Below are positions 1 to 64,000 of a stretch of 64,000 bases of DNA, piece by piece. The notes under the pieces are model-generated. The model had not been told where the DNA came from. It was given only the letters and a program-made list of their open reading frames with translations, and did not search any database. The position numbers were made by a program, and so were the translations under genes. The number at the start of each line of letters is the position of its first letter. Positions within the stretch are counted from its first letter, which is position 1. Origin of the DNA: Candidatus Omnitrophota bacterium. GTDB lineage: Bacteria > Omnitrophota > Omnitrophia > Omnitrophales > JACROU01. The stretch covers positions 237,126 through 301,125 of the forward strand of contig JAJDCD010000023.1 in NCBI GenBank assembly GCA_029261035.1, written 5' to 3'.

Positions 1-202
1 AAAGATGATTGCCACTTTCTTGTTTATCGGCAAAAGAGGAGAAAGGCTTTACTCTTTCGATAAACAACATCCTTTTTCTGCAACCGCTCCTTAGCCAACC
101 CAGCTTGCTTCAGAGTTATATAAAACCTCCCCTATAATATGCTTTTTTCTGGCCCGTTGTCTTTACACCTATTTCATTAGTTAAAATAGAGTGAATATTT
201 AA

Positions 203-895
203 TTAAAAATTATATTTATGCATTTGTATTTCTTTAAAAAATATTTTTTCTATTTTTTGCTTTGCATTTTGATCAAAAAATTCTTTGTAGTGTTTTTTAT
301 CTCTGATGTTTGCTTTGGCTGAATAACCCAATTCCCCTTTAAAAGGAATTCCTATTATTTCACATACCTTTGAGAAGTCTTCACTTAAGTTTTCATACTT
401 ACCTATGAAATCCACTATAGGCCTACTGCTTTTTGAGTTTTCTGTATACAAAAGGCTGTTTAAAGGAAATTGTCCTCTCTGAATATATTTTTCAAACGAA
501 ATATTCGTTCCTCTAAAATAATTCTGAAAAAAATAATCTGAGACAGTCTTGTCCCACGGGTTTCGTTCAAAACAAAATTTAAAATAAGTATCCCATATTT
601 TTTTTGGCAAACGTTCTTTAACTAAACAAGCAGGAATGTGATTGTAAAATTTTTTCTTCTTACCTATAACACTCTTTATAAAATGTTTCGCTCCATAAAC
701 GCCTCCTAAAGCAAAATCTTTGAAAGGATTAAATAAACCTGTTTCGTTTCTGGGTCTATAATTCAAATCCTCTTTTGTTAAAGCCGTCAAAACATCTTGG
801 TCTCCACAGAACTGCGCTAAAAACAACTGCATACTGGTTCCTGCTGTTTTGTTTGTTTTGATAAAAATAAATTTGTGTTTGTGGGATATAATCAT
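203..895 (-). CDS. Sulfotransferase-family-like protein. It is AT-rich and lies next to the tRNA-Ser 3' end.
   Basis: 230-aa ORF. A 5'-PSB-like P-loop motif (IFIKTNKTAGTSM) begins at residue ~10, as in PAPS-dependent sulfotransferases. Its AT content is much higher than the flanking housekeeping genes. No 3'-PB motif was verified. Confidence 0.35.
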   Translation of the reverse strand: MIISHKHKFIFIKTNKTAGTSMQLFLAQFCGDQDVLTALTKEDLNYRPRNETGLFNPFKDFALGGVYGAKHFIKSVIGKKKKFYNHIPACLVKERLPKKIWDTYFKFCFERNPWDKTVSDYFFQNYFRGTNISFEKYIQRGQFPLNSLLYTENSKSSRPIVDFIGKYENLSEDFSKVCEIIGIPFKGELGYSAKANIRDKKHYKEFFDQNAKQKIEKIFFKEIQMHKYNF

Positions 896-1094
896 AAGGT
901 TGAAGGGAATTCTAAATTTGTTATTACTATTTTAATTTCTGTAGTAGGGTCCAACCTCATTAATATTTTGTCAAAAAAGAATGATGCTGGCGCCCATGAA
1001 CCATGCAAAGATATGGGCCTTTTGGCCCATTGCGAGGTTCAGGGCTGCCACGAACCTCATTACAGGCCGAAAGGCCTGTGGTTTATATGGTTCG

Positions 1095-1184
1095 TGGCGG
1101 AGAGGGAGGGATTCGAACCCTCGATGGTGTAAACACCATAGCGATTTAGCAAACCGCCGCACTCGGCCTCTATGCGACCTCTCC
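1095..1184 (-). tRNA. tRNA-Ser (anticodon GCU) with a long variable arm
   Basis: The reverse complement reads GGAGAGGTCGCATAGAGGCCGAGTGCGGCGGTTTGCTAAATCGC...GGTGTTTACACCATCGAGGGTTCGAATCCCTCCCTCTCCGCCA. It has a 7-bp acceptor stem, a T-loop GGTTCGAATCC, a long variable stem-loop typical of Ser/Leu tRNAs, and anticodon loop TTGCTAA. An encoded CCA is present. Confidence 0.8.
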
Positions 1185-1242
1185 TTAAAAACGTTTGGTA
1201 TATTAACGACACTTTGAATTTCTGTCAAAGTTTAGTCTTTTG

Positions 1243-2499
1243 TTACTGCATATAAGGCTTTAATACTTTCGGAATTTCGATGGTTCCATCTTCTTTTTGG
1301 TAATTTTCCAAAATAGCAATAACGGTTCTCGGAAGAGCGACTCCAGAGCCGTTAAGTGTGTGCACAAATTCAGGTTTTCCGGATTGGATGCTCCTGTATC
1401 TTAGATTCATTCTTCTCGCTTGAAAATCTTCGAAATTAGAACAGCTTGAAACTTCAAACCACATTTTAGAGCCTGGTGCCCAAACTTCAATATCGTAGCA
1501 CTTCGCTGCAGCAAAACTTAAATCCCCAGAAGCAAGCTGAAGAACTCTATAAGGAAGCTCTAAAAGCTGTAATACTTTCTCAGCATTTAGAAGTAAGCTT
1601 TCTAATTCATCATAAGAGTTTTCTGGCTTAACCATTTTAACGAGCTCAACTTTATCAAATTGATGAATGCGAGCCAGCCCTTTTGTATCTTTCCCATAAG
1701 ACCCCGCTTCTCTTCTAAAACAAGGAGTGTATGCTACATATTTCTTCGCCAAGTCTTCTTCTTTTAAAATCTCTTCTCTGTGAGCGTTGGTTACAGGTAC
1801 TTCCGCCGTAGGAATTAAGAAAAAATCTTCATCCCTAAGACGATACATATCTTCTTCTAATTTAGGAAGTTGTCCTGTCCCTGTCATACTAGCTCTATTA
1901 ACCAGAAACGGCGGAGAGACCTCTTCATAGCCATGCTTTTTTGTGTGGAGGTCTAACATAAAGTTAATCAAAGCTCTTTCCAAGCGAGCGCCCATTCCTT
2001 TGTAAAAAAGGAATCCGCTTCCTGTTAATTTAGCTCCTATCGTTGGAGAAACCCATCCTAAAGACTCACACAGTTCTACATGTGTCTTTAAGTTTTTAGA
2101 CACATATTTAGCTTCGGGGCTACCCCAATCTCTAATAAATTTATTCTTAGAAGGATCTCCTATGGGAGTTGACTCATGCGGAATATTTGGAATTTGAAGG
2201 AGTAAATCATTAAGGCTATTCTGAACTTCTGAAATTTTTTGGTCTAATTCTTTTATTTTTTCTGAAATATCTTTAACTTGATTTATGGCCTTTGAAGCGT
2301 CTTTTTGTTCCTTCTTAAGCGCTCCAATCTCTTCATTTGCCTTATTTCGTTCTGCTTTCAAAACCTCAACTTCTTGAATAATTTTTCTTCTAGCTTCATC
2401 TAAGGATAAAATGTGATCCAAAGACAAAGTAACAAGTTTTGCTTCTAATGCTTTTTCGACTTTTTCAGGATTTTCTCTAATCAATTTTAAATCTAACAT
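1243..2499 (-). CDS. serS: Seryl-tRNA synthetase
   Basis: 418 aa. The N-terminal coiled-coil arm is followed by a class II aaRS core ([25 protein letters not shown], motif 3 [18 protein letters not shown]). Confidence 0.95.
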
Positions 2500-2595
2500 A
2501 AACCCTCTGAGACAAAGGTGCCAGACTATGCAAAGGCTCTAACATTTCCTTAGCTTCGTCTGGCACTTAAGATTATTCTAAAACTTTAAATGATA

Positions 2596-5124
2596 TTAAA
2601 GAAGATCAGGCTGATCTTCTTCTACAACTTCACGTGTAACAACACGGCAACAAGTCGCTAAGTCATGCCCGTCTTTTAACTTAATAACACGAACCCCTTG
2701 CGCATTTCGTCCGCTGGTTCTTATCTGGTTCACCGCGCTACGCACAATCTGTCCTTTTGTTGTTACCAAAACAATTTCATCCTCTTCACAAACAGTCATT
2801 ACTTTAACCACATGGCCATTCTTATCTGTTGCTTTAATATTAATAACACCTTTACCCCCACGGGTTTGGACACGGTAAGCACCATAACTACTCTTCTTAC
2901 CATACCCCTTGCTGGTTACCGTTAACGCAGTTTGTTTATCTTGAACCACGTCCGAAGAAATAACATGGTCTCCTTTGCTTAAACGAATGCCACGAACACC
3001 AGAAGCTGTTCTTCCCATTTCCCGAACATTTTTTTCTTCAAATCGAATTGCTTTTCCTTGTTTCGTTGCAATAAAAATTTGATTCTTTCCATCCGTAATC
3101 ATTGCAGCCATAAGCTCATCGTTGTTTTTTAATTTGATTGCTTGAATACCATTCGATCGAGGGCGAGAATAAGCTGTTAAACTCGTTTTCTTAATCAAAC
3201 CTTCTTTGGTTACCTGAACCAGAAATTGATCTTCATCAAAGTTCTTTATCTGGAGCATGGTTGCTATTTCTTCCCCCTTTGAAAGATTAAGAACATTAAC
3301 AACGGCTTTTCCTTTAGCAATACGAGAGGCTTGAGGAATTTGATAGGCTTTTTTCCAGTAACACCTTCCTCTGTTTGTGAAAAACAACATTGTTTCGTGA
3401 GTTGAGCATAAAAACATTTGCTCAATAAAATCATCATCGTCTCTAACCCCACCCCCTGTAACACCTTTACCACCTCTTCTTTGCGCGCGGTAACTTGAAA
3501 CAGGAATTCTCTTGATGTAGCCCGCATGCGACATAGTAATCAAGACATCTTCTTCTTTGATTAAGTCTTCAATATCTATGTCTTCTGCTGCTTTTACAAT
3601 GTCTGTTTTTCTAGGGTTGCCATACTTTTTCTTAACTTCCAAAGACTCTTCTTTAATAATCGACAGCACTTTTGTCTTGGATTTTAGAATAGACTCAAGC
3701 TCTGCAATCTTTTTTAAGAGCTCTGCATACTCTTCATCAATTTTATGTCTTTCCAAGGCTGTTAATTTTTGAAGCTGAAGCTCTAAAATAGCTTTTGATT
3801 GGACTTCGGAAAGTTTAAATTGTTTCATTAATTGCTGCTTGGCTTCTTCAGGGCTTTTTGCTGCTCGAATTAATTTAATAATTTTATCTAGATTTGAAAT
3901 AGCAATTTTCAAACCTTCTAAAATATGGGCTCTTTTCTCTGCTTTATTTAGCTCAAAACGCGTTCTTCTTTCAATAACTTCAACTCGATGATCAACAAAG
4001 TGTTGAAGAATATCCTTTAAAGGAAGAATTTTAGGCTCACCCTTAACAAGAGCTAAATTAATAATACTGACCGTATCTTGCATTTGCGTGTGTTTAAAAA
4101 GTTGATTTAAAATCAACTCATCATTCTCATCTTTTTTAAGCTCAACAACAACACGCATTCCATCTCTGTCGGATTCATCTCGAATATCGTAGATGCCTTC
4201 TATCTTTTTCGATTCAACCAGTTTCGCCATATTGCTAATTAAATTAGATTTGTTTACCTGGTATGGAATTTCATCAATGACAATAGCGTCTTTAGCTCGG
4301 CCCGAATTGGCTTTTTCAAAATGAGCCTTTGCTCTTAGCTGAACCTTTCCTCTTCCTGTAGCATACGCTTGTTTAATTCCTTCCTTACCCATAATCATTC
4401 CGCCCGTTGGAAAATCTGGGCCTTTTACATGTTTCATTAAATCTTGGCTTGTACTGTTTGGTTCATCAATAAGAGCAATTAACCCATCCACAACTTCCTC
4501 GAGATTGTGAGGGGGAATACTGGTTGCCATCCCCACAGCGATGCCCGCAGACCCATTAACTAAAAGGTTTGGAAGTTTAGAAGGAAGCAACTTAGGCTCT
4601 TGTAAAGACTCATCAAAATTAGGTTGAAATTCTACCGTGTCTTTATCAATATCTCCCAACAACTCTTCTGTAATAGAAGCTAAGCGAGCTTCTGTATACC
4701 TCATAGCAGCTGCATTATCACCATCCACAGAACCAAAGTTTCCCTGCCCATCCACCAACGGATGTCGAAGAGAAAAGTCCTGAACCATACGAACCAACGT
4801 ATCATAAACAGCCGTGTCACCATGAGGGTGGTACTTACCCAAAACTTCACCCACAATACGCGCAGATTTTTTATAAGGCTTATTGTGTGCTAGGCCCAAC
4901 TCACTCATTGCATAAAGAATACGACGATGCACCGGCTTAAGACCATCCCTAACATCTGGCAAAGCACGACCCACAATCACACTCATTGCGTAGTCGATAT
5001 ATGAGTTTTTCATTTCATCTTCGATAGCAATGGGATAAACTTTTTCTGAAAGCGCATACATACTTTGTGAAGGCTTTTTTATATTCTCTTCATTTTGTTC
5101 GTTTTCTTTATCTTTGTCCGACAT
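2596..5124 (-). CDS. gyrA: DNA gyrase subunit A
   Basis: 842 aa. Active-site region AMRYTEARL, the GyrA-box QRRGGKG in the C-terminal beta-pinwheel, and a position next to gyrB/dnaN/dnaA all support the call. Confidence 0.95.
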
Positions 5125-5189
5125 CGTTATCTCCTAATTATTTAAACATCTTTTTCTTACTGAGATCTTGTATAAATAAGGACTAGCGG

Positions 5190-7697
<2,508 letters not shown>

Positions 7698-7711
7698 TTA
7701 CTTTTCAGAGA

Positions 7712-8032
7712 TTATCTTCCTACTTGAAATTGGATATCTACTATATTCTCTTTCCCCACTTCTTTTTGAAATGCGGTCAAAATTTCATTTTTATATCTTA
7801 AAATTAATTCATGAGCCCAAACAGGGTCATCTACTCGAACGTAAAGTTTTTTTCCAAACAGCTTTTTTGGAGATGCATGTTTTCTTACTTTTTCATCAAC
7901 CAATTTATTCCATAGATCAAAAAGATATGCTTCTTGTTGTTTTTGCGGGTTTTCGAGGCTTTTTAAAACACCCTTAACAACCTGGTTTACCGGTGTAAAC
8001 CCTATATTTTTACCTTTTGATTTACGGCGCAT
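7712..8032 (-). CDS. DUF721-family protein, DciA-like
   Basis: 106 aa. The C-terminal segment KLYVRVDDPVWAHELILRYKNEILTAFQ matches the DUF721 consensus (LxVxVdssaWaqELrflkpqil). It is located between dnaN and gyrB. Confidence 0.55.
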   Translation of the reverse strand: MRRKSKGKNIGFTPVNQVVKGVLKSLENPQKQQEAYLFDLWNKLVDEKVRKHASPKKLFGKKLYVRVDDPVWAHELILRYKNEILTAFQKEVGKENIVDIQFQVGR

Positions 8033-8049
8033 TTTATTTTTTTATTAAT

Positions 8050-9147
8050 TTAATTTAATTGCATTGGCATAATTACATGGAGAAAATCTTTCTTCCCTTT
8101 CAACAAACCCGGTTTATCTGGGCCAGCAACAGAAAGTTGTATCTTTTCCACGTCTAAATTCTTCAACACATCTAGCAAATAAACAGGGTTAAAACCAACA
8201 GATAAATCATCCCCTTGTAAATCTGCTTCAATCTCTTCATGAGCCTCTCCTAAATTTGGAGACCTTGAGGATATAAGAATTTTATTTTTCAAAAGATCAA
8301 TTTTAACCGATTGAGATTCTGGAGAAGTTAAAAGAGAAGCTCTTTTAACAGCTTGTAATAATTGTTCTCTATCAACAGTTGAAATTGTATTTTCTTCTTT
8401 TGGGATAACCTGTTCATAGTTTGGAAAATGTCCTTCAATTAAACGAGAAATAATAAATGTATCTCCAAAATGAAATAAAATTTGATTCTTAAAACATAAA
8501 ATCTTAACAACTCCCTCATCCAATAAAATTTTACTCAACTCATATATAGTTTTTGCGGGAATAATAACATCAAGCTCAAAACTATCTCTAATATTTAAAT
8601 CTTTTTGAGCATAAGCTAATCTTCTTCCATCTGTTGCAACTAATTTCATTTTATTCCCTTTAATACCCATCAAAATTCCATTCAAAACATAACGCGTTTC
8701 ATCATAAGAAATTGCGAAACTGGTCATTTGAATACTTTCTTTTAAAACAACTTGATCTAAACTAATCGCCTGATCTAAAGAAAAACTAGGAAGCTTTGGA
8801 AAATCATCTTTAGGAAGACCCATAATTTTAAAAACAGCTTTTCCAGACTTAATAGTGACGGAATTATTTTTAGCTACAGAAATCTCAATATCCCCAGTAG
8901 GAAGCTCTCTTATGATGTCGTAAAGTTTTTTAGAAGGAACAGTAACAGCGCCTTCTTCAATAACATCCATTTCTGTTATGCTAGAAATAGCAACTTCCAA
9001 ATCTGTTCCAACAAGACGGACTTTATCTTTACCGTCTGTTTCTATAAGAACATTAGAAAGAATAGGAAGCGTTGTTTTAACTCCAACAACACCGTTAACA
9101 CTTGAAAGGCCTTTTAATAGAGTTTCTTTATTTGTTTTTATTTTCAT
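8050..9147 (-). CDS. dnaN: DNA polymerase III beta sliding clamp
   Basis: 365 aa with a three-domain clamp architecture, immediately downstream of dnaA. Confidence 0.9.
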   Translation of the reverse strand: MKIKTNKETLLKGLSSVNGVVGVKTTLPILSNVLIETDGKDKVRLVGTDLEVAISSITEMDVIEEGAVTVPSKKLYDIIRELPTGDIEISVAKNNSVTIKSGKAVFKIMGLPKDDFPKLPSFSLDQAISLDQVVLKESIQMTSFAISYDETRYVLNGILMGIKGNKMKLVATDGRRLAYAQKDLNIRDSFELDVIIPAKTIYELSKILLDEGVVKILCFKNQILFHFGDTFIISRLIEGHFPNYEQVIPKEENTISTVDREQLLQAVKRASLLTSPESQSVKIDLLKNKILISSRSPNLGEAHEEIEADLQGDDLSVGFNPVYLLDVLKNLDVEKIQLSVAGPDKPGLLKGKKDFLHVIMPMQLN

Positions 9148-9149
9148 AA

Positions 9150-9377
9150 CTTTATCCTCAATAACTATTATTTATTAATTATTATTTTACATAAAAAAAT
9201 AGTAGAAGCATTAGTAAGCGCTGTGGATTTGTGTATAACCCTCATAAATAGAGCTAACTAAATGTTTTACATCTTTTACAAACCTTGGATAACTTGTTCC
9301 ACTTATCAACCTTATTAACGGATATTTTTTATAACTCAAAATATCCATTGAAGGGTGTGGATAAAAACAATAATTAT
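9150..9377. promoter_or_regulatory. DnaA-box cluster in the dnaA-dnaN intergenic region (candidate oriC)
   Basis: A perfect TTATCCACA lies on the minus strand at ~9353-9361 (reads gtgtggataaaaa on the plus strand). One-mismatch boxes are at ~9224 (tgtggattt), ~9286 (ttggataac) and ~9340 (ttatctacc). The region is AT-rich. Confidence 0.45.
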
Positions 9378-10763
9378 CTACCCATTTTTAATCTTATTAA
9401 CAAGATAATCTAAGGTTCTTTTTAACTCTTCTTTTTGTTTAGATTCTTCACTAATTTTAGTTATTCCATGAAGAACAGTTGTATGATCTCTTCCTCCAAA
9501 ATATTCCCCAATTTCAGGAAGAGAATGTTCTGTAAGTTGACGCACTAAAAACATAGCAACTTGGCGAGGATAAGCAATTGCTTTAGTTCTTCTTTTAATA
9601 CGCATGTCATTTACAGAAATATTAAAATGTTCCGCAACAATTTTTTGAACCTTGTCGATATTTACCTTTTGTTCTTCTTCTATTAAAGAAGCTTTTAAAA
9701 CTTCTTCCGACAATTTAATACTTAAAGGAGATTCTGTTAGAGAGCTGTAGGCCATTACACGAATTAAAGAGCCTTCAAGCTCTCGGATGTTAGACTTAAT
9801 TTTACTTGCTATAAACTCAATAACGTCATCTGGAACAGAAACAGGGTTGTTCTCAAGTTTTTTTCTTAGAATAGCAATACGCGTTTCAAAGTCGGGGGGT
9901 TGTATATCTGTTACAAGACCCCACTCAAAACGAGAAACAAGACGCTCTTCTAACGAAGAAATATCTTTTGGAGGACGGTCACTTGTAACAACAATTTGTT
10001 TATGAGCATCATACAGAGTGTTAAAAGTATGAAAAAACTCTTCTTGTGTTGCTTCTTTATTTGCTAGGAAATGAATGTCATCAATTAAAAGCATATCTAC
10101 ATTTCTATATTTTTCTCTAAAACTTTGAGTACTTCTTTTTTGTATTGCATTAATGAGCTCGTTTGTAAATTTTTCACTAGAAATAAAGGTAACATTTGCT
10201 TCAGGAGTTTTTTCCAGTGTTGCATATGCAATAGATTGAAGTAGATGTGTTTTTCCCAAACCAACAGGCCCATAAATAAAAAGTGGATTATATGCTTTTG
10301 CCGGTGATTCACTTACAGCCATTGCAGCAGCATGGGCAAAACGATTTCCTGGCCCGACAACAAAATTATCAAAGTGGTAACGATTATTAAGGGTTAAGTT
10401 TTTGTGAAAGCTTTTTTGTTTAGGCAAAGAGTTTATAGATGTGCTGACAGAAGCTGTGGAAGATTCTGTTTTTGAAACAGTTGATTTTTTTGGGGCGACA
10501 TGAAAGCAAATTTCTTTTCTTTCTCCGATGGCTTTCTCAACAGCGCTTATGATATCTTCCTCGTAGTGATCTTTAAGCCAGTCTCCATAGAACCTATCAG
10601 GCACTTCTAGATTTAACTTTTTGCCTTCCAACGCCAAAAATTGAATGGGAGAAATCCAAACACGAAGGGTTTGATCACTTAAAGATTCTCCTAAAATATC
10701 GACCACAGCAGGCCAAAAATTATTTTGGGAAGTCTCTGTTTTAGGTTTTGTCGTCTCAGTCAT
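9378..10763 (-). CDS. dnaA: Chromosomal replication initiator DnaA
   Basis: 461 aa with AAA+ Walker A GPVGLGKTHL and a C-terminal DNA-binding domain (AYPRQVAMFLVRQLTEHSLPEIGEYFGGRDHTTVLHG). Confidence 0.95.
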   Translation of the reverse strand: MTETTKPKTETSQNNFWPAVVDILGESLSDQTLRVWISPIQFLALEGKKLNLEVPDRFYGDWLKDHYEEDIISAVEKAIGERKEICFHVAPKKSTVSKTESSTASVSTSINSLPKQKSFHKNLTLNNRYHFDNFVVGPGNRFAHAAAMAVSESPAKAYNPLFIYGPVGLGKTHLLQSIAYATLEKTPEANVTFISSEKFTNELINAIQKRSTQSFREKYRNVDMLLIDDIHFLANKEATQEEFFHTFNTLYDAHKQIVVTSDRPPKDISSLEERLVSRFEWGLVTDIQPPDFETRIAILRKKLENNPVSVPDDVIEFIASKIKSNIRELEGSLIRVMAYSSLTESPLSIKLSEEVLKASLIEEEQKVNIDKVQKIVAEHFNISVNDMRIKRRTKAIAYPRQVAMFLVRQLTEHSLPEIGEYFGGRDHTTVLHGITKISEESKQKEELKRTLDYLVNKIKNG

Positions 10764-10975
10764 TAGAGCCTTTTTTAATCCACAAGAAGGAAAAAGATGT
10801 TTTTAAAAAACAAAAAGCATATAAATCTATTTAAATAAAGGAGTTATGGCTTATTTTTTGATTAATTAAAAAAGTTATCAACACATATTAACAAGTTATA
10901 CACACCCGATAAAGAAGCCTAATTGAATGGGAAATTATACCAAATTTAAGCAATATAAACCAGAGAAAAAAGGGT
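10764..10975. promoter_or_regulatory. dnaA upstream region with degenerate DnaA boxes
   Basis: ttaatccaca (~10779), gttatcaacac (~10876) and agttatacacac (~10896) each differ from TTATCCACA by one mismatch. Confidence 0.3.
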
Positions 10976-11692
10976 CTAACCCTTATCTTCAGGATCTTTC
11001 TTTTTTTGCAGAAAAGTATGAATGCCACACTCTTTTTTTTGGCTTCCGGACCACCGTCCTGAACGCTCATGTTCCCCAGGAACAACAGCTCGAGTGCAGG
11101 GTGCACAACCAATAGAAACAAAGCCTTCATCAAAAAGGGGGTGATATGGAAGTTTATATTTTTTTAAGTATTCCCACATATCTTTAGCATTCCAGTCGCG
11201 AAGAGGGTTTATTTTAATAATACCGCCTTCATACTCTTCAACATAATCTACCAAAGTGCGCGTATCGCTTTGTGAGCGACGAATCCCTGTGATCCAGCCT
11301 TTAACGCCCACAAGAGCTTTTTTTAAGGGAGCCACTTTGTTAAGGTAACAACATTTATCAGGATCTCGTTCATAAAGGTTCCCGTGGACCTGCTTAAACT
11401 CTTCTCTTGGCATTTCAGAGGTAAGCTCATCTATATTTAGGTTTAAACGTTTAACAAGGTCATTTTTAAAATTGATCGTTTCTGGAAAGTGAAAACCTGT
11501 TTCTAAAAATAAAATACGAAGATCAGGTTTTATCTGAGAGGCCATATGAAGCAAGACGGCACTTGTAGACCCAAAAGATGTAGATAGAGCAACTTCTGGA
11601 GAAAAAGTATCTACAGCCCATTGCACAATTTCATGCGGAGGCTTTCCATCAAAATCTTTATTGAGCTGTTTTAAATCTAAAGGTTTACTCAT
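10976..11692 (-). CDS. cysH: Phosphoadenosine-phosphosulfate (PAPS) reductase family protein
   Basis: 238 aa with a C-terminal ECGIH motif (KKECGIHTF), which is the catalytic ECGLH signature. It overlaps cysC by 4 nt. Confidence 0.75.
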   Translation of the reverse strand: MSKPLDLKQLNKDFDGKPPHEIVQWAVDTFSPEVALSTSFGSTSAVLLHMASQIKPDLRILFLETGFHFPETINFKNDLVKRLNLNIDELTSEMPREEFKQVHGNLYERDPDKCCYLNKVAPLKKALVGVKGWITGIRRSQSDTRTLVDYVEEYEGGIIKINPLRDWNAKDMWEYLKKYKLPYHPLFDEGFVSIGCAPCTRAVVPGEHERSGRWSGSQKKECGIHTFLQKKKDPEDKG

Positions 11693-12222
11693 TGTTTATC
11701 TATGTATCCAAACTCTTCTAACTTAAGAACAATTTTTTGTGCCGACTCTTCTGGAGTTTCGTTTTCTGTTTCACAAATAACATCTGGGTTTTCTGGCTCT
11801 TCATAAGGGTCTGAAACTCCAGTAAAGTGTTGGATTTCACCCGATTGAGCTTTTTTATATAATCCCTTTGGATCTCTTTTGGCACAGGCCTCAACGGAGC
11901 ATTTAGTGTAGACCTCAATGAAGTTCCCAATCAAAGAGCGGTTAGATTCGCGACTCTGTTTGTAGGGCGAAATAACAGCGGCAATAACAATCACATTATG
12001 GCGTGTTAGTAGTTGGCAAACAAAACCCACACGTTTAATGTTAAGGTCACGATCTTCCTTAGAAAAGCTTAGTCCCTTACTTAGGTTGGTACGAACAACA
12101 TCCCCATCAAGGATTTCAACTCTCTCACCTCTTTGACGCAAGGTTTTCTCTAAGATACGTGTGATTGTAGACTTTCCTGACCCGGAGAGCCCTGTAAACC
12201 AAACGGTTACCCCTTTAGACAT
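11689..12222 (-). CDS. cysC: Adenylyl-sulfate kinase
   Basis: 177 aa with P-loop GLSGSGKSTI and an APS-kinase fold. Confidence 0.85.
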   Translation of the reverse strand: MSKGVTVWFTGLSGSGKSTITRILEKTLRQRGERVEILDGDVVRTNLSKGLSFSKEDRDLNIKRVGFVCQLLTRHNVIVIAAVISPYKQSRESNRSLIGNFIEVYTKCSVEACAKRDPKGLYKKAQSGEIQHFTGVSDPYEEPENPDVICETENETPEESAQKIVLKLEEFGYIDKQ

Positions 12223-12350
12223 AACGAACTCCTATAAATAATGCATTTATTCTATAGTGTAAAGAACGAGTATAGCGAAGATGGATTCTTTTGTCTAGGC
12301 AATGGTAATGTTAAAAATAAAGGGACGATAGGGGTATGTAAAAAGGGTTA

Positions 12351-13088
12351 TTATGGTTTTAAAATTTCGGAGGCCGTCTTTTTCTTTTCGATGAACCCCA
12401 CTACAATGATGGTCGCTTCATAAAGGATAAATAAAGGGACGGCTAACAAAACTTGGGATAGAGCGTCTGGTGAAGGTGTCATGATAGCAGCCATCACAAA
12501 AATGCCAAGAATCACAAATTTTCTTTGATGCCTTAACCAAGGAGCTGTTACGATTCCAAGTTGTGCTAAGGCAATGATAACAATGGGTAAGTTAAAGGAG
12601 AGCCCAAAGCCAAGAAGCATAAAACAGACGAAAGAAGCATAGCGGCTGACAGAGAGTAAGGGTTGGAAGTATTGAGTTCCAAAACTAAGAAGAAAATTAA
12701 GCGCCGTAGGCAACACTAGAAAATAGCAGAAAGAAATGCCGATTAAAAAAAGACTGACAGAAACAGTAAACAAAGGAAAAATAGCTTTTTGTTCGTGCTT
12801 TAAAAGCCCGGGCTTAATAAACTGCCATAGGTGCCATAAAACAAACGGAATAGTTGCAATAACAGAGAATAACAGAGAAGCTTTGAGGGCGATTAAAAAA
12901 CCTTCTGCTGGGGCTGTAAAGTATAAGGACGAATTTAAAGGTTTTAGAGGAAGGGTCAGGATTTCCAGTAAGAGTTTATGAAATCCTAAACCAATAACAA
13001 AAAACACAGCAAGGCACACAGCAATAAATATAATGCGCTTTCTAAGTTCTTCTAAATGATCAACCCATGGGATAATTTTTTCAGACAT
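12351..13088 (-). CDS. tatC: Twin-arginine translocase subunit TatC
   Basis: 245 aa, six predicted TM helices, N-terminal HLEELRKRI motif. Confidence 0.85.
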   Translation of the reverse strand: MSEKIIPWVDHLEELRKRIIFIAVCLAVFFVIGLGFHKLLLEILTLPLKPLNSSLYFTAPAEGFLIALKASLLFSVIATIPFVLWHLWQFIKPGLLKHEQKAIFPLFTVSVSLFLIGISFCYFLVLPTALNFLLSFGTQYFQPLLSVSRYASFVCFMLLGFGLSFNLPIVIIALAQLGIVTAPWLRHQRKFVILGIFVMAAIMTPSPDALSQVLLAVPLFILYEATIIVVGFIEKKKTASEILKP

Positions 13089-13111
13089 GATTTTAAATCA
13101 GAAGGCAGAGA

Positions 13112-13297
13112 TTATTCGGGTTTATCTTTTTTCTCTGGAGAGCCTGCCAGCCCTTCTTTAAATTCTTGTATGGTTTTACCTAAAGAACGCCCAATTTCAG
13201 GTAGTTTTGCAGCCCCAAAAACTACGAGGGCAACAAGTAGAATAACAACAAGTTCAAACGGTCCAGGTAGTGACATGTTTGTAGTATCTCCTATCAA
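13112..13297 (-). CDS. tatA: Twin-arginine translocase subunit TatA/E. The true start is probably the internal Met at ~13276.
   Basis: One TM helix followed by an amphipathic helix (LVVILLVALVVFGAAKLPEIGRSLGKTIQEFKEG). Confidence 0.75.
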   Translation of the reverse strand: MIGDTTNMSLPGPFELVVILLVALVVFGAAKLPEIGRSLGKTIQEFKEGLAGSPEKKDKPE

Positions 13298-13362
13298 TTT
13301 AATAAGTTTATATTATACACCTGGATTTCAAGCTGTAAAGCAGGGGTTGTTCTCCTCTTTCT

Positions 13363-16300
13363 TTATTTCTCCCATACAGGGCAAATAGACTTATAGTCAC
13401 ACATTTTACACTTCATAAACTGGTCGGACTCACTACAGGCGGGAAAGTCTCCAATCCGTATTTTTTGAGAAGTGTCTTCTATTTTTTTTCTTGTTTCTTC
13501 AATGCGGTCGGGGGCGACTTGTGTCGAAACCCGCTCTCGAGCCTCTAAATAGTAAAAGGTAAGACGTTCAATTTCAAGTTCTGTCATTTGTTTCAGCGCC
13601 ATTGCATAAATAGATAATTGGAGGCTTGCGTCGGCATATTTTTGATCTTTAGCTTTTCCTGTTTTGTAATCGATCACTTCGATTTTATTGTCCGGAGTTT
13701 TTTGAACCCGATCAATCTTTCCTCTAATTTCAAGGAGATCGTTGATTTTAATTGTGAAGCCTTCCTCGATAAAAGGAGAGCTTAAGTTGAAGAGAGCTTG
13801 ATTGTCCTCAAAGTAGTTTTTTAAAATCGAGTAACCTTTTTCTTTATACTCTGCTTCTTGAAATTGATTTTTAAACCCTTGGCTTCCCCAACTATTTTCA
13901 TAGAGCTCGATTAATTTTTCAACCTTTCCCTCTTTTCCATCTTCAATTTCACGGTAGAAATCTTCAAGCGCTTTATGGACATTGTTTCCAAAAGCGAGAT
14001 GAGGGTTTTTTCTTTCTGGAATACGATAAATATAATGGAATTTGTATTTTAAAGGACACCACTCGTAAGACTCTATTTGGGAATGGCTTAAAACGAGCTT
14101 TTCATTAAGGGGTTGTTCTGGTTTGTTTTCTTGCTCTGGCTGGGCAACTTTTATCTGGACCGAAGGGTTTTTTGCGATAGCTCTCAAAGCTTGTTTGGCT
14201 TTTTCTTCATCAAAAGCGCTTCCCGCTTTCTTCGTGTCAAAATATATTTCAAGGAGATCTTTCAATTCTTTTTCCATGTTCTCTGCAGAAGATTTTTCTA
14301 AGGAGCGAATAAATTTAAATAAAGTCTCAAAAGAAGGACCTTCTTCTTGGACGGAAGAAACTTTTGTTTTTTTCTTTGTTTCTTCATGTTCTTTTACGAC
14401 TACTTTATCTTGAGCGGAGGAATTAAAAAGCTCTTGAATGAAAACAGAGGTTTTAACCCTTGGTTTTTCCACAGAGCTTAAAATCAAATTTGTTTGAGCT
14501 CGGGTAAGCCCCACATAAAAAAGTCGCCTCTCTTCTTCTATATGAAAGTCGCCTTGTGGAAGCTCTTCTTTCATTAAGGTGTCTGGAAAAGGAAGAAACT
14601 CTCTTTTTTTCCTTGTTGGGAATCGTCCTTGAGTTAGAGAGGGCATAAAAACAATAGGGAACTCAAGCCCTTTAGCCGCATGCACGGTGAGCAACTTAAC
14701 GCTATTTGTTTCTTGTCGGCTTTCCTCTGTTTCTGGGTCAAGCGAAAGCTCTTCGGCAAGAGACAGATGTTTTAACAGTTTTCTGAGAGAAGGGGTTTTT
14801 TTGTCATTTTCTTCAAAGCTTTTTACATAAGCAAGAAACTGACTCATATAGAGAACAGTTTTTTCAGCTTTTTCTGTCCCGTTTTTTAAATAGGCAGAAA
14901 AAACTTTAAATTCTTTTGCCACTTCCCACAACAAGTCGCTGGGGGAGAGTTTTTTTATTTTGGATTTAATTCGAGAACTTTTTTCATTGAAAGCCATAAG
15001 TTTTATTTGAGAGCCTTTTGTAATGGAAGGGCACTTATCTGCTTTGCCTAATAAGTAAACAAAAGGAGTTTTCATCTCTTTTCGAGACCAATCTTGAAAA
15101 AGACGATATTCTTGTGGCGGCAAATTTACGTAGCCCCCTAAAAGAAGTCGAGCTAACGAAATGTCCTCATCGTCTTCAGAAAGAAATTTTAAAAAAGCGA
15201 GGAGGTCTCGAACAGATTCTTGTTCTAAGAGCTTTTTTCCATTTAAATCAGAATAAGGAACTCCTTCGGATTCGAGAGCTTCTTTGATCTTCACACCATG
15301 ACTATGCGCACGTATAAGAATGGCCGCTTGTGAAAAATCTTTTTTGGCTCTTTTTTTTATTTCTTTGGCAATCCACAGAGCTTCGTCATCATAATTTGTG
15401 AAAGTGTGGTGTTCTACAGGAGCGCCTTCTGGGAGCTCTGCTTTTAGTTCCTTGATTTCATCGTATCGATCTTTTCCATTGAGTGTTATTGAAGCGCTAG
15501 CAACTCCAAGAATATTTCCTGAAGAGCGGTAGTTGCGAATAAGCTTTAATACGGAAGCGTCTTTAAATAAATCTCTAAATTTTTTAAAGCTAGCATATGA
15601 TGCCCCGCGAAACCTATAAATAGCCTGATCGTCGTCCCCTACAACACAGAGGTTCTTATGATGCTGGGAGAAGAGGTATAGAAGTTGAATTTGTGAGATG
15701 TTCGTATCTTGAAATTCGTCTACCAAAACATATTGAAACTGTTCTGCTATTTTTTTTGAGACAGAAGCATTGTTCTGTAGCAGTTGAACACTTGCCTGAA
15801 TAAGCCCACCAAAATCTAAAACCTCATTTTCTTTTAAGGTTTCTTCATAGCGTTTATAAACTTCACAGATTTCTTTAAAGGGCTCTGTGTTTTCCGTGGC
15901 GCTTTGATTTTTAATAAATTCGGAGAATAAGTCGGGTGTAACCAACTCATCTTTACAACGATCAATGAACCTTAAGAATGGAATAACTAAACTTTCTTTA
16001 CTCGAAATATGAGAAAAAGACTTTAGAGGAAGTTCCCACAACAAAGGCTCTAAGAAGGCGGCGCGTTCTAAGGTTTGGCTTAAAAGTTTTATGCGAGGAG
16101 ATAGACCCATTTGCAATGCATATTCTTGCACTAAATCCAAAGCAAAAGAATGAAAGGTCTTTACCTGTGGGATGCTCGCCAAGTCAGGCATCAACGCGCT
16201 AATACGCTGCTCCATTTCTTCCGTCGCTTTTTTTGTGTAAGTTAGAGCAAGAATGTTTTCTGCGTGAAGATTTTCTTTTGTTGCTAGAAGGTAGGCCAAG

Positions 16301-16455
16301 CGATGTGTAATTACTTTGGTCTTCCCCGTTCCAGCACCTGCCAAAATTAAAGAAGGGCCTTCTGTTTGTGTTACAGCTTCAAGCTGTTCTGGATTTAAAC
16401 CTTCCAGAAGATGGTTGGCTGAGGTGTTTGATTTAGAAGAGGTTTTAATCGTCAT
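13363..16455 (-). CDS. UvrD/Rep-family SF1 helicase fused to a C-terminal PD-(D/E)XK (RecB/Cas4-like) nuclease carrying a four-Cys cluster
   Basis: 1030 aa. N-terminal motifs GAGTGKT, DEFQDTN and VVGDDDQAIYRFRGA. The C-terminal nuclease-like block has HSQIESYEWCP...IDYKTGK...DFPACSESDQFMKCKMCDYKSICP. Confidence 0.8.
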   Translation of the reverse strand: MTIKTSSKSNTSANHLLEGLNPEQLEAVTQTEGPSLILAGAGTGKTKVITHRLAYLLATKENLHAENILALTYTKKATEEMEQRISALMPDLASIPQVKTFHSFALDLVQEYALQMGLSPRIKLLSQTLERAAFLEPLLWELPLKSFSHISSKESLVIPFLRFIDRCKDELVTPDLFSEFIKNQSATENTEPFKEICEVYKRYEETLKENEVLDFGGLIQASVQLLQNNASVSKKIAEQFQYVLVDEFQDTNISQIQLLYLFSQHHKNLCVVGDDDQAIYRFRGASYASFKKFRDLFKDASVLKLIRNYRSSGNILGVASASITLNGKDRYDEIKELKAELPEGAPVEHHTFTNYDDEALWIAKEIKKRAKKDFSQAAILIRAHSHGVKIKEALESEGVPYSDLNGKKLLEQESVRDLLAFLKFLSEDDEDISLARLLLGGYVNLPPQEYRLFQDWSRKEMKTPFVYLLGKADKCPSITKGSQIKLMAFNEKSSRIKSKIKKLSPSDLLWEVAKEFKVFSAYLKNGTEKAEKTVLYMSQFLAYVKSFEENDKKTPSLRKLLKHLSLAEELSLDPETEESRQETNSVKLLTVHAAKGLEFPIVFMPSLTQGRFPTRKKREFLPFPDTLMKEELPQGDFHIEEERRLFYVGLTRAQTNLILSSVEKPRVKTSVFIQELFNSSAQDKVVVKEHEETKKKTKVSSVQEEGPSFETLFKFIRSLEKSSAENMEKELKDLLEIYFDTKKAGSAFDEEKAKQALRAIAKNPSVQIKVAQPEQENKPEQPLNEKLVLSHSQIESYEWCPLKYKFHYIYRIPERKNPHLAFGNNVHKALEDFYREIEDGKEGKVEKLIELYENSWGSQGFKNQFQEAEYKEKGYSILKNYFEDNQALFNLSSPFIEEGFTIKINDLLEIRGKIDRVQKTPDNKIEVIDYKTGKAKDQKYADASLQLSIYAMALKQMTELEIERLTFYYLEARERVSTQVAPDRIEETRKKIEDTSQKIRIGDFPACSESDQFMKCKMCDYKSICPVWEK

Positions 16456-16518
16456 AGGTATAAAACCAGCGGTTTATCTCACTTGGAGAATTTAGATTCA
16501 TACTGAATAGCTTTGTTT

Positions 16519-16569
16519 GGTACCACGGAGCTCAGTACCGAGCGTGTCGGGTCTTTAGACCTGGCACGC
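16519..16569 (+). ncRNA. Conserved ~50-nt hairpin element (copy 1 of 2)
   Basis: ggtaccacggagctcagtaccgagcgtgtcgggtctttagacctggcacgc. The 10-bp stem GTGTCGGGTC / GACCTGGCAC pairs only with G-U wobbles on the plus-strand RNA. A second copy is at 59389-59439. Confidence 0.35.
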
Positions 16570-16593
16570 CCACCCACAGAGAATTATGAGTAT

Positions 16594-17820
16594 TTATGCT
16601 TGTGCGAAAACTTCTCTAGCAACAATGCCGACAACACCAAGCGCAACAGAGTTTTCTCCAAAAGCAGAAGGGATAATTTTTACATAATTTGCGGATTCTT
16701 CTACAGCCCATTCTTTCACTTCTTGCTTTACAGCTTCCATGAAAATGCCACCGCAGTCCTCAATCCCCCCACCAATGACAACAATTTCAGGGTTTAGAAG
16801 GTTTACAAGAAATGCAATTTTTCGTCCAAGGTTACGACCCCCTTCTTGAATAACTTCTTGTGCAACAGGGTCATTTTCTTTAAAAGCTTGGAGAACTTCT
16901 TTGACAGAAATTTTGTCTGGGTCTCCACCGGCGAGATCTAAAATCCTAGAGCTTTTCCCTTTGGAAATAATTTCTCTTGCAGCGTTTGCCATTCCCAAAT
17001 CCATTTCCCAGCGACCTAATTGGGAAGCAGCAGACGGGGTTTCTTCAGAAGTGTACTTTGGATTTTGAGAAGCGATTCCAAGCTCTCCTGCGGCACCTGT
17101 AGCACCACGAAAAATTTCTCCATTAATCATGATTCCACAACCAACACCAGAAAACATATAAACCATGTGTTTTACATCTCTATCCAAACCTAACCACTTT
17201 TCTCCTAATACAGCTGCATTAGCATCATTTTCAACAAAGGTTGGAATATTCAAACGCTTTTCAAAAAGATCTTTAATAGAAATGCAAATAGAAACATCTT
17301 TTGTTCCTAAAGCTCCGGGCCAACGAATTGTTCTTCCACGCTCATCAATAATTCCAGGGATTGCAACGCCAAGTCCAGCAATTTTATCTTTGTCTACATC
17401 TGATTTTTCTATAATTTCTTCCGCGAGAAGAATAAGCTCTTCCATCATGGATTCAGAGTTCTCTGGTTTTCTTTCTTTTTTAACTTCATAAATCACGTTG
17501 GTCTCTAAATCAACAAGAACGCCTACCATAGATAGCATGTTCAAACCGATACCAATGATATAAGCCGATTTTGGGTTGAGCTCTACTAGAACAGGTTTGC
17601 GACCGCCTGTGGATTCATCTAACTCACCTTCTACAACGAGGCTTTTTTTGATGTAATGGTTTACATAGTTGGAAACCGTTACAATATTAAATTCTGTGAT
17701 TTTGGAGATATCTGTACGAGAAATGGGGCCGTTCTTACGAATCACTTCTAAAATAGCTAAATTTTTTCTTTCTTTATCCGTTAACGTCCGATCTTTTAAA
17801 AGAGTTTGTTTAATGAGCAT
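16594..17820 (-). CDS. ROK-family transcriptional regulator / sugar kinase
   Basis: 408 aa. N-terminal winged-helix (LAILEVIRKNGPISRTDISKITEFNIVTVSNYV) plus a ROK sugar-kinase fold with Gly-rich motifs. Confidence 0.8.
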   Translation of the reverse strand: MLIKQTLLKDRTLTDKERKNLAILEVIRKNGPISRTDISKITEFNIVTVSNYVNHYIKKSLVVEGELDESTGGRKPVLVELNPKSAYIIGIGLNMLSMVGVLVDLETNVIYEVKKERKPENSESMMEELILLAEEIIEKSDVDKDKIAGLGVAIPGIIDERGRTIRWPGALGTKDVSICISIKDLFEKRLNIPTFVENDANAAVLGEKWLGLDRDVKHMVYMFSGVGCGIMINGEIFRGATGAAGELGIASQNPKYTSEETPSAASQLGRWEMDLGMANAAREIISKGKSSRILDLAGGDPDKISVKEVLQAFKENDPVAQEVIQEGGRNLGRKIAFLVNLLNPEIVVIGGGIEDCGGIFMEAVKQEVKEWAVEESANYVKIIPSAFGENSVALGVVGIVAREVFAQA

Positions 17821-18085
17821 GTTGTTTTTCCTCCGAATGGGATTGACCGTTTATAGGCCTTTTTGGCTCTTAAATGTTACATTTCAAAGCCTTTAGTTGA
17901 GCAAAATGTACCACGTCTGTTTGCCCGTAAAAACACGCAAAATATAGCAGATTTATTATTTATTTGCAAGGACTTATGAAAATTTGAGAAGAACTCTTTT
18001 TAGGGCTTTTTTTAAAGATAAGAAAGGCAGTTATTAAAGCATGTTAATAAAGGAGTTATGAAAAGTCGAATCGGAACTCTTTTTC

Positions 18086-20047
18086 TTAAAAAAACTCTTC
18101 GTCTTTGAGGAGGGCTTGAACTTTTCTTCCTATGGGGTCTCTTCCGAATAGCTGTTGGATTGAGCCGTTATTGAGGTAATTGACCAAAGCAATAAAGCTC
18201 ATTCCTTGATCTAAGGCGAGATATTGTCTGGTAATAGTTCTTCCTCGAGCTTGAAGGGCATCATAAAAGCCATACTCTCCATAAACATCATAACGACGAA
18301 TCATTTGCTTAATATTTTCAATAGCATCTTCCGGGATAGTTTCTAAAGCAAGGAACGTTGCGTGAGGGGTAACAATGCCAGCATCATTATAGCCCTTAAC
18401 CCCTAATGCTTTAATTCCAAATTCTCCATAGTGAGTTTCTTTACCACGAGAATAAGAGCAAGGAGAAATTCCCCAAACAGGATACTTTCTTTCTTTAAGA
18501 GCATAATCTCTTTGAATTTCCGAAGCAATTTTATTGTTTAAGCCTAAGCCTAAAGGGGCCCACTTTTTTTCAGAAACAATAATGGTAGGCATTAGAAATT
18601 CAAACATAGAGCCACCCCAACTTGGAATGAAGCGACGCTGCTTGTATTTATAAAAACCTGTTCGCACATCAAAACCTCCAAAACTTTCAGCTTTCTCTTT
18701 TCCTTTTTGAGTTTGCCAATCCCACTTGGTTGGAGGGATGCGGTATAAATGGAACCAGTGCTCTTTTGGAACATCGCCTTTTCCAATAGCAAGCATGCTG
18801 AGCATGCGCGTTTCTGTTGAAAGCAAACTATAATGAAAGGAAGAGTAGGCTTTTTTTGCTTCGTCATACCCAATAGACATTTGTCCTACTCCGGGGTCAT
18901 AAAAGAAATCGAAATCCATTTGGTTTAAGAAAGAAGAAGCTTGGCCACCCAACTCTTTTTTAAAAGCAGAGCGAATAACGACATAAGAAACAGCAAGCCA
19001 CGCGTTATCGATGGAAGAAATAAAGCTACTTGTGGGATGCATGTGAGTCGTGTTGTAGTAGTTATATAAAAAGTTCTTATGTTTTTTTAGTTTTTGGATT
19101 GTGGCAAAGGAACGTTGAATTCTTCTGAGGGCTTCTGCTCTTGGAATAAAACCCAAATGATAAGCGCCGATACAAGAAATGTGGTAAAGGCCTATGTTTG
19201 TTGGAGATGTGTAATCGCCTAGAAAGCGATTTGTATCTAATTTAACATGATCTACAATCAGTTCGTTTCTGGAATCAACGAAATTATCAAAGTATTTCCA
19301 GGTGTCTTTTGCAATTTGTTTAAGCATCAAACGGGAGTCTAATTTGAGTAAACTTTTTCTTCTTTGTAAATTACTGATTTGTTTAGGGAACCCTTTAAGA
19401 TTATCTTTAAGAGAAGCAAAACTCAGGTCGGCAGGGCCGGAAAATTCAACTTGGTCTATAATAACTTGACCCACCATTCCCAAAAATCCCGAATGAAGAT
19501 TTATTTGAAGCTCTTTAAGATAATTAAGATCTACCCCCTCAAATTTTTCTAAAGGGATCAATACAGGCTTCCACTTATTTTTTTCTTTTTGGCCAACATA
19601 AGGGGAAATAGCAATTTCTTTTTGATTGTTGTTTATATCCACTAAACGAACTCGGAGACTTTCTTTAACCCCAAAAGTTCCTTGATACCAAAAACTAATA
19701 TTTTTTGCTTGGCTTATGTCTAGAGGTTCGAGTTGCGTTTTCCATTGGAATTGGTTTTTTCCCAGAAGACCAAAGATGACTTCCAAACTTCTTCCTTGTT
19801 TGTATATAGCATCTTCATCTCTATAGGTTTTTCGTAAGTGCGTGTTCTCAGGAGATGTTAGCGTAGATTCGGCGCCTATTTTGTTTCTGCCAACAGTAGA
19901 AAAATTATCAATTGTTAATTTTTGATTTTGAGAGAGGCCAGATAAGTATTGATTAATAGAGCTTGTGGTACTAGATTTGGAAAAAGAAGGATTTGGAAAA
20001 AGAAAAAGAAGAATGAGAAAAAGGGAGATGGTTTTTATTAACTTCAT
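18086..20047 (-). CDS. Secreted glycoside-hydrolase-like protein, possibly a glucoamylase-like (alpha/alpha)6 barrel
   Basis: 653 aa. A signal peptide MKLIKTISLFLILLFLFPNPSFS and an aromatic/Gly-rich C-terminal half. It sits immediately upstream of the GH94 phosphorylase. The family was not verified. Confidence 0.35.
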   Translation of the reverse strand: MKLIKTISLFLILLFLFPNPSFSKSSTTSSINQYLSGLSQNQKLTIDNFSTVGRNKIGAESTLTSPENTHLRKTYRDEDAIYKQGRSLEVIFGLLGKNQFQWKTQLEPLDISQAKNISFWYQGTFGVKESLRVRLVDINNNQKEIAISPYVGQKEKNKWKPVLIPLEKFEGVDLNYLKELQINLHSGFLGMVGQVIIDQVEFSGPADLSFASLKDNLKGFPKQISNLQRRKSLLKLDSRLMLKQIAKDTWKYFDNFVDSRNELIVDHVKLDTNRFLGDYTSPTNIGLYHISCIGAYHLGFIPRAEALRRIQRSFATIQKLKKHKNFLYNYYNTTHMHPTSSFISSIDNAWLAVSYVVIRSAFKKELGGQASSFLNQMDFDFFYDPGVGQMSIGYDEAKKAYSSFHYSLLSTETRMLSMLAIGKGDVPKEHWFHLYRIPPTKWDWQTQKGKEKAESFGGFDVRTGFYKYKQRRFIPSWGGSMFEFLMPTIIVSEKKWAPLGLGLNNKIASEIQRDYALKERKYPVWGISPCSYSRGKETHYGEFGIKALGVKGYNDAGIVTPHATFLALETIPEDAIENIKQMIRRYDVYGEYGFYDALQARGRTITRQYLALDQGMSFIALVNYLNNGSIQQLFGRDPIGRKVQALLKDEEFF

Positions 20048-20123
20048 AGATCAAGTTTTCTCTTAGATTAAAAAAATGGGAAGCAGAAAACGCGTTTCCG
20101 CTTCCCATTAGGAATGTGTTGCT

Positions 20124-22568
20124 TTAACCCATTATTACTTCAACGATGTGATTCTTCCCATCGTCGAATGCTTTTACTACAGTTCCTTCGATGACATTAC
20201 CGTCTACTTTTACTTCTTTAACACCCGTTTCAAGCTCATTTGGGTTCGAGAAAGAAATATCATAAGTACAACCACGGAATAAGCGGTGTGTCTTAAATTC
20301 TTTCCACTTAGGGACACAAGGATCAATTTCAAGTCCTTCTGCACAAGAACGAACACCTATGATCCAGTCTAAAGAGACTCGGAATAACCATGTTCCAGAG
20401 CCGGTATACCAAGTCCAACCCCCACGACCAAAGTTAGGAGAATCGGGACCGTCGGTGTTTCCTGGAGTCACATAAGGTTCTACAAAGTAGCTGTCTGGGT
20501 CTTTACCTCTTTCAAGAGGGCTAAAGCTCTTGTAAGTTTCGAACCCTTTAAGTCCTTTGCGTCTCATTAAGATGGCTTGAAGCCCCCAACAAGCTGCATG
20601 AGTATAAACGCCTCCGTTTTCTCTAAGACCTGGAGCGTAACGAGTGATATACCCAATTTTTGGATCTGTTACAGAATAAGCAGGATTTAAAAGAAGAGGA
20701 CCGTGTTCGCGGTAAAGAACCTCTTCTGCAGTATCCATACATTTATCTGCGCGATCTTTTGGAGCAACATTATTGATAAGAGCCCATACTTGACCCATAA
20801 GATCAATTTTACCTTGATCTACGGTCTTACTACCCATTGGAACTCCATCGTCACGAGTTGCGCGAATATAACGATCGTCTTCCCAAGCGTGCTCGTTGAT
20901 ATCTTTAACGAGCTGTTCTGCGCGCTGTGAGTAGTTGTCTCCACGATCTTTTTCGCCAAACTTTTCACAAAGAGGAGCAAAACGTCTCATAATTCCTACC
21001 ATGAAATGTCCCAACCAAATAGATTCACCCTTCCACTCTGGACCTACGTGACTGAAGCCATCATTCCAGTCTCCTTCACCAATAAGAGGTAAGCCTCTTG
21101 GCGACCAACGAGAAAGAACTTTATCTATCGCACGACAACAGTGATCATATAAACTTCCTTCTGTTGCTGGTTTGTCTTTTTCTTTTGGATCTTTTAAGAA
21201 AGGAATGCTTTCTTTTAAAAGATCAAAATCTTGAGTTTCGTCTAAATAATTTAATGTGATGTAAGCAAGCCACACTAAATCATCCGTCATTTCGGTAATA
21301 GCTCCCATGCCTGTTCCTGGATGCCACCAATGATGCACGGTACCATCTGGGAATTGTTGTTCTGCATGAGTGACGATTTGGCTTCGAGCTAGTTCTGGTT
21401 TTAATGGGAAGAATACCTGACAGTCTTGCAACTGATCTCTAAACCCAATACCACCACTAGATTGATAGTAAGCACACTTAGCCCAGATACGACCAGCAAT
21501 CGCCTGGTATTTGAGCCAACGGTTTGTTAAGAAGTTGAATCCTTCATCTGGAGTTTCAACGGTTGTTTTGTCCAAAAGATCATTCCAGAACTTTTTTGTA
21601 TTTTCAAGTTCTGCACTTGCTGTCTTTGGGTCTAAATATTTTTTAATTAAAACTTCAGAAGCTTTTCTGTCATGAGTTGCACCGAGAACAAAAATAATTT
21701 CCTTTTCTTCTCCTGGAGCTAACTCTATATTTGAATTTAAAGAAGCAACAGAATCACACCATTTTCCTTGAGTGTTTTTTAACTTACCTTCTTTAACTGC
21801 TCTTGGAGCCATAATGTTTCCATACATTCCGAAGAACGCTTCTTTGTCCCCTTCATAACCCGCAGGTTTTACATTAATAGCATGGAAAGCTTCTAATGGT
21901 TTTTCTGCAAGCCCTGTAGAGATAAAATGAGGAATCAAAGCAGGTCTCTTTAGACCATAAATTGCATTATTTGCTTCATCAATTTCGGTTTCGATAAAGG
22001 TTTTGTGGAATTCTCTATGGGTATCCGCAGCGTTTCCAAGGCACCATTCAAAATAAGAAAAAACACCTATGTTTCTTTTTTTGTCACTTTCGTTAACTAA
22101 GCGGAGTTTCCAAACTTCGATCGGATCTTTAGCAGCAACGAAAACTGTTTTTTCGGCATAGATTCCATTAAGTTTTGATTTCAAAATCGTGTAACCTTGT
22201 CCGTAACGCGCTTCAAAGAAATCAAAGTCAGGACAGGTTGGCTTCCAAGACTGACTCCAGAATTCTCCGGTGTCATTATCGCGAAGATAAATGTAAGAAC
22301 CCCATTCATCTTTGATTAAGTCTTGTTCCCAACGGGTAATACGAGAAAGGTTTGAATTTTCCTTCCAAGAAAAAGAACCCCCCGTTTGAGAGATTACAGT
22401 TCCATAATCTCCGTTACACATAACATTCACCCAAGGACGCGGGGTGTCTGGACGTGTGATGACATACTCATGACCGTTTTCGGTGAAGTAGCCATACTTG
22501 TTTTCAAACTTTCTTACTTCTGTTGCAGACTGCTGAGATGAATTCGTTTGTATTGTATTTTGACTCAT
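20124..22568 (-). CDS. GH94 glycoside phosphorylase (cellobiose/cellodextrin/chitobiose phosphorylase family)
   Basis: 814 aa containing a GIGFRDQLQD motif. Size and architecture are typical of GH94. Confidence 0.7.
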   Translation of the reverse strand: MSQNTIQTNSSQQSATEVRKFENKYGYFTENGHEYVITRPDTPRPWVNVMCNGDYGTVISQTGGSFSWKENSNLSRITRWEQDLIKDEWGSYIYLRDNDTGEFWSQSWKPTCPDFDFFEARYGQGYTILKSKLNGIYAEKTVFVAAKDPIEVWKLRLVNESDKKRNIGVFSYFEWCLGNAADTHREFHKTFIETEIDEANNAIYGLKRPALIPHFISTGLAEKPLEAFHAINVKPAGYEGDKEAFFGMYGNIMAPRAVKEGKLKNTQGKWCDSVASLNSNIELAPGEEKEIIFVLGATHDRKASEVLIKKYLDPKTASAELENTKKFWNDLLDKTTVETPDEGFNFLTNRWLKYQAIAGRIWAKCAYYQSSGGIGFRDQLQDCQVFFPLKPELARSQIVTHAEQQFPDGTVHHWWHPGTGMGAITEMTDDLVWLAYITLNYLDETQDFDLLKESIPFLKDPKEKDKPATEGSLYDHCCRAIDKVLSRWSPRGLPLIGEGDWNDGFSHVGPEWKGESIWLGHFMVGIMRRFAPLCEKFGEKDRGDNYSQRAEQLVKDINEHAWEDDRYIRATRDDGVPMGSKTVDQGKIDLMGQVWALINNVAPKDRADKCMDTAEEVLYREHGPLLLNPAYSVTDPKIGYITRYAPGLRENGGVYTHAACWGLQAILMRRKGLKGFETYKSFSPLERGKDPDSYFVEPYVTPGNTDGPDSPNFGRGGWTWYTGSGTWLFRVSLDWIIGVRSCAEGLEIDPCVPKWKEFKTHRLFRGCTYDISFSNPNELETGVKEVKVDGNVIEGTVVKAFDDGKNHIVEVIMG

Positions 22569-22601
22569 GGGATTAAAAAACTCCTTTTATCTATTTTATT
22601 T

Positions 22602-23921
22602 TTATTTGTCTTTATCTTTGGCAAGAACAGCGTCTATCCTTGGAACTACTTTACCAACAACAACTTCGACGGTTTCTTTGCCATTAAACATAAGGTCGAA
22701 ACCTTCATTAATATACTTACTTTCTATTTCTCTCCATTTTGGATGAAACGGATCGTAAGTTACGTACTTTACTGCTTTGTTCAACATACCTTTATTGAGC
22801 GGTGGGTTGGAATCCCCTGCCCAATCAGGCCCTTTAGCTATTGCTTGTAAAGCCGGTTGAGCCAGCCCACGTTTTGCTAATTCTTTTTGTCCTGTTGCAC
22901 CTGTTAGTGCTTTTACTACTTCCCAAGCAGCTTCTTTATTCTTAGAACTTTTCAAAATACAATAACCGGAACCGCCTGTACCAAAACCCCGAAGGCCTTT
23001 TGCATTTTTGGGAAACATAGCAACATCCCAATTAAAATCTCTTTTTCTCAAAGAAGGAGTTTCCCAAACGCCCGAAAGAAACATTCCCAATCTTCCCGTT
23101 GTAAACATCGTGTCTACACCCATCCCTGAATTGGTTAAAGCAACAGGTGTTGGCATTACTTTATGTTTGTTAATAAGGTCTACATAAAACTGGAGACCTT
23201 CAATGCTTTCAGGCGAATTCAAAATAGATCTTGTTGGGTTCTTCACATTATCTACAAGACCGCCGCCGTTACCATAAACAAAATTTTTCCAAGCCCAGCC
23301 ATAAAAACCGTATTGAGTGATGCGGCCATTTTCTCTTTTGGTCAAAGCTTGTGCTTTTTCTAACATATCTTGCCATGTCCAATCATCTGTTGGGTACGAC
23401 AAACCTTCTTGATCAAACAAATCCTTGTTGTAAAACACACAAGCAAATGGAGCGGTGTCTCTTGGAATGGCCAAGATTTCCTCATTTACTGTGAACCGGT
23501 CTAAAACCTCTGGAAAAAAAGTAGATGTTTTAAATGTAGAATCATTTTCAATAAAAGGATTTAAATTTTCTAAAACATTTTTACTCGCAAAACTTACAAA
23601 ATAATTTACTTCGGTACAAATAATATCAGGAGCTGCACCTCCAGCAATACGGGTTAAGATCTTGCTAACATATCCTCCATAAGGTGTATGCTCAAAACGT
23701 ACTTTAATGTCTGGGTGCAACACTTGCCAATCACTAATCGAATTCGTGATGATGTCAATTTCATCGGGGCTACCCCAAAAAGCAACTTTAACTAGTGTCT
23801 TTCCATCGTCTTCTGCGTTAGAACCACTACAGCCTGTTACAAAAAGAAAACTCAAACACATTATACAAACAAAAAATTTTGATGCCAAAGAACGTTCAAA
23901 GCGCTTTCGAACTACTTCCAT
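22602..23921 (-). CDS. ABC transporter substrate-binding lipoprotein (carbohydrate family)
   Basis: 439 aa. Lipobox LFVTGCSG and a periplasmic-binding-protein cluster 1-like sequence. Confidence 0.7.
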   Translation of the reverse strand: MEVVRKRFERSLASKFFVCIMCLSFLFVTGCSGSNAEDDGKTLVKVAFWGSPDEIDIITNSISDWQVLHPDIKVRFEHTPYGGYVSKILTRIAGGAAPDIICTEVNYFVSFASKNVLENLNPFIENDSTFKTSTFFPEVLDRFTVNEEILAIPRDTAPFACVFYNKDLFDQEGLSYPTDDWTWQDMLEKAQALTKRENGRITQYGFYGWAWKNFVYGNGGGLVDNVKNPTRSILNSPESIEGLQFYVDLINKHKVMPTPVALTNSGMGVDTMFTTGRLGMFLSGVWETPSLRKRDFNWDVAMFPKNAKGLRGFGTGGSGYCILKSSKNKEAAWEVVKALTGATGQKELAKRGLAQPALQAIAKGPDWAGDSNPPLNKGMLNKAVKYVTYDPFHPKWREIESKYINEGFDLMFNGKETVEVVVGKVVPRIDAVLAKDKDK

Positions 23922-24433
23922 GTGAGATGTCCTATACTGTTGTCTGACTCAGTTGTTGGATAAAGACTTTTAATTATTTCTTCTGGCTGAAACCAAAGTT
24001 TAATTTCTCGCTCTGCATCTTCACAAGAATCCGAAGCATGAACTACATTTTCATAAACGCCTTTTGTAGTGATTCGACCATAAGATCCTCGAATTGTATG
24101 AGGGTCTGCTTCTTCAGGATCCGTTGCTCCAACAATTGCGCGTACTTTTTTAATAGCATCCTTGCCGACGTAAACAAACGCAAGCACTTTGTTGTTCTCG
24201 TAATGCTCTCCCATAATAAAACGGATAAGTTCATCAAAGAAAGGCTTGTCCTTTAAATCACGGTAATGCTCTTCAGCTAACTCGCGGCTAACAACCACGC
24301 ACTTAGCTCCAACAATTTCTAGTTTTGTTTCTGATAACCGACTTAAGATATTGCCTGTTAACGATTTTGAGAGTCCATCAGGTTTAATTAAAACTAATGT
24401 TTGGTTATTTTTCGTAGGCATGAAGGCCATCAT
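23912..24433 (-). CDS. ndk: Nucleoside diphosphate kinase
   Basis: LVLIKPDG ... catalytic His region NVVHASD. The exact start is uncertain. Confidence 0.85.
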   Translation of the reverse strand: MMAFMPTKNNQTLVLIKPDGLSKSLTGNILSRLSETKLEIVGAKCVVVSRELAEEHYRDLKDKPFFDELIRFIMGEHYENNKVLAFVYVGKDAIKKVRAIVGATDPEEADPHTIRGSYGRITTKGVYENVVHASDSCEDAEREIKLWFQPEEIIKSLYPTTESDNSIGHLTWK

Positions 24434-24585
24434 TAATTACCAACTCTCTTTTTATAGGGTATTCCTTTAATAGGTAAAAAGTCTGAAAATTTTATCACAG
24501 TTGGAAATAGAGTCAATGTTCTTCTAGAGAAAGGCATTACTGGGAGGCATTGGACCCATGAACCACGGCAATCTCAGATATTGAG

Positions 24586-25488
24586 CTAGTCTTTTTCCAC
24601 CCCAACTACTTGGAGCACATGTTCTAGCTGATCTAGAGAAAAATATCTAATTTCTAAACGACCTTTTCCTTTATGATCAAAAATACGAACCTGGGTCCCG
24701 AGCTTTTGTTCTAGCTTTGTTTCTAAATCTACGATTTGTGAATCCAAACGACGAAGTTTTTTAGCCCGCCTTTTACCCTCAGGAGCCTTTTGAATCAGTT
24801 CTTCCACCTGTCTTACCGAAAGACCTTCGCTGATAACTCTTTTAGCCATAAGTATTTGCGCAGATTCTGAAGATAAAGCGAGGATGGCTCGAGCATGACC
24901 TTGTGAGATATCCCCTTTAATTAAAGATTCTCTAACTTCATTAGGAAGGCCCAGTAAACGCAAACTGTTTGCCACAGTGGACCTCTTTTTTCCGACGCGT
25001 TTTGCTATTTCTTCTTGAGAATAACCTCTTTCTTCTACCAAGCGTAAATAGGCTCGGGCTTCTTCGAAAGCATTTAAATCTTCTCTTTGGATATTTTCAA
25101 TAAGAGCAACTTCTAGAAGCGCCTCTTCAGCAATGTCTTTAACAATAATAGGTATTTTTTCTAATCCTAATTTTTGAGAAGCTCGGAAACGTCTTTCTCC
25201 ACAAATAATTTCAAATTGATCCCCTTTTCTTTTAACAACAAGGGGCTGTAAAATTCCTTGCTCTTGAATGGATTGAGAGAGTTCTTCTATTTGCTCTTCT
25301 TTAAAATCAGTTCTAGGCTGATCTGGGTTTGGAATAATTTGAGAGAGTTCAGCAAGCAAAACCCCTTCTTTGGGTTCGGAAGACGTTTCTTTCTTTGATT
25401 TCAGACTATCAACATAAGTGTCTGGTATTAAAGCGCTTAAACCTTTTCCAAGGCCTCGTTTAGGTTTGTTTGATTTATTGTCAGCCAT
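24586..25488 (-). CDS. parB: Chromosome partitioning protein ParB
   Basis: 300 aa. ParB-box GERRFRA and an HTH (EIAKRVGKKRSTVANSLRLL). Confidence 0.9.
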   Translation of the reverse strand: MADNKSNKPKRGLGKGLSALIPDTYVDSLKSKKETSSEPKEGVLLAELSQIIPNPDQPRTDFKEEQIEELSQSIQEQGILQPLVVKRKGDQFEIICGERRFRASQKLGLEKIPIIVKDIAEEALLEVALIENIQREDLNAFEEARAYLRLVEERGYSQEEIAKRVGKKRSTVANSLRLLGLPNEVRESLIKGDISQGHARAILALSSESAQILMAKRVISEGLSVRQVEELIQKAPEGKRRAKKLRRLDSQIVDLETKLEQKLGTQVRIFDHKGKGRLEIRYFSLDQLEHVLQVVGVEKD

Positions 25489-25497
25489 GAGTTTTCC

Positions 25498-26427
25498 TTA
25501 CGGTTGTGATGGAGACTCGACAGAAGTTTCAGAACTTTGAGCTTCTTCCGTTTGCGTTGTAGTCTCAGTGGATTCAATAATAGGAGTTGTTTTTTTAGGT
25601 TCAGATGAACCCGCTTCTTTTTTTGATTCTTGTAAGCCCAGACGAGTTAAAAACTCTTCTGTTAAACTGATAAAAGCTTTTGTTCCTTTTCCGGAAGGAT
25701 CGTATTCAATTAAAGGCGTTCCAAAACTAGGAGCTTCACTAATTCGAACAGCTCTTGGAATAGCCGACTTAAATACCTTATCCCCAAAAAAAGAGGTTAC
25801 TTCAGAAATTACTTGTTCTGCTAGTTTGGTTCTGCGATCTACCATTGTTAATACAACGCCTGCTATCTCTATATCTGGATTCAGTTTAGAGCGAATTAAT
25901 TCGAAGGTTTGTACCAGCTGCCCTAACCCTTCAAGAGCATAGTACTCACATTGTAATGGGATAACAAGCTTTGAAGAAGAACATAAGCCGTTTATAGTCA
26001 ATAGGTTAAGGGATGGCGGGCAGTCCAAAATAATTAAATCGTACTCACCTTCTATGTCTTTAAGGCTGTTTTTCAGCCTATACTCTCTATTTTCTATATC
26101 AATCAGCTCTAACTCAGCACCCGTCAGCTCCGCTTTAGACGGAAGAACATAAAGGTTTTTAAATGAGGTGCTTACAATACATTCTTTTATAGAATTTTGG
26201 CCCATTAAAAGATGATAAACAGATAGTTCTAAGCTGTTTTTATCAACTCCAACGCCGCTAGTAGCATTTCCCTGCGGATCTAAATCAATTAGGAGTGTTT
26301 TTATCCCTTTGTCTGCAGCTATAGCGGACACATTGACAGCGGTAGTTGTTTTTCCGACGCCACCTTTTTGATTACAAAATGCAACAATATCAGACATAAA
26401 AACTCCTGTTTGGAAAGATATCGACAC
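25498..26427 (-). CDS. parA: Chromosome partitioning ATPase ParA/Soj, with an S/T/E-rich C-terminal tail
   Basis: Deviant Walker A NQKGGVGKTTT. The C-terminal ~50 aa are low-complexity (SEPKKTTPIIESTETTTQTEEAQSSETSVESPSQP). Confidence 0.9.
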   Translation of the reverse strand: MSISFQTGVFMSDIVAFCNQKGGVGKTTTAVNVSAIAADKGIKTLLIDLDPQGNATSGVGVDKNSLELSVYHLLMGQNSIKECIVSTSFKNLYVLPSKAELTGAELELIDIENREYRLKNSLKDIEGEYDLIILDCPPSLNLLTINGLCSSSKLVIPLQCEYYALEGLGQLVQTFELIRSKLNPDIEIAGVVLTMVDRRTKLAEQVISEVTSFFGDKVFKSAIPRAVRISEAPSFGTPLIEYDPSGKGTKAFISLTEEFLTRLGLQESKKEAGSSEPKKTTPIIESTETTTQTEEAQSSETSVESPSQP

Positions 26428-26504
26428 TTTATTTTCGAAGTTGAGACATATTATAACGATTTGAATTATTAAAGCAAACAGAATGTCTGTTTCACGTGAA
26501 ACAC

Positions 26505-28319
26505 TTAATTTTTAGATTCGTTAAGGACAGTCACTAAAAGGACGGATAAATCGGCAGATGTAATTCCTGGGATTCTTGCTGCTTGACCTATAGATTGTGG
26601 GCGGATTTTTAAGAATTTTTCTCTAGCTTCTCGGCTAAGGCTTTTAACTAGGCTAAAGTCGAAACCTTCAGGAATATGTCTTTTTTCTAGTTTTCGGAAT
26701 TTAGCGACTTCTTGGTTTTGCCGGTTGATGTAGCCTTCATATTTTACATTGAGCTCTACTTGATTAAGGATATAGTCCGGTTGATTTAGAATTTCATTAT
26801 CAATGCCTGGTAAATTTTGAATTTTCATTTCCGGGCGTCTTAAATACTTATCTAAGGGTTTGCTGTCAAAGTGAGAATTTTTAAGTTGTTTTACTAATTC
26901 CTGAATTTTCCCCTGGTTGTTCACAAGTTGTTGATAAGTACTTTCATCAATCAGGCCAAACTCATATCCGTATTTCATCAGACGTTCATCGGCATTATCT
27001 TGTCTTAGTAATAAACGAAACTCTGCTCTTGAGGTTAACATTCGATAAGGTTCATTTGTTCCACGTGTAACAAGGTCGTCAATTAAAACTCCAATATAGG
27101 CTTCTGAACGATCCAGCAAAAAAGGTTCTTGGTTTTTTAATTTTCTGATGACGTTGAGGCCAGCAATGAGCCCTTGAGCCGCGGCTTCTTCATACCCAGA
27201 ACTTCCATTGATTTGGCCGGCTAAAAACAGATTTTCTACCGCCTTTGTTTCAAGGCTCAACTTCAATTGAGTAGGGGGTGAATAGTCGTATTCGATAGCA
27301 TAAGCCAGGCGAATTAACTCTGCTTTTTCAAGTCCTTTCATTGATCTAACTATTTGGTACTGAACATCTTGTGGCATACTCATAGACAGCCCATTAACAT
27401 AAACCTCATCGCTATCAAGCCCTTCGGGCTCAAGATAAATTTGGTGTCTATCTTTGTCTGCAAATTTTACAACCTTGTCTTCAATGCTTGGACAATACCG
27501 AGGTCCTATGCCTTGGATTCGCCCAGCGTAAAGAGGGGATTGATGTAAATTGTCTCGAATAATTTGGTGTGTATTCTCATTTGTGTAAGTTAGCCAGCAG
27601 TCGACTTGAGGGCGGTCTAGTTTTTTCGAACGAAAAGAAAAAGCGCTTTGAACAGCATCTCCTTTAGCAACCTCAATGGCATTATAATCAATGCTGTTAA
27701 TATGAAGTCGAGGAGGTGTTCCTGTTTTAAATCGTTTCAATTCAATTCCGTTATCCACAAGGCTGTCAGATAAGTTCAGTGAAGGGGCTTCGCCTCCGCG
27801 GCCTCCAGGAGTCTTTTTTTCTCCGATATGAATCAAGCCTTTCATAAAGGTGCCTGAAGAAATGATTACAGATTTTGCATAAACCTTTTCTCCAGAATGA
27901 GTTACAACTCCTTTAACTTTTTTATTTTCGACAATGAGAGATTCGACTAAGGCTTGTTCAAGGTCAATATTAGGCTCAGAGGTAACAATTTGTTTCATTA
28001 AGAGAGCGTACTGCTTTTTGTCTGCTTGTGCGCGAGGCGCCCAGACAGCAGGCCCTTTGGACTTATTCAGCATTCGGAATTGAATGGAGGTCTGGTCAAT
28101 GGTTAAACCCATTTGACCACCTAGAGCGTCAATCTCACGAACTATATGGCCTTTGGCAAGACCACCGATAGCTGGGTTACAGGACATTTTTCCAATGGTT
28201 TCTATATTTGCTGTCAGAAAGAGGACTGGAAAACCGGCTCGCGCAATACTGAGAGCGGCTTCGATACCTGCATGACCTGCGCCTACAACAATTGAAGCGT
28301 ATTCTTTTTCTGTTTTCAT
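26505..28319 (-). CDS. mnmG: tRNA uridine 5-carboxymethylaminomethyl modification enzyme MnmG (GidA)
   Basis: 604 aa with an FAD-binding motif VVGAGHAGIEAA and the MnmG C-terminal domain. Confidence 0.95.
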   Translation of the reverse strand: MKTEKEYASIVVGAGHAGIEAALSIARAGFPVLFLTANIETIGKMSCNPAIGGLAKGHIVREIDALGGQMGLTIDQTSIQFRMLNKSKGPAVWAPRAQADKKQYALLMKQIVTSEPNIDLEQALVESLIVENKKVKGVVTHSGEKVYAKSVIISSGTFMKGLIHIGEKKTPGGRGGEAPSLNLSDSLVDNGIELKRFKTGTPPRLHINSIDYNAIEVAKGDAVQSAFSFRSKKLDRPQVDCWLTYTNENTHQIIRDNLHQSPLYAGRIQGIGPRYCPSIEDKVVKFADKDRHQIYLEPEGLDSDEVYVNGLSMSMPQDVQYQIVRSMKGLEKAELIRLAYAIEYDYSPPTQLKLSLETKAVENLFLAGQINGSSGYEEAAAQGLIAGLNVIRKLKNQEPFLLDRSEAYIGVLIDDLVTRGTNEPYRMLTSRAEFRLLLRQDNADERLMKYGYEFGLIDESTYQQLVNNQGKIQELVKQLKNSHFDSKPLDKYLRRPEMKIQNLPGIDNEILNQPDYILNQVELNVKYEGYINRQNQEVAKFRKLEKRHIPEGFDFSLVKSLSREAREKFLKIRPQSIGQAARIPGITSADLSVLLVTVLNESKN

Positions 28320-28456
28320 AGCCGCGCATTATATCATGGGGGTAGCTGTGCTACCACCGTTAGAGAATGCCTACCTAACGGTAGGCAGAGATATTATCGT
28401 TTGCACAACATACGTTAATGTGTTAATATTTGGATGAACTTCAAAGGACAGGATGA

Positions 28457-28747
28457 ATGATAAAAGAATTTGGAACAAAAGCGACAGAAGATATTTATAA
28501 TGGTATAACCTCAAAAAAAGCAAAAGAAGTACCTAATAATATTCATAAAATTACTTGTCGCCAATTAGATATGATTAATTCTGCTTTTGTTTTGGAAGAC
28601 TTAAAAATTCCTCCAGGAAATAGATTGGAGAAACTTAAGGGCGATCTGAAAGGGAAATACAGTATTAGAATTAACGATCAATTTAGAATTATTTTTGAAT
28701 TTAGAGATGTAAATGCATATCAAGTAAAAATAGTAGACTATCATTAA
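28457..28747 (+). CDS. higB: HigB-like toxin (RelE/ParE superfamily, plasmid maintenance system killer)
   Basis: 96 aa. Typical HigB sequence features (LKGDLKGKYSIRINDQFRIIFEF) and it lies directly upstream of an XRE antidote gene. Confidence 0.75.
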   Translation: MIKEFGTKATEDIYNGITSKKAKEVPNNIHKITCRQLDMINSAFVLEDLKIPPGNRLEKLKGDLKGKYSIRINDQFRIIFEFRDVNAYQVKIVDYH

Positions 28748-28760
28748 AGGGGAAAATACA

Positions 28761-29036
28761 ATGATTCCTAAAAATAGAAAACCCACACATCCTGGCGAAA
28801 TACTATTGGAAGAATTTTTAAAGCCAGCTAAGATGACACAAAGTAGCCTAGCAGACTTAATGGACGTTCCTATACAGAGAATAAATACGATTATTAATGA
28901 GAAAAGAGATATAACTCCAGAAACAGCTATTTTACTGTCTCAAGTTTTAAAAACTAGTCCTGAGTTTTGGATGAATTTACAAATGACTTTTGATTTATAC
29001 AATGCAAAATTAAAAATCACAAACAAAGCAGCTTAA
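28761..29036 (+). CDS. higA: HigA-family antitoxin (XRE HTH)
   Basis: 91 aa. HPGEILLEEFLKP...SSLADLMDVPIQRINTIINEKRDITPETAILLSQVL matches the HigA addiction-module antidote family. Confidence 0.8.
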   Translation: MIPKNRKPTHPGEILLEEFLKPAKMTQSSLADLMDVPIQRINTIINEKRDITPETAILLSQVLKTSPEFWMNLQMTFDLYNAKLKITNKAA

Positions 29037-29081
29037 AAAATTTTTAGCCAATAGCTAACAGCTATAGACAAAGGATTTGTT

Positions 29082-30071
29082 ATGAGTGCAGAAACACAAA
29101 AAGCATCTTCAATCAAAGAATTTATTAAGAATAACTATCGTCACTTTAATTCCGCTGTTGTGGTAGACGCATCAGAAGCTTGGATTGATTTGCTTAATCA
29201 AGGTGGAAAAATGTTTCTGACTATGGCAGGAGCTATGAGTACGGCAGAGCTTGGCATTTCACTTGCAGAACTGATTCGACAAGATAAGGTTCATGGAATT
29301 TGCACGACAGGGGCTAATTTAGAGGAAGACGTTTTTAATTTAGTGGCGCATGATTACTATAAAAGAGTTCCTGGATATAGACATTTAACAGCAGAACAAG
29401 AACTTGAACTGTGTGCCCAAGGCTTGAATAGAGTGACAGATACCTGCATTCCAGAAGAAGAAGCGATGCGTCGAATAGAAAAACGGGTTTTGAAATTATG
29501 GAAAAAAGCCGAAGCAGAGGGAAAGCGCTATTTTCCATATGAATATATGTACCAATTACTGGACCAAGAAGATTTGGTAGATATTTTTCAAATAGACCCT
29601 AAAGATTCTTGGCTGATTGCGGCTAAAGAAAAAAATCTCCCCATCTTTACTCCAGGCTGGGAAGATTCTACATTGGGAAATATTTTTGTTTCTAACTTTC
29701 AAAGAAAAAAAATTAACTCCTTACAATTAGTGAAGTCGGGGTTGGAGCAAATGGATGTGTTGATCGGCTGGTATAAAGAAATGACCAAAGATAAGCTTTT
29801 AGGTTTTTTTCAAATTGGAGGGGGCATTGCTGGCGACTTTCCTATTTGTGTGGTTCCTTTAATACAACAAGACCTTAAAGAGGAGTGTCGTTTGTGGGGT
29901 TACTTTTGTCAGATTAGTGACAGCACCACTTCTTATGGTTCTTATAGCGGAGCGGTTCCAAACGAAAAAATTACTTGGGGGAAATTGGATAAAGATACTC
30001 CAAGTTTTATTATCGAATCCGATGCCACGATCGTGGCACCTCTTATTTTTAATTATGTTCTAGGAAATTAA
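29082..30071 (+). CDS. Deoxyhypusine synthase-like protein
   Basis: 329 aa. The N-terminal region is consistent with a DHS-like NAD-binding fold (AVVVDASEAWIDLL, TMAGAMSTAELG, GICTTGANLEEDV). Confidence 0.7.
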   Translation: MSAETQKASSIKEFIKNNYRHFNSAVVVDASEAWIDLLNQGGKMFLTMAGAMSTAELGISLAELIRQDKVHGICTTGANLEEDVFNLVAHDYYKRVPGYRHLTAEQELELCAQGLNRVTDTCIPEEEAMRRIEKRVLKLWKKAEAEGKRYFPYEYMYQLLDQEDLVDIFQIDPKDSWLIAAKEKNLPIFTPGWEDSTLGNIFVSNFQRKKINSLQLVKSGLEQMDVLIGWYKEMTKDKLLGFFQIGGGIAGDFPICVVPLIQQDLKEECRLWGYFCQISDSTTSYGSYSGAVPNEKITWGKLDKDTPSFIIESDATIVAPLIFNYVLGN

Positions 30072-30093
30072 AAATTACTTAGGGAAGAGTCTA

Positions 30094-31050
30094 TTGCGAT
30101 ATCAAAGTTTATTTCTTTTTATACTCCTGTTTTTCACCTCCTGTTCTGGAGCTAAAAACCCCGTAACTCAAAGTGAAAAAATTGTAGAGAATATCGAACA
30201 AATGTTTATCGAGCAGGGTGTGGACTATTCCGCAGCTGCTCTGGTTTCGGTTTTGATGGAAAAGCGAGACAGTCTTGTTAATTTGAAGGGCTCTCTTTCT
30301 GTAGAAGAGGAAATGGAAGGGGTTCAAAAAAGCATAGAAAAAATAGATTGCTTTAGAGGGTTGTTAGCCATCGATGTTTTTCAAAGCGGGCGGTTGCCCA
30401 CAGGGGTTTCTCTAGAAGAAGGGGAGAGTCTAGGCCAATTTCGAAGGATCGCGCCGGAAATACAATCTTTGTTTGATTTCCTCCCTCAAGAGGAGGGGCT
30501 TATTTCTGTAAGGGGTGTCTTGCGCTTTTATGAGACAATTCAAAACGAAATCCCTGATTATTCTTTTGCTTATTCCGCACCGGCTTTCTTTTCTCTTTTT
30601 TATGGAGACATGGAGGAAGCTATCCGTTTGGCAGAGGCGGCCTTGAAGTTAAACGAAAAAGATTTTCTAGCACTGAGAACGCTTTTAGTTGCTTTGTATG
30701 GGAAAGAAGAACATGAAAAAGATTTTGAATATTTTGTAAAACAATACAAAAAAATTGTTCCCGATTCTTTTCTTGTTGATTATTTCCTTAGCAGAATTGC
30801 ACGAGTACAGGGAGATATGAAAGATGCGATTCGGTTTGCAGAAAATTCCATTAGTAAAATTAGAAGTGGCCAGCTTATATTTTATCTTGCAGAGCTTTAT
30901 GAAGAAGACGGCAATTTAGAAAAGGCTCGATACCACTACGCTTCACTTCTGGCGATATCAAAGTATGCTGGAAAACCTTTTTATTTGAAAGCCGCACAAG
31001 AAGTAGAACGCATAGCAAAGCTCATGGAAGAAGAGAAGAAGAATTCTTGA
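30094..31050 (+). CDS. Lipoprotein with TPR-like helical repeats
   Basis: A signal peptide with lipobox FFTSCSG, and helical-repeat character in the C-terminal half (AIRLAEAALKLNEKDFLALRTLL..., LAELYEEDGNLEKARYHY). Confidence 0.5.
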   Translation: MRYQSLFLFILLFFTSCSGAKNPVTQSEKIVENIEQMFIEQGVDYSAAALVSVLMEKRDSLVNLKGSLSVEEEMEGVQKSIEKIDCFRGLLAIDVFQSGRLPTGVSLEEGESLGQFRRIAPEIQSLFDFLPQEEGLISVRGVLRFYETIQNEIPDYSFAYSAPAFFSLFYGDMEEAIRLAEAALKLNEKDFLALRTLLVALYGKEEHEKDFEYFVKQYKKIVPDSFLVDYFLSRIARVQGDMKDAIRFAENSISKIRSGQLIFYLAELYEEDGNLEKARYHYASLLAISKYAGKPFYLKAAQEVERIAKLMEEEKKNS

Positions 31051-31085
31051 AGAAGGGACAACCCCATAGGACTGCCCCTTAGTTT

Positions 31086-32732
31086 TTAATCGTGATGTGG
31101 AATAGGAATATGAATTTTCTTGATTACACCTTGATGCAAAATGGTTAAGAAATTACTAACAGTCCAATAAAGCACCAATCCTGATGGTAAGTTATAAAAA
31201 ATCACCCCAAAAATAAGAGGCATGAACATCATCATTTTTTCTTGTTCAGGCGACATTCCGCTGGCTGGATTTAATTTTTGCTGCCATATCATAGACCCAA
31301 GCATAATAAGGGGCAAGATGTTGACCCCGTCACCGAGAAGGGGCAGTGTGAATGGAAGTGTAAATAATTTATCGGGTTCTGATAGATCTTTGATCCACCA
31401 AATAAAAGGGGCCTCCCTAAGTTGAACTGCTTGGGACAACCCTTGATAAAGAGCAATAAAGATAGGCATTTGAAGCAACATAGGCAAGCAACCGCTAAGG
31501 GGGTTTACTTTATGTTTTTTGTAAAGTCCCATCATTTCTTTTTGCAGCTTTTTTGGATCTTCTTTATGTTGCGCTTGAAGCGCTTTTATTTTGGGCTGAA
31601 GCTCCGCCATTCTTCTCATGGAAACAAAACTAATATGTGTTAGAGGTGTAAATAAAAGTTTAATGAGCATGGTTAATAATATAATCGCAACTCCGTAGTT
31701 AGGAATCCAGTTATAACACCAGTCCATAATAAAAATCATTCCAATACGAAGTGGACCAAAGAAACCTTTAGAGATCAGTTTTTGAAAACCAAATCCGTAA
31801 GAACGAAGTTCGGGATAACTATTAGGCCCTGCATAAACAAGATAGCTATGTTCTACAGTGCTGCCTGCAGGAATGTTGAAGCGCTCTGTCATAAAAATGG
31901 ATTGCATTTCTTCAGGAGAGACTTCTTTTGCTTTTATTTCACTAATAACGACGTTGGAGCTCGGCTTAATAATAAGAGAAAGATACTTTCGGTTTAATGA
32001 GAACCAATCTAAATCACCTTCTAGTTCAAAGGACTTCTTCTTTAATTTAGCTGCTTTTTTCGACTCTATTTTTTCCGCCGCATAAACATTAAACTCTACG
32101 TAGCTCGCAGCATATCCTTTTTCATTATGAAATAACTGAGAAGACATTTCATAACGTGTTGTAATAGATTGATCCGTTAAGTTCTTAAAAGAAAGAACCA
32201 CATCAAAGGAGTGTGAGTTTGGATTAAAGATAAACTCTTTTTTCATTTCAATTTTTTCATCTAGAGTGTTCTTAAAAATAATTTCATTAGTTCTGGATTT
32301 TTCTCGAGAGAATTCGCTTGTAGAAGATGCGGATTCGAAACCTTCGAGCCAAACTTGGAAAGCTCCTGGCCCATCTTCGGATTTAATTAAAGTGCCTTCA
32401 TCTTTGTTTTTTAGAGCAAATTCATCCAAATAAAAATTTTGTATTAATCCGCCTCGAGGAGATAACGTTAAGTGGTAGCCTTCAATTTCTGCTTTTTCCA
32501 AGTTGGTTTTAAAGATAGGCGCTCTTAAAGCAGGTGCATTGAACCCCGAAGACGAGGCTCTAAGAGTCTCTTTTGCAGTTTGTTGAGTTGTTTGTACTTG
32601 TTCTTGAGATATGTTTTTAGTTACAGGCTGTGGTGCTAATGACGGGAAAAATATTTTCAAAACATAAGGGTAAAAAATAATTAAAAGGAAACTTAAAACC
32701 AAAGCTAAAATTAATCTTTTTTCTGTACTCAT
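31086..32732 (-). CDS. yidC: Membrane protein insertase YidC
   Basis: 548 aa with a large periplasmic domain and a C-terminal 5-TM core, upstream of yidD-rnpA-rpmH. Confidence 0.9.
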   Translation of the reverse strand: MSTEKRLILALVLSFLLIIFYPYVLKIFFPSLAPQPVTKNISQEQVQTTQQTAKETLRASSSGFNAPALRAPIFKTNLEKAEIEGYHLTLSPRGGLIQNFYLDEFALKNKDEGTLIKSEDGPGAFQVWLEGFESASSTSEFSREKSRTNEIIFKNTLDEKIEMKKEFIFNPNSHSFDVVLSFKNLTDQSITTRYEMSSQLFHNEKGYAASYVEFNVYAAEKIESKKAAKLKKKSFELEGDLDWFSLNRKYLSLIIKPSSNVVISEIKAKEVSPEEMQSIFMTERFNIPAGSTVEHSYLVYAGPNSYPELRSYGFGFQKLISKGFFGPLRIGMIFIMDWCYNWIPNYGVAIILLTMLIKLLFTPLTHISFVSMRRMAELQPKIKALQAQHKEDPKKLQKEMMGLYKKHKVNPLSGCLPMLLQMPIFIALYQGLSQAVQLREAPFIWWIKDLSEPDKLFTLPFTLPLLGDGVNILPLIMLGSMIWQQKLNPASGMSPEQEKMMMFMPLIFGVIFYNLPSGLVLYWTVSNFLTILHQGVIKKIHIPIPHHD

Positions 32733-32968
32733 ACTAAATCCTTTGTGCTTTTAACATCTGTGATTATAGGATCATAGCCCCCTTTACAAAAGGGCTGACA
32801 CCGTAAAATTCTAAAGAGAGTTTTTAAGCTTCCTTGAAGAAAGCCTTTTTTTTCATAAGCTTCGTGAGCATACTCTGAACAAGTTGGAACAAACCGACAG
32901 TGGTTTCCAAGGAGCGGGGAAATTAAAAAGCGATATGCTTCAATGAGTTTAAGAGCAATCCATTTCAT
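32729..32968 (-). CDS. yidD: Membrane protein insertion efficiency factor YidD
   Basis: 79 aa with conserved Cys residues (CRFVPTCSEYA) and a 4-nt overlap with yidC. Confidence 0.8.
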   Translation of the reverse strand: MKWIALKLIEAYRFLISPLLGNHCRFVPTCSEYAHEAYEKKGFLQGSLKTLFRILRCQPFCKGGYDPIITDVKSTKDLV

Positions 32969-33366
32969 TAAAGCACCCTTGCTTTTTTTAGTAGAGAAAT
33001 TAACTCTTTTTGTATCTCGTTTAATGACGGAGATACTAAAGGTTTATTTAGCCGGACCATTAAATCAAAAGGTTTATTTAAGCCATGTTTATGCAACCGA
33101 AAAACTTCTCTAACGAGACGCTTTATTCGATTACGCTCATGTGCTTTTTTCAAAACCCGTTTACTAACGACAATTCCTAAGCGAGAATTTTGTGGAAGAG
33201 CTGATTTAGAGCGCCCAGTTGATTGGGTTAACGAAGAGAGAGGGGGTCTTTCTTTATAATAAAGAGACAACAGTGTGCCTCTTAATTTATTTCCGCCTCT
33301 TAAAACCTTTAGGATTTCAGAATTTTTCTTTAACCGTTCCGTTTTTGAAAACTTATATGTTTCCAC
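32968..33366 (-). CDS. rnpA: RNase P protein component
   Basis: 132 aa, basic, located between rpmH and yidD. Confidence 0.85.
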
Positions 33367-33368
33367 AA

Positions 33369-33506
33369 CTATACAACAGCTAAACGCTTACGTCCTTTGC
33401 GTCTTCGATTTGCTAAAATTTTAGCTCCACCGCGAGTGCTTTTTCTCTTAAGGAAACCGTGCTTGTTTCTCTTTTTTCTATTGGATGGTTGGTATGTTCT
33501 TTTCAT
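33369..33506 (-). CDS. rpmH: 50S ribosomal protein L34
   Basis: Hand translation of the minus strand gives [45 protein letters not shown]. It is absent from the ORF track because it is under 60 aa. Confidence 0.85.
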
Positions 33507-33555
33507 AGCCCGAAGATTATATCAGAGACACTAGGGACAGGCTACTTTATTTTCA

Positions 33556-33612
33556 CTCATTCAGGCCCGGGCCTCTTTTTTTCAGAAAAAGGAGGCCCGG
33601 GCCTGAATAGAG
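33556..33612. repeat. ~55-bp GC-rich near-perfect palindrome
   Basis: cattcaggcccgggcctctttttttcag / aaaaaggaggcccgggcctgaatag. The 17-bp arms ATTCAGGCCCGGGCCTC are exact reverse complements and the flanks extend the symmetry. It lies between the divergent starts of rpmH and the Rrf2 gene. Confidence 0.6.
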
Positions 33613-33684
33613 AAATGAAAGGATATTTGACTAAATCTACATCGCAGGTTAAAATCCTCTTAATCAGATAGGAGTAATAGGAGT

Positions 33685-34128
33685 ATGAAGATATCCAAAC
33701 GAGGTGAATACGCTTTAAGGTGTTTATTAGCATTAACTTACAACTATGGAAAAGGTGTGCTTAAACTCAGTGAAATCGCCAATGAGCATGAGATTCCTTA
33801 TAAATTCTTAGAACAAATCATGATTCTTTTAAAACAGGCAGAGTTAGTAAAAAGCCAAAAAGGAAAAAAGGGAGGGTATGAACTGGCCAGAAACCCTAAC
33901 GAAATTCTTTTAGGAGAAATAGTTCGTTTGACGGATGGACCTTTGGCCCCTATTCATGACGAGAGAAGTTTGAAGCATTTGGTTGATGAGGGAGGTCCTC
34001 AGGCAGGGCTCTTTGACTTATTCCTCGAAGTTCGAAACTCCGTCTCATCTATATTAGATCATCGAACCCTCCAAGACTTAGCTCAAAGGAATATGGAGCT
34101 TCAACAAAAAGAGATGTACTTCATTTGA
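33685..34128 (+). CDS. Rrf2-family transcriptional regulator
   Basis: 147 aa. The N-terminal wHTH MKISKRGEYALRCLLALT...LSEIANEHEIPYKFLEQIMILLKQAELVKSQKGKKGGYELAR is the Rrf2 signature. No Fe-S-ligating Cys cluster was seen. Confidence 0.8.
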   Translation: MKISKRGEYALRCLLALTYNYGKGVLKLSEIANEHEIPYKFLEQIMILLKQAELVKSQKGKKGGYELARNPNEILLGEIVRLTDGPLAPIHDERSLKHLVDEGGPQAGLFDLFLEVRNSVSSILDHRTLQDLAQRNMELQQKEMYFI

Positions 34129-34339
34129 GGATAAAGCTATCAAATGAAAGAGAACAGAGAACAGAGAGCAGAGTACAGAGATTCCGTAAATCGTTGACAA
34201 TAATTTGATGATTTCCCCTAAGTTCTTTGTATAAAACTCCTTATGAATAAGCAGTAAAAAAACCTCTAAAAATTGTGGTTTCAGAGGTTGTAAGAAGTGC
34301 TCCTACCAGGTATGATTCATAAAATTTACTCTTTTAAAG

Positions 34340-37300
34340 GTGTTTTCTAATTTTATGATCAAGTTCAAAAAACCGATCGCTTTTTTTACTTTTTTACTTT
34401 TTACGATGAATACGTTTGCTTATGCTGCGCCGGAAATCTCTTTGTCTTCTTTAAAGGCTAAAGACAATATTCTTCTCCCATTAAATATTCAAATACCAGA
34501 AACCTTAGGCGTCGTTGAAGAAGAAATTTTAGGTTCTGGCCCTATAGTTATTCATATAGAAGATGCTCATGCAGATTACCAAGCCCAGAAAAACATACAA
34601 GCAATTATTGAACACTTAGAAAAGACCCAAGATTTTAACCAGCTTTTTCTTGAGGGTGGAGCAGGAGAATTGACCCCCGAAAGCTTTCATTTCTTTGAAG
34701 AACATTCGTTAAATCAAAAGGTTGTCGATGACTTAATGCAACAAGGCTTGTTTTCGGGAGCCGAAGCGTTCTTGGTCGATAATACTGAGACAGCCCAAGG
34801 TTTCGGCATTGAGGACATTGATACGTATCGAAAGAACTTACAACAATTTCGAGAAGTGATTCAAACAAAAGAAACGCATGTTTGGACTGAAGAACAAAAA
34901 CAAATCCTTTCCACTCAAATTTCAAAAACATTCCCCAAAGAATTAAGAGAGATTGTTTCTCTTAGACAGAAGCTCGACCTAAATCAAATATCACTGTTAA
35001 GTTATGTAAACCTTTTGAATCATTTAGTAAAAAAACATCTTTCCATCGATTTACAAGACAAGAAACATCAATGGGATTACCCCTCTTTAGTTCGACTTGT
35101 TCGACTTAAGGAGATGAAAACAACAAACCTCGAACAAATCCAATCAGAAAAGAAAGCGTGGCTCGAAAAACTTGAAGAGCTTAACTTAGATAACGAATTG
35201 ATGGAAAAGCTAGAGAATATAGAAAAACAAAAATTCCCAAGATTTGTCTTAGAACAACTGCACCAAGCAAAGGGAGGGAAGCTTTCTTTAGAGGATTTCC
35301 CAGCATGGAAAAATTATCTTCAACAATTAATGTATCAAACAGAAGTTGATAGCAAAGGGTTGTTTCAGGAAATAGAGAGCCTTTCAGGGAAACTCTATAA
35401 GGGGTTAGTCCAAACACCAGCGCAACAAAGTCTTCTTAAAAAGATAAAGAGTTTTCATCTTTTCGAAAAGCTTCTCTTGCTCGAGCTTACCCGAGAGGAG
35501 TATGGGAAACTTAAGATAGAAAATCTAGATGTTATGTTACCTGAAGAAATTGAAACTGTGTTGGAAGGGGCAAAATCTTTTTATAGGGAGGCTATAAAAA
35601 GAGAATTCTTTTTCACTCAAAATTTATTATCTCAAATGAAAGAAAATAAAAACCCAAAATCTATTTTAGTTACAGGAGGGTTTCATTCTGAAGGAATAAA
35701 AAAGAAAATAAGGGAATTAAATTTCTCTTATGTCCGAATTCGCCCTCACGTAGGATCTTCCATTGAATCACGAAAAATTTATTTAAATACGTTGCTTGAA
35801 GAAAATAAAACAAAAATAGCTTCCATTGCTAACGTACTTCAGATTATGCCTGAAGCCACACAGCAAAAAATGGGCGTTTCTGTTAAGAGAAGATTTTTTG
35901 TTAATGCAGCAGTGAGCCGAGCAGCATCTTTGGGTGAGGAGGAGCTTCCCAAAATTCCTGGAGCCAAGATTTTGACTTTATCTTTAGGGGAGCTTGCGGA
36001 TTACCTTGCTGAGAATCTTGAATCTCAATTTGAAGAGGCTGGGCGCAATTTTAGAACAAAAAAACCCAATGCGGTTTTAGATAGTTTTGAAATTATGGCG
36101 AATGCCCGATTTATTGATGCGGACACGGTTCGATTTATTTCACAACCTAGATTAGCCACAGGAGAAGATGGGGCTATTGTTAATACATCCCATGGGTTGT
36201 TGTCCAACATCATAGGCTTGGAGCCTAATGACTTTCAATCTCATTGGATGCGATTGATATTTTATTTATATCCTAACGATAAAATAGTTATTAATTTTAT
36301 TCACAATGGGTTTGTGCGAGAGCTCATCAGAAAAAGAAATGCGCACAAGTCACAAAAAGAATTTGATTATGATTTATCCATACGGGATGAGTACATTAAA
36401 TTAGCTCGAGTCTTTGTCGAGGCGTTTCGAAAAACACCTTATGGTTCTTCTGAAGAAAAGATTGAAAGCGTAAGAATTATAGAAGCGATAGGGGTTCCTT
36501 GGTTTTCATCTGAAGAGCAAAGCACCATTAAAATAGGAAATCAGGTTTCCTTGTATCTGTTATCGCAGTTACAGCTTTTAAGTGAGAAAATTGAAGGGGC
36601 ATCTCTGGGAGAAACAAATCAAATAGAAAAGAGCACCTTCTTTCAAAAATTTTGGGAGGCTCCTCTGTGGTTTAAGGTTCCTGTCAGTGTGGGTGTCATT
36701 AGTACTGCAGCAGCCCTTCTTTTTGGTTTAGGCTTGCCGGAGGCTTTTAAAAATCCAATAGCTTCTTTTTTTAATAACATCACTATCTTTGGATTTTTTG
36801 TTGCACTTGCAGATATTTTAGGTCAATGGATTTCGGGGGCAAAATATAATTTAAAACAAACTTTTCTTTCTTTTTTTCCTTTGGGGTTAGCGTTAGGAAC
36901 AATGACTTTTGTAGGTTACGGAATTATTAATTACTTAGTTCCTCAAGACTCTCAACTGACGGTCTGGATTTGGGGCGTTTTGCTTAGTGTTAGCGCTTTA
37001 ATGGGCTTCAAGTTAGCCAATTTTTATAACAGTTTTAAGGAAGATGTGAGCCAACTTCAACATTGGGCTTTTCGTATTGCGGGTATCGCGTTCCCACTTA
37101 TTCTAATTTGGCACTATCTGCCACGCGAAGAACCTCTTCCTGAGTTTGTTGTGGGCATTGTGCGTGTGTTGGGAACTTGGGTTGTGATACGGAGTAGAAC
37201 GATTCCTTATGCCTGGCTTGTCAAAAGAGTCAGAAATCAAATTAAAAAAGAAGAAGCAACGACATCTGCAGATAAAGAGGACGCAAAAGAAGCCTTAGAT

Positions 37301-40300
37301 GCTCAAGAAAAACAATACGAATCTTTTTGGATGTCGCGAGTTCCTTCCTTCATTAAAAATTATGTTGTGATGATGTTTTTCCCTCCACATTTAGCAGTTA
37401 TTTTAGAAGGCATTGCTACGCAATATTTCCAATTGTTTTACTCTTGGTCTGTAAATAAAAAAGGATTCATGATTAAAAAGGAAAATCTAAGAGGAAACCG
37501 AATGTTTCTTTTCTTTTTAGGGTTTATTTGGTGGTTAGGTGTTCAGCGTTTTACAAAAACAGAAACTAAGAAAGAGCCAAAAGAAGAAATAGAAGCAAAA
37601 AGTTTAGGAGCGATTTCGGATAAAGATAACAAAATTACGCGCCTTAATTTCTATAAGAAAGTTCGCCCTTATTTAGCTTATCTTGCCAGAAAAAATGTTT
37701 CGGCACCTTTTGCTGCAAAGACACCGGATTTGTTCTTACTTTTAGGCCATGGAGACCCTAGAACTTTCTATGAATTTTCTGGAGTTTGGAGAGATGCCAG
37801 TTTGAAAGGGCATCAAGTTCCCATTGTGATTGCTGGCGGTAGGGGTAGGGGAACGGATCTGTTGGTTCAAAAAATTATGCTCTATGCCCAAGATAACAAA
37901 ATTCCTTTTACCGAAGAAGAGCGAGCGTTGATTCTTAAAAGCGATATTTCTGAAGCTGAGATCATTAAAATGGTTCTTGTGAAACAAGAGATTCCTGAAG
38001 AGTTAATCACTGTTGAAACAAAATCCACAAATACACCCGAAAACTTTGTTAACAGCCTTGCTTTTGTTAAGCAGCTTGTGGGCCAAGATGCGTTAATTCA
38101 AGTCGTAACAAATCCACCTCTTAATTTAAGAGCCCATCAAACAGGATTAAAAAAATGGGAAGATATCATTAAAAGTCAGTCGTGGCAGTTGCGCACAACG
38201 CCTGTTTACATGCCTCGTTTACAAAAAATGACAGAAGAGGACACTTTAGAGTTTATCGCTTATGTTTTAGGCTTACCTTCGGGTTATCAACCTAAGAATA
38301 CGTCTGTGAATCGTAAAAGTGAAACAGAGCGAATTGCAGAGTATGGAACAAAAGAAACCCCAGATCTAATTCCTCTAGATTTTTCCGAAACAGAATGGAG
38401 CTTAGATGCTGTAAGGGAATTAAGAGAAACACATTTCAGAGACTTTCTTCAGCAAAAAGGCGACGTTCCGAAAGACAAGTGGAGCAAAGGCATTTGGGCT
38501 CTTTTATTCTTTATTCCATCTTTCTTTATTGCTTTAGGGGTTGTCCCCGACTTTTTCTATAATGCGCGAGCGTTGTCCCCAACTTTTTACCTTCATGAAT
38601 TTTTGCATGGCAGTAATAGTTGGAATTTAGAAAACTTAAATATTCCTCTTTGGGCCAAAACAATGACTCATTGGGGCCCTATTTATTATGTGTTGTATGC
38701 GCTTGAATATGTTGCTCATGGTATTTCCGATGGACTTGTCTCTGTTTTTTCTTGGGCACTTTCTTTTTTTGGCATGGAAGAAGAAGGGGGTAAGCTTTCG
38801 TATATTATTCCAGATGCTGTTGATTTAATGATAGGTTTTACGGGCTTAAAAGTTGGACAAACACTATACTCTTTAAAGAATCAAACCCGCCTTTCGAGAT
38901 TTGGAATGTGGTCCAGCTTTACGGTTGCTTTTGGTTACTTTGCTTTTCACACACTCTATATTTTGCATGATGCCTTTCGCATCGGAGATTTTTCTAAAGT
39001 ACACCATCCTGAGAATGGAGACTACCGTATGTTTGCCAGCATTTTTTCTTCAGGTGCAGCGAGTCCAGGTCAAATATTTTTAACAGGCCTTTTCGTAGCA
39101 AGTTTTTCTTATCTTTTTGTTACTGCAGGCCATTGGCTTTTAAGTGGGATTAAAAACAGGTTACAACTAGGTTCTATTCGAGAGAGTTTTAGAAAAAGAG
39201 TAAGTGAAAAAATAATTTCTACTTACAAATCTACGGTTTTGGCTCTTTCCATTTTTATTGTTAGTTTTACAGCACTTTTAACAAGCGCAAGTTACTCCAC
39301 TCCCAAAATAACACCTGCTTCACCAGAGGTAAAAGAAACAGACCCAGAAAAATCCACCAAGAAAAGAGAACGCAAAGAGGACTATGTTGCCAACCCGGCA
39401 AAAGGAGATAGTTTAGGAAAGAGTATAGAAATAGCTCGAAGCGCCTCTAGACCGAACAGTGTAGAAGCGGCTTCTTTGGGATCTCAACAGGAAAAAATTG
39501 ATGAGAGAAGATTAAGAAGAGCTCAGCGAAGCCATAGACGATATAAAGATCCATTAGTATCTTTGATTCATATGGTGGTTACAGCGGATCAGAATCGTTT
39601 ACTTATGGTTAAGTCGGTGGAAGGGGCTCGTTGGTCGTTGTTGGAAGGGGCTCCTGTTCTTGGTGAAACTGTTTTTGAGGCTTCTAAGAGAATTCTACCT
39701 CTCTGGATTAATATGGCAGCCCAAACAACGAAGGCAATTGGGATTGTTTCTGACCCAGAACTTCATGATGTTTATGTTTATTCTCCTGTTATGAAAGTTG
39801 TTTTAAGGGATCAACAGCTTTTAAAAGATTCGAATCAGTTTTTTGATGCTCGTTTATTTTCCCGAGAAGAATTAAAGTCTATTTATCTTAAAATGTTTGT
39901 AAACCCAAATCATCGAAGCCTTGTTGAGGCTTTTGTTAATGATCCTCAGCTATCACATATCCCTGTTAAAGCAGAAAGTTTAAAATTTGCTGATCCGGAC
40001 AAACGTTTAATTGAAACGCCTTCTTTTGACCAAGCTAAAGCTAGAAGAACCAAAGAAGAACATAATTACCATATAGAGCAGGGGAAAACACAACACAATT
40101 TAACATCGGTTGGATTGGTGGAGGTAACGAAGCCAAACGGAGAATATTTAGGAGTTATGCTTCAACAAATTAAAAAAGGAGCATATAAAGGGCAGTGGTC
40201 TTTAAGTGGAGGGCATCCCTCTCATGGTGAAAGTGCTGTTTATGCGGGCATGCGAGAGATATATGAGGAAACTAGTTTGGTTGCAACCAAGCCGCACTTT

Positions 40301-42235
40301 TTAGGCATTTTGCCTCCAAGTTATCCTGGTAGTCCTGAAAGTTACATTCAATCTTTATATAGTTTTCAAGCAAAAGGTTATCCTAACCCTGATAATAAAG
40401 AAGTTTCCGCCATTGCTTTTGTTAAGAATTTTGAAGAGCTCAATGAGTTTGCGCGAAATAATATACTTGCGTGGAGTGTGTATGGGACCGTAGCTAAATT
40501 TCTATTAGAAAAAGAAGGTGTAAAACTACCGGAAGAAATAACAACATTAGTGAAATCCCTTTTTTCAAAATATGCGTTTGATTCAAAGCGACTTCACTCG
40601 GTAACTCTTGCATTAACTTACTTAATTCCAGAAATTATTAAAACACAGCTGCAGAATGTTAACTTAGAGAACTCGAATTTTATTTTAAGTTCTATGTTCC
40701 ATTATTACTTATCCAAGATGTTGCTAGACACACTACAAAGTAACCCCCGGTTTGAAGCAGGCGCGTTGCTGCGATTTATGCAATTGGGCGATCAAGATAT
40801 ATATGACCCTAAAGCTTCTGGCGGAGGAGCGTACTTTACACAGGAGATTCCCGAAGAATTTAAAGCGGCGTATGAGAAGCAAGAACAAGAAAATGGACGA
40901 TTATTAGCAGATAAATGGTTGTTAGAAGAAAAAGGGATTTTTTGTTTTAGAAAGAAACAAGGTGAGGAGATGCGTTATGAAACTTGGTATTGGAGAGTGA
41001 ATCCTTGGAACGATGGAGCAACTTTAAAATTAGAGGATGAGGAGTATCAAGGGTTAGAGGCTCTATCCTTAACGTTGCAACAAGCAACTCATTTTGTTCT
41101 TAATGATCGCAATGCCAATGGCTTTTTACTCATAGACCCAAAAAGTCCTTTAGCTCAAATCGCAGAGGCTTCAAGAGAGGAGAGCAACTCTGCTGCTATT
41201 GAAGGGAGACCCGTACTTCCATCGGAATATTTGGTTCCAGAACTTCAACTATTATTAGGCGAACAGGTTCAAGATATGAATGAAACCTTAGATGCAATGG
41301 CAGAAGAAATGCTCCAATTTCTAGGAAAATCAATTTTACCTTCTACGCATGAAAACTTAAAACAACGCTTGCGACTCGAACTCTTTAAAATTTTATATGT
41401 AACACAAATGGCGGAGATCTCTCACCTCGAAACTGTTGGAGCAGCTTCTCTAGGTAGTATAAAAGAAAGAGAAGTAGACGCTATTATTTATGTGACAGAA
41501 ACTGTTGCCGGAGGGATTTATTATTTACCAGAGGCAGATCAAACACTTCTTGTGTTGTTTAAAGAAAATGCTAAGGATGGAAAGACAGAAATAAAAACTT
41601 CATCTGCTGTAAATGCTTTTAATAGGGATATAACGCCGGTTTTGAATCTAGTACCACAAAATGTAAGGGGCCCTCAATCCAGACTGCCGCTCATTGTTTT
41701 TGATGATGTTCTTAAGAAGAGAAAAGAAACGGCACGTCAAATGGCGCATCAACTTTCTTCCGCGCTAAAGCCAGGCGACTTATTTGTAGCTGTTTGGGAG
41801 GGAGACGATAAACCTTCAGTGCTGAGCCAGCTTTATCGAGAAGCAAATACATCCGAGTTTCAGGTGCGGGATATTCCAAAAGCGCTTATTTCTGAAGCGC
41901 GTGTTCAGTCTTTGACGCGAAAAATAGAAACAGCTCCTGTGGCAATTAGTTCGTTATACGATACTTCAGATTTAGAACTGGAATTGCGAGGAGGCGATAA
42001 AATTAAATTAGATTTAAGCTCATTAATTGAAAAGGGGGTTAACCCGATTCAAGTCGTGAAATTAATTCGAGCGCTTTCAGATAATTTAGAAGCCCGAAAG
42101 GTGCTTTTTGAACGTATTGGATTTAAGTGGAACGAAAAAGAAGGTTTTTGGACCGTTGGAAAAGACTTTACTCAATTCCTCGAAACAATCTACACACAAT
42201 CTCTCACACAACAGCTAGTCCTTCAAGCAGCTTAG
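34340..42235 (+). CDS. Giant secreted/membrane protein of 2631 aa. It has an N-terminal domain shared with the second giant protein, two polytopic TM blocks, an embedded Nudix hydrolase motif and recurring A[AS]SLG motifs.
   Basis: Uninterrupted 7.9-kb ORF in AT-rich DNA. Signal peptide MIKFKKPIAFFTFLLFTMNTFAYA. N-terminal domain residues ~60-480 are homologous to the 43433 protein. Hydrophobic helices occur at residues ~770-900 and ~1380-1640. Nudix box GGHPSHGESAVYAGMREIYEETSL at nt ~40207-40275. An RBS-like AAAGGTG lies upstream. Confidence 0.9.
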   Translation: MFSNFMIKFKKPIAFFTFLLFTMNTFAYAAPEISLSSLKAKDNILLPLNIQIPETLGVVEEEILGSGPIVIHIEDAHADYQAQKNIQAIIEHLEKTQDFNQLFLEGGAGELTPESFHFFEEHSLNQKVVDDLMQQGLFSGAEAFLVDNTETAQGFGIEDIDTYRKNLQQFREVIQTKETHVWTEEQKQILSTQISKTFPKELREIVSLRQKLDLNQISLLSYVNLLNHLVKKHLSIDLQDKKHQWDYPSLVRLVRLKEMKTTNLEQIQSEKKAWLEKLEELNLDNELMEKLENIEKQKFPRFVLEQLHQAKGGKLSLEDFPAWKNYLQQLMYQTEVDSKGLFQEIESLSGKLYKGLVQTPAQQSLLKKIKSFHLFEKLLLLELTREEYGKLKIENLDVMLPEEIETVLEGAKSFYREAIKREFFFTQNLLSQMKENKNPKSILVTGGFHSEGIKKKIRELNFSYVRIRPHVGSSIESRKIYLNTLLEENKTKIASIANVLQIMPEATQQKMGVSVKRRFFVNAAVSRAASLGEEELPKIPGAKILTLSLGELADYLAENLESQFEEAGRNFRTKKPNAVLDSFEIMANARFIDADTVRFISQPRLATGEDGAIVNTSHGLLSNIIGLEPNDFQSHWMRLIFYLYPNDKIVINFIHNGFVRELIRKRNAHKSQKEFDYDLSIRDEYIKLARVFVEAFRKTPYGSSEEKIESVRIIEAIGVPWFSSEEQSTIKIGNQVSLYLLSQLQLLSEKIEGASLGETNQIEKSTFFQKFWEAPLWFKVPVSVGVISTAAALLFGLGLPEAFKNPIASFFNNITIFGFFVALADILGQWISGAKYNLKQTFLSFFPLGLALGTMTFVGYGIINYLVPQDSQLTVWIWGVLLSVSALMGFKLANFYNSFKEDVSQLQHWAFRIAGIAFPLILIWHYLPREEPLPEFVVGIVRVLGTWVVIRSRTIPYAWLVKRVRNQIKKEEATTSADKEDAKEALDAQEKQYESFWMSRVPSFIKNYVVMMFFPPHLAVILEGIATQYFQLFYSWSVNKKGFMIKKENLRGNRMFLFFLGFIWWLGVQRFTKTETKKEPKEEIEAKSLGAISDKDNKITRLNFYKKVRPYLAYLARKNVSAPFAAKTPDLFLLLGHGDPRTFYEFSGVWRDASLKGHQVPIVIAGGRGRGTDLLVQKIMLYAQDNKIPFTEEERALILKSDISEAEIIKMVLVKQEIPEELITVETKSTNTPENFVNSLAFVKQLVGQDALIQVVTNPPLNLRAHQTGLKKWEDIIKSQSWQLRTTPVYMPRLQKMTEEDTLEFIAYVLGLPSGYQPKNTSVNRKSETERIAEYGTKETPDLIPLDFSETEWSLDAVRELRETHFRDFLQQKGDVPKDKWSKGIWALLFFIPSFFIALGVVPDFFYNARALSPTFYLHEFLHGSNSWNLENLNIPLWAKTMTHWGPIYYVLYALEYVAHGISDGLVSVFSWALSFFGMEEEGGKLSYIIPDAVDLMIGFTGLKVGQTLYSLKNQTRLSRFGMWSSFTVAFGYFAFHTLYILHDAFRIGDFSKVHHPENGDYRMFASIFSSGAASPGQIFLTGLFVASFSYLFVTAGHWLLSGIKNRLQLGSIRESFRKRVSEKIISTYKSTVLALSIFIVSFTALLTSASYSTPKITPASPEVKETDPEKSTKKRERKEDYVANPAKGDSLGKSIEIARSASRPNSVEAASLGSQQEKIDERRLRRAQRSHRRYKDPLVSLIHMVVTADQNRLLMVKSVEGARWSLLEGAPVLGETVFEASKRILPLWINMAAQTTKAIGIVSDPELHDVYVYSPVMKVVLRDQQLLKDSNQFFDARLFSREELKSIYLKMFVNPNHRSLVEAFVNDPQLSHIPVKAESLKFADPDKRLIETPSFDQAKARRTKEEHNYHIEQGKTQHNLTSVGLVEVTKPNGEYLGVMLQQIKKGAYKGQWSLSGGHPSHGESAVYAGMREIYEETSLVATKPHFLGILPPSYPGSPESYIQSLYSFQAKGYPNPDNKEVSAIAFVKNFEELNEFARNNILAWSVYGTVAKFLLEKEGVKLPEEITTLVKSLFSKYAFDSKRLHSVTLALTYLIPEIIKTQLQNVNLENSNFILSSMFHYYLSKMLLDTLQSNPRFEAGALLRFMQLGDQDIYDPKASGGGAYFTQEIPEEFKAAYEKQEQENGRLLADKWLLEEKGIFCFRKKQGEEMRYETWYWRVNPWNDGATLKLEDEEYQGLEALSLTLQQATHFVLNDRNANGFLLIDPKSPLAQIAEASREESNSAAIEGRPVLPSEYLVPELQLLLGEQVQDMNETLDAMAEEMLQFLGKSILPSTHENLKQRLRLELFKILYVTQMAEISHLETVGAASLGSIKEREVDAIIYVTETVAGGIYYLPEADQTLLVLFKENAKDGKTEIKTSSAVNAFNRDITPVLNLVPQNVRGPQSRLPLIVFDDVLKKRKETARQMAHQLSSALKPGDLFVAVWEGDDKPSVLSQLYREANTSEFQVRDIPKALISEARVQSLTRKIETAPVAISSLYDTSDLELELRGGDKIKLDLSSLIEKGVNPIQVVKLIRALSDNLEARKVLFERIGFKWNEKEGFWTVGKDFTQFLETIYTQSLTQQLVLQAA

Positions 42236-42241
42236 AGCATT

Positions 42242-42408
42242 GTCATCCCGTACTTGATACGGGATCCAGTGTCTTTATCTTTTCTTTAATCGTCATTGCG
42301 AGGCGTCGAACAAAGAGCCGCGGCAATCTCAGGATTTTGAATAAGAATGGAAGATGCCCATTTTCTTGAGATTGCCGCAGCTTTTTTGTCAAAGCTTCGC
42401 AATGACAG
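42242..42408. repeat. Intergenic modular repeat cluster: module A (GTCAT, hairpin, ATCCAGTGTCTTT) followed by two inverted copies of module C (GTCATTGCGAG...GCGGCAATCTCAG)
   Basis: 42242-42276 gtcatcccgtacttgatacgggatccagtgtcttt. 42292-42338 gtcattgcgaggcgtcgaacaaagagccgcggcaatctcaggatttt. 42368-42408 is the reverse-orientation copy. Related copies are at 59104-59283, 61234-61272 and 62592-62684. Confidence 0.6.
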
Positions 42409-55400: not shown

Positions 55401-57073
55401 CACATAGCTTTTTAAAGCTTATAAGAAAAAATCTTGCGATTAAAAAGAAGAGAATGGATTTACTTCAATATAAAGCAGCTGTTTATGGTTCTGAAGATGA
55501 AGCTCTGTTGAGAAAGCTTTGGGAAGAGTCTGGTTTTAAAATTGTGTCTTTAGAACCTTTGAAAGAGAACGAGCAAGATATTGATTACCCTCTTCCTGAG
55601 AGTGCATTAAAAACATATGGATGGAAAGTAAGGGTTGTCAAAGAGAGAACCTTGTCTCAGCGTAGTGAGGCAATAGAAGCCATCAAATTGCCATCAGATC
55701 AGTTGCGTAACAAGGATAAATCTTTGGTTTTGTCGCCTGAAACAAGGGCTATGCTAGAAATTCCTTATAAAGAAAAACGAGTTTCTAAAAAAGAGATCCA
55801 AAAAATGCTAGCTCAACGGGAATTTTTTAAAGATGCACGTGTGTTTGAATATATAGAACGGTATTTTGACAATCCGTCACGTGAAAGGAAGCACGACTTA
55901 GAAATTGTTCTTAGCCGAATTAATAATTTAGTTGGCTTAGCGTTTAGAACAAAAGGAATGGATGGTGAAGAAGACTTGTTGAGAGTAGAGGACTTAATGG
56001 CTGTTCAGAGAGTCTTAAACCAAGTTTTTTTTGGTAAAGGAATCAAACAAAAAAAGAACAGAAAAAAATGGCAAGCCCTCAAAGGGCAACTTCAAATGAA
56101 GTATGGGATCTATCAACTTATTCTTAACCATCAGACCTTAAGTACTCCTATTCACGAAAGGCTTCAAGGTTTATTGAAAAAATTTGATGTTATTTCAGAG
56201 ATTGAGGTAGATGAAGATAGAGAGGTCTTACGAATAAAAGCGAAAATCGAGAGAGAGTTTGTTTCTTCAAACGCTGAAAGTTTGGGAAGACAAGCCGTTG
56301 TGGGCTTTTATGATCTTAATCAACAGTTGGGTGGGGGAACCCGTCTCGGGTTTGACCGGGTTACCTATGAACTGACAAAAGGCCTTTTATCTCCGGTTCT
56401 TCGTTTAGATAGAGAGACTTATGATGAGGCGTATTCTTCTCTTTTTCCTGAAGAAATTTTAGAGAGTTTTAGTTTGCCTAAAGACAAACTAGATCAAATG
56501 GGTCTTTGGGGAAGAGTTTTAGCGGCAGGACAAGAAGGGCCCTCAAGGCATGTGTTTGACTATAGGAGTTTGCCAAAAAATATTGAAAGTCTAGATGCAT
56601 TGATTCTTTATTTGTTGCAACACAAAAAATTAACCTACACCTTACTAACGATAGCGCCTATCGAAGAAGTTAGAGAGTTTAAATTATTATTAAAAAAATA
56701 TATTTCGGATAAATATCAAACCAGTTTAGGTGAACGTTTTAATTTACAAGGGGTCCATTCAGAAAAGGAATTGAAAGCTTCTGTTCATAAACTTGTTTCT
56801 GATAATCAAAAGAGTGCTTTAGCTTTTGTATCTGAGGATGCAGAACAATCTTGGGTTGGTTTTACACGTAATAATTTGTTACAAGTAGCTGGATCTAAAG
56901 ATGCCTCCACTCAAAATGCTTCTGTTATTGTTGCAGCTCAAAAATTATTAGAACCTTTACCAACGCATCTTTTTTGGGAAGTTCAAAAACCAGAAGATTT
57001 AACAACGACTTTTATTTGGAATGAATTACTGATTCGATTTCAAGCAGATACAATGCTTCGAATTGCGGCTTAA
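43433..57073 (+). CDS. Giant secreted protein of 4546 aa. It has an N-terminal domain paralogous to the 34340 protein, two class I SAM-methyltransferase-like domains, two internal tandem repeat arrays and recurring A[AS]SLG motifs.
   Basis: Uninterrupted 13.6-kb ORF. The likely true start is the in-frame TTG at 43484, giving MKFLYKTRRFLSSLVLFTFLFSLIQV...ANA/AT as signal peptide. MTase motif I-like LDLGTGNFHA (nt ~47452) and VDTGTGAYTA (nt ~54661), each followed by a GTD strand. A basic KRKRKRRR patch at nt ~54415-54440. Confidence 0.9.
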   Translation: MLFFLKSFILFQERPTRLKFLYKTRRFLSSLVLFTFLFSLIQVSDLKNANAATIVPQSPLFVFDFDLPRNLGELTHISPKVLLDPTSDEPLFFHIQSSHRHYETETNIKEILRFLTKEYDIKHIFLEGGAYRLHPENFQFFPEDPEMNKKVVQTLLQKGELTGAEAFLIESEQNVSGWGLEDAKLYKENRDLFKKIIKLQPQAQTYLDFLILELNSINSVVLNNTLKKWLQQKKRHKEQTTPLSERLRYLKKQAKKQLDLDLSTPISQNLFPTLVRYFQLEKSLKEFNLEHWKKEKDLFLHELKKMELEPNLAKEIHSFLDKTPGFLKENYGYDSKTSQIFSLPKLRFVFERLYDALPEDFDIKRFPSVAQYIQIEILKDEVKGKQMFQEIKILEEKVLSSLIQTPEEKEHINLLEEITRLKKLIRLELTREEYNRYFDNSSQQNKPEHILDSTHQTISQTIKNKKTSLDILKQKLLETGIFDLTLSFYRAAIDREEAMTNKLLKHAKEVLKEKTIFITGGFHSEIFESTLKKNNLNYVQISPHMGDGSDFSEETYLKASLGKSFIETAHKEAPLRTDPLLLSELNDPMFLADIKAVVDETVLEVSGKSLGGLYDKDKTKTVGEVSFTGDVEKDFHQITEWFQTIFSNQEDVDLFLKQNYIVYGKRGEGWILRIEKNSDHTLSFDFEGVLMGGLNTPTLAKYQFVFDYQESSVQLFVYANWLLDLPYISDDQLILKKKIYFNSEELSSLKFENNKFYIEVPEKVRQQLWNLEILERFEKEGVASEHLQLVSEAQGIVLPKSGDVMPSMASSLGKAKSVDPEELAQRILTSKRFIIRKGAIDRLTGIASQMVFNLPEGKEAETQRRAFDILARLSVPQEEGEEVLPTEVYELLHLALAHIALQRTLPYSTEALEQLKNNLLSSNISEERFFKSVTNAFWNIIYLDARKEHGYRKDFILEVLSFIESTILSKSPQLRSLVYPLLFEFLKRLAYEVGNQTKSSEHFGVVTAPILNKIFDIYKHVFSTPNFEKKVYKDAVIHSFLHIYWGVKGDYSPLPLMQRRIDDFQPVVNFIQDAWNESREEERRNGIKDLYDNFVQYQDEGSASSLGNAHRPPFSFKNGIFRLNWNYPGKADVYPWAPKERGSFAEALNYWYGRAIFFTVDEREPLHYEEAITERLSSAVGDFEKIYRGLAAYPQLRLSNVLIQRNLDKPTAEVVEMIKPLIFDAAKAFGEAPESRAFRVDRKADHDSLMVLYHNAEQFVDTVTPFYRAHQSKASSLGLRPVEEKKVSTFDRFPTDKDYWDLFWKEAKLSSSSVNGDYPPSISGFLERFFSKLPNNFKSGLDLGTGNFHALRKAREHFDSRAMTPILIGTDFAQPGMSPPEGVVFRKVAGEHLSDLLIDDELDLQHIEAIFGVHSLLYMNVEGTLRQMNAVMPMGGQIGFVLHHAESTYVFSEKYYLEMLLLLERLDLFATLRQFIKDPRPKTLRVVYKKTKVLIDIILQKQEEDRAFSDSPTGKMIGELIGLSSYVTQQVLSDWLKNSSYAHKVPEFSTPFDMIYMMEFLSLDEMEGFREEGLDDYIYEVMSQYKKLKVELNQTHTEYLERIEGRFYGRKKKAALLKEAAIYGMQHKDELMDLFKRNGFEVEVEELHDTQSNGRSLLGWGVTGTKISEAMEKKPVLKRVNSEMPKLDFDEIKMKIPDFNDDFFESVQNQLEQLELLERIGFLKAAYAILQDPSNLWAQNTLNHAVYILDLYAHFISGMKKFIGDYAFFNPSTILSLYYQTLKGLETRLLPGELLDHILWIQSQIRMNQIEKVLLRRILELRPEEKVRRPGKIVQRALSELGYELTLFGQTSFSKDNTYWEIEIEKTTAASLGRLRSMTTHRVFSKEEKELKTNEIVPAASLGQVRNQKSVLIDRIRAGYEKLKEEEKVEIGDISLLVDKKEGRFYKTFPHPGGKNKGSREPVRLGANIEELELRLLREEEAIVLEFIYTKKGKKGVAKLYWTGKKYETEYERKVREMREAFKNLEEEKVVAVGDVSLLVNKSQGKLQHGFPTPNGNTLNKLQPIGTGMKGARQETVASSLGVQLNKEMLIMKIREGFRDLEVGNTKMVSIGDVSLLVDKKRGRFYQTFPTPDGGTVERGQGIGAGKGIKDIYLKMIKEEQEIVLEFWFKKGNSETEDRVKFYWNGKEYKQEKDRKKKELIKRIKKGFKKAKKGQSTEIGDVSLLVNKKYGRLQSVFPMPNGEKVAGIGLSFGAKLNLKKISLKIQNEEGQIVLKFLYRVKGKKEQETAKLYWNGKKYETEEKKKSSNKEQKELIKKIRKGFKDLESGKSEAIEVGDVSLLIKKKRGLFKGSFPTPNGGKVGASQALGTSGNLSEIFLTIRKEGNQIVLEFRYTKMISNTGDRKEKIVGKERLYWNGTKYLNKFNTGERKKREERLIKQIRNGFKSLKLGRKQEVEIEDISLLIYKKYGTLKPIFPTPDGGQVRKGYPFGGTKHIKEIALRIKKEEGQIVLEFFYKIEGEEKKSVRKVYWHEGKYESEVGRKKREIHEGFKNLQSGEKEKIEIEDISLLVNMRHGVFKPDFPTPDGGRIGKSRGMGVGKNLKAISLRASKVKGKIVLEYFYKTKGSKKEKFAKVYWFEGKYEVEIDRKRREIREGFQKLQLGEQEEIEIGDVSLLVNKRYGNFQMTFPTPDGSQVGRVGAIGIGKNLKEVTLTIRKENGEIILVFFSKTKGSKKEKQTKLYWYEEKYESETDRKRREIREGFQKLQLGEQEEIEIGDVNLLVNKKAGNFKFRFPTPDGGQVGKQYAIGMGGDSIEIDLKIKREKETGKILLEFRYQKQGRATFEKVPVTLAWNPTTKTYEPYVPETQQDVYEFDLDTEGFSLGRQMLEVGSQKMPKAKGYELTAIEASSLGEQQALEEAWKAFQLQRPQLIAKIEAWKAGKRGEETARQLRDQIYKIERADLIAWDLDKYMHKKSSQKVFSGYKELLIALFSDLQLNPLGFQLDFVKKPLESIRFRFAQKVPSVMERYARVETLSEEEKDLLREEVYEIDSSRLKEWQLERVLHRKEVPLFDGDYRQVLILSLPDLKLNPLGFGLDFTTLEKALESMRFIFEKEILEILKRYEQLKGLSELKVEQLREEIYAIRGRHLTAWGLEGLGDRSAAPYFKGSTFNALNTFFSELNLNSLDYELDWSSPEQATASVHHVFNKEFPELMERYRRFEELSFSQQNRLRDEFYQFTQNQMQALNLRAATQEYFQNTHAIAMQAIFPKLELNVLGFSLDWSSPEQARASLRFVFQRHIPSIMERYEKIDQLDAEMIERLRRDIYHNISNAHFRLWKIQNLIRTKVLGENYLEVLDVFFNDPRLGFSILGMRQYRKQNTTTKYQWKDLQQAKTSIKEAMRENMPELVDQYEAWESLSLFEQNNLRDDFYAITAGHIAVWGLNSALNNRAVPFFKGKIFNVLNETFPNLKLNPLGFALDYTTTDRALESIRYVLSKKKPKVIEEYDRRHELSQDEIEALKEKIYQINSRSLLLWGLRGAFSKKESPQFEGSYVRALQTFFSGLELNPLRFRTDFTTEENAINSVLSKFERYKPQLFSKYQSIEDLTEEEVETLREQIYRIQPEQLKLWGLRGAFSYFKGGYRAILMAVFNHSRLNLEKESFKRKRKRRRISESGRIPTVGLNVQTDEESSASSLGEDMSDTEVWKYGFKTVKGSAEYNPELKKAIREFFRALKGSNPDKLKIISVDTGTGAYTAINEARNYLEEQGWLHRFELVGTDIFEPEEKAPKGVRFEKVATESLSDSFALESLDGVMSVRSLLYTDVKDSLFVLNQVLKVGGEGLFILHHKYSEILAFDRDFQEQVDILKGLKLFAHLETFVKQPNYRNLRQLLIVRKIISNAIHERKTRKDFPHILNREIGLLQKFQAAIDYSVYLVLRDGLKKKITTKEIDEVLSFLEVPTNMEEEFLPYFNDLMTLYIRQYSGFDVQTYEHSAHSFLKLIRKNLAIKKKRMDLLQYKAAVYGSEDEALLRKLWEESGFKIVSLEPLKENEQDIDYPLPESALKTYGWKVRVVKERTLSQRSEAIEAIKLPSDQLRNKDKSLVLSPETRAMLEIPYKEKRVSKKEIQKMLAQREFFKDARVFEYIERYFDNPSRERKHDLEIVLSRINNLVGLAFRTKGMDGEEDLLRVEDLMAVQRVLNQVFFGKGIKQKKNRKKWQALKGQLQMKYGIYQLILNHQTLSTPIHERLQGLLKKFDVISEIEVDEDREVLRIKAKIEREFVSSNAESLGRQAVVGFYDLNQQLGGGTRLGFDRVTYELTKGLLSPVLRLDRETYDEAYSSLFPEEILESFSLPKDKLDQMGLWGRVLAAGQEGPSRHVFDYRSLPKNIESLDALILYLLQHKKLTYTLLTIAPIEEVREFKLLLKKYISDKYQTSLGERFNLQGVHSEKELKASVHKLVSDNQKSALAFVSEDAEQSWVGFTRNNLLQVAGSKDASTQNASVIVAAQKLLEPLPTHLFWEVQKPEDLTTTFIWNELLIRFQADTMLRIAA
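49160..52020 (+). repeat. Internal tandem array 1 in the giant gene: about 9 units of ~105 aa (~315 nt)
   Basis: Recurring unit ...REGF+.L+.GE.EEIEIGDVSLLVNKK.G.F...FPTPDGG.VG......G......L.I+KE.G.IVLEF.Y+.KG.....+.YW.G.KYE.E.DRK+REI. The GD[IV]SLL core recurs 9 times. Units are divergent at nucleotide level but conserved in protein sequence. Confidence 0.8.
52270..54410 (+). repeat. Internal tandem array 2 in the giant gene: about 7 units of ~90 aa (~275 nt)
   Basis: Recurring unit F..L.LNPLGF.LD+.....A..S.RF.F.K..P...E+Y....LS..E...LR.E.Y.I....L..WGL. Cores are LNPLGFQLDF, LNPLGFGLDF, LNSLDYELDW, LNVLGFSLDW, LNPLGFALDY and LNPLRFRTDF. Confidence 0.75.
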
Positions 57074-57081
57074 TGAAAATT

Positions 57082-59064
57082 TTAAACTTTTAGTTGTTTT
57101 TCGGCGTCGACAACGTCGCGATTCATTCGGCTCATTGCTTTTATGGCTTTGTCTTTGAGATGGTCGGAGACATTTGGGGCATGGATTAATTGGCGTAATA
57201 ATTGAACGATCATCCGAAAACATCTTACTAACTCCCCTTCAGCTACAGTGGCATTCTTCATTACTTTTTCAAACGAATGGTTTTGATACCAAGCTTCGAC
57301 ATATTCTGTCAGATGAAAAAAGGCAGGTTTGGTAAAGGGATGAATTTCAAATTTTCTTTCTTTTTTGTAAACGTGTTTATTGCAACTTGTAGCCAGATTT
57401 TCTACATTTCTGAATCGTTTATGGAGATCAGGCATTTCGTCGTTCTTTCTAGGTTCATAAACGAGAGCTGCTAATATAACACAAAGTTCTAAAGGGTTGA
57501 TCGCATCTAAGTGGCCGTCCCCTTGCATTTCTCCAAGCAGAAGTTCGTAGCCATAGAGTCGTGAAGCAAATTTACCTTTTTCTGAAATTTTATTTTTTTC
57601 AATATAACCCATATCTTTAAGCAAACTGATTTTGGATTGCATTAACTCTAGAGCCAACCGTTTATTTCTTTTACTGCTTTGATAAGCATGAAATGATTTT
57701 GGGTAAATCTCTAGCAGTCTTTCTCCGAAAATTTCGTAAAGATTGAGGACGGTAGCGTAGCCCGTATTAAACTGACTGCGCACAGATTCATTTTCTCGAA
57801 AGATAATGCGTTTCACTTCTTCATGATCTATTTCATGAGGATTAACGCGAGTATAAACAAAACCTTCTTTATCCATTCCTCTTCGACCTGCACGACCTGC
57901 CATTTGGTAGAAATCGCGGGTTTTTAAAGGTCCAAAATGAGTGCCATGATACTTTCTTAAACAGTCGAAGACAACGGTTCGAGCGGGCATATTGATGCCT
58001 ATTGCAAATGTTTCGGTGGTAAAGATCAGTTTAATCAGTTTGCTGGTAAATAAAACTTCAATCACTTCCTTTAATGTAGGAAGCATCCCTGCATGGTGAA
58101 AAGCCACACCTCTTTCGATCATGGTAACCATCCAAAGAGCAGAGCGTTCCTCAGAGAGATTGTATTTTTGTAATAAACTATTAAAGAGATCTAAAACCTT
58201 ACTTCTTTCATCATCGCTTAGGAAATTATAATTAGATAGTTCTAAGGCCAAAGATTCGCAGCGTTTTCTGCCGAAAGTGAAGTAAATACAAGGCAGTTTT
58301 TCTTCTGCCTTTAGGGTTTCGACCAAGGTTTCTATTCGGTTCGCTTTTGCTTTAGGCCGATCGATTCGATTGCGCTTGTATCGATCTCTCATGGATAAGC
58401 GCCAATCTTCTCTGTTTTCATAGCCTTGTTTTTTTAATCTTGGCATGTCTTCGAAAAATTTATTTTGGCATTGAAAAATATGGTGAAGCTTAACAGGCCT
58501 ATGTTCTTCGATAATAACTTCTACAGGACGCTCATGAACTTCGCGAATCCAAGAGGCCAGTTCGTCCACATTGGGAATGGTTGCTGACAGGCATAAAAAA
58601 TTGATGTGTTTAGGGGTGAACATAATTGCTTCTTCCCACACAGTGCCTCTTTCGGGGTCGTCTAAATAATGGATTTCATCAAAAATAACCCAAGAAATAT
58701 TTTCAAAGCGTTTTGGGTTTTCGAAAAGAGTATTACGAAAAATTTCTGTAGTCATTATGAGAAGAGAGCCTTTAGGGTTGATTGAGACATCTCCCGTTAA
58801 AATCCCTACTTCATTTTCGTATTTGTGTGTAAAATCTCTAAACTTTTGATTGCTAAGAGCTTTGATAGGAGAGGTGTAGATTACCCCTTCGTTTCGGCTC
58901 ATAGCCATTTCGATGGCGTATTCTGCAATTGCGGTTTTCCCAGCACCGGTAGGAGCTGATACAAAAACAGATTCTTCTTTTTTGATGATTTTGATGGCTT
59001 CTTCTTGAAACGCATCATATTTAAAAGACACGAGAACTCCTTTGCATGCTAGCGTAGAGCGCAT
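57082..59064 (-). CDS. Ski2-like / DEAD-DEAH superfamily 2 RNA helicase
   Basis: 660 aa. Motif I APTGAGKT, motif II DEIHYL, motif III SAT, HHAGMLP, motif VI QMAGRAGRRG. The C-terminal helical domain is reminiscent of the Ski2/HelY C-terminal region. Confidence 0.8.
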   Translation of the reverse strand: MRSTLACKGVLVSFKYDAFQEEAIKIIKKEESVFVSAPTGAGKTAIAEYAIEMAMSRNEGVIYTSPIKALSNQKFRDFTHKYENEVGILTGDVSINPKGSLLIMTTEIFRNTLFENPKRFENISWVIFDEIHYLDDPERGTVWEEAIMFTPKHINFLCLSATIPNVDELASWIREVHERPVEVIIEEHRPVKLHHIFQCQNKFFEDMPRLKKQGYENREDWRLSMRDRYKRNRIDRPKAKANRIETLVETLKAEEKLPCIYFTFGRKRCESLALELSNYNFLSDDERSKVLDLFNSLLQKYNLSEERSALWMVTMIERGVAFHHAGMLPTLKEVIEVLFTSKLIKLIFTTETFAIGINMPARTVVFDCLRKYHGTHFGPLKTRDFYQMAGRAGRRGMDKEGFVYTRVNPHEIDHEEVKRIIFRENESVRSQFNTGYATVLNLYEIFGERLLEIYPKSFHAYQSSKRNKRLALELMQSKISLLKDMGYIEKNKISEKGKFASRLYGYELLLGEMQGDGHLDAINPLELCVILAALVYEPRKNDEMPDLHKRFRNVENLATSCNKHVYKKERKFEIHPFTKPAFFHLTEYVEAWYQNHSFEKVMKNATVAEGELVRCFRMIVQLLRQLIHAPNVSDHLKDKAIKAMSRMNRDVVDAEKQLKV

Positions 59065-59103
59065 AGCGTTTAGCGTATAGTAAAAACAGAAAGACTCTGG
59101 GTC

Positions 59104-59283
59104 CCGGCTCGGTGGCCGGGATCCAGTGTCTTTCTATATCTCTGGATTCCCCCGCCCAACAAGACGGCAGGCAGGCGACAATAGATTTCGGGAATGACCT
59201 TGCACCACGTAGGGTGCATAGTAAAGCAATTATGGATGTCATTGCGAGGGAGGACAAAGGACCCGTGGCAATCTCGGATTTTT
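59104..59283. repeat. Intergenic modular repeat cluster A-B-C upstream of the helicase
   Basis: 59104-59134 ccggctcggtggccgggatccagtgtctttc (module A without the GTCAT head). 59144-59198 ggattcccc...agatttcgggaatgac (module B). 59238-59283 gtcattgcgagggaggacaaaggacccgtggcaatctcggattttt (module C). Confidence 0.6.
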
Positions 59284-59388
59284 CTGACTTCCGACTTCTG
59301 ACATCTGGTATATAATATATAGTATACATGAATCCCAGAGGTCTATCTCAAATGATCCAAGTTTGATTCATATCTATTTATTTTATTT

Positions 59389-59439
59389 GGCACCACAGCG
59401 TTTTGTACCCAGTGTGCCGGGTCTTTAGACCTGGCACAC
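59389..59439 (+). ncRNA. Conserved ~50-nt hairpin element (copy 2 of 2)
   Basis: ggcaccacagcgttttgtacccagtgtgccgggtctttagacctggcacac. The stem GTGCCGGGTC / GACCTGGCAC has one G-U wobble that is valid only on the plus-strand RNA. It lies ~78 nt upstream of the plus-strand gene at 59517. Confidence 0.35.
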
Positions 59440-59516
59440 ATATACTATTACATTTTACAACTTTCTGACAGAGTTCAAATTTACTTTATGAATAGAAACG
59501 TAAGTTAGGAAAGATA

Positions 59517-61214
59517 ATGACAGACCCATCTCAAGATGCAGATTTTAATGAATTGGATTTCGAAGAACAAAAGGCTATTTTTTTTAAAAGCTCTTTTGAA
59601 GAGAAGGGAGATCTCCTACTTCGAAGCCAAGATCCCGACCAACTTGCCAATGTGATGTCTTGTGAAGAAATGTATTTGATGACTCGGAATATGGATATTG
59701 ATTTGCGAGCTGAGATTTTGAAACACGCCAATTTACCCCAACTTTTTTTTGTTGCCGATTTAGATTGTTGGTCTAAGGACCAAATTAACCCTAAAAACTT
59801 TTTAGATTGGTTGGAATGTCTTTTTCTTGCCGACCCGGAGAAGCTTGCGGGCTGGTTATCCCATATTGATTATGAAATGTTGGTTGCAGGTTTTAAGAAA
59901 TATGTGGGAGTCATCAAGCCCGAAAGAGAATATCCCGCAGATGAAATTTTAGGGGACCGCGCTTATTTTACATTAGATATGATGTATTACGTTTTGTGTG
60001 ATGAAGATAATTTAGATTTGGTTAAAAGAGCGTTGCATCTTATTTATGAAACCGAAAAACGTCTTTATGTTAATTTGCTTGAAGGTTTAATTTCAGAGTT
60101 GGATTACGAGATGGAAGAGGAAGCTTTTCGTCATCGTAATGTACGTTTAAGTGAACGCGGTTTTCCTGAAGAAGACTCTGCAATGCAAATATATCGCCCT
60201 ATCTCTGAGGATGAGTGGAAGAAGTTGCCTAAGAAGGAAATAAATATGGATTCGGTTCGAGAAGGCCAGGTGATGCCCGCAAATTATCCTGTGCTTTGGT
60301 CTGAAGAGAAATTGTTTTTAGATGATGTTTTAGGGAGTTTGGCGAGTGAGTCTATCGAAGTCATCCATTCTCTTCAAGAAGAATTGGTTTGGCTTTCAAA
60401 TAAGGTGTTGTCTTGCAGTGGTATTCAGATGGCGTCTGAACAGAAAGTTCGAAATGGGATCGAGCGTGTGAGGCGGTTTGTGAACATCGGCTTGGAAGAA
60501 GTTAGTCAGTCTGACGTCGAAGTGGCGCGTCCTCTTGTTTTGAGCACTTGGCTTGAATTTTTATTCCGAAAAGGGTTCACAGAGATTATTGATGTGCGTA
60601 GTGAGTTGACGAAATGCATCCAACAGTTTTGGAAAAAGAACAATGATGCGTTTCTAAATTTTCTGGGAATTCCCTATGAAAATATGTGTCGCGGGTTGCT
60701 GAAGACACAGCCACAATGTTTTGATACGGCTGAAACGCACGACTTAGAACAGCTACGAGATTTTAAGAATATGGACGAAATTAAAGCGTCTCGCGTTTTT
60801 GTTCAGGTATTAAACGAGTTACATGAGTGTCTCGTTAAGCAATGCCCTAACCTTTTCTCTGTTCTTTTAATCGAGGCAGATGGAAAGGATGACCCAACAA
60901 CACTTTTGGAGCTTATAGGGACTCTTTTGGTGAGATCTATTTTAGATGAAAAAATTCAATTTAAAGAAATAACAAAAAAAGAATTAGACCAGTTTCTTAA
61001 AAAAGGCGGAGAACAGGCTGGGATAGAATTTTTAATTCATAAAAAATTTATAGAAACATTTGTTGCTCAGATGACCGAAGGGCATCAAGACAATAAGAAA
61101 TTAGAACAATTTTTGTATCAAATCATCGAGACCCTCCAATCAGAGTTACATACCCTTTCCATTGCTTCCGACATCAACTACAAATATGTTCGCTGCGTTA
61201 AGTTGAAGGACTAG
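59517..61214 (+). CDS. Hypothetical protein (565 aa, acidic N-terminus), first gene of a two-gene unit with the eRF1-like protein
   Basis: Long ORF with no motif I can recognise. It runs co-directionally with the downstream eRF1-like gene and divergently from the Ski2-like helicase. Confidence 0.6.
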   Translation: MTDPSQDADFNELDFEEQKAIFFKSSFEEKGDLLLRSQDPDQLANVMSCEEMYLMTRNMDIDLRAEILKHANLPQLFFVADLDCWSKDQINPKNFLDWLECLFLADPEKLAGWLSHIDYEMLVAGFKKYVGVIKPEREYPADEILGDRAYFTLDMMYYVLCDEDNLDLVKRALHLIYETEKRLYVNLLEGLISELDYEMEEEAFRHRNVRLSERGFPEEDSAMQIYRPISEDEWKKLPKKEINMDSVREGQVMPANYPVLWSEEKLFLDDVLGSLASESIEVIHSLQEELVWLSNKVLSCSGIQMASEQKVRNGIERVRRFVNIGLEEVSQSDVEVARPLVLSTWLEFLFRKGFTEIIDVRSELTKCIQQFWKKNNDAFLNFLGIPYENMCRGLLKTQPQCFDTAETHDLEQLRDFKNMDEIKASRVFVQVLNELHECLVKQCPNLFSVLLIEADGKDDPTTLLELIGTLLVRSILDEKIQFKEITKKELDQFLKKGGEQAGIEFLIHKKFIETFVAQMTEGHQDNKKLEQFLYQIIETLQSELHTLSIASDINYKYVRCVKLKD

Positions 61215-61233
61215 TTGTTGATCATGATCGTCT

Positions 61234-61272
61234 GAGATTGCCGCGACTCACTGGTTTTAGTCTCGCAATGAC
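61234..61272 (-). repeat. Module C repeat in inverted orientation, immediately after the stop of the 59517 gene
   Basis: gagattgccgcgactcactggttttagtctcgcaatgac is the reverse complement of GTCATTGCGAGACTAAAACCAGTGAGTCGCGGCAATCTC. Confidence 0.55.
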
Positions 61273-61416
61273 GTTTGTCCTAATCCCTTAGGCAGAGGAA
61301 GCTCTTTGCTAAAGGCCTCTTTTTGCCCCCAATCCTCCTATGTGTTAGGCTTCTTTAAAGAGGTCTGTACTGTTCTTTGAAACGAGTTTAAACGCATAAA
61401 AAGGGAGGTTCGTCCT

Positions 61417-64000: not shown

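Follow-up and report, generated by a model that had tools for sequence, protein, structure and literature searches.

The window, that is, the whole stretch of 64,000 nucleotides that was analysed, contains two giant open reading frames (ORFs), P1 and P2, with a type IV pilin-like gene between them on the opposite strand and origin-region housekeeping genes (dnaA, yidC, rnpA) at its flanks (Table 1). A preliminary description made from the sequence had proposed the two giant ORFs of 2631 and 4546 amino acids, and these are borne out. Both frames run without interruption over 7.9 and 13.6 kb, with no internal stop or frameshift, and both products are identical to NCBI proteins encoded on one 630,564-nt contig. 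In the public gene call P1 begins with an ATG at 34355 (2626 aa), which is the probable true start. It might be argued that such ORFs result from faulty assembly or annotation, or represent fused genes or pseudogenes. Nothing was found to favour this, although frame changes divide some of the relatives on long-read contigs; given the intact frames, the identical proteins recorded in an NCBI assembly and the same architecture in thousands of relatives, this explanation can practically be dismissed.

Table 1. Features of the giant-protein locus, with positions in the window.
Feature	Position	Strand	Basis
P1 giant ORF, 2631 aa, GTG start	34340..42235	+	
P1 predicted Sec-type signal peptide (MIKFKK...TFAYA/AP)	34355..34426	+	sequence reading and hydropathy only
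P1 head domain, residues 62-486	34523..35797	+	
P1 punctuation site SLG 530 (RAA-SLG)	35927..35935	+	
P1 module 2, residues 533-754, no known family	35936..36601	+	
P1 punctuation site SLG 755 (EGA-SLG)	36602..36610	+	
P1 module 3, residues 758-1087, bundle of ~7 transmembrane helices	36611..37600	+	hydropathy
P1 punctuation site SLG 1088 (EAK-SLG)	37601..37609	+	
P1 module 4, residues 1091-1690: DUF218 (1175-1268), then ~4 transmembrane helices (1384-1652)	37610..39409	+	
P1 punctuation site SLG 1691 (KGD-SLG), paired with 1712 at 21 aa	39410..39418	+	
P1 punctuation site SLG 1712 (EAA-SLG), second of the pair with 1691	39473..39481	+	
P1 module 5, residues 1715-2369, NUDIX domain at 1922-2034	39482..41446	+	
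P1 punctuation site SLG 2370 (GAA-SLG)	41447..41455	+	
P1 C-terminal module, residues 2373-2631, end ...LQAA	41456..42232	+	
Type IV pilin/pseudopilin-like gene, 148 aa	42735..43181	-	N_methyl and ComP_DUS matches
P2 giant ORF, 4546 aa, ATG start	43433..57073	+	
P2 N-terminal hydrophobic signal or anchor, residues 1-51 (...NANA/AT)	43433..43585	+	hydropathy and sequence reading
P2 head domain, residues 84-559, paralogue of the P1 head	43682..45109	+	
P2 punctuation site SLG 560	45110..45118	+	
P2 punctuation site SLG 609, paired with 560 at 49 aa	45257..45265	+	
P2 punctuation site SLG 811 (MAS-SLG)	45863..45871	+	
P2 punctuation site SLG 1105 (SAS-SLG)	46745..46753	+	
P2 punctuation site SLG 1276 (KAS-SLG)	47258..47266	+	
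P2 module 1279-1870, possible class I methyltransferase (LDLGTG...GTD)	47267..49042	+	weak
P2 punctuation site SLG 1871 (TAA-SLG)	49043..49051	+	
P2 punctuation site SLG 1901 (PAA-SLG), paired with 1871	49133..49141	+	
P2 repeat array 1: nine ~106-aa repeats (GD[VI]SLLV...FPTPDG)	49142..52072	+	
P2 SLG 2080, splits repeat array 1 into 2 + 7	49670..49678	+	
P2 punctuation site SLG 2881	52073..52081	+	
P2 punctuation site SLG 2909 (EAS-SLG), paired with 2881	52157..52165	+	
P2 repeat array 2: at least 7 ~93-aa helical repeats (LNPLGF.LDF...)	52166..54505	+	
P2 punctuation site SLG 3692 (SAS-SLG)	54506..54514	+	
P2 module 3695-4282, second possible methyltransferase-like module	54515..56278	+	
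P2 punctuation site SLG 4283 (NAE-SLG)	56279..56287	+	
P2 C-terminal module, residues 4286-4546, end ...RIAA	56288..57070	+	

The pilin-like gene is as first described. It matches PF07963 (E 3e-7) and ComP_DUS (E 1.5e-8) in Pfam, and its methylation-motif segment, KKGFTLLEIIVV, contains G-F-T-L-x-E followed by a hydrophobic helix. Its assignment to the giant-protein locus does not hold: none of 80 related loci, covering 1.16 Mb, carries a prepilin-like ORF, and the gene is therefore probably an incidental neighbour outside the system.

Signal peptides had been proposed for both giants, and sequence and hydropathy predict an export signal at each N-terminus. Hydropathy also places about 11 hydrophobic helices in P1 (residues 780-1022 and 1384-1652), and Pfam recognises DUF218 (E 2e-9) and a NUDIX domain (PF00293, E 2.9e-14, 53.7 bits against a cutoff of 21.1). 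The Nudix box of the latter, GHPSHGESAVYAGMREIYEE at residues 1958-1977, follows the consensus GX5EX7REUXEEXGU with its final G replaced by S, and the module has MTH1/MutT matches in the PDB. The helices and the NUDIX match agree with the earlier view of P1 as a membrane-embedded protein with a Nudix domain. P2 was seen as a soluble protein with repeats, which fits its single hydrophobic segment (residues 28-46, none beyond) and its two arrays of ~106-aa and ~93-aa units. The two ~590-aa modules of P2 are paralogues, and their VDTGTG...GTD and LDLGTG...GTD resemble motif I (hhDhGxGxG) of class I methyltransferases plus the acidic residue that ends beta-2 of their Rossmann-type fold. Their Pfam matches are sub-threshold (Methyltransf_11 E 0.1, Methyltransf_23 E 0.13), they have no PDB sequence match, and the AF2 model of a methyltransferase-like module with its flanking motifs reaches a pLDDT of 35 and is unusable. 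For most modules, searches of Pfam, NCBIfam and PDB sequences gave nothing beyond NUDIX and DUF218. The C-terminal modules of P1 and P2 show no homology to each other by BLAST and form separate families by jackhmmer. Neither protein has a Pfam or NCBIfam match to NRPS, PKS, RHS, cadherin or Ig families, as had been noted. The conclusion drawn from this, that they stand outside the usual classes of giant proteins, is right insofar as they are not NRPS/PKS, RHS or adhesin-type, and wrong insofar as they do fit the giant proteins of Candidatus Omnitrophota.

What the two proteins have in common is the N-terminal head domain, with 32% identity over 477 aa (E 5e-55); no similarity was detected between them outside it, so the homologous N-termini and unrelated bodies of the preliminary description are confirmed. 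Word-indexed protein searches returned only 2-8 relatives of the head, and an exhaustive HMM search, yielding 9,234 cluster representatives, was required to reveal the family. Almost without exception the head lies at the start of proteins of 1,000-8,000 aa, and the hosts are nearly all Candidatus Omnitrophota (of the 79 loci listed out of 330 confirmed, almost all are labelled Omnitrophota or Omnitrophica). The family of Omnitrophota giants so defined is very large and had not been described. The suggestion that this domain is a common module on varied bodies is supported, as it heads 82 of the 82 relatives that bear the motif described below, and a catalogue of what it is fused to gives 413 downstream module clusters, 352 of them singletons.

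A search for a well-characterised family that would account for the head gave no match: Pfam TraB, Cofac_haem_bdg and Erythro_esteras and the NCBIfam models were all negative at E <= 0.1, as was the PDB at the sequence level. The core is an alpha/beta fold with a parallel beta-sheet, as in ChaN, Ere, TraB, HopBA1 and RRSP, and is split by a helical insertion of ~270 aa; Foldseek support for a TIKI/TraB/ChaN/Ere fold is weak (E about 0.05). Conserved residues in the P1 head are H72, D75, H77, E105, R421 and H449, and across 151 sequences E105, H449 and R421 are each found in 100%, H77 in 98% and D75 in 82%. The TIKI catalytic set is of the 2His/2Glu type, [ED]-x-H, E and H (PMC6254334), and D75-A-H77, E105 and H449 of P1 would supply such a set. 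P2 has S-S-H at the position of D75-A-H77, the first acidic residue being replaced by Ser. As modelled, the head is a new sequence family within the TIKI/TraB/ChaN/erythromycin-esterase hydrolase fold. It differs from the members of the TIKI superfamily (Tiki, TraB/PrgY, GumN, ChaN, erythromycin esterases, HopBA1, RRSP and PMT C1-C2) in its long insertion, in its fusion to a giant body and in having no Pfam or NCBIfam match.

Beyond the head, P1 and P2 are punctuated by a recurring [AG]-[AS]-S-L-G, which the first reading had left unnoticed. SLG occurs 20 times in their 7,177 aa, compared with 3.2 in shuffled sequences, and [AG]xSLG 17 times, compared with 0.34 expected; the 31 other ORFs of the window contain only 2 SLG. 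Two occurrences are probably due to chance, one at residue 548 of P1, within module 2 and without [AG] at position -2, and one at residue 4431 of P2, in the C-terminal module. Some sites form pairs 20-50 aa apart, and around the sites the hydrophobic fraction shows a modest dip, from 0.32 to about 0.2. The codons at SLG vary synonymously (TCT, TCA, AGT and AGC for Ser; TTA, TTG and CTN for Leu), which places the constraint on the peptide and not on DNA or RNA. A DNA- or RNA-level signal is ruled out, as the codons differ from site to site and come from both Ser families. In family ORFs the motif density is 1.8 per 1000 aa, and outside them it is near background, except in adjacent same-strand giant ORFs.

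The motif type is fixed per genome. SLG is used in JAKQXH, JACROU and this window, while all 13 other multi-locus genomes use R-[SAP]-E-x-R, most of them well above expectation. In homologues the motifs coincide with the ends of modules. Module 3 of P1 matches residues 999-1230 of a relative (L005) in which SLG lies at 980 and 1232, and the C-terminal module of P1 has its counterpart in the final module of 8 further members of SLG type, each time directly after an SLG. Likewise, the P2 module at 3695-4282 matches residues 604-1091 of another relative (P0050), bounded by SLG at 580 and 1095, and the C-terminal module of P2 matches the last module of the same protein, again with SLG before it. 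The P2 C-terminal module also matches residues 2086-2285 of a third relative (L022), which is preceded by RAELR at 2082, so both motif types are found at the same boundary. Gain and loss of modules among homologues takes place exactly at motifs. When 82 proteins were cut in silico at their motifs, 590 fragments were obtained, among which the head alone is universal and the C-terminal module families always come last.

On this evidence we consider it somewhat probable that the cell makes P1 and P2 as polyproteins and cuts them at a site code specific to its genome. The precursor would consist of an N-terminal export signal, the ~450-aa head, a series of mutually unrelated modules (transmembrane bundles, DUF218, Nudix, possible methyltransferases, repeat arrays) and a C-terminal module ending in Ala-Ala. 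Between the modules would stand the genome-fixed code, [AG]-[AS]-S-L-G here and R-[SAP]-E-x-R in most other genomes, and a site-specific endopeptidase recognising it would cut the precursor into its modules. Paired sites would release short spacers, and one ORF would deliver many proteins jointly and in a fixed ratio. The distribution of the motif suggests cleavage there, and SLG-type proteins mostly end in ...AA, much like the residues that precede SLG. The cut is predicted to fall before the Ser; the scissile bond, the enzyme and the side of the membrane are inferences. A possible but doubtful alternative is that the giants stay intact as membrane or surface proteins, with the motif as a linker or as a docking site for a partner or modifying enzyme. 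The motif does sit in linker-like sequence, and the accessible parts of the published work treat Omnitrophota giants as single membrane-associated proteins and only speculate on cleavage (10.1101/2023.11.21.568195; 10.64898/2026.06.07.730766). However, a passive linker gives no reason for an exact sequence of 3-5 residues that is uniform in a genome and switches wholesale between genomes. In R-S-E-x-R, 24% of sites have Ala or Pro instead of the Ser, which argues against a sequon for Ser modification, and both the site pairs and the gain and loss of modules at motifs fit the release of units.

If the polyproteins are cut, the leading candidate for the processing peptidase is the head domain, because it is the only module in every motif-bearing member; no second universal module was found among the 82 motif-bearing proteins that could serve as a protease candidate. 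Such a head would need to act both in cis and in trans. The motif could instead be cut by an unlinked, genome-encoded endopeptidase acting in trans, for example a PDZ-type C-terminal processing protease reading Ala-ended tails, in which case the TIKI-fold head would have another job, as an envelope or prey esterase or peptidase, or in assembly. Motif type goes with the genome and not with the head lineage: the closest relatives of the P2 head are heads of R-[SAP]-E-x-R-type proteins, and the P2 body uses SLG. The P2 head also shows no excess convergence on residues of the SLG clade (9 of 71 deviations, compared with 10 of 62 and 9 of 43 in controls), and together these observations are more in keeping with a separate enzyme acting in trans than with a head acting in cis. 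Moreover, one head-domain clade ('LEGAF...YLSVF'), which accounts for about 100 of the 157 family proteins, has no detectable punctuation motif with gapped patterns of 3-4 positions, which indicates a role of the head that is independent of the motif. C-termini point in two directions. Those ending in Ala, with a conserved amphipathic tail, number 103 of 156, and a cut before SLG would regenerate ...A-[AS] ends; but proteins of the motif-less clade often end in Ala too, and this residue is therefore not tied to the motif. Against a protease in trans it can further be said that no protease gene was found in the window and that no neighbour gene, protease or secretion genes included, recurs across 79 related loci apart from additional copies of the family and scattered housekeeping genes. 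The head remains the only universal partner of punctuated bodies, and a few of its positions co-vary weakly with motif type in different paralogue lineages, such as position 347, which is basic in 39 of 59 R-x-E-x-R-type and 0 of 15 SLG-type heads, a co-variation confounded by relatedness. Overall, a trans-acting enzyme of this kind is rather unlikely.

Viral polyproteins of the picorna-, poty-, flavi- and nidoviruses encode unrelated units in one ORF, with a short lineage-specific cleavage motif at each junction. P1 and P2 resemble them in the recurring short motif between independent units, here a putative site of cleavage. Unlike the viral proteins, they are encoded by cellular chromosomal genes near dnaA, yidC and rnpA and have no chymotrypsin-like or papain-like protease module. 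Another comparison is with MARTX toxins, bacterial proteins of 3,500-5,300 aa whose internal modules can be exchanged and are set free when the intervening linkers are cleaved; one MARTX effector, RRSP, is a TIKI-family endopeptidase (PMC6254334). By analogy, the conserved ends of P1 and P2 might form a translocation device of MARTX-like or polymorphic-toxin-like kind, with the varied internal modules as effectors for a host or prey and the recurring motifs as linker sites, and Omnitrophota have been proposed to be predators or parasites (PMC10066038). This is very unlikely, as Pfam searches of all segments gave no RTX/GD-rich repeats, no C80 cysteine protease, no RHS and no known toxin or immunity domains, and no immunity-like small ORFs follow P1 or P2. 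Unlike the MARTX protease, the candidate here lies at the N-terminus and has another fold, and several modules are housekeeping-type enzymes or polytopic membrane bundles, the latter improbable as injected effectors.

The closest known systems are the giants already described from Omnitrophota ('Archaeovorin', 'Dockerin-type' and multi-enzyme proteins), which belong to the same phylum as P1 and P2, judging from homologues. According to the accessible parts of the sources, these are defined by ORFs of >20 kb (PMC10066038) or as proteins of tens of thousands of amino acids (10.1101/2023.11.21.568195). Their authors suspected post-translational cleavage (10.1101/2023.11.21.568195; PMC10066038; 10.64898/2026.06.07.730766), and one of these three, in the text available, states the cleavage points as unknown. 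The described giants share with P1 and P2 a signal peptide, transmembrane helices and a tiling of unrelated enzyme domains, NUDIX among them; annotated domains are few in both, and conservation is poor. P1 and P2, at 7.9 and 13.6 kb, lie below the >20 kb of these genes, with relatives reaching about 8,000 aa, and in Pfam searches they have none of the C39 or S8 peptidase, SecA or dockerin domains of the published giants. The searched portions of the literature on Omnitrophota giants make no mention of a TIKI-fold head, a punctuation motif or an Ala-ended tail, and literature searches on bacterial polyproteins and on cleavage sites in these giants gave no description of such a system.

Two questions about these genes are whether each makes one protein or many, and where the product is cut. 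A motif coinciding with module boundaries is a candidate cut map for Omnitrophota giants, and it offers a rule by which thousands of giant ORFs that lack annotation can be divided into units suitable for folding and annotation. That thousands of Omnitrophota giant ORFs are polyprotein precursors, with a new N-terminal TIKI-fold peptidase co-evolving with its sites, is a tentative extension that we think possible without favouring it. Should cleavage be true, a large family of cellular polyproteins with a virus-like site code would, to our knowledge, be known from bacteria for the first time, and the TIKI-family enzymes would gain a new branch. If the polyproteins are in addition processed by their heads, a free-living bacterial phylum would use a virus-like strategy of gene expression, and the code would be the cleavage map that earlier studies of giant proteins lacked. 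If cleavage is not confirmed, the motif still marks a recognition system that is common within a genome and switches between genomes.

A further observation, which weighs against the proposed processing, concerns topology. The head is predicted to be exported, yet Nudix and methyltransferase-like modules are usually cytoplasmic, and some motif sites may lie on the other side of the membrane from the head.

The two giant open reading frames and the domain that they share are real. Both frames are intact, as first described, their products (P1 and P2) match predicted proteins of one NCBI contig (630,564 nt) at 100%, and in the NCBI annotation P1 begins at the ATG at 34355. Residues 68-486 of P1 and 90-561 of P2 align with 32% identity over 477 columns (BLASTP, E 5e-55), and in a BLASTP comparison of the whole proteins no similarity was found outside this N-terminal domain of about 450 aa, here called the head. 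P1 starts with a signal-like segment and is a membrane-helix protein with a Nudix domain, as had been noticed: about seven hydrophobic helices lie in the block 780-1022 and about four more in 1384-1652, and there are Pfam matches to DUF218 (E 2e-9) and NUDIX (E 2.9e-14, Nudix box 1958-1977 intact). In P2 the only hydrophobic segment is the N-terminal one, and the protein contains nine repeats of ~106 aa, at least seven of ~93 aa, and two paralogous modules of ~590 aa each (28% identity). The preliminary description of P2 as soluble and repetitive holds, but its methyltransferase-like label for these modules is less certain; behind it are motif resemblance and two sub-threshold Pfam matches. 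Also as described, the usual giant-protein families (NRPS, PKS, RHS, cadherin, Ig) were not found in Pfam and NCBIfam searches. The nine-repeat array of P2, rich in Lys, Glu and Gly, corresponds to a stretch (window 48000-52000) where GC skew (0.28-0.33) and AT skew (up to 0.34) are both strongly positive. Its last two repeats, near-identical across about 30 aa (DRKRREIREGFQKLQLGEQEEIEIGDV), point to a recent duplication.

Features of the giant-protein locus and its close neighbours (window positions)
Feature	Position	Strand	Remarks
Rrf2-family transcriptional regulator	33685-34128	same as P1	211 bp upstream of P1
P1 ORF	34340..42235	+	2631 aa, GTG start, uninterrupted
Type IV pilin-like gene	42735..43181	-	matches N_methyl, ComP_DUS
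P2 ORF	43433..57073	+	4546 aa, ATG start, uninterrupted
Ski2-like DEAD/DSHCT helicase	57082-59064	-	directly after P2, convergent with P2
DUF6178 protein	59517-61214	+	adjoins helicase gene
Bacterial archaeo-eukaryotic release-factor-like protein, baeRF family 10	61417-62547	+	

Both bodies are punctuated by a recurring motif, x-[AG]-[AS]-S-L-G. There are 7 copies of SLG in P1 and 13 in P2, where shuffled sequences give 1.2 and 2.0, and [AG]xSLG is found 17 times in the two together (0.34 expected); in the remaining 31 window ORFs SLG turns up only twice. Over the 20 sites serine is encoded by TCT, TCA, AGT or AGC, and five Leu and four Gly codons are used, so the constraint acts on the peptide. 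No SLG site in P1 or P2 falls within a Pfam domain or either helix cluster, each of the two paralogous ~590-aa modules has one site immediately ahead of its start and another at its end, and several sites are paired at a spacing of 20-50 aa. We lean somewhat towards reading P1 and P2 as polyproteins, that is, giant precursors that would be cut at the motif, which would serve as a genome-specific code. That they stay intact, with the motif as a docking or linker element, seems rather improbable.

The modules between the sites recur in relatives. As an example, P1 758-1087, a transmembrane bundle, resembles residues 999-1230 of the related locus L005, which has SLG at 980 and 1232; in L005 the homologue of the P1 C-terminal module follows directly after it, so that two P1 modules are missing exactly between motifs. 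The same C-terminal module resembles the last module of eight proteins, with SLG ahead of each, and P2 3695-4282 resembles residues 604-1091 of the family protein P0050, which has SLG at 580 and 1095. The C-terminal module of P2 resembles residues 2086-2285 of another locus, L022, and here RAELR stands ahead of it, at 2082. Many relatives have this alternative motif, R-[S 74% / A 21% / P 3%]-E-[LVAM]-R, with as many as 22 copies where about 0.3 would be expected; R[SAP]E.R is absent from P1 and P2. The motif type is uniform inside each genome: SLG in this window and in the genomes JAKQXH and JACROU, R-x-E-x-R in all 13 other multi-locus genomes, in most well above expectation. Around sites of both types the hydrophobic fraction falls from 0.32 to about 0.2. 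Beyond the family ORFs, only giant ORFs next to them on the same strand have the motif above background level. When 82 motif-bearing proteins were cut in silico at their motifs (590 fragments of at least 80 aa), only the head was universal (median first fragment 609 aa), small C-terminal module families were always last, and 352 of 413 fragment clusters were singletons. The catalogue of head fusions that had been proposed is thus one of highly varied bodies.

The C-termini were also compared. Alanine ends 103 of 156 family proteins (consensus ..[LI]xxAx[RL][LA][IV]A[RK][AS]A), following an amphipathic tail, ..A[RK][AS]A-COOH, in motif-bearing and motif-less clades. SLG-type proteins, including P1 and P2, mostly end in AA, which agrees with the [AG]-[AS] ahead of SLG, and R-x-E-x-R-type proteins mostly in SA. 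Cutting ahead of the motif would fit this, as the ends produced would resemble the natural one. Yet the Ala end is also found in the motif-less clade, which counts against a tie between it and the motif; the tail may act as a tag recognised by a PDZ protease or an unfoldase.

Word-indexed searches with the head find 2-8 relatives only, and comparing a profile with every one of 1.84 billion cluster representatives brings up 9,234 family proteins at E <= 1e-3, including 5,844 at E <= 1e-30. Among the 150 matches listed the head is N-terminal, and the proteins are mostly 1,000 to 8,000 aa long. Scanning one genome per species confirmed 330 loci; those listed, 79 in number, come almost entirely from Candidatus Omnitrophota MAGs (a few are labelled Planctomycetia or Elusimicrobia), with several copies per genome, some in tandem. 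An Omnitrophota origin of the window is thus very probable. An N-terminal hydrophobic segment is found in 96 of 125 Met-starting family proteins and further hydrophobic helices in 107. Family genes cluster: L021/L039 and L027/L052 are pairs of loci that share a contig at a distance of 16-22 kb, and L043 has an extra head-domain ORF at about 2588 on the opposite (-) strand. This clustering indicates lineage-specific expansion. At six loci (L016, L024, L041, L044, L061, L066) the head is a separate ORF of 600-800 aa, directly followed on the same strand, in another frame, by a motif-rich giant ORF; this could be a genuine head/body split or a frameshift error of the assembly.

The preliminary description had left room for the head being a well-characterised family, and no sequence match to it was found in Pfam, NCBIfam or PDB. 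An AlphaFold2 model (12-sequence alignment, mean pLDDT 85.7, pTM 0.74) has a small alpha/beta core split by about 270 residues of helices. Its fold matches, with scores, are ChaN (2g5g, 10.1), HopBA1 (5t09, 10.1), BcR135/136 (2rad, 2qgm; 9.8 / 9.0), a TraB-family protein (8bqs_DQ, 9.3), EreC (6xcq, 9.0), RRSP (5w6l, 7.3) and PMT (2ebf, 7.1); the best Foldseek matches are the same erythromycin esterases, weakly (E about 0.05). Near-invariant in 151 family members are H72-I-[QE]-D75-x-H77, N85, L-E105-G, F-Y-x-x-A-x-x-R421 and T-G-G-F-H449 (P1 numbering). Their order is that of the catalytic set of RRSP, a TIKI-family endopeptidase, determined by mutagenesis as [ED]-x-H / E / H (PMC6254334), although the P2 head lacks the first acidic residue of such a set. 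Given the fold matches of the model and these catalytic-type residues, the head is best read as a probable hydrolase (peptidase or esterase) of a new sequence family, and the suggestion of an anchoring module is right in part, the head not being a passive anchor on this reading.

It is possible, and we put it tentatively, that the head is itself the protease reading the motif: no other module accompanies all punctuated bodies, site-specific endopeptidases are among its fold relatives, it keeps its residues of catalytic type, and near related loci no other recurrent gene was found. However, the P1 head clusters with SLG-type heads, whereas the best matches and NJ neighbours of the P2 head all head R-x-E-x-R-type proteins, so that the motif tracks the genome and not the head lineage. 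The P2 head has no excess convergence on SLG-clade residues, and about 100 of 157 family proteins, together one head clade, lack punctuation. A broader score averages 13.2 in five SLG-type heads that do not belong to the core SLG clade against 7.8 in 59 R-x-E-x-R heads (Mann-Whitney p 0.003), a comparison confounded by relatedness, as is that at position 347 (beside an invariant Glu), where 39 of 59 R-x-E-x-R heads but none of 15 SLG heads have a basic residue. The reader of the motif would thus act genome-wide, and could be either heads that work in trans and have a concerted specificity or an enzyme encoded at an unlinked site. Cutting by an unlinked protease, a variant of the polyprotein reading, we consider unlikely; among the genes of the window none encodes a protease.

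Giant ORFs of Omnitrophota have been described (PMC10066038; 10.1101/2023.11.21.568195; 10.64898/2026.06.07.730766). The second source raises the speculation that C39 or S8 domains do the cutting, and says that the giants could not be split for want of information on cleavage points; in the third, 'cleav', 'polyprotein' and 'motif' do not occur. Nothing relevant was found in the literature on bacterial polyproteins, or on TIKI or TraB in Omnitrophota. The nearest functional analogues are viral polyproteins and MARTX toxins, but the defining MARTX features (RTX repeats, C80 protease) are absent from P1 and P2. The punctuation motif turns an open question on these giant proteins into a directly testable one.

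The pilin-like gene does lie between the giants on the opposite strand, and it is incidental to the system: none of 80 related loci has a prepilin-like ORF. The flanks hold ordinary chromosomal genes of an origin region: dnaA, dnaN, dciA, gyrB and gyrA on the - strand and, further along, parB, parA, mnmG, yidC and rnpA (origin-type region, window 9378-10763 and 26000-34000), and also serS, sulfate-activation genes, tatC, ndk and genes for an AddA-like helicase-nuclease, ROK, GH94 and an ABC-transporter solute-binding protein. Cumulative GC skew has its minimum near 26-28 kb. The Rrf2-family regulator directly upstream could, from its position, regulate P1; promoter-like sites at 34288-34316 and 43363-43390 (upstream of P2) do not exceed shuffles in count. 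On the 3' side lie the helicase, DUF6178 and baeRF genes (57082-62547) and a cation-efflux (CDF) transporter; the first three may form an RNA or ribosome quality-control set beside the 13.6-kb ORF, or their nearness to P2 may be chance. A HigB-like toxin (96 aa) and an HTH antitoxin (HigA, 91 aa) are paired at 28457-29036, between mnmG and a deoxyhypusine-synthase homologue (29082-30071), a type of gene that is unusual in bacteria.

Follow-up and report, generated by a model that had tools for sequence, protein, structure and literature searches.

Two giant open reading frames (ORFs), p1 and p2, lie in the window, i.e. in the whole 64-kb stretch of DNA analysed here (Table 1). For p1, a start at ATG 34355, giving 2,626 aa, is more likely than the start at GTG 34340. 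A public protein library holds p1 without its first five residues (P0005) and a protein identical to p2 (P0004). Both proteins run from a head domain through a series of cargo or spacer segments, five in p1 and ten in p2, to a tail. The modules in between are distinct from one another: p1 has NUDIX and DUF218 modules, and p2 has a pair of methyltransferase-like paralogues as well as two repeat arrays. Key residues of the p1 head are D75-x-H77, E105, R421 and GGFHS446-450; the p2 head keeps the H, E, R and H, and Ser replaces the near-invariant D75. A search of positions 28-60 kb of the window against Rfam revealed no RNA family.

Table 1. Coordinates of p1, p2 and their features in the window
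Feature	Residues (aa)	Position (nt)	Strand	Remark
Giant ORF p1		34340..42235	+	2,631 aa from GTG 34340
p1 head domain	6-528	34355..35923	+	TIKI/ChaN/EreA-superfamily hydrolase-like; signal-peptide-like N-terminus ahead
p1 site 1 AASLG	528-532	35921..35935	+	head end
p1 site 2 GASLG	753-757	36596..36610	+	directly ahead of membrane-helix-rich module
p1 site 3 AKSLG	1086-1090	37595..37609	+	separates membrane module and DUF218 module
p1 site 4 GDSLG	1689-1693	39404..39418	+	first of pair, 21 aa apart; overlooked earlier
p1 site 5 AASLG	1710-1714	39467..39481	+	precedes NUDIX-containing module
p1 site 6 AASLG	2368-2372	41441..41455	+	adjoins tail start
p1 tail module	2373-2631	41456..42232	+	ends ...LQAA; homologous to C-terminal modules of P0039, P0045, P0140
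Giant ORF p2		43433..57073	+	4,546 aa
p2 head domain	21-593	43493..45211	+	32% identity to p1 head
p2 site 1 GKSLG	607-611	45251..45265	+	directly downstream of head
p2 site 2 ASSLG	809-813	45857..45871	+
p2 site 3 ASSLG	1103-1107	46739..46753	+
p2 site 4 ASSLG	1274-1278	47252..47266	+	upstream boundary of methyltransferase-like module 1
p2 methyltransferase-like module 1	1279-1873	47267..49051	+	paralogue of module 2; site at each end
p2 site 5 AASLG	1869-1873	49037..49051	+	downstream boundary of module 1; first of pair, 30 aa apart
p2 site 6 AASLG	1899-1903	49127..49141	+	from spacer (pLDDT ~30) to confident repeat domain
p2 site 7 ASSLG	2078-2082	49664..49678	+	truncates second ~106-aa repeat; new repeat begins directly after
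p2 site 8 GFSLG	2879-2883	52067..52081	+	end of repeat array 1; first of pair, 28 aa apart; overlooked earlier
p2 site 9 ASSLG	2907-2911	52151..52165	+	start of repeat array 2
p2 site 10 ASSLG	3690-3694	54500..54514	+	upstream boundary of methyltransferase-like module 2
p2 methyltransferase-like module 2	3695-4285	54515..56287	+	site at each end
p2 site 11 AESLG	4281-4285	56273..56287	+	downstream boundary of module 2; adjoins tail start
p2 tail module	4286-4546	56288..57070	+	ends ...RIAA; tail-family HMM, domain E 1e-41

A recurring pentapeptide and its position between modules

The pattern [AG]-x-S-L-G occurs 17 times in the 7,177 aa of the two giant ORFs (6 in p1, 11 in p2), as against 0.36 occurrences expected from composition (Poisson p 6e-23) and a highest count of 4 in 5,000 shuffles. 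Elsewhere in the window the motif is not common: the remaining 25 ORFs, with a total of 11,652 aa, contain 1 copy (Fisher p 9e-7). All 15 occurrences listed in a first-pass annotation are present, with coordinates off by 1-5 nt at most, and the four codon strings quoted there are exact (gcatcgagcttagga at 45857, gcctctagtttaggc at 46739, gcagcgagtttgggg at 49037 and gcttcaagtctaggc at 54500); the list had overlooked five SLG tripeptides, two of which, GDSLG at 39404 and GFSLG at 52067, fit the motif. The spacing of 200-500 aa given there was too narrow, since sites follow one another at 21-801 aa, including short spacers of 21-30 aa between paired sites. Its remark that the motifs often precede a charged stretch agrees with a mild enrichment of E, D and Q directly after the motif Gly. 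Codons for Ser, Leu and Gly vary from copy to copy. Conservation is therefore at the peptide level, as had been claimed, and the motif is not a DNA recombination signal.

Real internal repeats do exist in p2 (FPTPDG, GDVSLL), and the three non-canonical SLG tripeptides (p1 TLSLG 35975, p2 KASLG 45104, p2 QTSLG 56717) agree with the approximately 3 (1.22 + 1.99) expected by chance; KASLG aligns in a relative to YLxxxLG, the conserved sequence with which the head domain ends. These observations would suit an origin of the motif by chance, by composition or as a by-product of internal repeats. Such an origin is refuted by the enrichment over composition and shuffles and by the unrelated flanks, and its probability is negligible: identity between the flanks of different sites is 5-10%, which is background level, and the motif recurs in unrelated cargo of relatives (see below). 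In sequence logos, conservation is limited to the five motif residues. FPTPDG in p2, DA.GR in L033 and KVEG in L080 were considered as punctuation motifs as well and dropped, being internal domain repeats.

Regarding their position, the sites avoid compact domains. Their flanks are disorder-prone (TOP-IDP p 1e-13 and 2e-11), and 0 of about 39 sites lie within Pfam envelopes. Modules are shuffled among relatives, where the median distance between a cargo HSP end and a site is 10 aa compared with 112 aa for random positions, and 51% of the HSP ends are found at ≤10 aa from a site compared with 6% for random positions (p 7e-29). In 18 of 19 proteins the distance from the head to the first site is 0-120 aa (177 aa in L072), and the last site precedes the C-terminus by about 230-297 aa in 11 of the 12 tabulated proteins with a recognised tail (419 aa in P0142). 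Both methyltransferase-like paralogues of p2 are flanked by sites on either side, and in P0094 the sites divide DUF218, methyltransferase and Pyr_redox plus cytidylyltransferase regions from each other. An AF2 model of p2 residues 1108-2200 gives the spacer 1874-1903 a pLDDT of ~30 and places sites 6 and 7 (aa 1901, 2080) at transitions from low to high confidence, while pLDDT is low throughout around site 4 (aa 1276). In the model of the p1 head, the stretch leading into site 1 has a pLDDT below 50. The first-pass annotation had read the pentapeptides either as protease or autoprocessing sites of a polyprotein or as defined inter-module linkers which a partner recognises. These observations support what the two readings share, namely that the motifs are selected peptide signals which mark module boundaries.

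A punctuated clade with two motif classes

An exhaustive HMM search detects 9,265 representative proteins that begin with the head, the longest of 7,980 aa, whereas a word-indexed homologue search retrieved just 2-3 head relatives. The family belongs mostly to Omnitrophota and Elusimicrobiota, and the head is also found on giant ORFs of 80 loci from these two groups. Near-invariant punctuation was found in a single head clade, which includes p1 and p2 and also has the conserved C-terminal tail of ~250 aa. The pentapeptide of this clade differs by lineage, being either [AG][AS]SLG or R[SA]ExR; a protein can have as many as 19 copies of the latter. Counted with the five-residue patterns [AG].SLG and R[SA]E.R, the SLG class comprises p1 (6 sites), p2 (11), L001 (6), P0039 (12), P0045 (17), P0120 (12) and P0140 (10), and the RSExR class P0113 (15), P0114 (19), P0142 (19), P0121 (16), P0094 (12) and others. 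[AG].SLG thus recurs in relatives, in unrelated cargo of L001, P0039, P0045, P0120 and P0140. Between the SLG and RSExR classes no cargo homology was found, and in the 80 related loci BLAST with the cargo of p1 and p2 gave almost no matches outside the head. Non-punctuated clades display weak [GA]ARLA and LTMP signals only, and a reduced-alphabet search for degenerate motifs in these clades yielded no further motif class. The tail of p1 has tail-bearing relatives in P0039, P0045 and P0140. The tail module ends in an invariant [SA]-A and has no relatives in Pfam or the PDB. The family-wide extent of the phenomenon, the second motif class, the TIKI-superfamily head and the conserved tail all lie beyond the view of the first-pass annotation. 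We found no published description of these motifs in the searchable literature.

Variable motif positions are uniform within a protein and different between proteins (permutation p <= 2e-4). Exactly RSELR is found at 14 of the 15 sites of P0113 (p 8e-38), RSESR at 12 sites of P0114, and RAExR at 18 of the 19 sites of P0142. Lineage-specific and protein-specific variants of this kind imply a specific reader. A passive structural junction, be it a favoured linker, a helix cap or a scar of module shuffling, would need none; it would account for the coincidence of sites with module-shuffling breakpoints and for two sites which start a helix at its N-terminus in the AF2 model. We consider it very improbable. 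Although chemically unrelated, AxSLG (small, hydrophobic) and RSExR (charged) take the same place within the protein architecture of sister lineages, the 14 exact RSELR of P0113 and the 12 RSESR of P0114 are near-invariant and protein-specific, and the motif is absent from the ordinary multidomain proteins of the window.

Judged from the sequences compared, motif class tracks the genome and not head phylogeny. The p2 head is 32-36% identical to RSE-class heads and 28-31% identical to SLG-class heads, yet p2 uses SLG like its genome-mate and divergent paralogue p1. Likewise, R[SA]ExR is common to L004 and L072, which belong to one MAG.

Proposed processing of a cellular polyprotein and the candidate enzyme

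Given these patterns, we lean towards the view that a cellular polyprotein is processed at the pentapeptides, which would serve as sequence-specific sites read by a co-evolving factor. p1 and p2 would then be modular head-cargo-tail polyproteins, in which a signal-peptide-like segment and the TIKI-superfamily head are followed by unrelated enzyme, membrane and repeat modules and finally by the tail of ~250 aa. At each junction [AG]-[AS]-S-L-G in a flexible linker would be the recognition site, and its reader, most likely an endopeptidase, would divide the giant precursor, releasing separate proteins along with short spacer peptides. Cutting at the sites is a step that we infer; a weaker one is that the TIKI-like head of p1, of p2 or of both might do the cutting, whether in cis or in trans. 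Several findings speak against the model: p2 site 7 (aa 2080) breaks into a repeat unit and does not fall between whole units, the signal-peptide-like N-terminus of the head is at odds with many cargo enzymes of cytoplasmic type (NUDIX, SAM methyltransferases), and no protease gene was found in the window. Nor is Met, whose enrichment directly after sites would indicate internal starts or fused genes, significantly enriched there.

Alternatively, the pentapeptides might be linker motifs which stay uncleaved, are bound or modified by a partner and leave the giant protein whole. Such a partner might act as a scaffold, as a chaperone or membrane-insertion factor, or as an enzyme that modifies the Ser. 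Evidence from boundaries, disorder and co-evolution fits binding as well as cleavage, and a motif that follows the genome implies a shared trans-acting reader. [AG]xSLG bears some similarity to the attachment sites of carrier proteins with their Ser-Leu core, which is a lead only. Nevertheless, we regard an uncleaved motif as rather unlikely. Pairs of sites 21-30 aa apart around disordered spacers are typical of spacer-releasing cleavage and harder to explain as docking sites, and every protein bears a hydrolase-like head whose catalytic set is intact. As an indirect hint of cleavage, P0039 has a signal peptide of the Tat type, including a Met, directly after site 1771; Tat signals work at a free N-terminus, which an uncleaved chain would not provide. 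The RAExR at 18 of 19 P0142 sites shows that Ser is dispensable, which argues against Ser modification. A phosphopantetheine attachment site (GxDSL-like) was rejected as well, since there is no PP-binding or other carrier-protein Pfam match, the flanks are unconserved and disorder-prone, and RAExR lacks Ser. Processing of the C39 double-glycine leader type was discarded because p1 and p2 have no C39 domain and the sites are [AG]xSLG or RSExR and not GG.

If the sites are processed, the head is the only candidate protease found. It comprises ~540 aa, is N-terminal in all family members and belongs to the TIKI/ChaN/EreA hydrolase superfamily. Pfam PF04187 (Cofac_haem_bdg; ChaN, Tiki superfamily) matches 12 of 43 heads with a best E of 5.4e-7; the p1 head alone stays below significance with this profile. 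H77 is present in 228 of 230 heads, the other two having gaps, and E105, R421 and H449 in 230 of 230. D75, found in 203 of 230 heads, is an Asp where the superfamily set has Glu and varies within the punctuated clade. H77 and E105 are 28 residues apart, as are R421 and H449. His and Glu are likewise 28 apart in Bcr135 (H85/E113) and in RRSP (H3902/E3930), and RRSP has a conserved Arg 29 residues ahead of the second His (PMC6254334). The head has the same constellation of His...Glu (28 residues) and Arg...His as active members of the TIKI superfamily, with which it may also have the fold class in common; a difference is the helical insertion of ~250 aa which divides the halves of the head in the model. 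Searches of the head profile against PDB sequences gave only spurious calmodulin-like matches to this helical insert, and Foldseek found no match of the head model in the PDB. A Pfam scan of p1 and p2 detected no recognised peptidase domain. We know of no TIKI-superfamily member that heads a polyprotein of several thousand residues.

On this basis the assignment of the cutting to the head is tentative. The superfamily does contain site-specific endopeptidases, RRSP and TIKI (PMC6254334), and it also holds non-proteases such as erythromycin esterases and the haem-binding ChaN (PMC6254334; Pfam description). A dedicated protease encoded elsewhere might cut the sites while the TIKI-like head does other work, for example as an esterase or in export or anchoring. 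The esterases and haem binders of the superfamily would be in line with this, as would the lack of the near-invariant D75 in the p2 head. Moreover, the head is universal in the family and near-invariant punctuation is specific to one clade, so the general function of the head need not be site cutting; and a motif that follows the genome instead of head phylogeny fits a separate trans-acting reader at least as well as it fits the head. We still consider a separate protease unlikely. No protease gene was found in the 64-kb window, the part of the genome that was inspected, and site-specific endopeptidases belong to the very superfamily of the head. The tail, the only other clade-specific domain, was rejected as an alternative protease, since none of its invariant residues looks catalytic and no relatives of it are known. 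Head residues specific for a motif class (e.g. an RSE-class Glu at p1 positions 339, 268 and 354) were also dropped as specificity determinants, being confounded by phylogeny. In its complete form, the proposal is that an Omnitrophota-type clade makes operon-like sets of enzyme, membrane and repeat modules as single head-cargo-tail polyproteins, which their own N-terminal TIKI-superfamily endopeptidase cuts at genome-specific pentapeptides; this is conceivable, and we put it forward with reserve.

Comparison with known systems and implications

Viral polyproteins have consensus cleavage sites, e.g. those of picornavirus 3C and potyvirus NIa. As in these, p1 and p2 each join functionally unrelated proteins in one long ORF, with a short consensus at every junction which depends on lineage and would co-vary with its reader, short spacer peptides between paired sites and a hydrolase-like domain within the same ORF. 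They differ from viral polyproteins in that their genes are bacterial, chromosomal and adjoin the replication origin, their cleavage is proposed from sequence, the candidate protease is of the TIKI superfamily and not chymotrypsin-like or papain-like, and membrane segments and repeat arrays are among the modules. MARTX toxins process themselves, an internal cysteine protease domain cutting between the effector modules, and one of their effectors, RRSP, is a site-specific endopeptidase of the TIKI superfamily (PMC6254334). Like p1 and p2, they are giant modular bacterial proteins whose modules are exchanged between relatives, and MARTX modules are freed by cuts in linkers. In contrast to MARTX, the TIKI-like domain of the present family is N-terminal in every member and not among the cargo, the linkers carry a near-invariant pentapeptide, and the cargo resembles housekeeping-type enzymes and not toxins; Pfam and NCBIfam scans of p1 and p2 revealed neither Peptidase_C80 (CPD) nor RTX repeats.

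Giant proteins of Omnitrophota, 'Archaeovorins' and others, have been described (West-Roberts et al. 2023, bioRxiv 10.1101/2023.11.21.568195; 2026 preprint 10.64898/2026.06.07.730766). p1 and p2 belong to the same phylum by their nearest relatives and resemble these giants in a repertoire of NUDIX, methyltransferases, sugar-nucleotide enzymes and many membrane helices, but with 2.6 and 4.5 kaa they are far smaller than the proteins studied there (>30 kaa). As possible processors, these papers suggest peptidase domains of the C39 or S8 type. Cleavage sites are reported in neither of them, nor is there any mention of a TIKI-like head, the tail or punctuating motifs (10.1101/2023.11.21.568195; 10.64898/2026.06.07.730766).

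Whether giant proteins act as a single chain or as cut pieces is a standing question for Omnitrophota and for uncultivated bacteria related to them, and according to the main study of these giants the missing knowledge of cleavage points blocked further analysis (10.1101/2023.11.21.568195). For one large clade, the pentapeptides provide explicit candidate cut points, 17 at this locus and up to 19 per protein in relatives, together with one named candidate enzyme, and giant ORFs can now be divided into modules for structure prediction. If cleavage were refuted, the motifs would still be a striking co-evolving linear motif at module junctions. If cleavage is confirmed, it would mean that cells make widespread use of polyproteins, a strategy seen mainly in viruses, and it would give the TIKI superfamily a new class of substrates. 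Should the proteins be cut by their own heads, this would be a chromosomal, cellular counterpart of viral polyprotein expression, in which a fast-evolving site code would let sequence predict the mature proteome.

Two giant ORFs in the origin region

The giant ORFs p1 and p2 start with a head, an N-terminal domain of ~540 aa assigned to the TIKI/ChaN/EreA superfamily, and end with a tail, a conserved C-terminal module of ~250 aa. The modules in between are referred to as cargo. Similarity between p1 and p2 is confined to the first ~490 residues (32% identity). The longest ORF of p1 starts with GTG at 34340, the public protein (P0005) with ATG at 34355 (MIKFKK...), the latter being the more plausible start. 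Pfam recognition of the cargo is sparse. A NUDIX and a DUF218 domain are found in p1, and p2 has no significant Pfam match. It carries a pair of methyltransferase-like paralogous modules, each ~590 aa long, and two repeat arrays with units of ~106-110 aa, neither of which matches a Pfam family. The second repeat copy of array 1 is truncated by an ASSLG (aa 2078-2082).

Features in and around the two giant ORFs
Feature	Position	Strand	Description
p1	34340..42235	+	giant ORF, 2,631 aa
p1 tail	41456-42232		segment after last site
p2	43433..57073	+	giant ORF, 4,546 aa
p2 head, HIQSSH	43700-43720		aa ~90-96
p2 repeat array 1	49142-52081		nine tandem ~106-aa units (GDVSLLV...FPTPDGG...IVLEF)
p2 repeat array 2	52166-54514		~110-aa units (LNPLGF.LD...)
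p2 tail	56288-57070		segment after last site
Origin-region genes	~1-34000		serS to rpmH
gidA	26505-28319	-
Deoxyhypusine synthase gene	29082	+
Rrf2-like ORF	33685-34128	+	147 aa, directly 5' of p1
Pilin-like ORF	42735-43181	-	148 aa, between p1 and p2
Ski2-like helicase	57082-59064	-	DSHCT domain
DUF6178/eRF1-like pair	59517-62547	+	adjoining genes

The window lies in a chromosomal origin region, with serS, gyrA, gyrB, dnaN, dnaA, an AddA-like helicase-nuclease gene, parB, gidA and then yidC-yidD-rnpA-rpmH. A switch in gene orientation and the minimum of the cumulative GC skew, both near 28-29 kb, suggest that oriC lies between gidA and the deoxyhypusine synthase gene. The ORF upstream of p1 is, from its sequence, a putative Rrf2-type winged-helix regulator and could regulate the giant genes. 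The ORF between p1 and p2 is type IV pilin or pseudopilin-like, given its prepilin-type N-terminus (KKGFTLLEIIVVFSIIAI). Beyond p2, genes for a DUF6178 protein and a bacterial eRF1-like protein (baeRF family 10) adjoin each other, downstream of the Ski2-like helicase, a gene set that is unusual in bacteria.

A pentapeptide in the linkers at module junctions

In this head-cargo-tail family, every module junction carries a selected, lineage-specific pentapeptide within a flexible linker. The first-pass annotation had described a recurring A-[AS]-S-L-G in p1 and p2 as a candidate processing or linker site. The motif is real and stronger than is visible from the sequence alone. Of the 7 SLG tripeptides in p1 and the 13 in p2, 6 and 11, respectively, have Ala or Gly two residues ahead of the Ser. 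For these 17 copies of [AG]xSLG the expectation from composition is 0.36, and the maximum over 5,000 shuffles was 4. The window's 25 other ORFs (11,652 aa) contain a single copy. The three remaining SLG correspond approximately to chance expectation; the non-canonical KASLG of p2 aligns with a conserved YLxxxLG that ends the head domain. Positions and codon strings in the annotation were right to within a few bases and all sites listed there are present, but GDSLG at 39404 and GFSLG at 52067 had been overlooked. Copies differ freely in their Ser, Leu and Gly codons, as had also been noted, so selection is at the peptide level.

A pattern scan for relatives of the head, using one genome per species, yielded 92 relatives, and 80 loci were kept. 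Nearly all are from metagenome-assembled genomes (MAGs) of Candidatus Omnitrophota or Elusimicrobiota, or from MAGs labelled "Planctomycetia". At essentially all loci a giant ORF of 1,400 to >3,900 aa begins with the head; these lengths are mostly lower bounds since the ORFs usually run past the end of the available sequence. An exhaustive HMM search with the head gave 9,265 representative proteins, including p2 and p1 (from Met6) from a 630-kb NCBI contig. In the best 150 of these matches the head is always N-terminal (150/150), with lengths up to 7,980 aa. In one cluster (P0120, members P0156 and P0157) a 6,752-aa protein is represented on one 36-kb contig by neighbouring products of 3,675 and 3,057 aa, possibly owing to a frameshift in the assembly or to a natural split of the giant gene.

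That the motif marks inter-module junctions, as had been proposed, is borne out by its position in p1, p2 and these relatives. The first site lies 0-120 aa past the head end in 18/19 members examined of the punctuated clade, i.e. the head clade with sites (177 aa in locus L072), and the last ~230-297 aa from the C-terminus in 11/12 tabulated members with a recognised tail (419 aa in P0142). None of ~39 sites in p1 and the library proteins P0039, P0094 and P0143 falls inside a Pfam envelope, where ~4 are expected by chance, and Pfam domains start 14-53 aa downstream of a site. In P0094, successive sites divide DUF218, methyltransferase and Pyr_redox plus cytidylyltransferase. In p2, the alignment of the methyltransferase-like paralogues begins ~15 aa past one site and extends to the next. 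Cargo homology blocks are rearranged between relatives, and the median distance of their ends to a site is 10 aa versus 112 aa for random positions, with 51% versus 6% within 10 aa (p 7e-29). Moreover, compared with random positions, hydrophilicity and disorder propensity are raised in the 12 residues on either side of the sites (TOP-IDP p 1e-13, 2e-11). An AlphaFold model of p2 1108-2200 gives a pLDDT of ~30 for the 30-aa spacer that separates sites 1871 and 1901. At sites 1901 and 2080, low confidence gives way to higher values in the repeat domain that follows; the surroundings of site 1276 are too poorly modelled for judgement. In the head model the stretch running up to site 1 has a pLDDT <50.

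Two motif classes in one head clade

The same motif ([AGS][ASQ]SLG, six copies) emerged from de novo k-mer enrichment in unrelated cargo of L001, the nearest locus. In L002 the enrichment recovered a different one, RSE[MI]R (9 copies, p 5e-14), and L004 plus L072, both of one MAG, contain 8 copies of R[SA]ExR. These two classes are prominent among the best 150 of the 9,265 relatives, taken at full length. The [AG]xSLG class includes P0039 (12 five-residue copies), P0045 (17), P0120 (12) and P0140 (10) as well as P0076 and P0093. The R[SA]ExR class includes P0113 (15 sites, 14 exactly RSELR, p 8e-38), P0114 (19, 12 RSESR), P0142 (19, 18 RAExR), P0121 (16) and P0094 (12) as well as P0058, P0104, P0138, P0143 and P0148. 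Identity between flanks is 5-10%, the level of random sequence, and in logos only the five core residues carry information, apart from a small residue that precedes the Arg of RSExR. Variable positions are uniform within each protein and distinct between proteins (permutation p <= 2e-4). All proteins of both classes fall within a single clade of head sequences. Other head clades show at most weak signals, which may be further punctuation codes: [GA]ARLA in L069, L067, L073, L035, L050, L064 and L022 of one clade (GARLA four times in L069, p 3e-10) and P-LTMP in L042 (four copies, p 5e-9, flanks unrelated). A reduced-alphabet search of these clades found no additional motif class.

The tail family (~230-295 aa) follows the last site, a further sign that sites mark module boundaries, and also includes P0039, P0045, P0094, P0104, P0113, P0114, P0120, P0121, P0139, P0140, P0142 and P0143. 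Its HMM matches punctuated-clade members only, invariably at the extreme C-terminus. The tail has no relatives in Pfam or PDB and no invariant residues of catalytic look. All complete members terminate in [SA]-A-COOH, mostly SA in the RSE class and always AA in the SLG class. Ala-Ala is also the commonest pair ahead of SLG; it resembles ssrA-type C-terminal signals. Speculatively, the terminal Ala-Ala would fit a scissile bond before the Ser of SLG.

Proposed processing and its reader

We consider it somewhat more likely than not that the pentapeptides are endoproteolytic processing sites, and the giant ORFs would thus be polyproteins. Two observations hint at this. Of the inter-site distances, 21/181 are <=60 aa and represent paired sites around short spacers. 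In P0039 (residues 1771-1800), AASLG is directly followed by MDRRDFIKLAGAAAGLALAA, a complete twin-arginine (Tat)-type signal peptide with its own Met, which would need a free N-terminus. P0045 and P0140 share the upstream flank KRDRSKPPxQAASLG with P0039 but have different modules downstream. In its organisation the arrangement is akin to a viral polyprotein, or to MARTX toxins, which are processed between effector modules. However, p1 and p2 belong to neither group, as a viral context and C80 and RTX domains are absent; the domain scan of p1 and p2 found no C39 or S8 domain either.

Despite their unrelated chemistry, both classes hold the same place in the protein architecture, and variants are protein-specific; together this implies a specific reader co-evolving with the sites. 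The 64-kb window contains no protease genes, and the head is the sole hydrolase-like element found. PF04187 (ChaN, Tiki superfamily) matches 12/43 heads (best E 5e-7). Invariant are H77, E105-G106, R421 and GGFHS446-450, with H77, E105, R421 and H449 kept in 228-230 of 230 heads. The spacings His-28-Glu and Arg-28-His agree with the His-Glu pair and conserved Arg of Bcr135 and RRSP, in which E3930 and H4030 are required for Ras cleavage (PMC6254334). These sequence features make it very probable that the head is an active enzyme, in a superfamily whose members include site-specific endopeptidases. Its sequence and catalytic residues agree with the TIKI superfamily, for which the evidence from the fold is only suggestive. 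The p2 head has HIQSSH where 203/230 heads have HIQDxH, with H, E, R and H kept; T, S, N or E also replaces this near-invariant Asp in several punctuated-clade heads. The head itself would be the protease that cuts the giant ORFs, which we regard as possible though doubtful: heads are found in all clades and punctuation is not, and the superfamily also includes esterases. By identity, the p2 head resembles RSE-class heads (32-36%) more than SLG-class heads (28-31%) and the p1 head shows the reverse, yet both proteins use SLG, and L004 and L072, divergent paralogues, have R[SA]ExR in common. The motif is thus set per genome, so that the reader acts in trans or the paralogous readers of a genome are all kept in step.

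A full-text literature search for the pentapeptides returned nothing relevant. Two papers on giant Omnitrophota proteins (West-Roberts et al. 2023, 10.1101/2023.11.21.568195; 2026 preprint, 10.64898/2026.06.07.730766) mention neither the TIKI-like head nor the tail nor punctuating motifs. Both ask whether the giant proteins are cleaved, a question they leave open; they suggest C39 or S8 domains as possible processors and report that a lack of information on cleavage points blocked the analysis. For this question on giant bacterial proteins, the pentapeptides provide concrete candidate cleavage sites.

Follow-up and report, generated by a model that had tools for sequence, protein, structure and literature searches.

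A Nudix hydrolase domain in a tandem cassette of a modular giant protein from Candidatus Omnitrophota

ORF1 is an open reading frame of 2631 amino acids in a 64,000-nt stretch of DNA from a Candidatus Omnitrophota bacterium (the window). By comparison with protein profiles, its aa positions ~1920–2060 (termed d2) are a genuine Nudix pyrophosphohydrolase domain, most likely an active one. The domain d2 is the second half of a tandem cassette of ~345 aa, whose first half (d1) is a degenerate Nudix-fold domain. The best overall explanation of the locus, which is considered probable, is that the cassette with its active Nudix domain is carried as cargo of a modular giant protein with a polyprotein-like design. 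The short motifs that stand between cassettes look like cleavage points, and such points had not previously been found in giants of this kind. Positions below are those of the window and all features are on the + strand.

Results

The Nudix domain d2

The Nudix box of ORF1, GHPSHGESAVYAGMREIYEETSL, is at aa positions 1958–1980 (G1958 to L1980; nt 40211–40279). It fits the strict pattern G-x5-E-x7-R-E-U-x-E-E-x-[GS]-U, with G1958, E1964, R1972, E1973, E1976 and E1977 in place. Translated in six frames, the window has a single match to the pattern, with 1.4e-5 matches expected from composition. An earlier note on this DNA had reported a Nudix signature within the giant protein. The signature is real and all the catalytic box residues are correctly spaced. 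The peptide given in that note, GGHPSHGESAVYAGMREIYEETSL, is found on the + strand at nt 40208–40279 (aa 1957–1980 of ORF1), but the positions assigned to it, 40207–40275, are shifted by one base relative to the frame and stop 4 nt short (a literal translation has stops on both strands).

The Pfam NUDIX model (PF00293), whose use the same note had proposed, matches aa positions 1922–2034 (nt 40103–40441) with an E-value of 1.8e-12 and 47.9 bits, above the gathering cutoff of 21.1. The match spans 113 residues and model positions 4–118 of 134. The penultimate position of the box is Ser in ORF1 instead of Gly, and the relatives have G, A or G there. In an alignment of four cassette copies, ORF1 included, the G, E, RE and EE of the box are invariant in P0066, P0067 and P0069.

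A phmmer search of PDB with the single d2 sequence gives Nudix proteins (MTH1/NUDT1), except for two weak rows with E-values of about 0.5–0.8. With a d2 profile all listed matches are Nudix proteins; the best is 2yyh (1.8e-9), followed by 2fml, MutT and MTH1, and 77 Nudix structures are found at E ≤ 1e-3. The MTH1 matches are weak in both searches (E = 1e-4 with the single sequence and 2e-5 with the profile, within a range of 1e-4 to 1e-6). An AF2 model of the cassette, built from 4 sequences, has a pLDDT of 49 overall, ~30 for d2 and ~75 for d1. It displays a predicted helix over the box residues (model positions 255–267), within the low-confidence d2 part. Because the d2 part of the model is unreliable, the fold assignment of d2 rests on sequence profiles.

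ADP-ribose pyrophosphatases have a conserved Pro about 15–16 residues past the Nudix box. In the cassette alignment ORF1 displays P1995 at +15 and P0067 a Pro at +16, while the nearest Pro in P0066 is only at +21. The downstream signature residues differ between the copies of the cassette, and an assignment of substrate from them was therefore dropped. For the MutT/MTH1 8-oxo-dGTPase subfamily, no NCBIfam equivalog reached its cutoff, the best being NudI with 16.1 bits (cutoff 95).

The tandem cassette

The domain d1 encompasses aa positions ~1735–1880 (nt 39542–39979) and was detected by phmmer, BLAST, hhalign and profile comparison. It has a box remnant, GAPVLGEtvfeaskRIlpLW (aa 1770–1789), in which the three catalytic Glu are changed to I, L and W, such that REx2EE is lost. 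Judged from these residues, d1 is a catalytically dead Nudix-fold domain and clearly inactive. By phmmer, d1 matches ordinary Nudix proteins, and a d1 profile finds 2yyh in PDB at E = 1.9e-3. The two halves align in register (BLAST E = 0.002; hhalign E = 0.001, but with a probability of only 21%). Foldseek with the AF2 model of the whole cassette gives 346 Nudix matches in PDB; the aligned domain is not stated and is probably d1.

A word-indexed search with the Nudix segment (aa 1712–2369) recovered no homologue, not even the parent protein, and with the cassette profile it yielded two small Nudix proteins only. An exhaustive HMMER search was needed, and this shows d1 and d2 together in P0066 (E = 1e-46), P0067 (4.6e-39), P0068 and P0069. 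P0069 is a free-standing, signal-less cassette protein of 240 aa, found among housekeeping genes. P0066 and P0067 are giants; in P0066, hydropathy reveals no segment that passes a crude threshold. In P0067 the cassette (positions 4120–4443) is enclosed by SLG at 4101 and SLG at 4449. P0068 is a fragment with a signal-like segment directly upstream of the cassette. The 3′ end of its contig is self-repetitive, and the view that P0068 is a tandem Nudix protein both complete and secreted was rejected for this reason. The cassette appears to be portable, as it exists both free and embedded. A recent horizontal transfer of the cassette was rejected because GC content is flat along ORF1, at 0.35–0.41.

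ORF1 and the layout of the locus

ORF1 begins with GTG and extends over nt 34340–42235. It is 100% identical to NCBI P0001, for which the annotated start is Met6 (nt 34355), giving a chain length of 2626 aa. The N-terminus, MIKFKKPIAFFTFLLFTMNTFAYA followed by AP (nt 34355–34426), is signal-peptide-like in sequence and hydropathy: a Lys-rich n-region, a hydrophobic core, and then A-Y-A, after which signal peptidase may cleave.

Kyte-Doolittle scans show roughly ten or more hydrophobic segments in ORF1. A first hydrophobic block, at aa positions 778–1069 (nt 36671–37546), has about 6–8 predicted transmembrane segments. A second block, detected by hydropathy at aa positions 1384–1650 (nt 38489–39289), has partial homology to a block in P0003. 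A DUF218 domain (aa 1176–1268, nt 37865–38143) matches Pfam PF02698 with E = 1.3e-8 and 35.3 bits (cutoff 27.6). The signal-like N-terminus and the many hydrophobic segments agree with the earlier note, which had described the giant as secreted and polytopic. Three consecutive loops of ORF1 are all Lys/Arg-rich, and the positive-inside rule gives conflicting answers on topology.

The cassette is followed by ~310 aa without assigned function (aa 2060–2369, nt 40517–41446), which belong to the same inter-motif segment as the cassette. This region is common to P0066 only, where the BLAST alignment reaches query residue 649. The chain ends with a gaaSLG motif (aa 2370) and a C-terminal module (together nt 41447–42232) homologous to the C-terminus of P0002, and the block of homology begins at the motif in both proteins. 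Internal promoters and terminators in ORF1 were rejected, as their counts equal the shuffle expectation.

A paralogous giant, ORF2 (4546 aa, nt 43433–57073, P0015), has the same N-terminal module as ORF1. A Pfam scan of ORF2 gave no domain, and a dedicated protease domain above the Pfam threshold was found in neither ORF1 nor ORF2. The best GyrB matches of the host are Candidatus Omnitrophota MAGs, with 60%–63% identity; a search for the locus with a single protein among GTDB representatives gave no match.

The protein family and its N-terminal module

The ORF1/ORF2 family has at least 64 giant members, found in MAGs of Omnitrophota, Elusimicrobiota and Chlamydiota. They share only aa positions ~1–530, i.e. 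the signal-like segment and a module of ~480 aa, which is N-terminal in all of them. The cargo behind this head consists of unrelated enzyme domains, and in relatives includes hexokinase, enolase, PEPCK, NDK and GNAT. An N-terminal hydrophobic segment is present in 40 of 65 family members.

In ORF1 the module is encoded by nt 34472–35926. It resembles the TIKI/TraB/PrgY/ChaN/erythromycin-esterase superfamily, with E74, H77, E105 and H449 as candidate catalytic residues. The H, E and GGxH columns are invariant in 18 module sequences; where ORF1 has its first Glu, most relatives have Gln (consensus IHIQDAH). Modelled with AF2 (pLDDT 81.5), the module displays a parallel-sheet core with flanking helices, as in the superfamily. 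The top Foldseek matches are EreC 6xcs (probability 0.90, E = 0.013), BcR135 (2rad) and 3b55, with TM values of 0.18–0.23.

EreC, Bcr135 and RRSP share with the ORF1 module an ExxH motif, a Glu 28 residues further on, and a distal GGxH His. The spacing of 28 between H77 and E105 equals that of H50/E78 in EreC, H85/E113 in Bcr135 and H3902/E3930 in RRSP, and the sets E47/H50/E78/H289 of EreC and E3900/H3902/E3930/H4030 of RRSP mirror E74-x2-H77, E105 and H449 of ORF1. Unlike the superfamily, the ORF1 module has a helical insertion of ~270 residues between the core halves, and its scores are all below the family thresholds. PF04187 (ChaN/Tiki) matches 4 of the 18 module sequences, all below threshold (best E = 1.1e-3), and a module profile gave spurious matches only against PDB sequences. 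The TIKI/Ere assignment, drawn from the model and the residue spacing, is a weak one. Several members of the TIKI/Ere superfamily are located outside the cytoplasm, in agreement with the signal-like N-terminus.

Punctuation motifs

The motif [AG]xSLG is present in 17 copies in ORF1 and ORF2, where 0.36 are expected. ORF1 has 6 (0.15 expected) and ORF2 has 11 (0.21 expected), these being 11 of the 13 SLG motifs in ORF2. The other long frames of the window (≥150 codons, six-frame; about 13,000 aa) have one copy.

By motif scan, the first copy in ORF1, raaSLG, is directly past the N-terminal module (aa 530–532, nt 35927–35935), where the AF2 pLDDT is below 50, and a second copy follows at aa 548 (nt 35981–35989). 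The motif egaSLG (aa 755, nt 36602–36610) is just before the first transmembrane block, and eakSLG is at aa 1088 (nt 37601–37609). A doublet, kgdSLG at aa 1691 and eaaSLG at aa 1712 (nt 39410–39481), is immediately upstream of the Nudix cassette. Motif doublets are spaced 18–49 aa, and the flanks of the 17 copies are unconserved.

Other lineages of the family display RSExR (up to 19 per protein), GFG or GARLA as punctuation. The first motif copy is past the N-terminal module, and in most of the proteins with listed positions it is within about 200 residues of it; later first copies are found in P0023 (aa 760) and P0027 (aa 938). Enzyme domains can be closely bracketed. In P0018, PEPCK (2185–2839) is enclosed by SLG at 2165 and 2845, and in P0062 a receiver domain (1749–1831) is enclosed by RSExR at 1724 and 1870. 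In P0013, NUDIX (1021–1150) is followed by RSEMR at 1183. In addition, homology blocks between family members begin or stop at motifs.

The codons of the motif vary and both Ser codon families are used, which points to selection on the peptide. A role at the DNA level, i.e. as a recombination site, is ruled out by the same variation. About half of the family has none of the four motifs sought, and in P0066 the cassette is present without punctuation (GFG, of which P0066 has one copy only, was rejected as its punctuation). In a tree of the N-terminal module, SLG lineages are interspersed with RSExR lineages, and this speaks against head and motif having co-evolved simply one to one. Apart from cleavage points, such motifs may be linkers, or sites of docking or of modification.

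Comparison with known systems

The small Nudix hydrolases of the MutT/MTH1/COG1051 type (2yyh, 2fml, MutT 4v14, MTH1/NUDT1, NUDT15, Ndx1) are of the same superfamily as d2 and have the same catalytic box, with an identity of only about 20%–30%. Unlike these, d2 is embedded in a 2631-aa chain after a dead Nudix-fold domain, and it displays the signature GGHPxxGE and a Ser in place of the final Gly in the box. Tandem-Nudix proteins of ~300 aa have two Nudix-fold domains per chain, as does the ORF1 cassette, but both boxes are intact in 8 of 9 that were checked (the exception is P0084). P0069 shows the same dead-plus-live order and the same GxPEHGE...REIREE box as the ORF1 cassette. The ~300-aa proteins and P0069 are free-standing and signal-less (absence of a signal was checked in P0069). 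An experimental characterisation of the ~300-aa tandem-Nudix proteins or of P0069 was not found in the literature.

The earlier note had regarded a Nudix domain within a giant protein as an unusual context. However, NUDIX is among the domains consistently found in the Omnitrophota “Archaeovorin” giants (West-Roberts et al. bioRxiv 10.1101/2023.11.21.568195), and a 2026 preprint places NUDIX in a “multi-enzyme” metabolic cluster class of giants (10.64898/2026.06.07.730766). The arrangement is therefore of a kind already known, and the Nudix domain alone is an ordinary catalytic module, one more example of a described context. By description these giants are like ORF1 in having an Omnitrophota-like host, a signal peptide and many transmembrane segments, and in combining unrelated enzymes, NUDIX among them, in a mosaic. 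They differ in size class (a gene of >90 kb or a protein of at least 10 kaa, some >30 kaa), of which ORF1 and ORF2 fall short. Their N-terminal region is reported to be without identifiable domains. Proteolytic processing of them is suspected and unproven; C39 and S8 peptidases are named as candidate processors and the cleavage points are stated to be missing, whereas the head of ORF1 resembles TIKI/Ere proteins and candidate sites can be pointed out.

ORF1 also has a likeness to the MARTX toxins of Vibrio, in which a giant exported chain has shuffled effector/enzyme cassettes with short cut sites between them, such sites being only proposed in ORF1. MARTX effector arrays are released by an internal cysteine protease domain, which cuts after Leu and before a small residue; this resembles S-L|G. 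The arrays include RRSP, an endopeptidase of the TIKI family that is sequence-specific and metal-independent, so the TIKI fold can serve such a function. A Pfam match to Peptidase_C80 or to RTX repeats was found in neither ORF1 nor ORF2, and the cargo of the ORF1 family is housekeeping-type enzymes and no known toxins. Membership of ORF1 in the MARTX family is not claimed.

Discussion

The layout of ORF1, i.e. a signal-like N-terminus, a TIKI/Ere-like module whose His/Glu site is intact, two membrane blocks, DUF218, the Nudix cassette and a C-terminal module, suggests units separated by [AG]xSLG, with the cassette as one of several cargo units. In the proposed mechanism the motifs would mark where the chain is cut, and the cutter may be the N-terminal TIKI-like domain or a protease specific to the genome. 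The released Nudix cassette would be a separate Mg2+-dependent hydrolase of ~350–660 aa, acting on a nucleoside-diphosphate-X compound, with d1 as a possible pseudo-dimer partner of d2. No motif separates the cassette from the 310 residues that follow it, so a released unit, if any, would not be the bare Nudix tandem.

Several other readings bear on this proposal. That the box is a chance motif match without a Nudix fold can be given virtually no weight: it draws on the low AF2 confidence for d2 only, and is refuted by the expectation of 1.4e-5, by the Pfam match over 113 residues (E = 1.8e-12) and by the 77 Nudix structures at E ≤ 1e-3. It is also quite improbable that the domain is a ligand-binding or regulatory module of the NrtR type and not an enzyme. 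The d1 half of the cassette is clearly inactive, and the closest solved relatives of d2 include members of the COG1051-type group, to which ADP-ribose-binding proteins such as 2fml and 2qjt belong; but d2 keeps G, E, RE and EE, invariant across four distant cassette copies, and Pfam shows no DNA-binding domain after it. An uncleaved, membrane-anchored multi-enzyme scaffold, with the Nudix domain acting in cis and [AG]xSLG serving only as flexible linkers or docking sites, is unlikely, although both preprints treat giants as single membrane-associated chains in which no cleavage sites were found (10.1101/2023.11.21.568195; 10.64898/2026.06.07.730766). The ten or more hydrophobic segments of ORF1 and the lack of a dedicated protease domain at the Pfam threshold in ORF1 and ORF2 are also in accordance with a scaffold. 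However, a mere linker would not require the same exact tri- to pentapeptide in 17 positions with unconserved flanks around it, and it is not expected to change to another exact peptide in other lineages. The doublets 18–49 aa apart and the tight bracketing of complete enzymes resemble processing sites with spacers, and the sole family-wide module has a hydrolase-type His/Glu site.

Secreted Nudix effectors are known in pathogens, e.g. Ralstonia RipN and Phytophthora Avr3b. The giant or a released cassette might likewise be exported and act in the periplasm, on the surface of prey or host, or inside another cell, a reading that is considered somewhat unlikely. The earlier note had proposed action of this kind, at the envelope or in another cell, with ADP-ribose, NAD or capped RNA as putative substrates. 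It agrees with the signal-peptide-like N-terminus of ORF1 and its A-Y-A site, and with the signal-like segment directly before the cassette in the P0068 fragment, although the contig of P0068 is damaged at its 3′ end. Relatives such as P0013 (Nudix + GNAT) and ORF2 are hydrophobic at the N-terminus and lack transmembrane segments further in, for which the classical rules predict export of the full chain. Most domains of the giants are placed outside the cell in the predictions of West-Roberts et al., who suggest a role in predation (10.1101/2023.11.21.568195), but they call such predictions unreliable, and the positive-inside rule is conflicting for ORF1. The cassette is also found in the signal-less P0069 among housekeeping genes and in P0066, a giant without a hydrophobic segment above the crude threshold, and the cargo of relatives (hexokinase, enolase, PEPCK, NDK, GNAT) needs cytoplasmic cofactors.

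The polyprotein-like design can be carried further. ORF1, ORF2 and their relatives may be true bacterial polyproteins, in which a conserved, exported TIKI-like head or a genome-specific partner protease would cut lineage-specific motifs and release complete enzymes, among them the Nudix tandem of ORF1 and, in relatives, PEPCK, NDK, hexokinase, enolase and others; this is advanced tentatively and at less than even confidence. If true, these ultra-small bacteria would make, export or deliver some of their proteome as shuffled cassettes, and the motifs would be the cleavage points described as missing in the papers on Omnitrophota giants. The locus is a small, tractable version of the Omnitrophota giants (2.6 and 4.5 kaa) and exposes a testable trio: a family-defining head with a His/Glu site of the TIKI/Ere type, exact and very strongly enriched punctuation peptides bracketing enzymes, and a portable pseudo-Nudix/Nudix cassette. 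Whether and where the giants are cut is a question stated in the literature, and with the motifs at hand it becomes a search for peptide termini.

The Nudix domain of ORF1

ORF1 is an open reading frame of 2631 codons (34340–42235, + strand); the NCBI version of the protein (P0001) starts at Met6 and has 2626 aa. A Nudix box had been placed in it at 40207–40275 in the earlier note. The peptide quoted there is in ORF1, at nt 40208–40279 (aa 1957–1980); the range given is shifted out of frame by a single base and stops 4 nt too soon, a trivial offset, and its literal translation contains stop codons. The box itself is present: the strict pattern occurs once in the six frames of the window, with 1.4e-5 occurrences expected from composition. 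G1958, E1964, R1972-E1973 and E1976-E1977 are all found at the correct catalytic spacing, and the sole deviation is a Ser in place of the last Gly. The Pfam NUDIX HMM, which had been proposed as a check, matches aa 1922–2034 (E = 1.8e-12; 47.9 bits, cutoff 21.1) over model positions 4–118 of 134. The compositional expectation together with this E-value rules out a chance match.

A single-sequence search of solved structures with this domain shows MTH1/NUDT1 (1e-4), a MutT-like ADPRase and Ndx1, and all matches are Nudix proteins except for two weak rows (E about 0.5–0.8). A four-sequence profile detects 77 Nudix chains at E ≤ 1e-3, headed by Aquifex 2yyh (1.8e-9), then 2fml and MutT. Judged by its sequence the domain, termed d2, is a true Nudix domain, and it is most likely catalytic. 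Among the NCBIfam equivalogs none reached its cutoff with the domain (NudI gave 16 bits, cutoff 95). Residues downstream of the Nudix box serve in the literature as signatures for substrate guesses; an alignment shows that these are not conserved between cassette copies.

A tandem Nudix cassette

When 1.8 billion cluster representatives were searched exhaustively by HMMER with ORF1 aa 1712–2369 as the query, only 33 proteins reached E ≤ 1e-3. The best three matches display a likeness that extends far beyond the Nudix core: P0066 (2436 aa, 1e-46, query residues 12–649 aligned), P0067 (5531 aa, 4.6e-39, query residues 7–348 aligned) and P0068, a fragment. The shared unit, the cassette, has a conserved opening, RAxxSH..Y.[DN]PL[ILV][ST][VL][IV], followed by a domain termed d1 (aa ~1735–1880) and then d2. 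d1 matches ordinary Nudix proteins and its profile finds 2yyh. It aligns in register with d2 (BLAST E = 0.002; hhalign E = 0.001 with a probability of only 21%). Since d1 has RILPLW at the site corresponding to REIYEE of d2, it is a domain of Nudix fold that lacks the catalytic glutamates. The cassette was modelled with AF2, and the model has 346 Nudix matches in the PDB; its pLDDT is poor overall (49), about 75 for d1 and about 30 for d2, and the d2 fold therefore rests on the sequence profiles.

P0069, a free-standing protein of 240 aa, shares the dead-plus-live layout of the cassette, and the GxPEHGE...REIREE box as well. Its gene is flanked by hisG and ribonucleotide reductase. The next-nearest relatives are tandem-Nudix proteins of ~300 aa, and both boxes are intact in eight of the nine checked, P0084 being the exception. 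The simplest reading is capture: a free-standing two-domain Nudix gene would have been inactivated in its first half, and the resulting cassette taken up by giant proteins. Homodimers are common among Nudix enzymes, and for this reason it is plausible that d1 serves d2 as a built-in partner.

At its 3′ end the P0068 contig (L082, 3600–4172) has a second, identically oriented copy of a part of the gene (…NGYEEARFFPLSELA). An assembly artefact, by which the tandem-Nudix gene is cut short, is the probable cause.

The giant-protein family

A search with the whole of ORF1 detects at least 64 other proteins of 1.5–4.6 kaa, with named sources in Omnitrophota, Elusimicrobiota and Chlamydiota MAGs. According to BLAST, only aa ~1–530 of ORF1, termed the head, are common to the family, and this segment is always at the protein's own N-terminus. 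Behind each head the cargo differs. Pfam domains include glycogen phosphorylase, Glu dehydrogenase, enolase, hexokinase, NDK, kinases, GGDEF, macro and SecA-like domains, and there are multi-domain examples such as isocitrate lyase + malate synthase + PEPCK, and NUDIX + GNAT. ORF2 (P0015; 43433–57073, + strand), of 4546 aa, is also a member and has the same N-terminal module, with no Pfam domain and no internal hydrophobic segment. A small type IV pilin-like gene with an N-terminal methylation motif and a ComP/DUS-receptor-like domain (42735–43181, − strand) lies alone between ORF1 and ORF2 on the opposite strand.

The Omnitrophota giants have been described as enzyme-domain mosaics, NUDIX included, that carry signal peptides and numerous transmembrane helices; their N-terminal regions are mostly without identifiable domains, and their cleavage points are stated to be unknown (10.1101/2023.11.21.568195; 10.64898/2026.06.07.730766). 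The context of the Nudix domain, regarded in the earlier note as unusual, is real but already known in kind, because both preprints list NUDIX in such giants. Of the modular giants of Omnitrophota type, ORF1 is one of the small ones; the tandem cassette that it contains is portable, with d2 as the live half.

A probable TIKI/Ere-type head

The head opens with a signal-peptide-like segment (MIKFKKPIAFFTFLLFTMNTFAYA, followed by AP). In an alignment of 18 heads the H, E-G and G-G-x-H columns are invariant. The AF2 model is usable (pLDDT 81.5, pTM 0.72), and its best PDB match is the erythromycin esterase EreC (6xcs; prob 0.90, E = 0.013), with the Ere-like BcR135 (2rad) and 3b55 also found and HopBA1 lower in the list. 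TM-scores reach only about 0.2, partly owing to an insertion of roughly 270 helical residues within the core. No PDB sequence was matched by a profile of the head. PF04187 (ChaN, "Tiki superfamily") is matched below threshold by 4 of the 18 members, and is the sole Pfam family matched by more than two.

The candidate residues are E74-x2-H77, E105 and H449. These correspond to E47/H50/E78/H289 of EreC (PMC7979712) and to E3900/H3902/E3930/H4030 of RRSP, and H77/E105 to H85/E113 of Bcr135 (PMC6254334). The pair equivalent to H77/E105 is 28 residues apart in each of the four. It is probable that the head belongs to the TIKI/Ere superfamily. RRSP, a member of this superfamily, is a sequence-specific, metal-independent endopeptidase (PMC6254334), and forms one of the cassettes in a giant toxin of the MARTX kind.

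Punctuation motifs and possible cleavage

ORF1 has seven copies of the peptide SLG, and ORF2 has 13. The form [AG]xSLG is found six times in ORF1 (0.15 expected, Poisson P about 1e-8) and 11 times in ORF2 (0.21 expected, P about 1e-15), never more than three times in 2000 shuffles, and once elsewhere in the window (six-frame scan of other open frames ≥150 codons, about 13,000 aa). The codons differ between copies, with Ser codons from both families and five Leu codons in use, so the motif is conserved as a peptide and not as DNA; its flanks are unconserved.

The first ORF1 copy is directly behind the head (aa 530), in a tail that AF2 models with low confidence. The 13 motifs divide the Pfam-dark ORF2 into 14 segments of 28–801 aa. 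Doublets 18–49 residues apart are found in ORF1 (35927–35989 and 39410–39481) and in ORF2 (aa 560/609, 1871/1901 and 2881/2909); these look like the two ends of a short spacer peptide that would be excised from between modules.

Relatives (P0004–P0062) of other lineages have different exact peptides in this role: RSExR, with as many as 19 copies in a protein, GFG[A], with 10–11, and GARLA, with six in one protein. Their first copy is also past the head, mostly within about 200 residues of its end (aa ~460–720); among proteins with position lists, later first copies are at aa 760 in P0023 and aa 938 in P0027. About half of the family has none of the four motifs sought (SLG, RSExR, GFG, GARLA), and in P0066 the cassette is not accompanied by any punctuation motif.

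The motifs are start or end points of homology blocks among family members (BLAST), and they bracket complete enzymes. In P0018, PEPCK (2185–2839) is between asSLG 2165 and anSLG 2845. In P0062, NDK (1468–1590) is between RSExR 1445 and 1724, and a receiver domain (1749–1831) between 1724 and 1870; the natural two-domain NadE is left unsplit. P0013 has NUDIX (1021–1150), then RSEMR 1183, and GNAT (1468–1555) between motifs 1375 and 1596. The P0067 cassette (4120–4443) is between SLG 4101 and 4449, and the ORF1 cassette begins five residues past SLG 1712. A DUF218 domain of ORF1 (37865–38143, + strand) is in the inter-motif segment aa 1088–1690.

The most economical explanation would be that the giants are polyproteins with the motifs as candidate sites; site-specific proteolysis at these peptides would release the enzyme modules of the chain. 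The half of the family without these motifs and the unpunctuated P0066 are caveats to this explanation, as is the interleaving of SLG and RSExR proteins in the tree of heads, which fits a genome-specific specificity better than strict co-evolution of head and motif. A full-text literature search gave nothing linking these punctuation peptides to such giant proteins. The family-defining TIKI/Ere-like head and the exact peptides, both outside the coordinates first singled out, are a more interesting result than the Nudix box, and make the question of whether these giants are cut, and where, directly testable.

Site of Nudix action

ORF1 has hydrophobic blocks at aa 778–1069 and 1384–1650, with DUF218 between them and the second block in the same inter-motif segment as DUF218. 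How many spans they contain is ambiguous, and the positive-inside rule gives contradictory answers. Topology predictions for Omnitrophota giants were found unreliable by the preprint authors (10.1101/2023.11.21.568195).

There are hints that the cassette is extracytoplasmic or exported: the signal-like N-terminus of ORF1, relatives without an internal span (one of them Nudix + GNAT), and the signal-like start of the P0068 fragment, though its contig is damaged downstream. Hints of a cytoplasmic location come from P0069, which has no signal peptide or span, from P0066, in which no hydrophobic segment exceeds a crude threshold, and from the cofactor needs of the relatives' cargo. The two locations are retained as competing readings.

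Other loci in the window

The window is a chromosome origin region (dnaA, gyrB, gyrA, mnmG, yidC, rnpA), and its GyrB has 60–63% identity to Ca. Omnitrophota MAGs and lower identity to all else. Near the origin region a sugar-utilisation cluster (16594–23921, − strand) has a ROK kinase, a putative glucoamylase, a GH94 cellobiose/chitobiose-phosphorylase-like enzyme and a solute-binding protein. A deoxyhypusine synthase homologue (29082–30071, + strand; E = 9e-42) is found on this bacterial chromosome beside a TPR protein. At 57082–59064 (− strand) is a 660-aa DEAD-box helicase with a C-terminal DSHCT (NUC185) domain (E = 9e-30), a Ski2/Mtr4-type architecture most familiar in eukaryotes and archaea. 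At 59517–62547 (+ strand) a DUF6178 protein (E = 4e-102) adjoins a bacterial archaeo-eukaryotic release-factor-like protein (baeRF family 10), and the two genes look like a pair.
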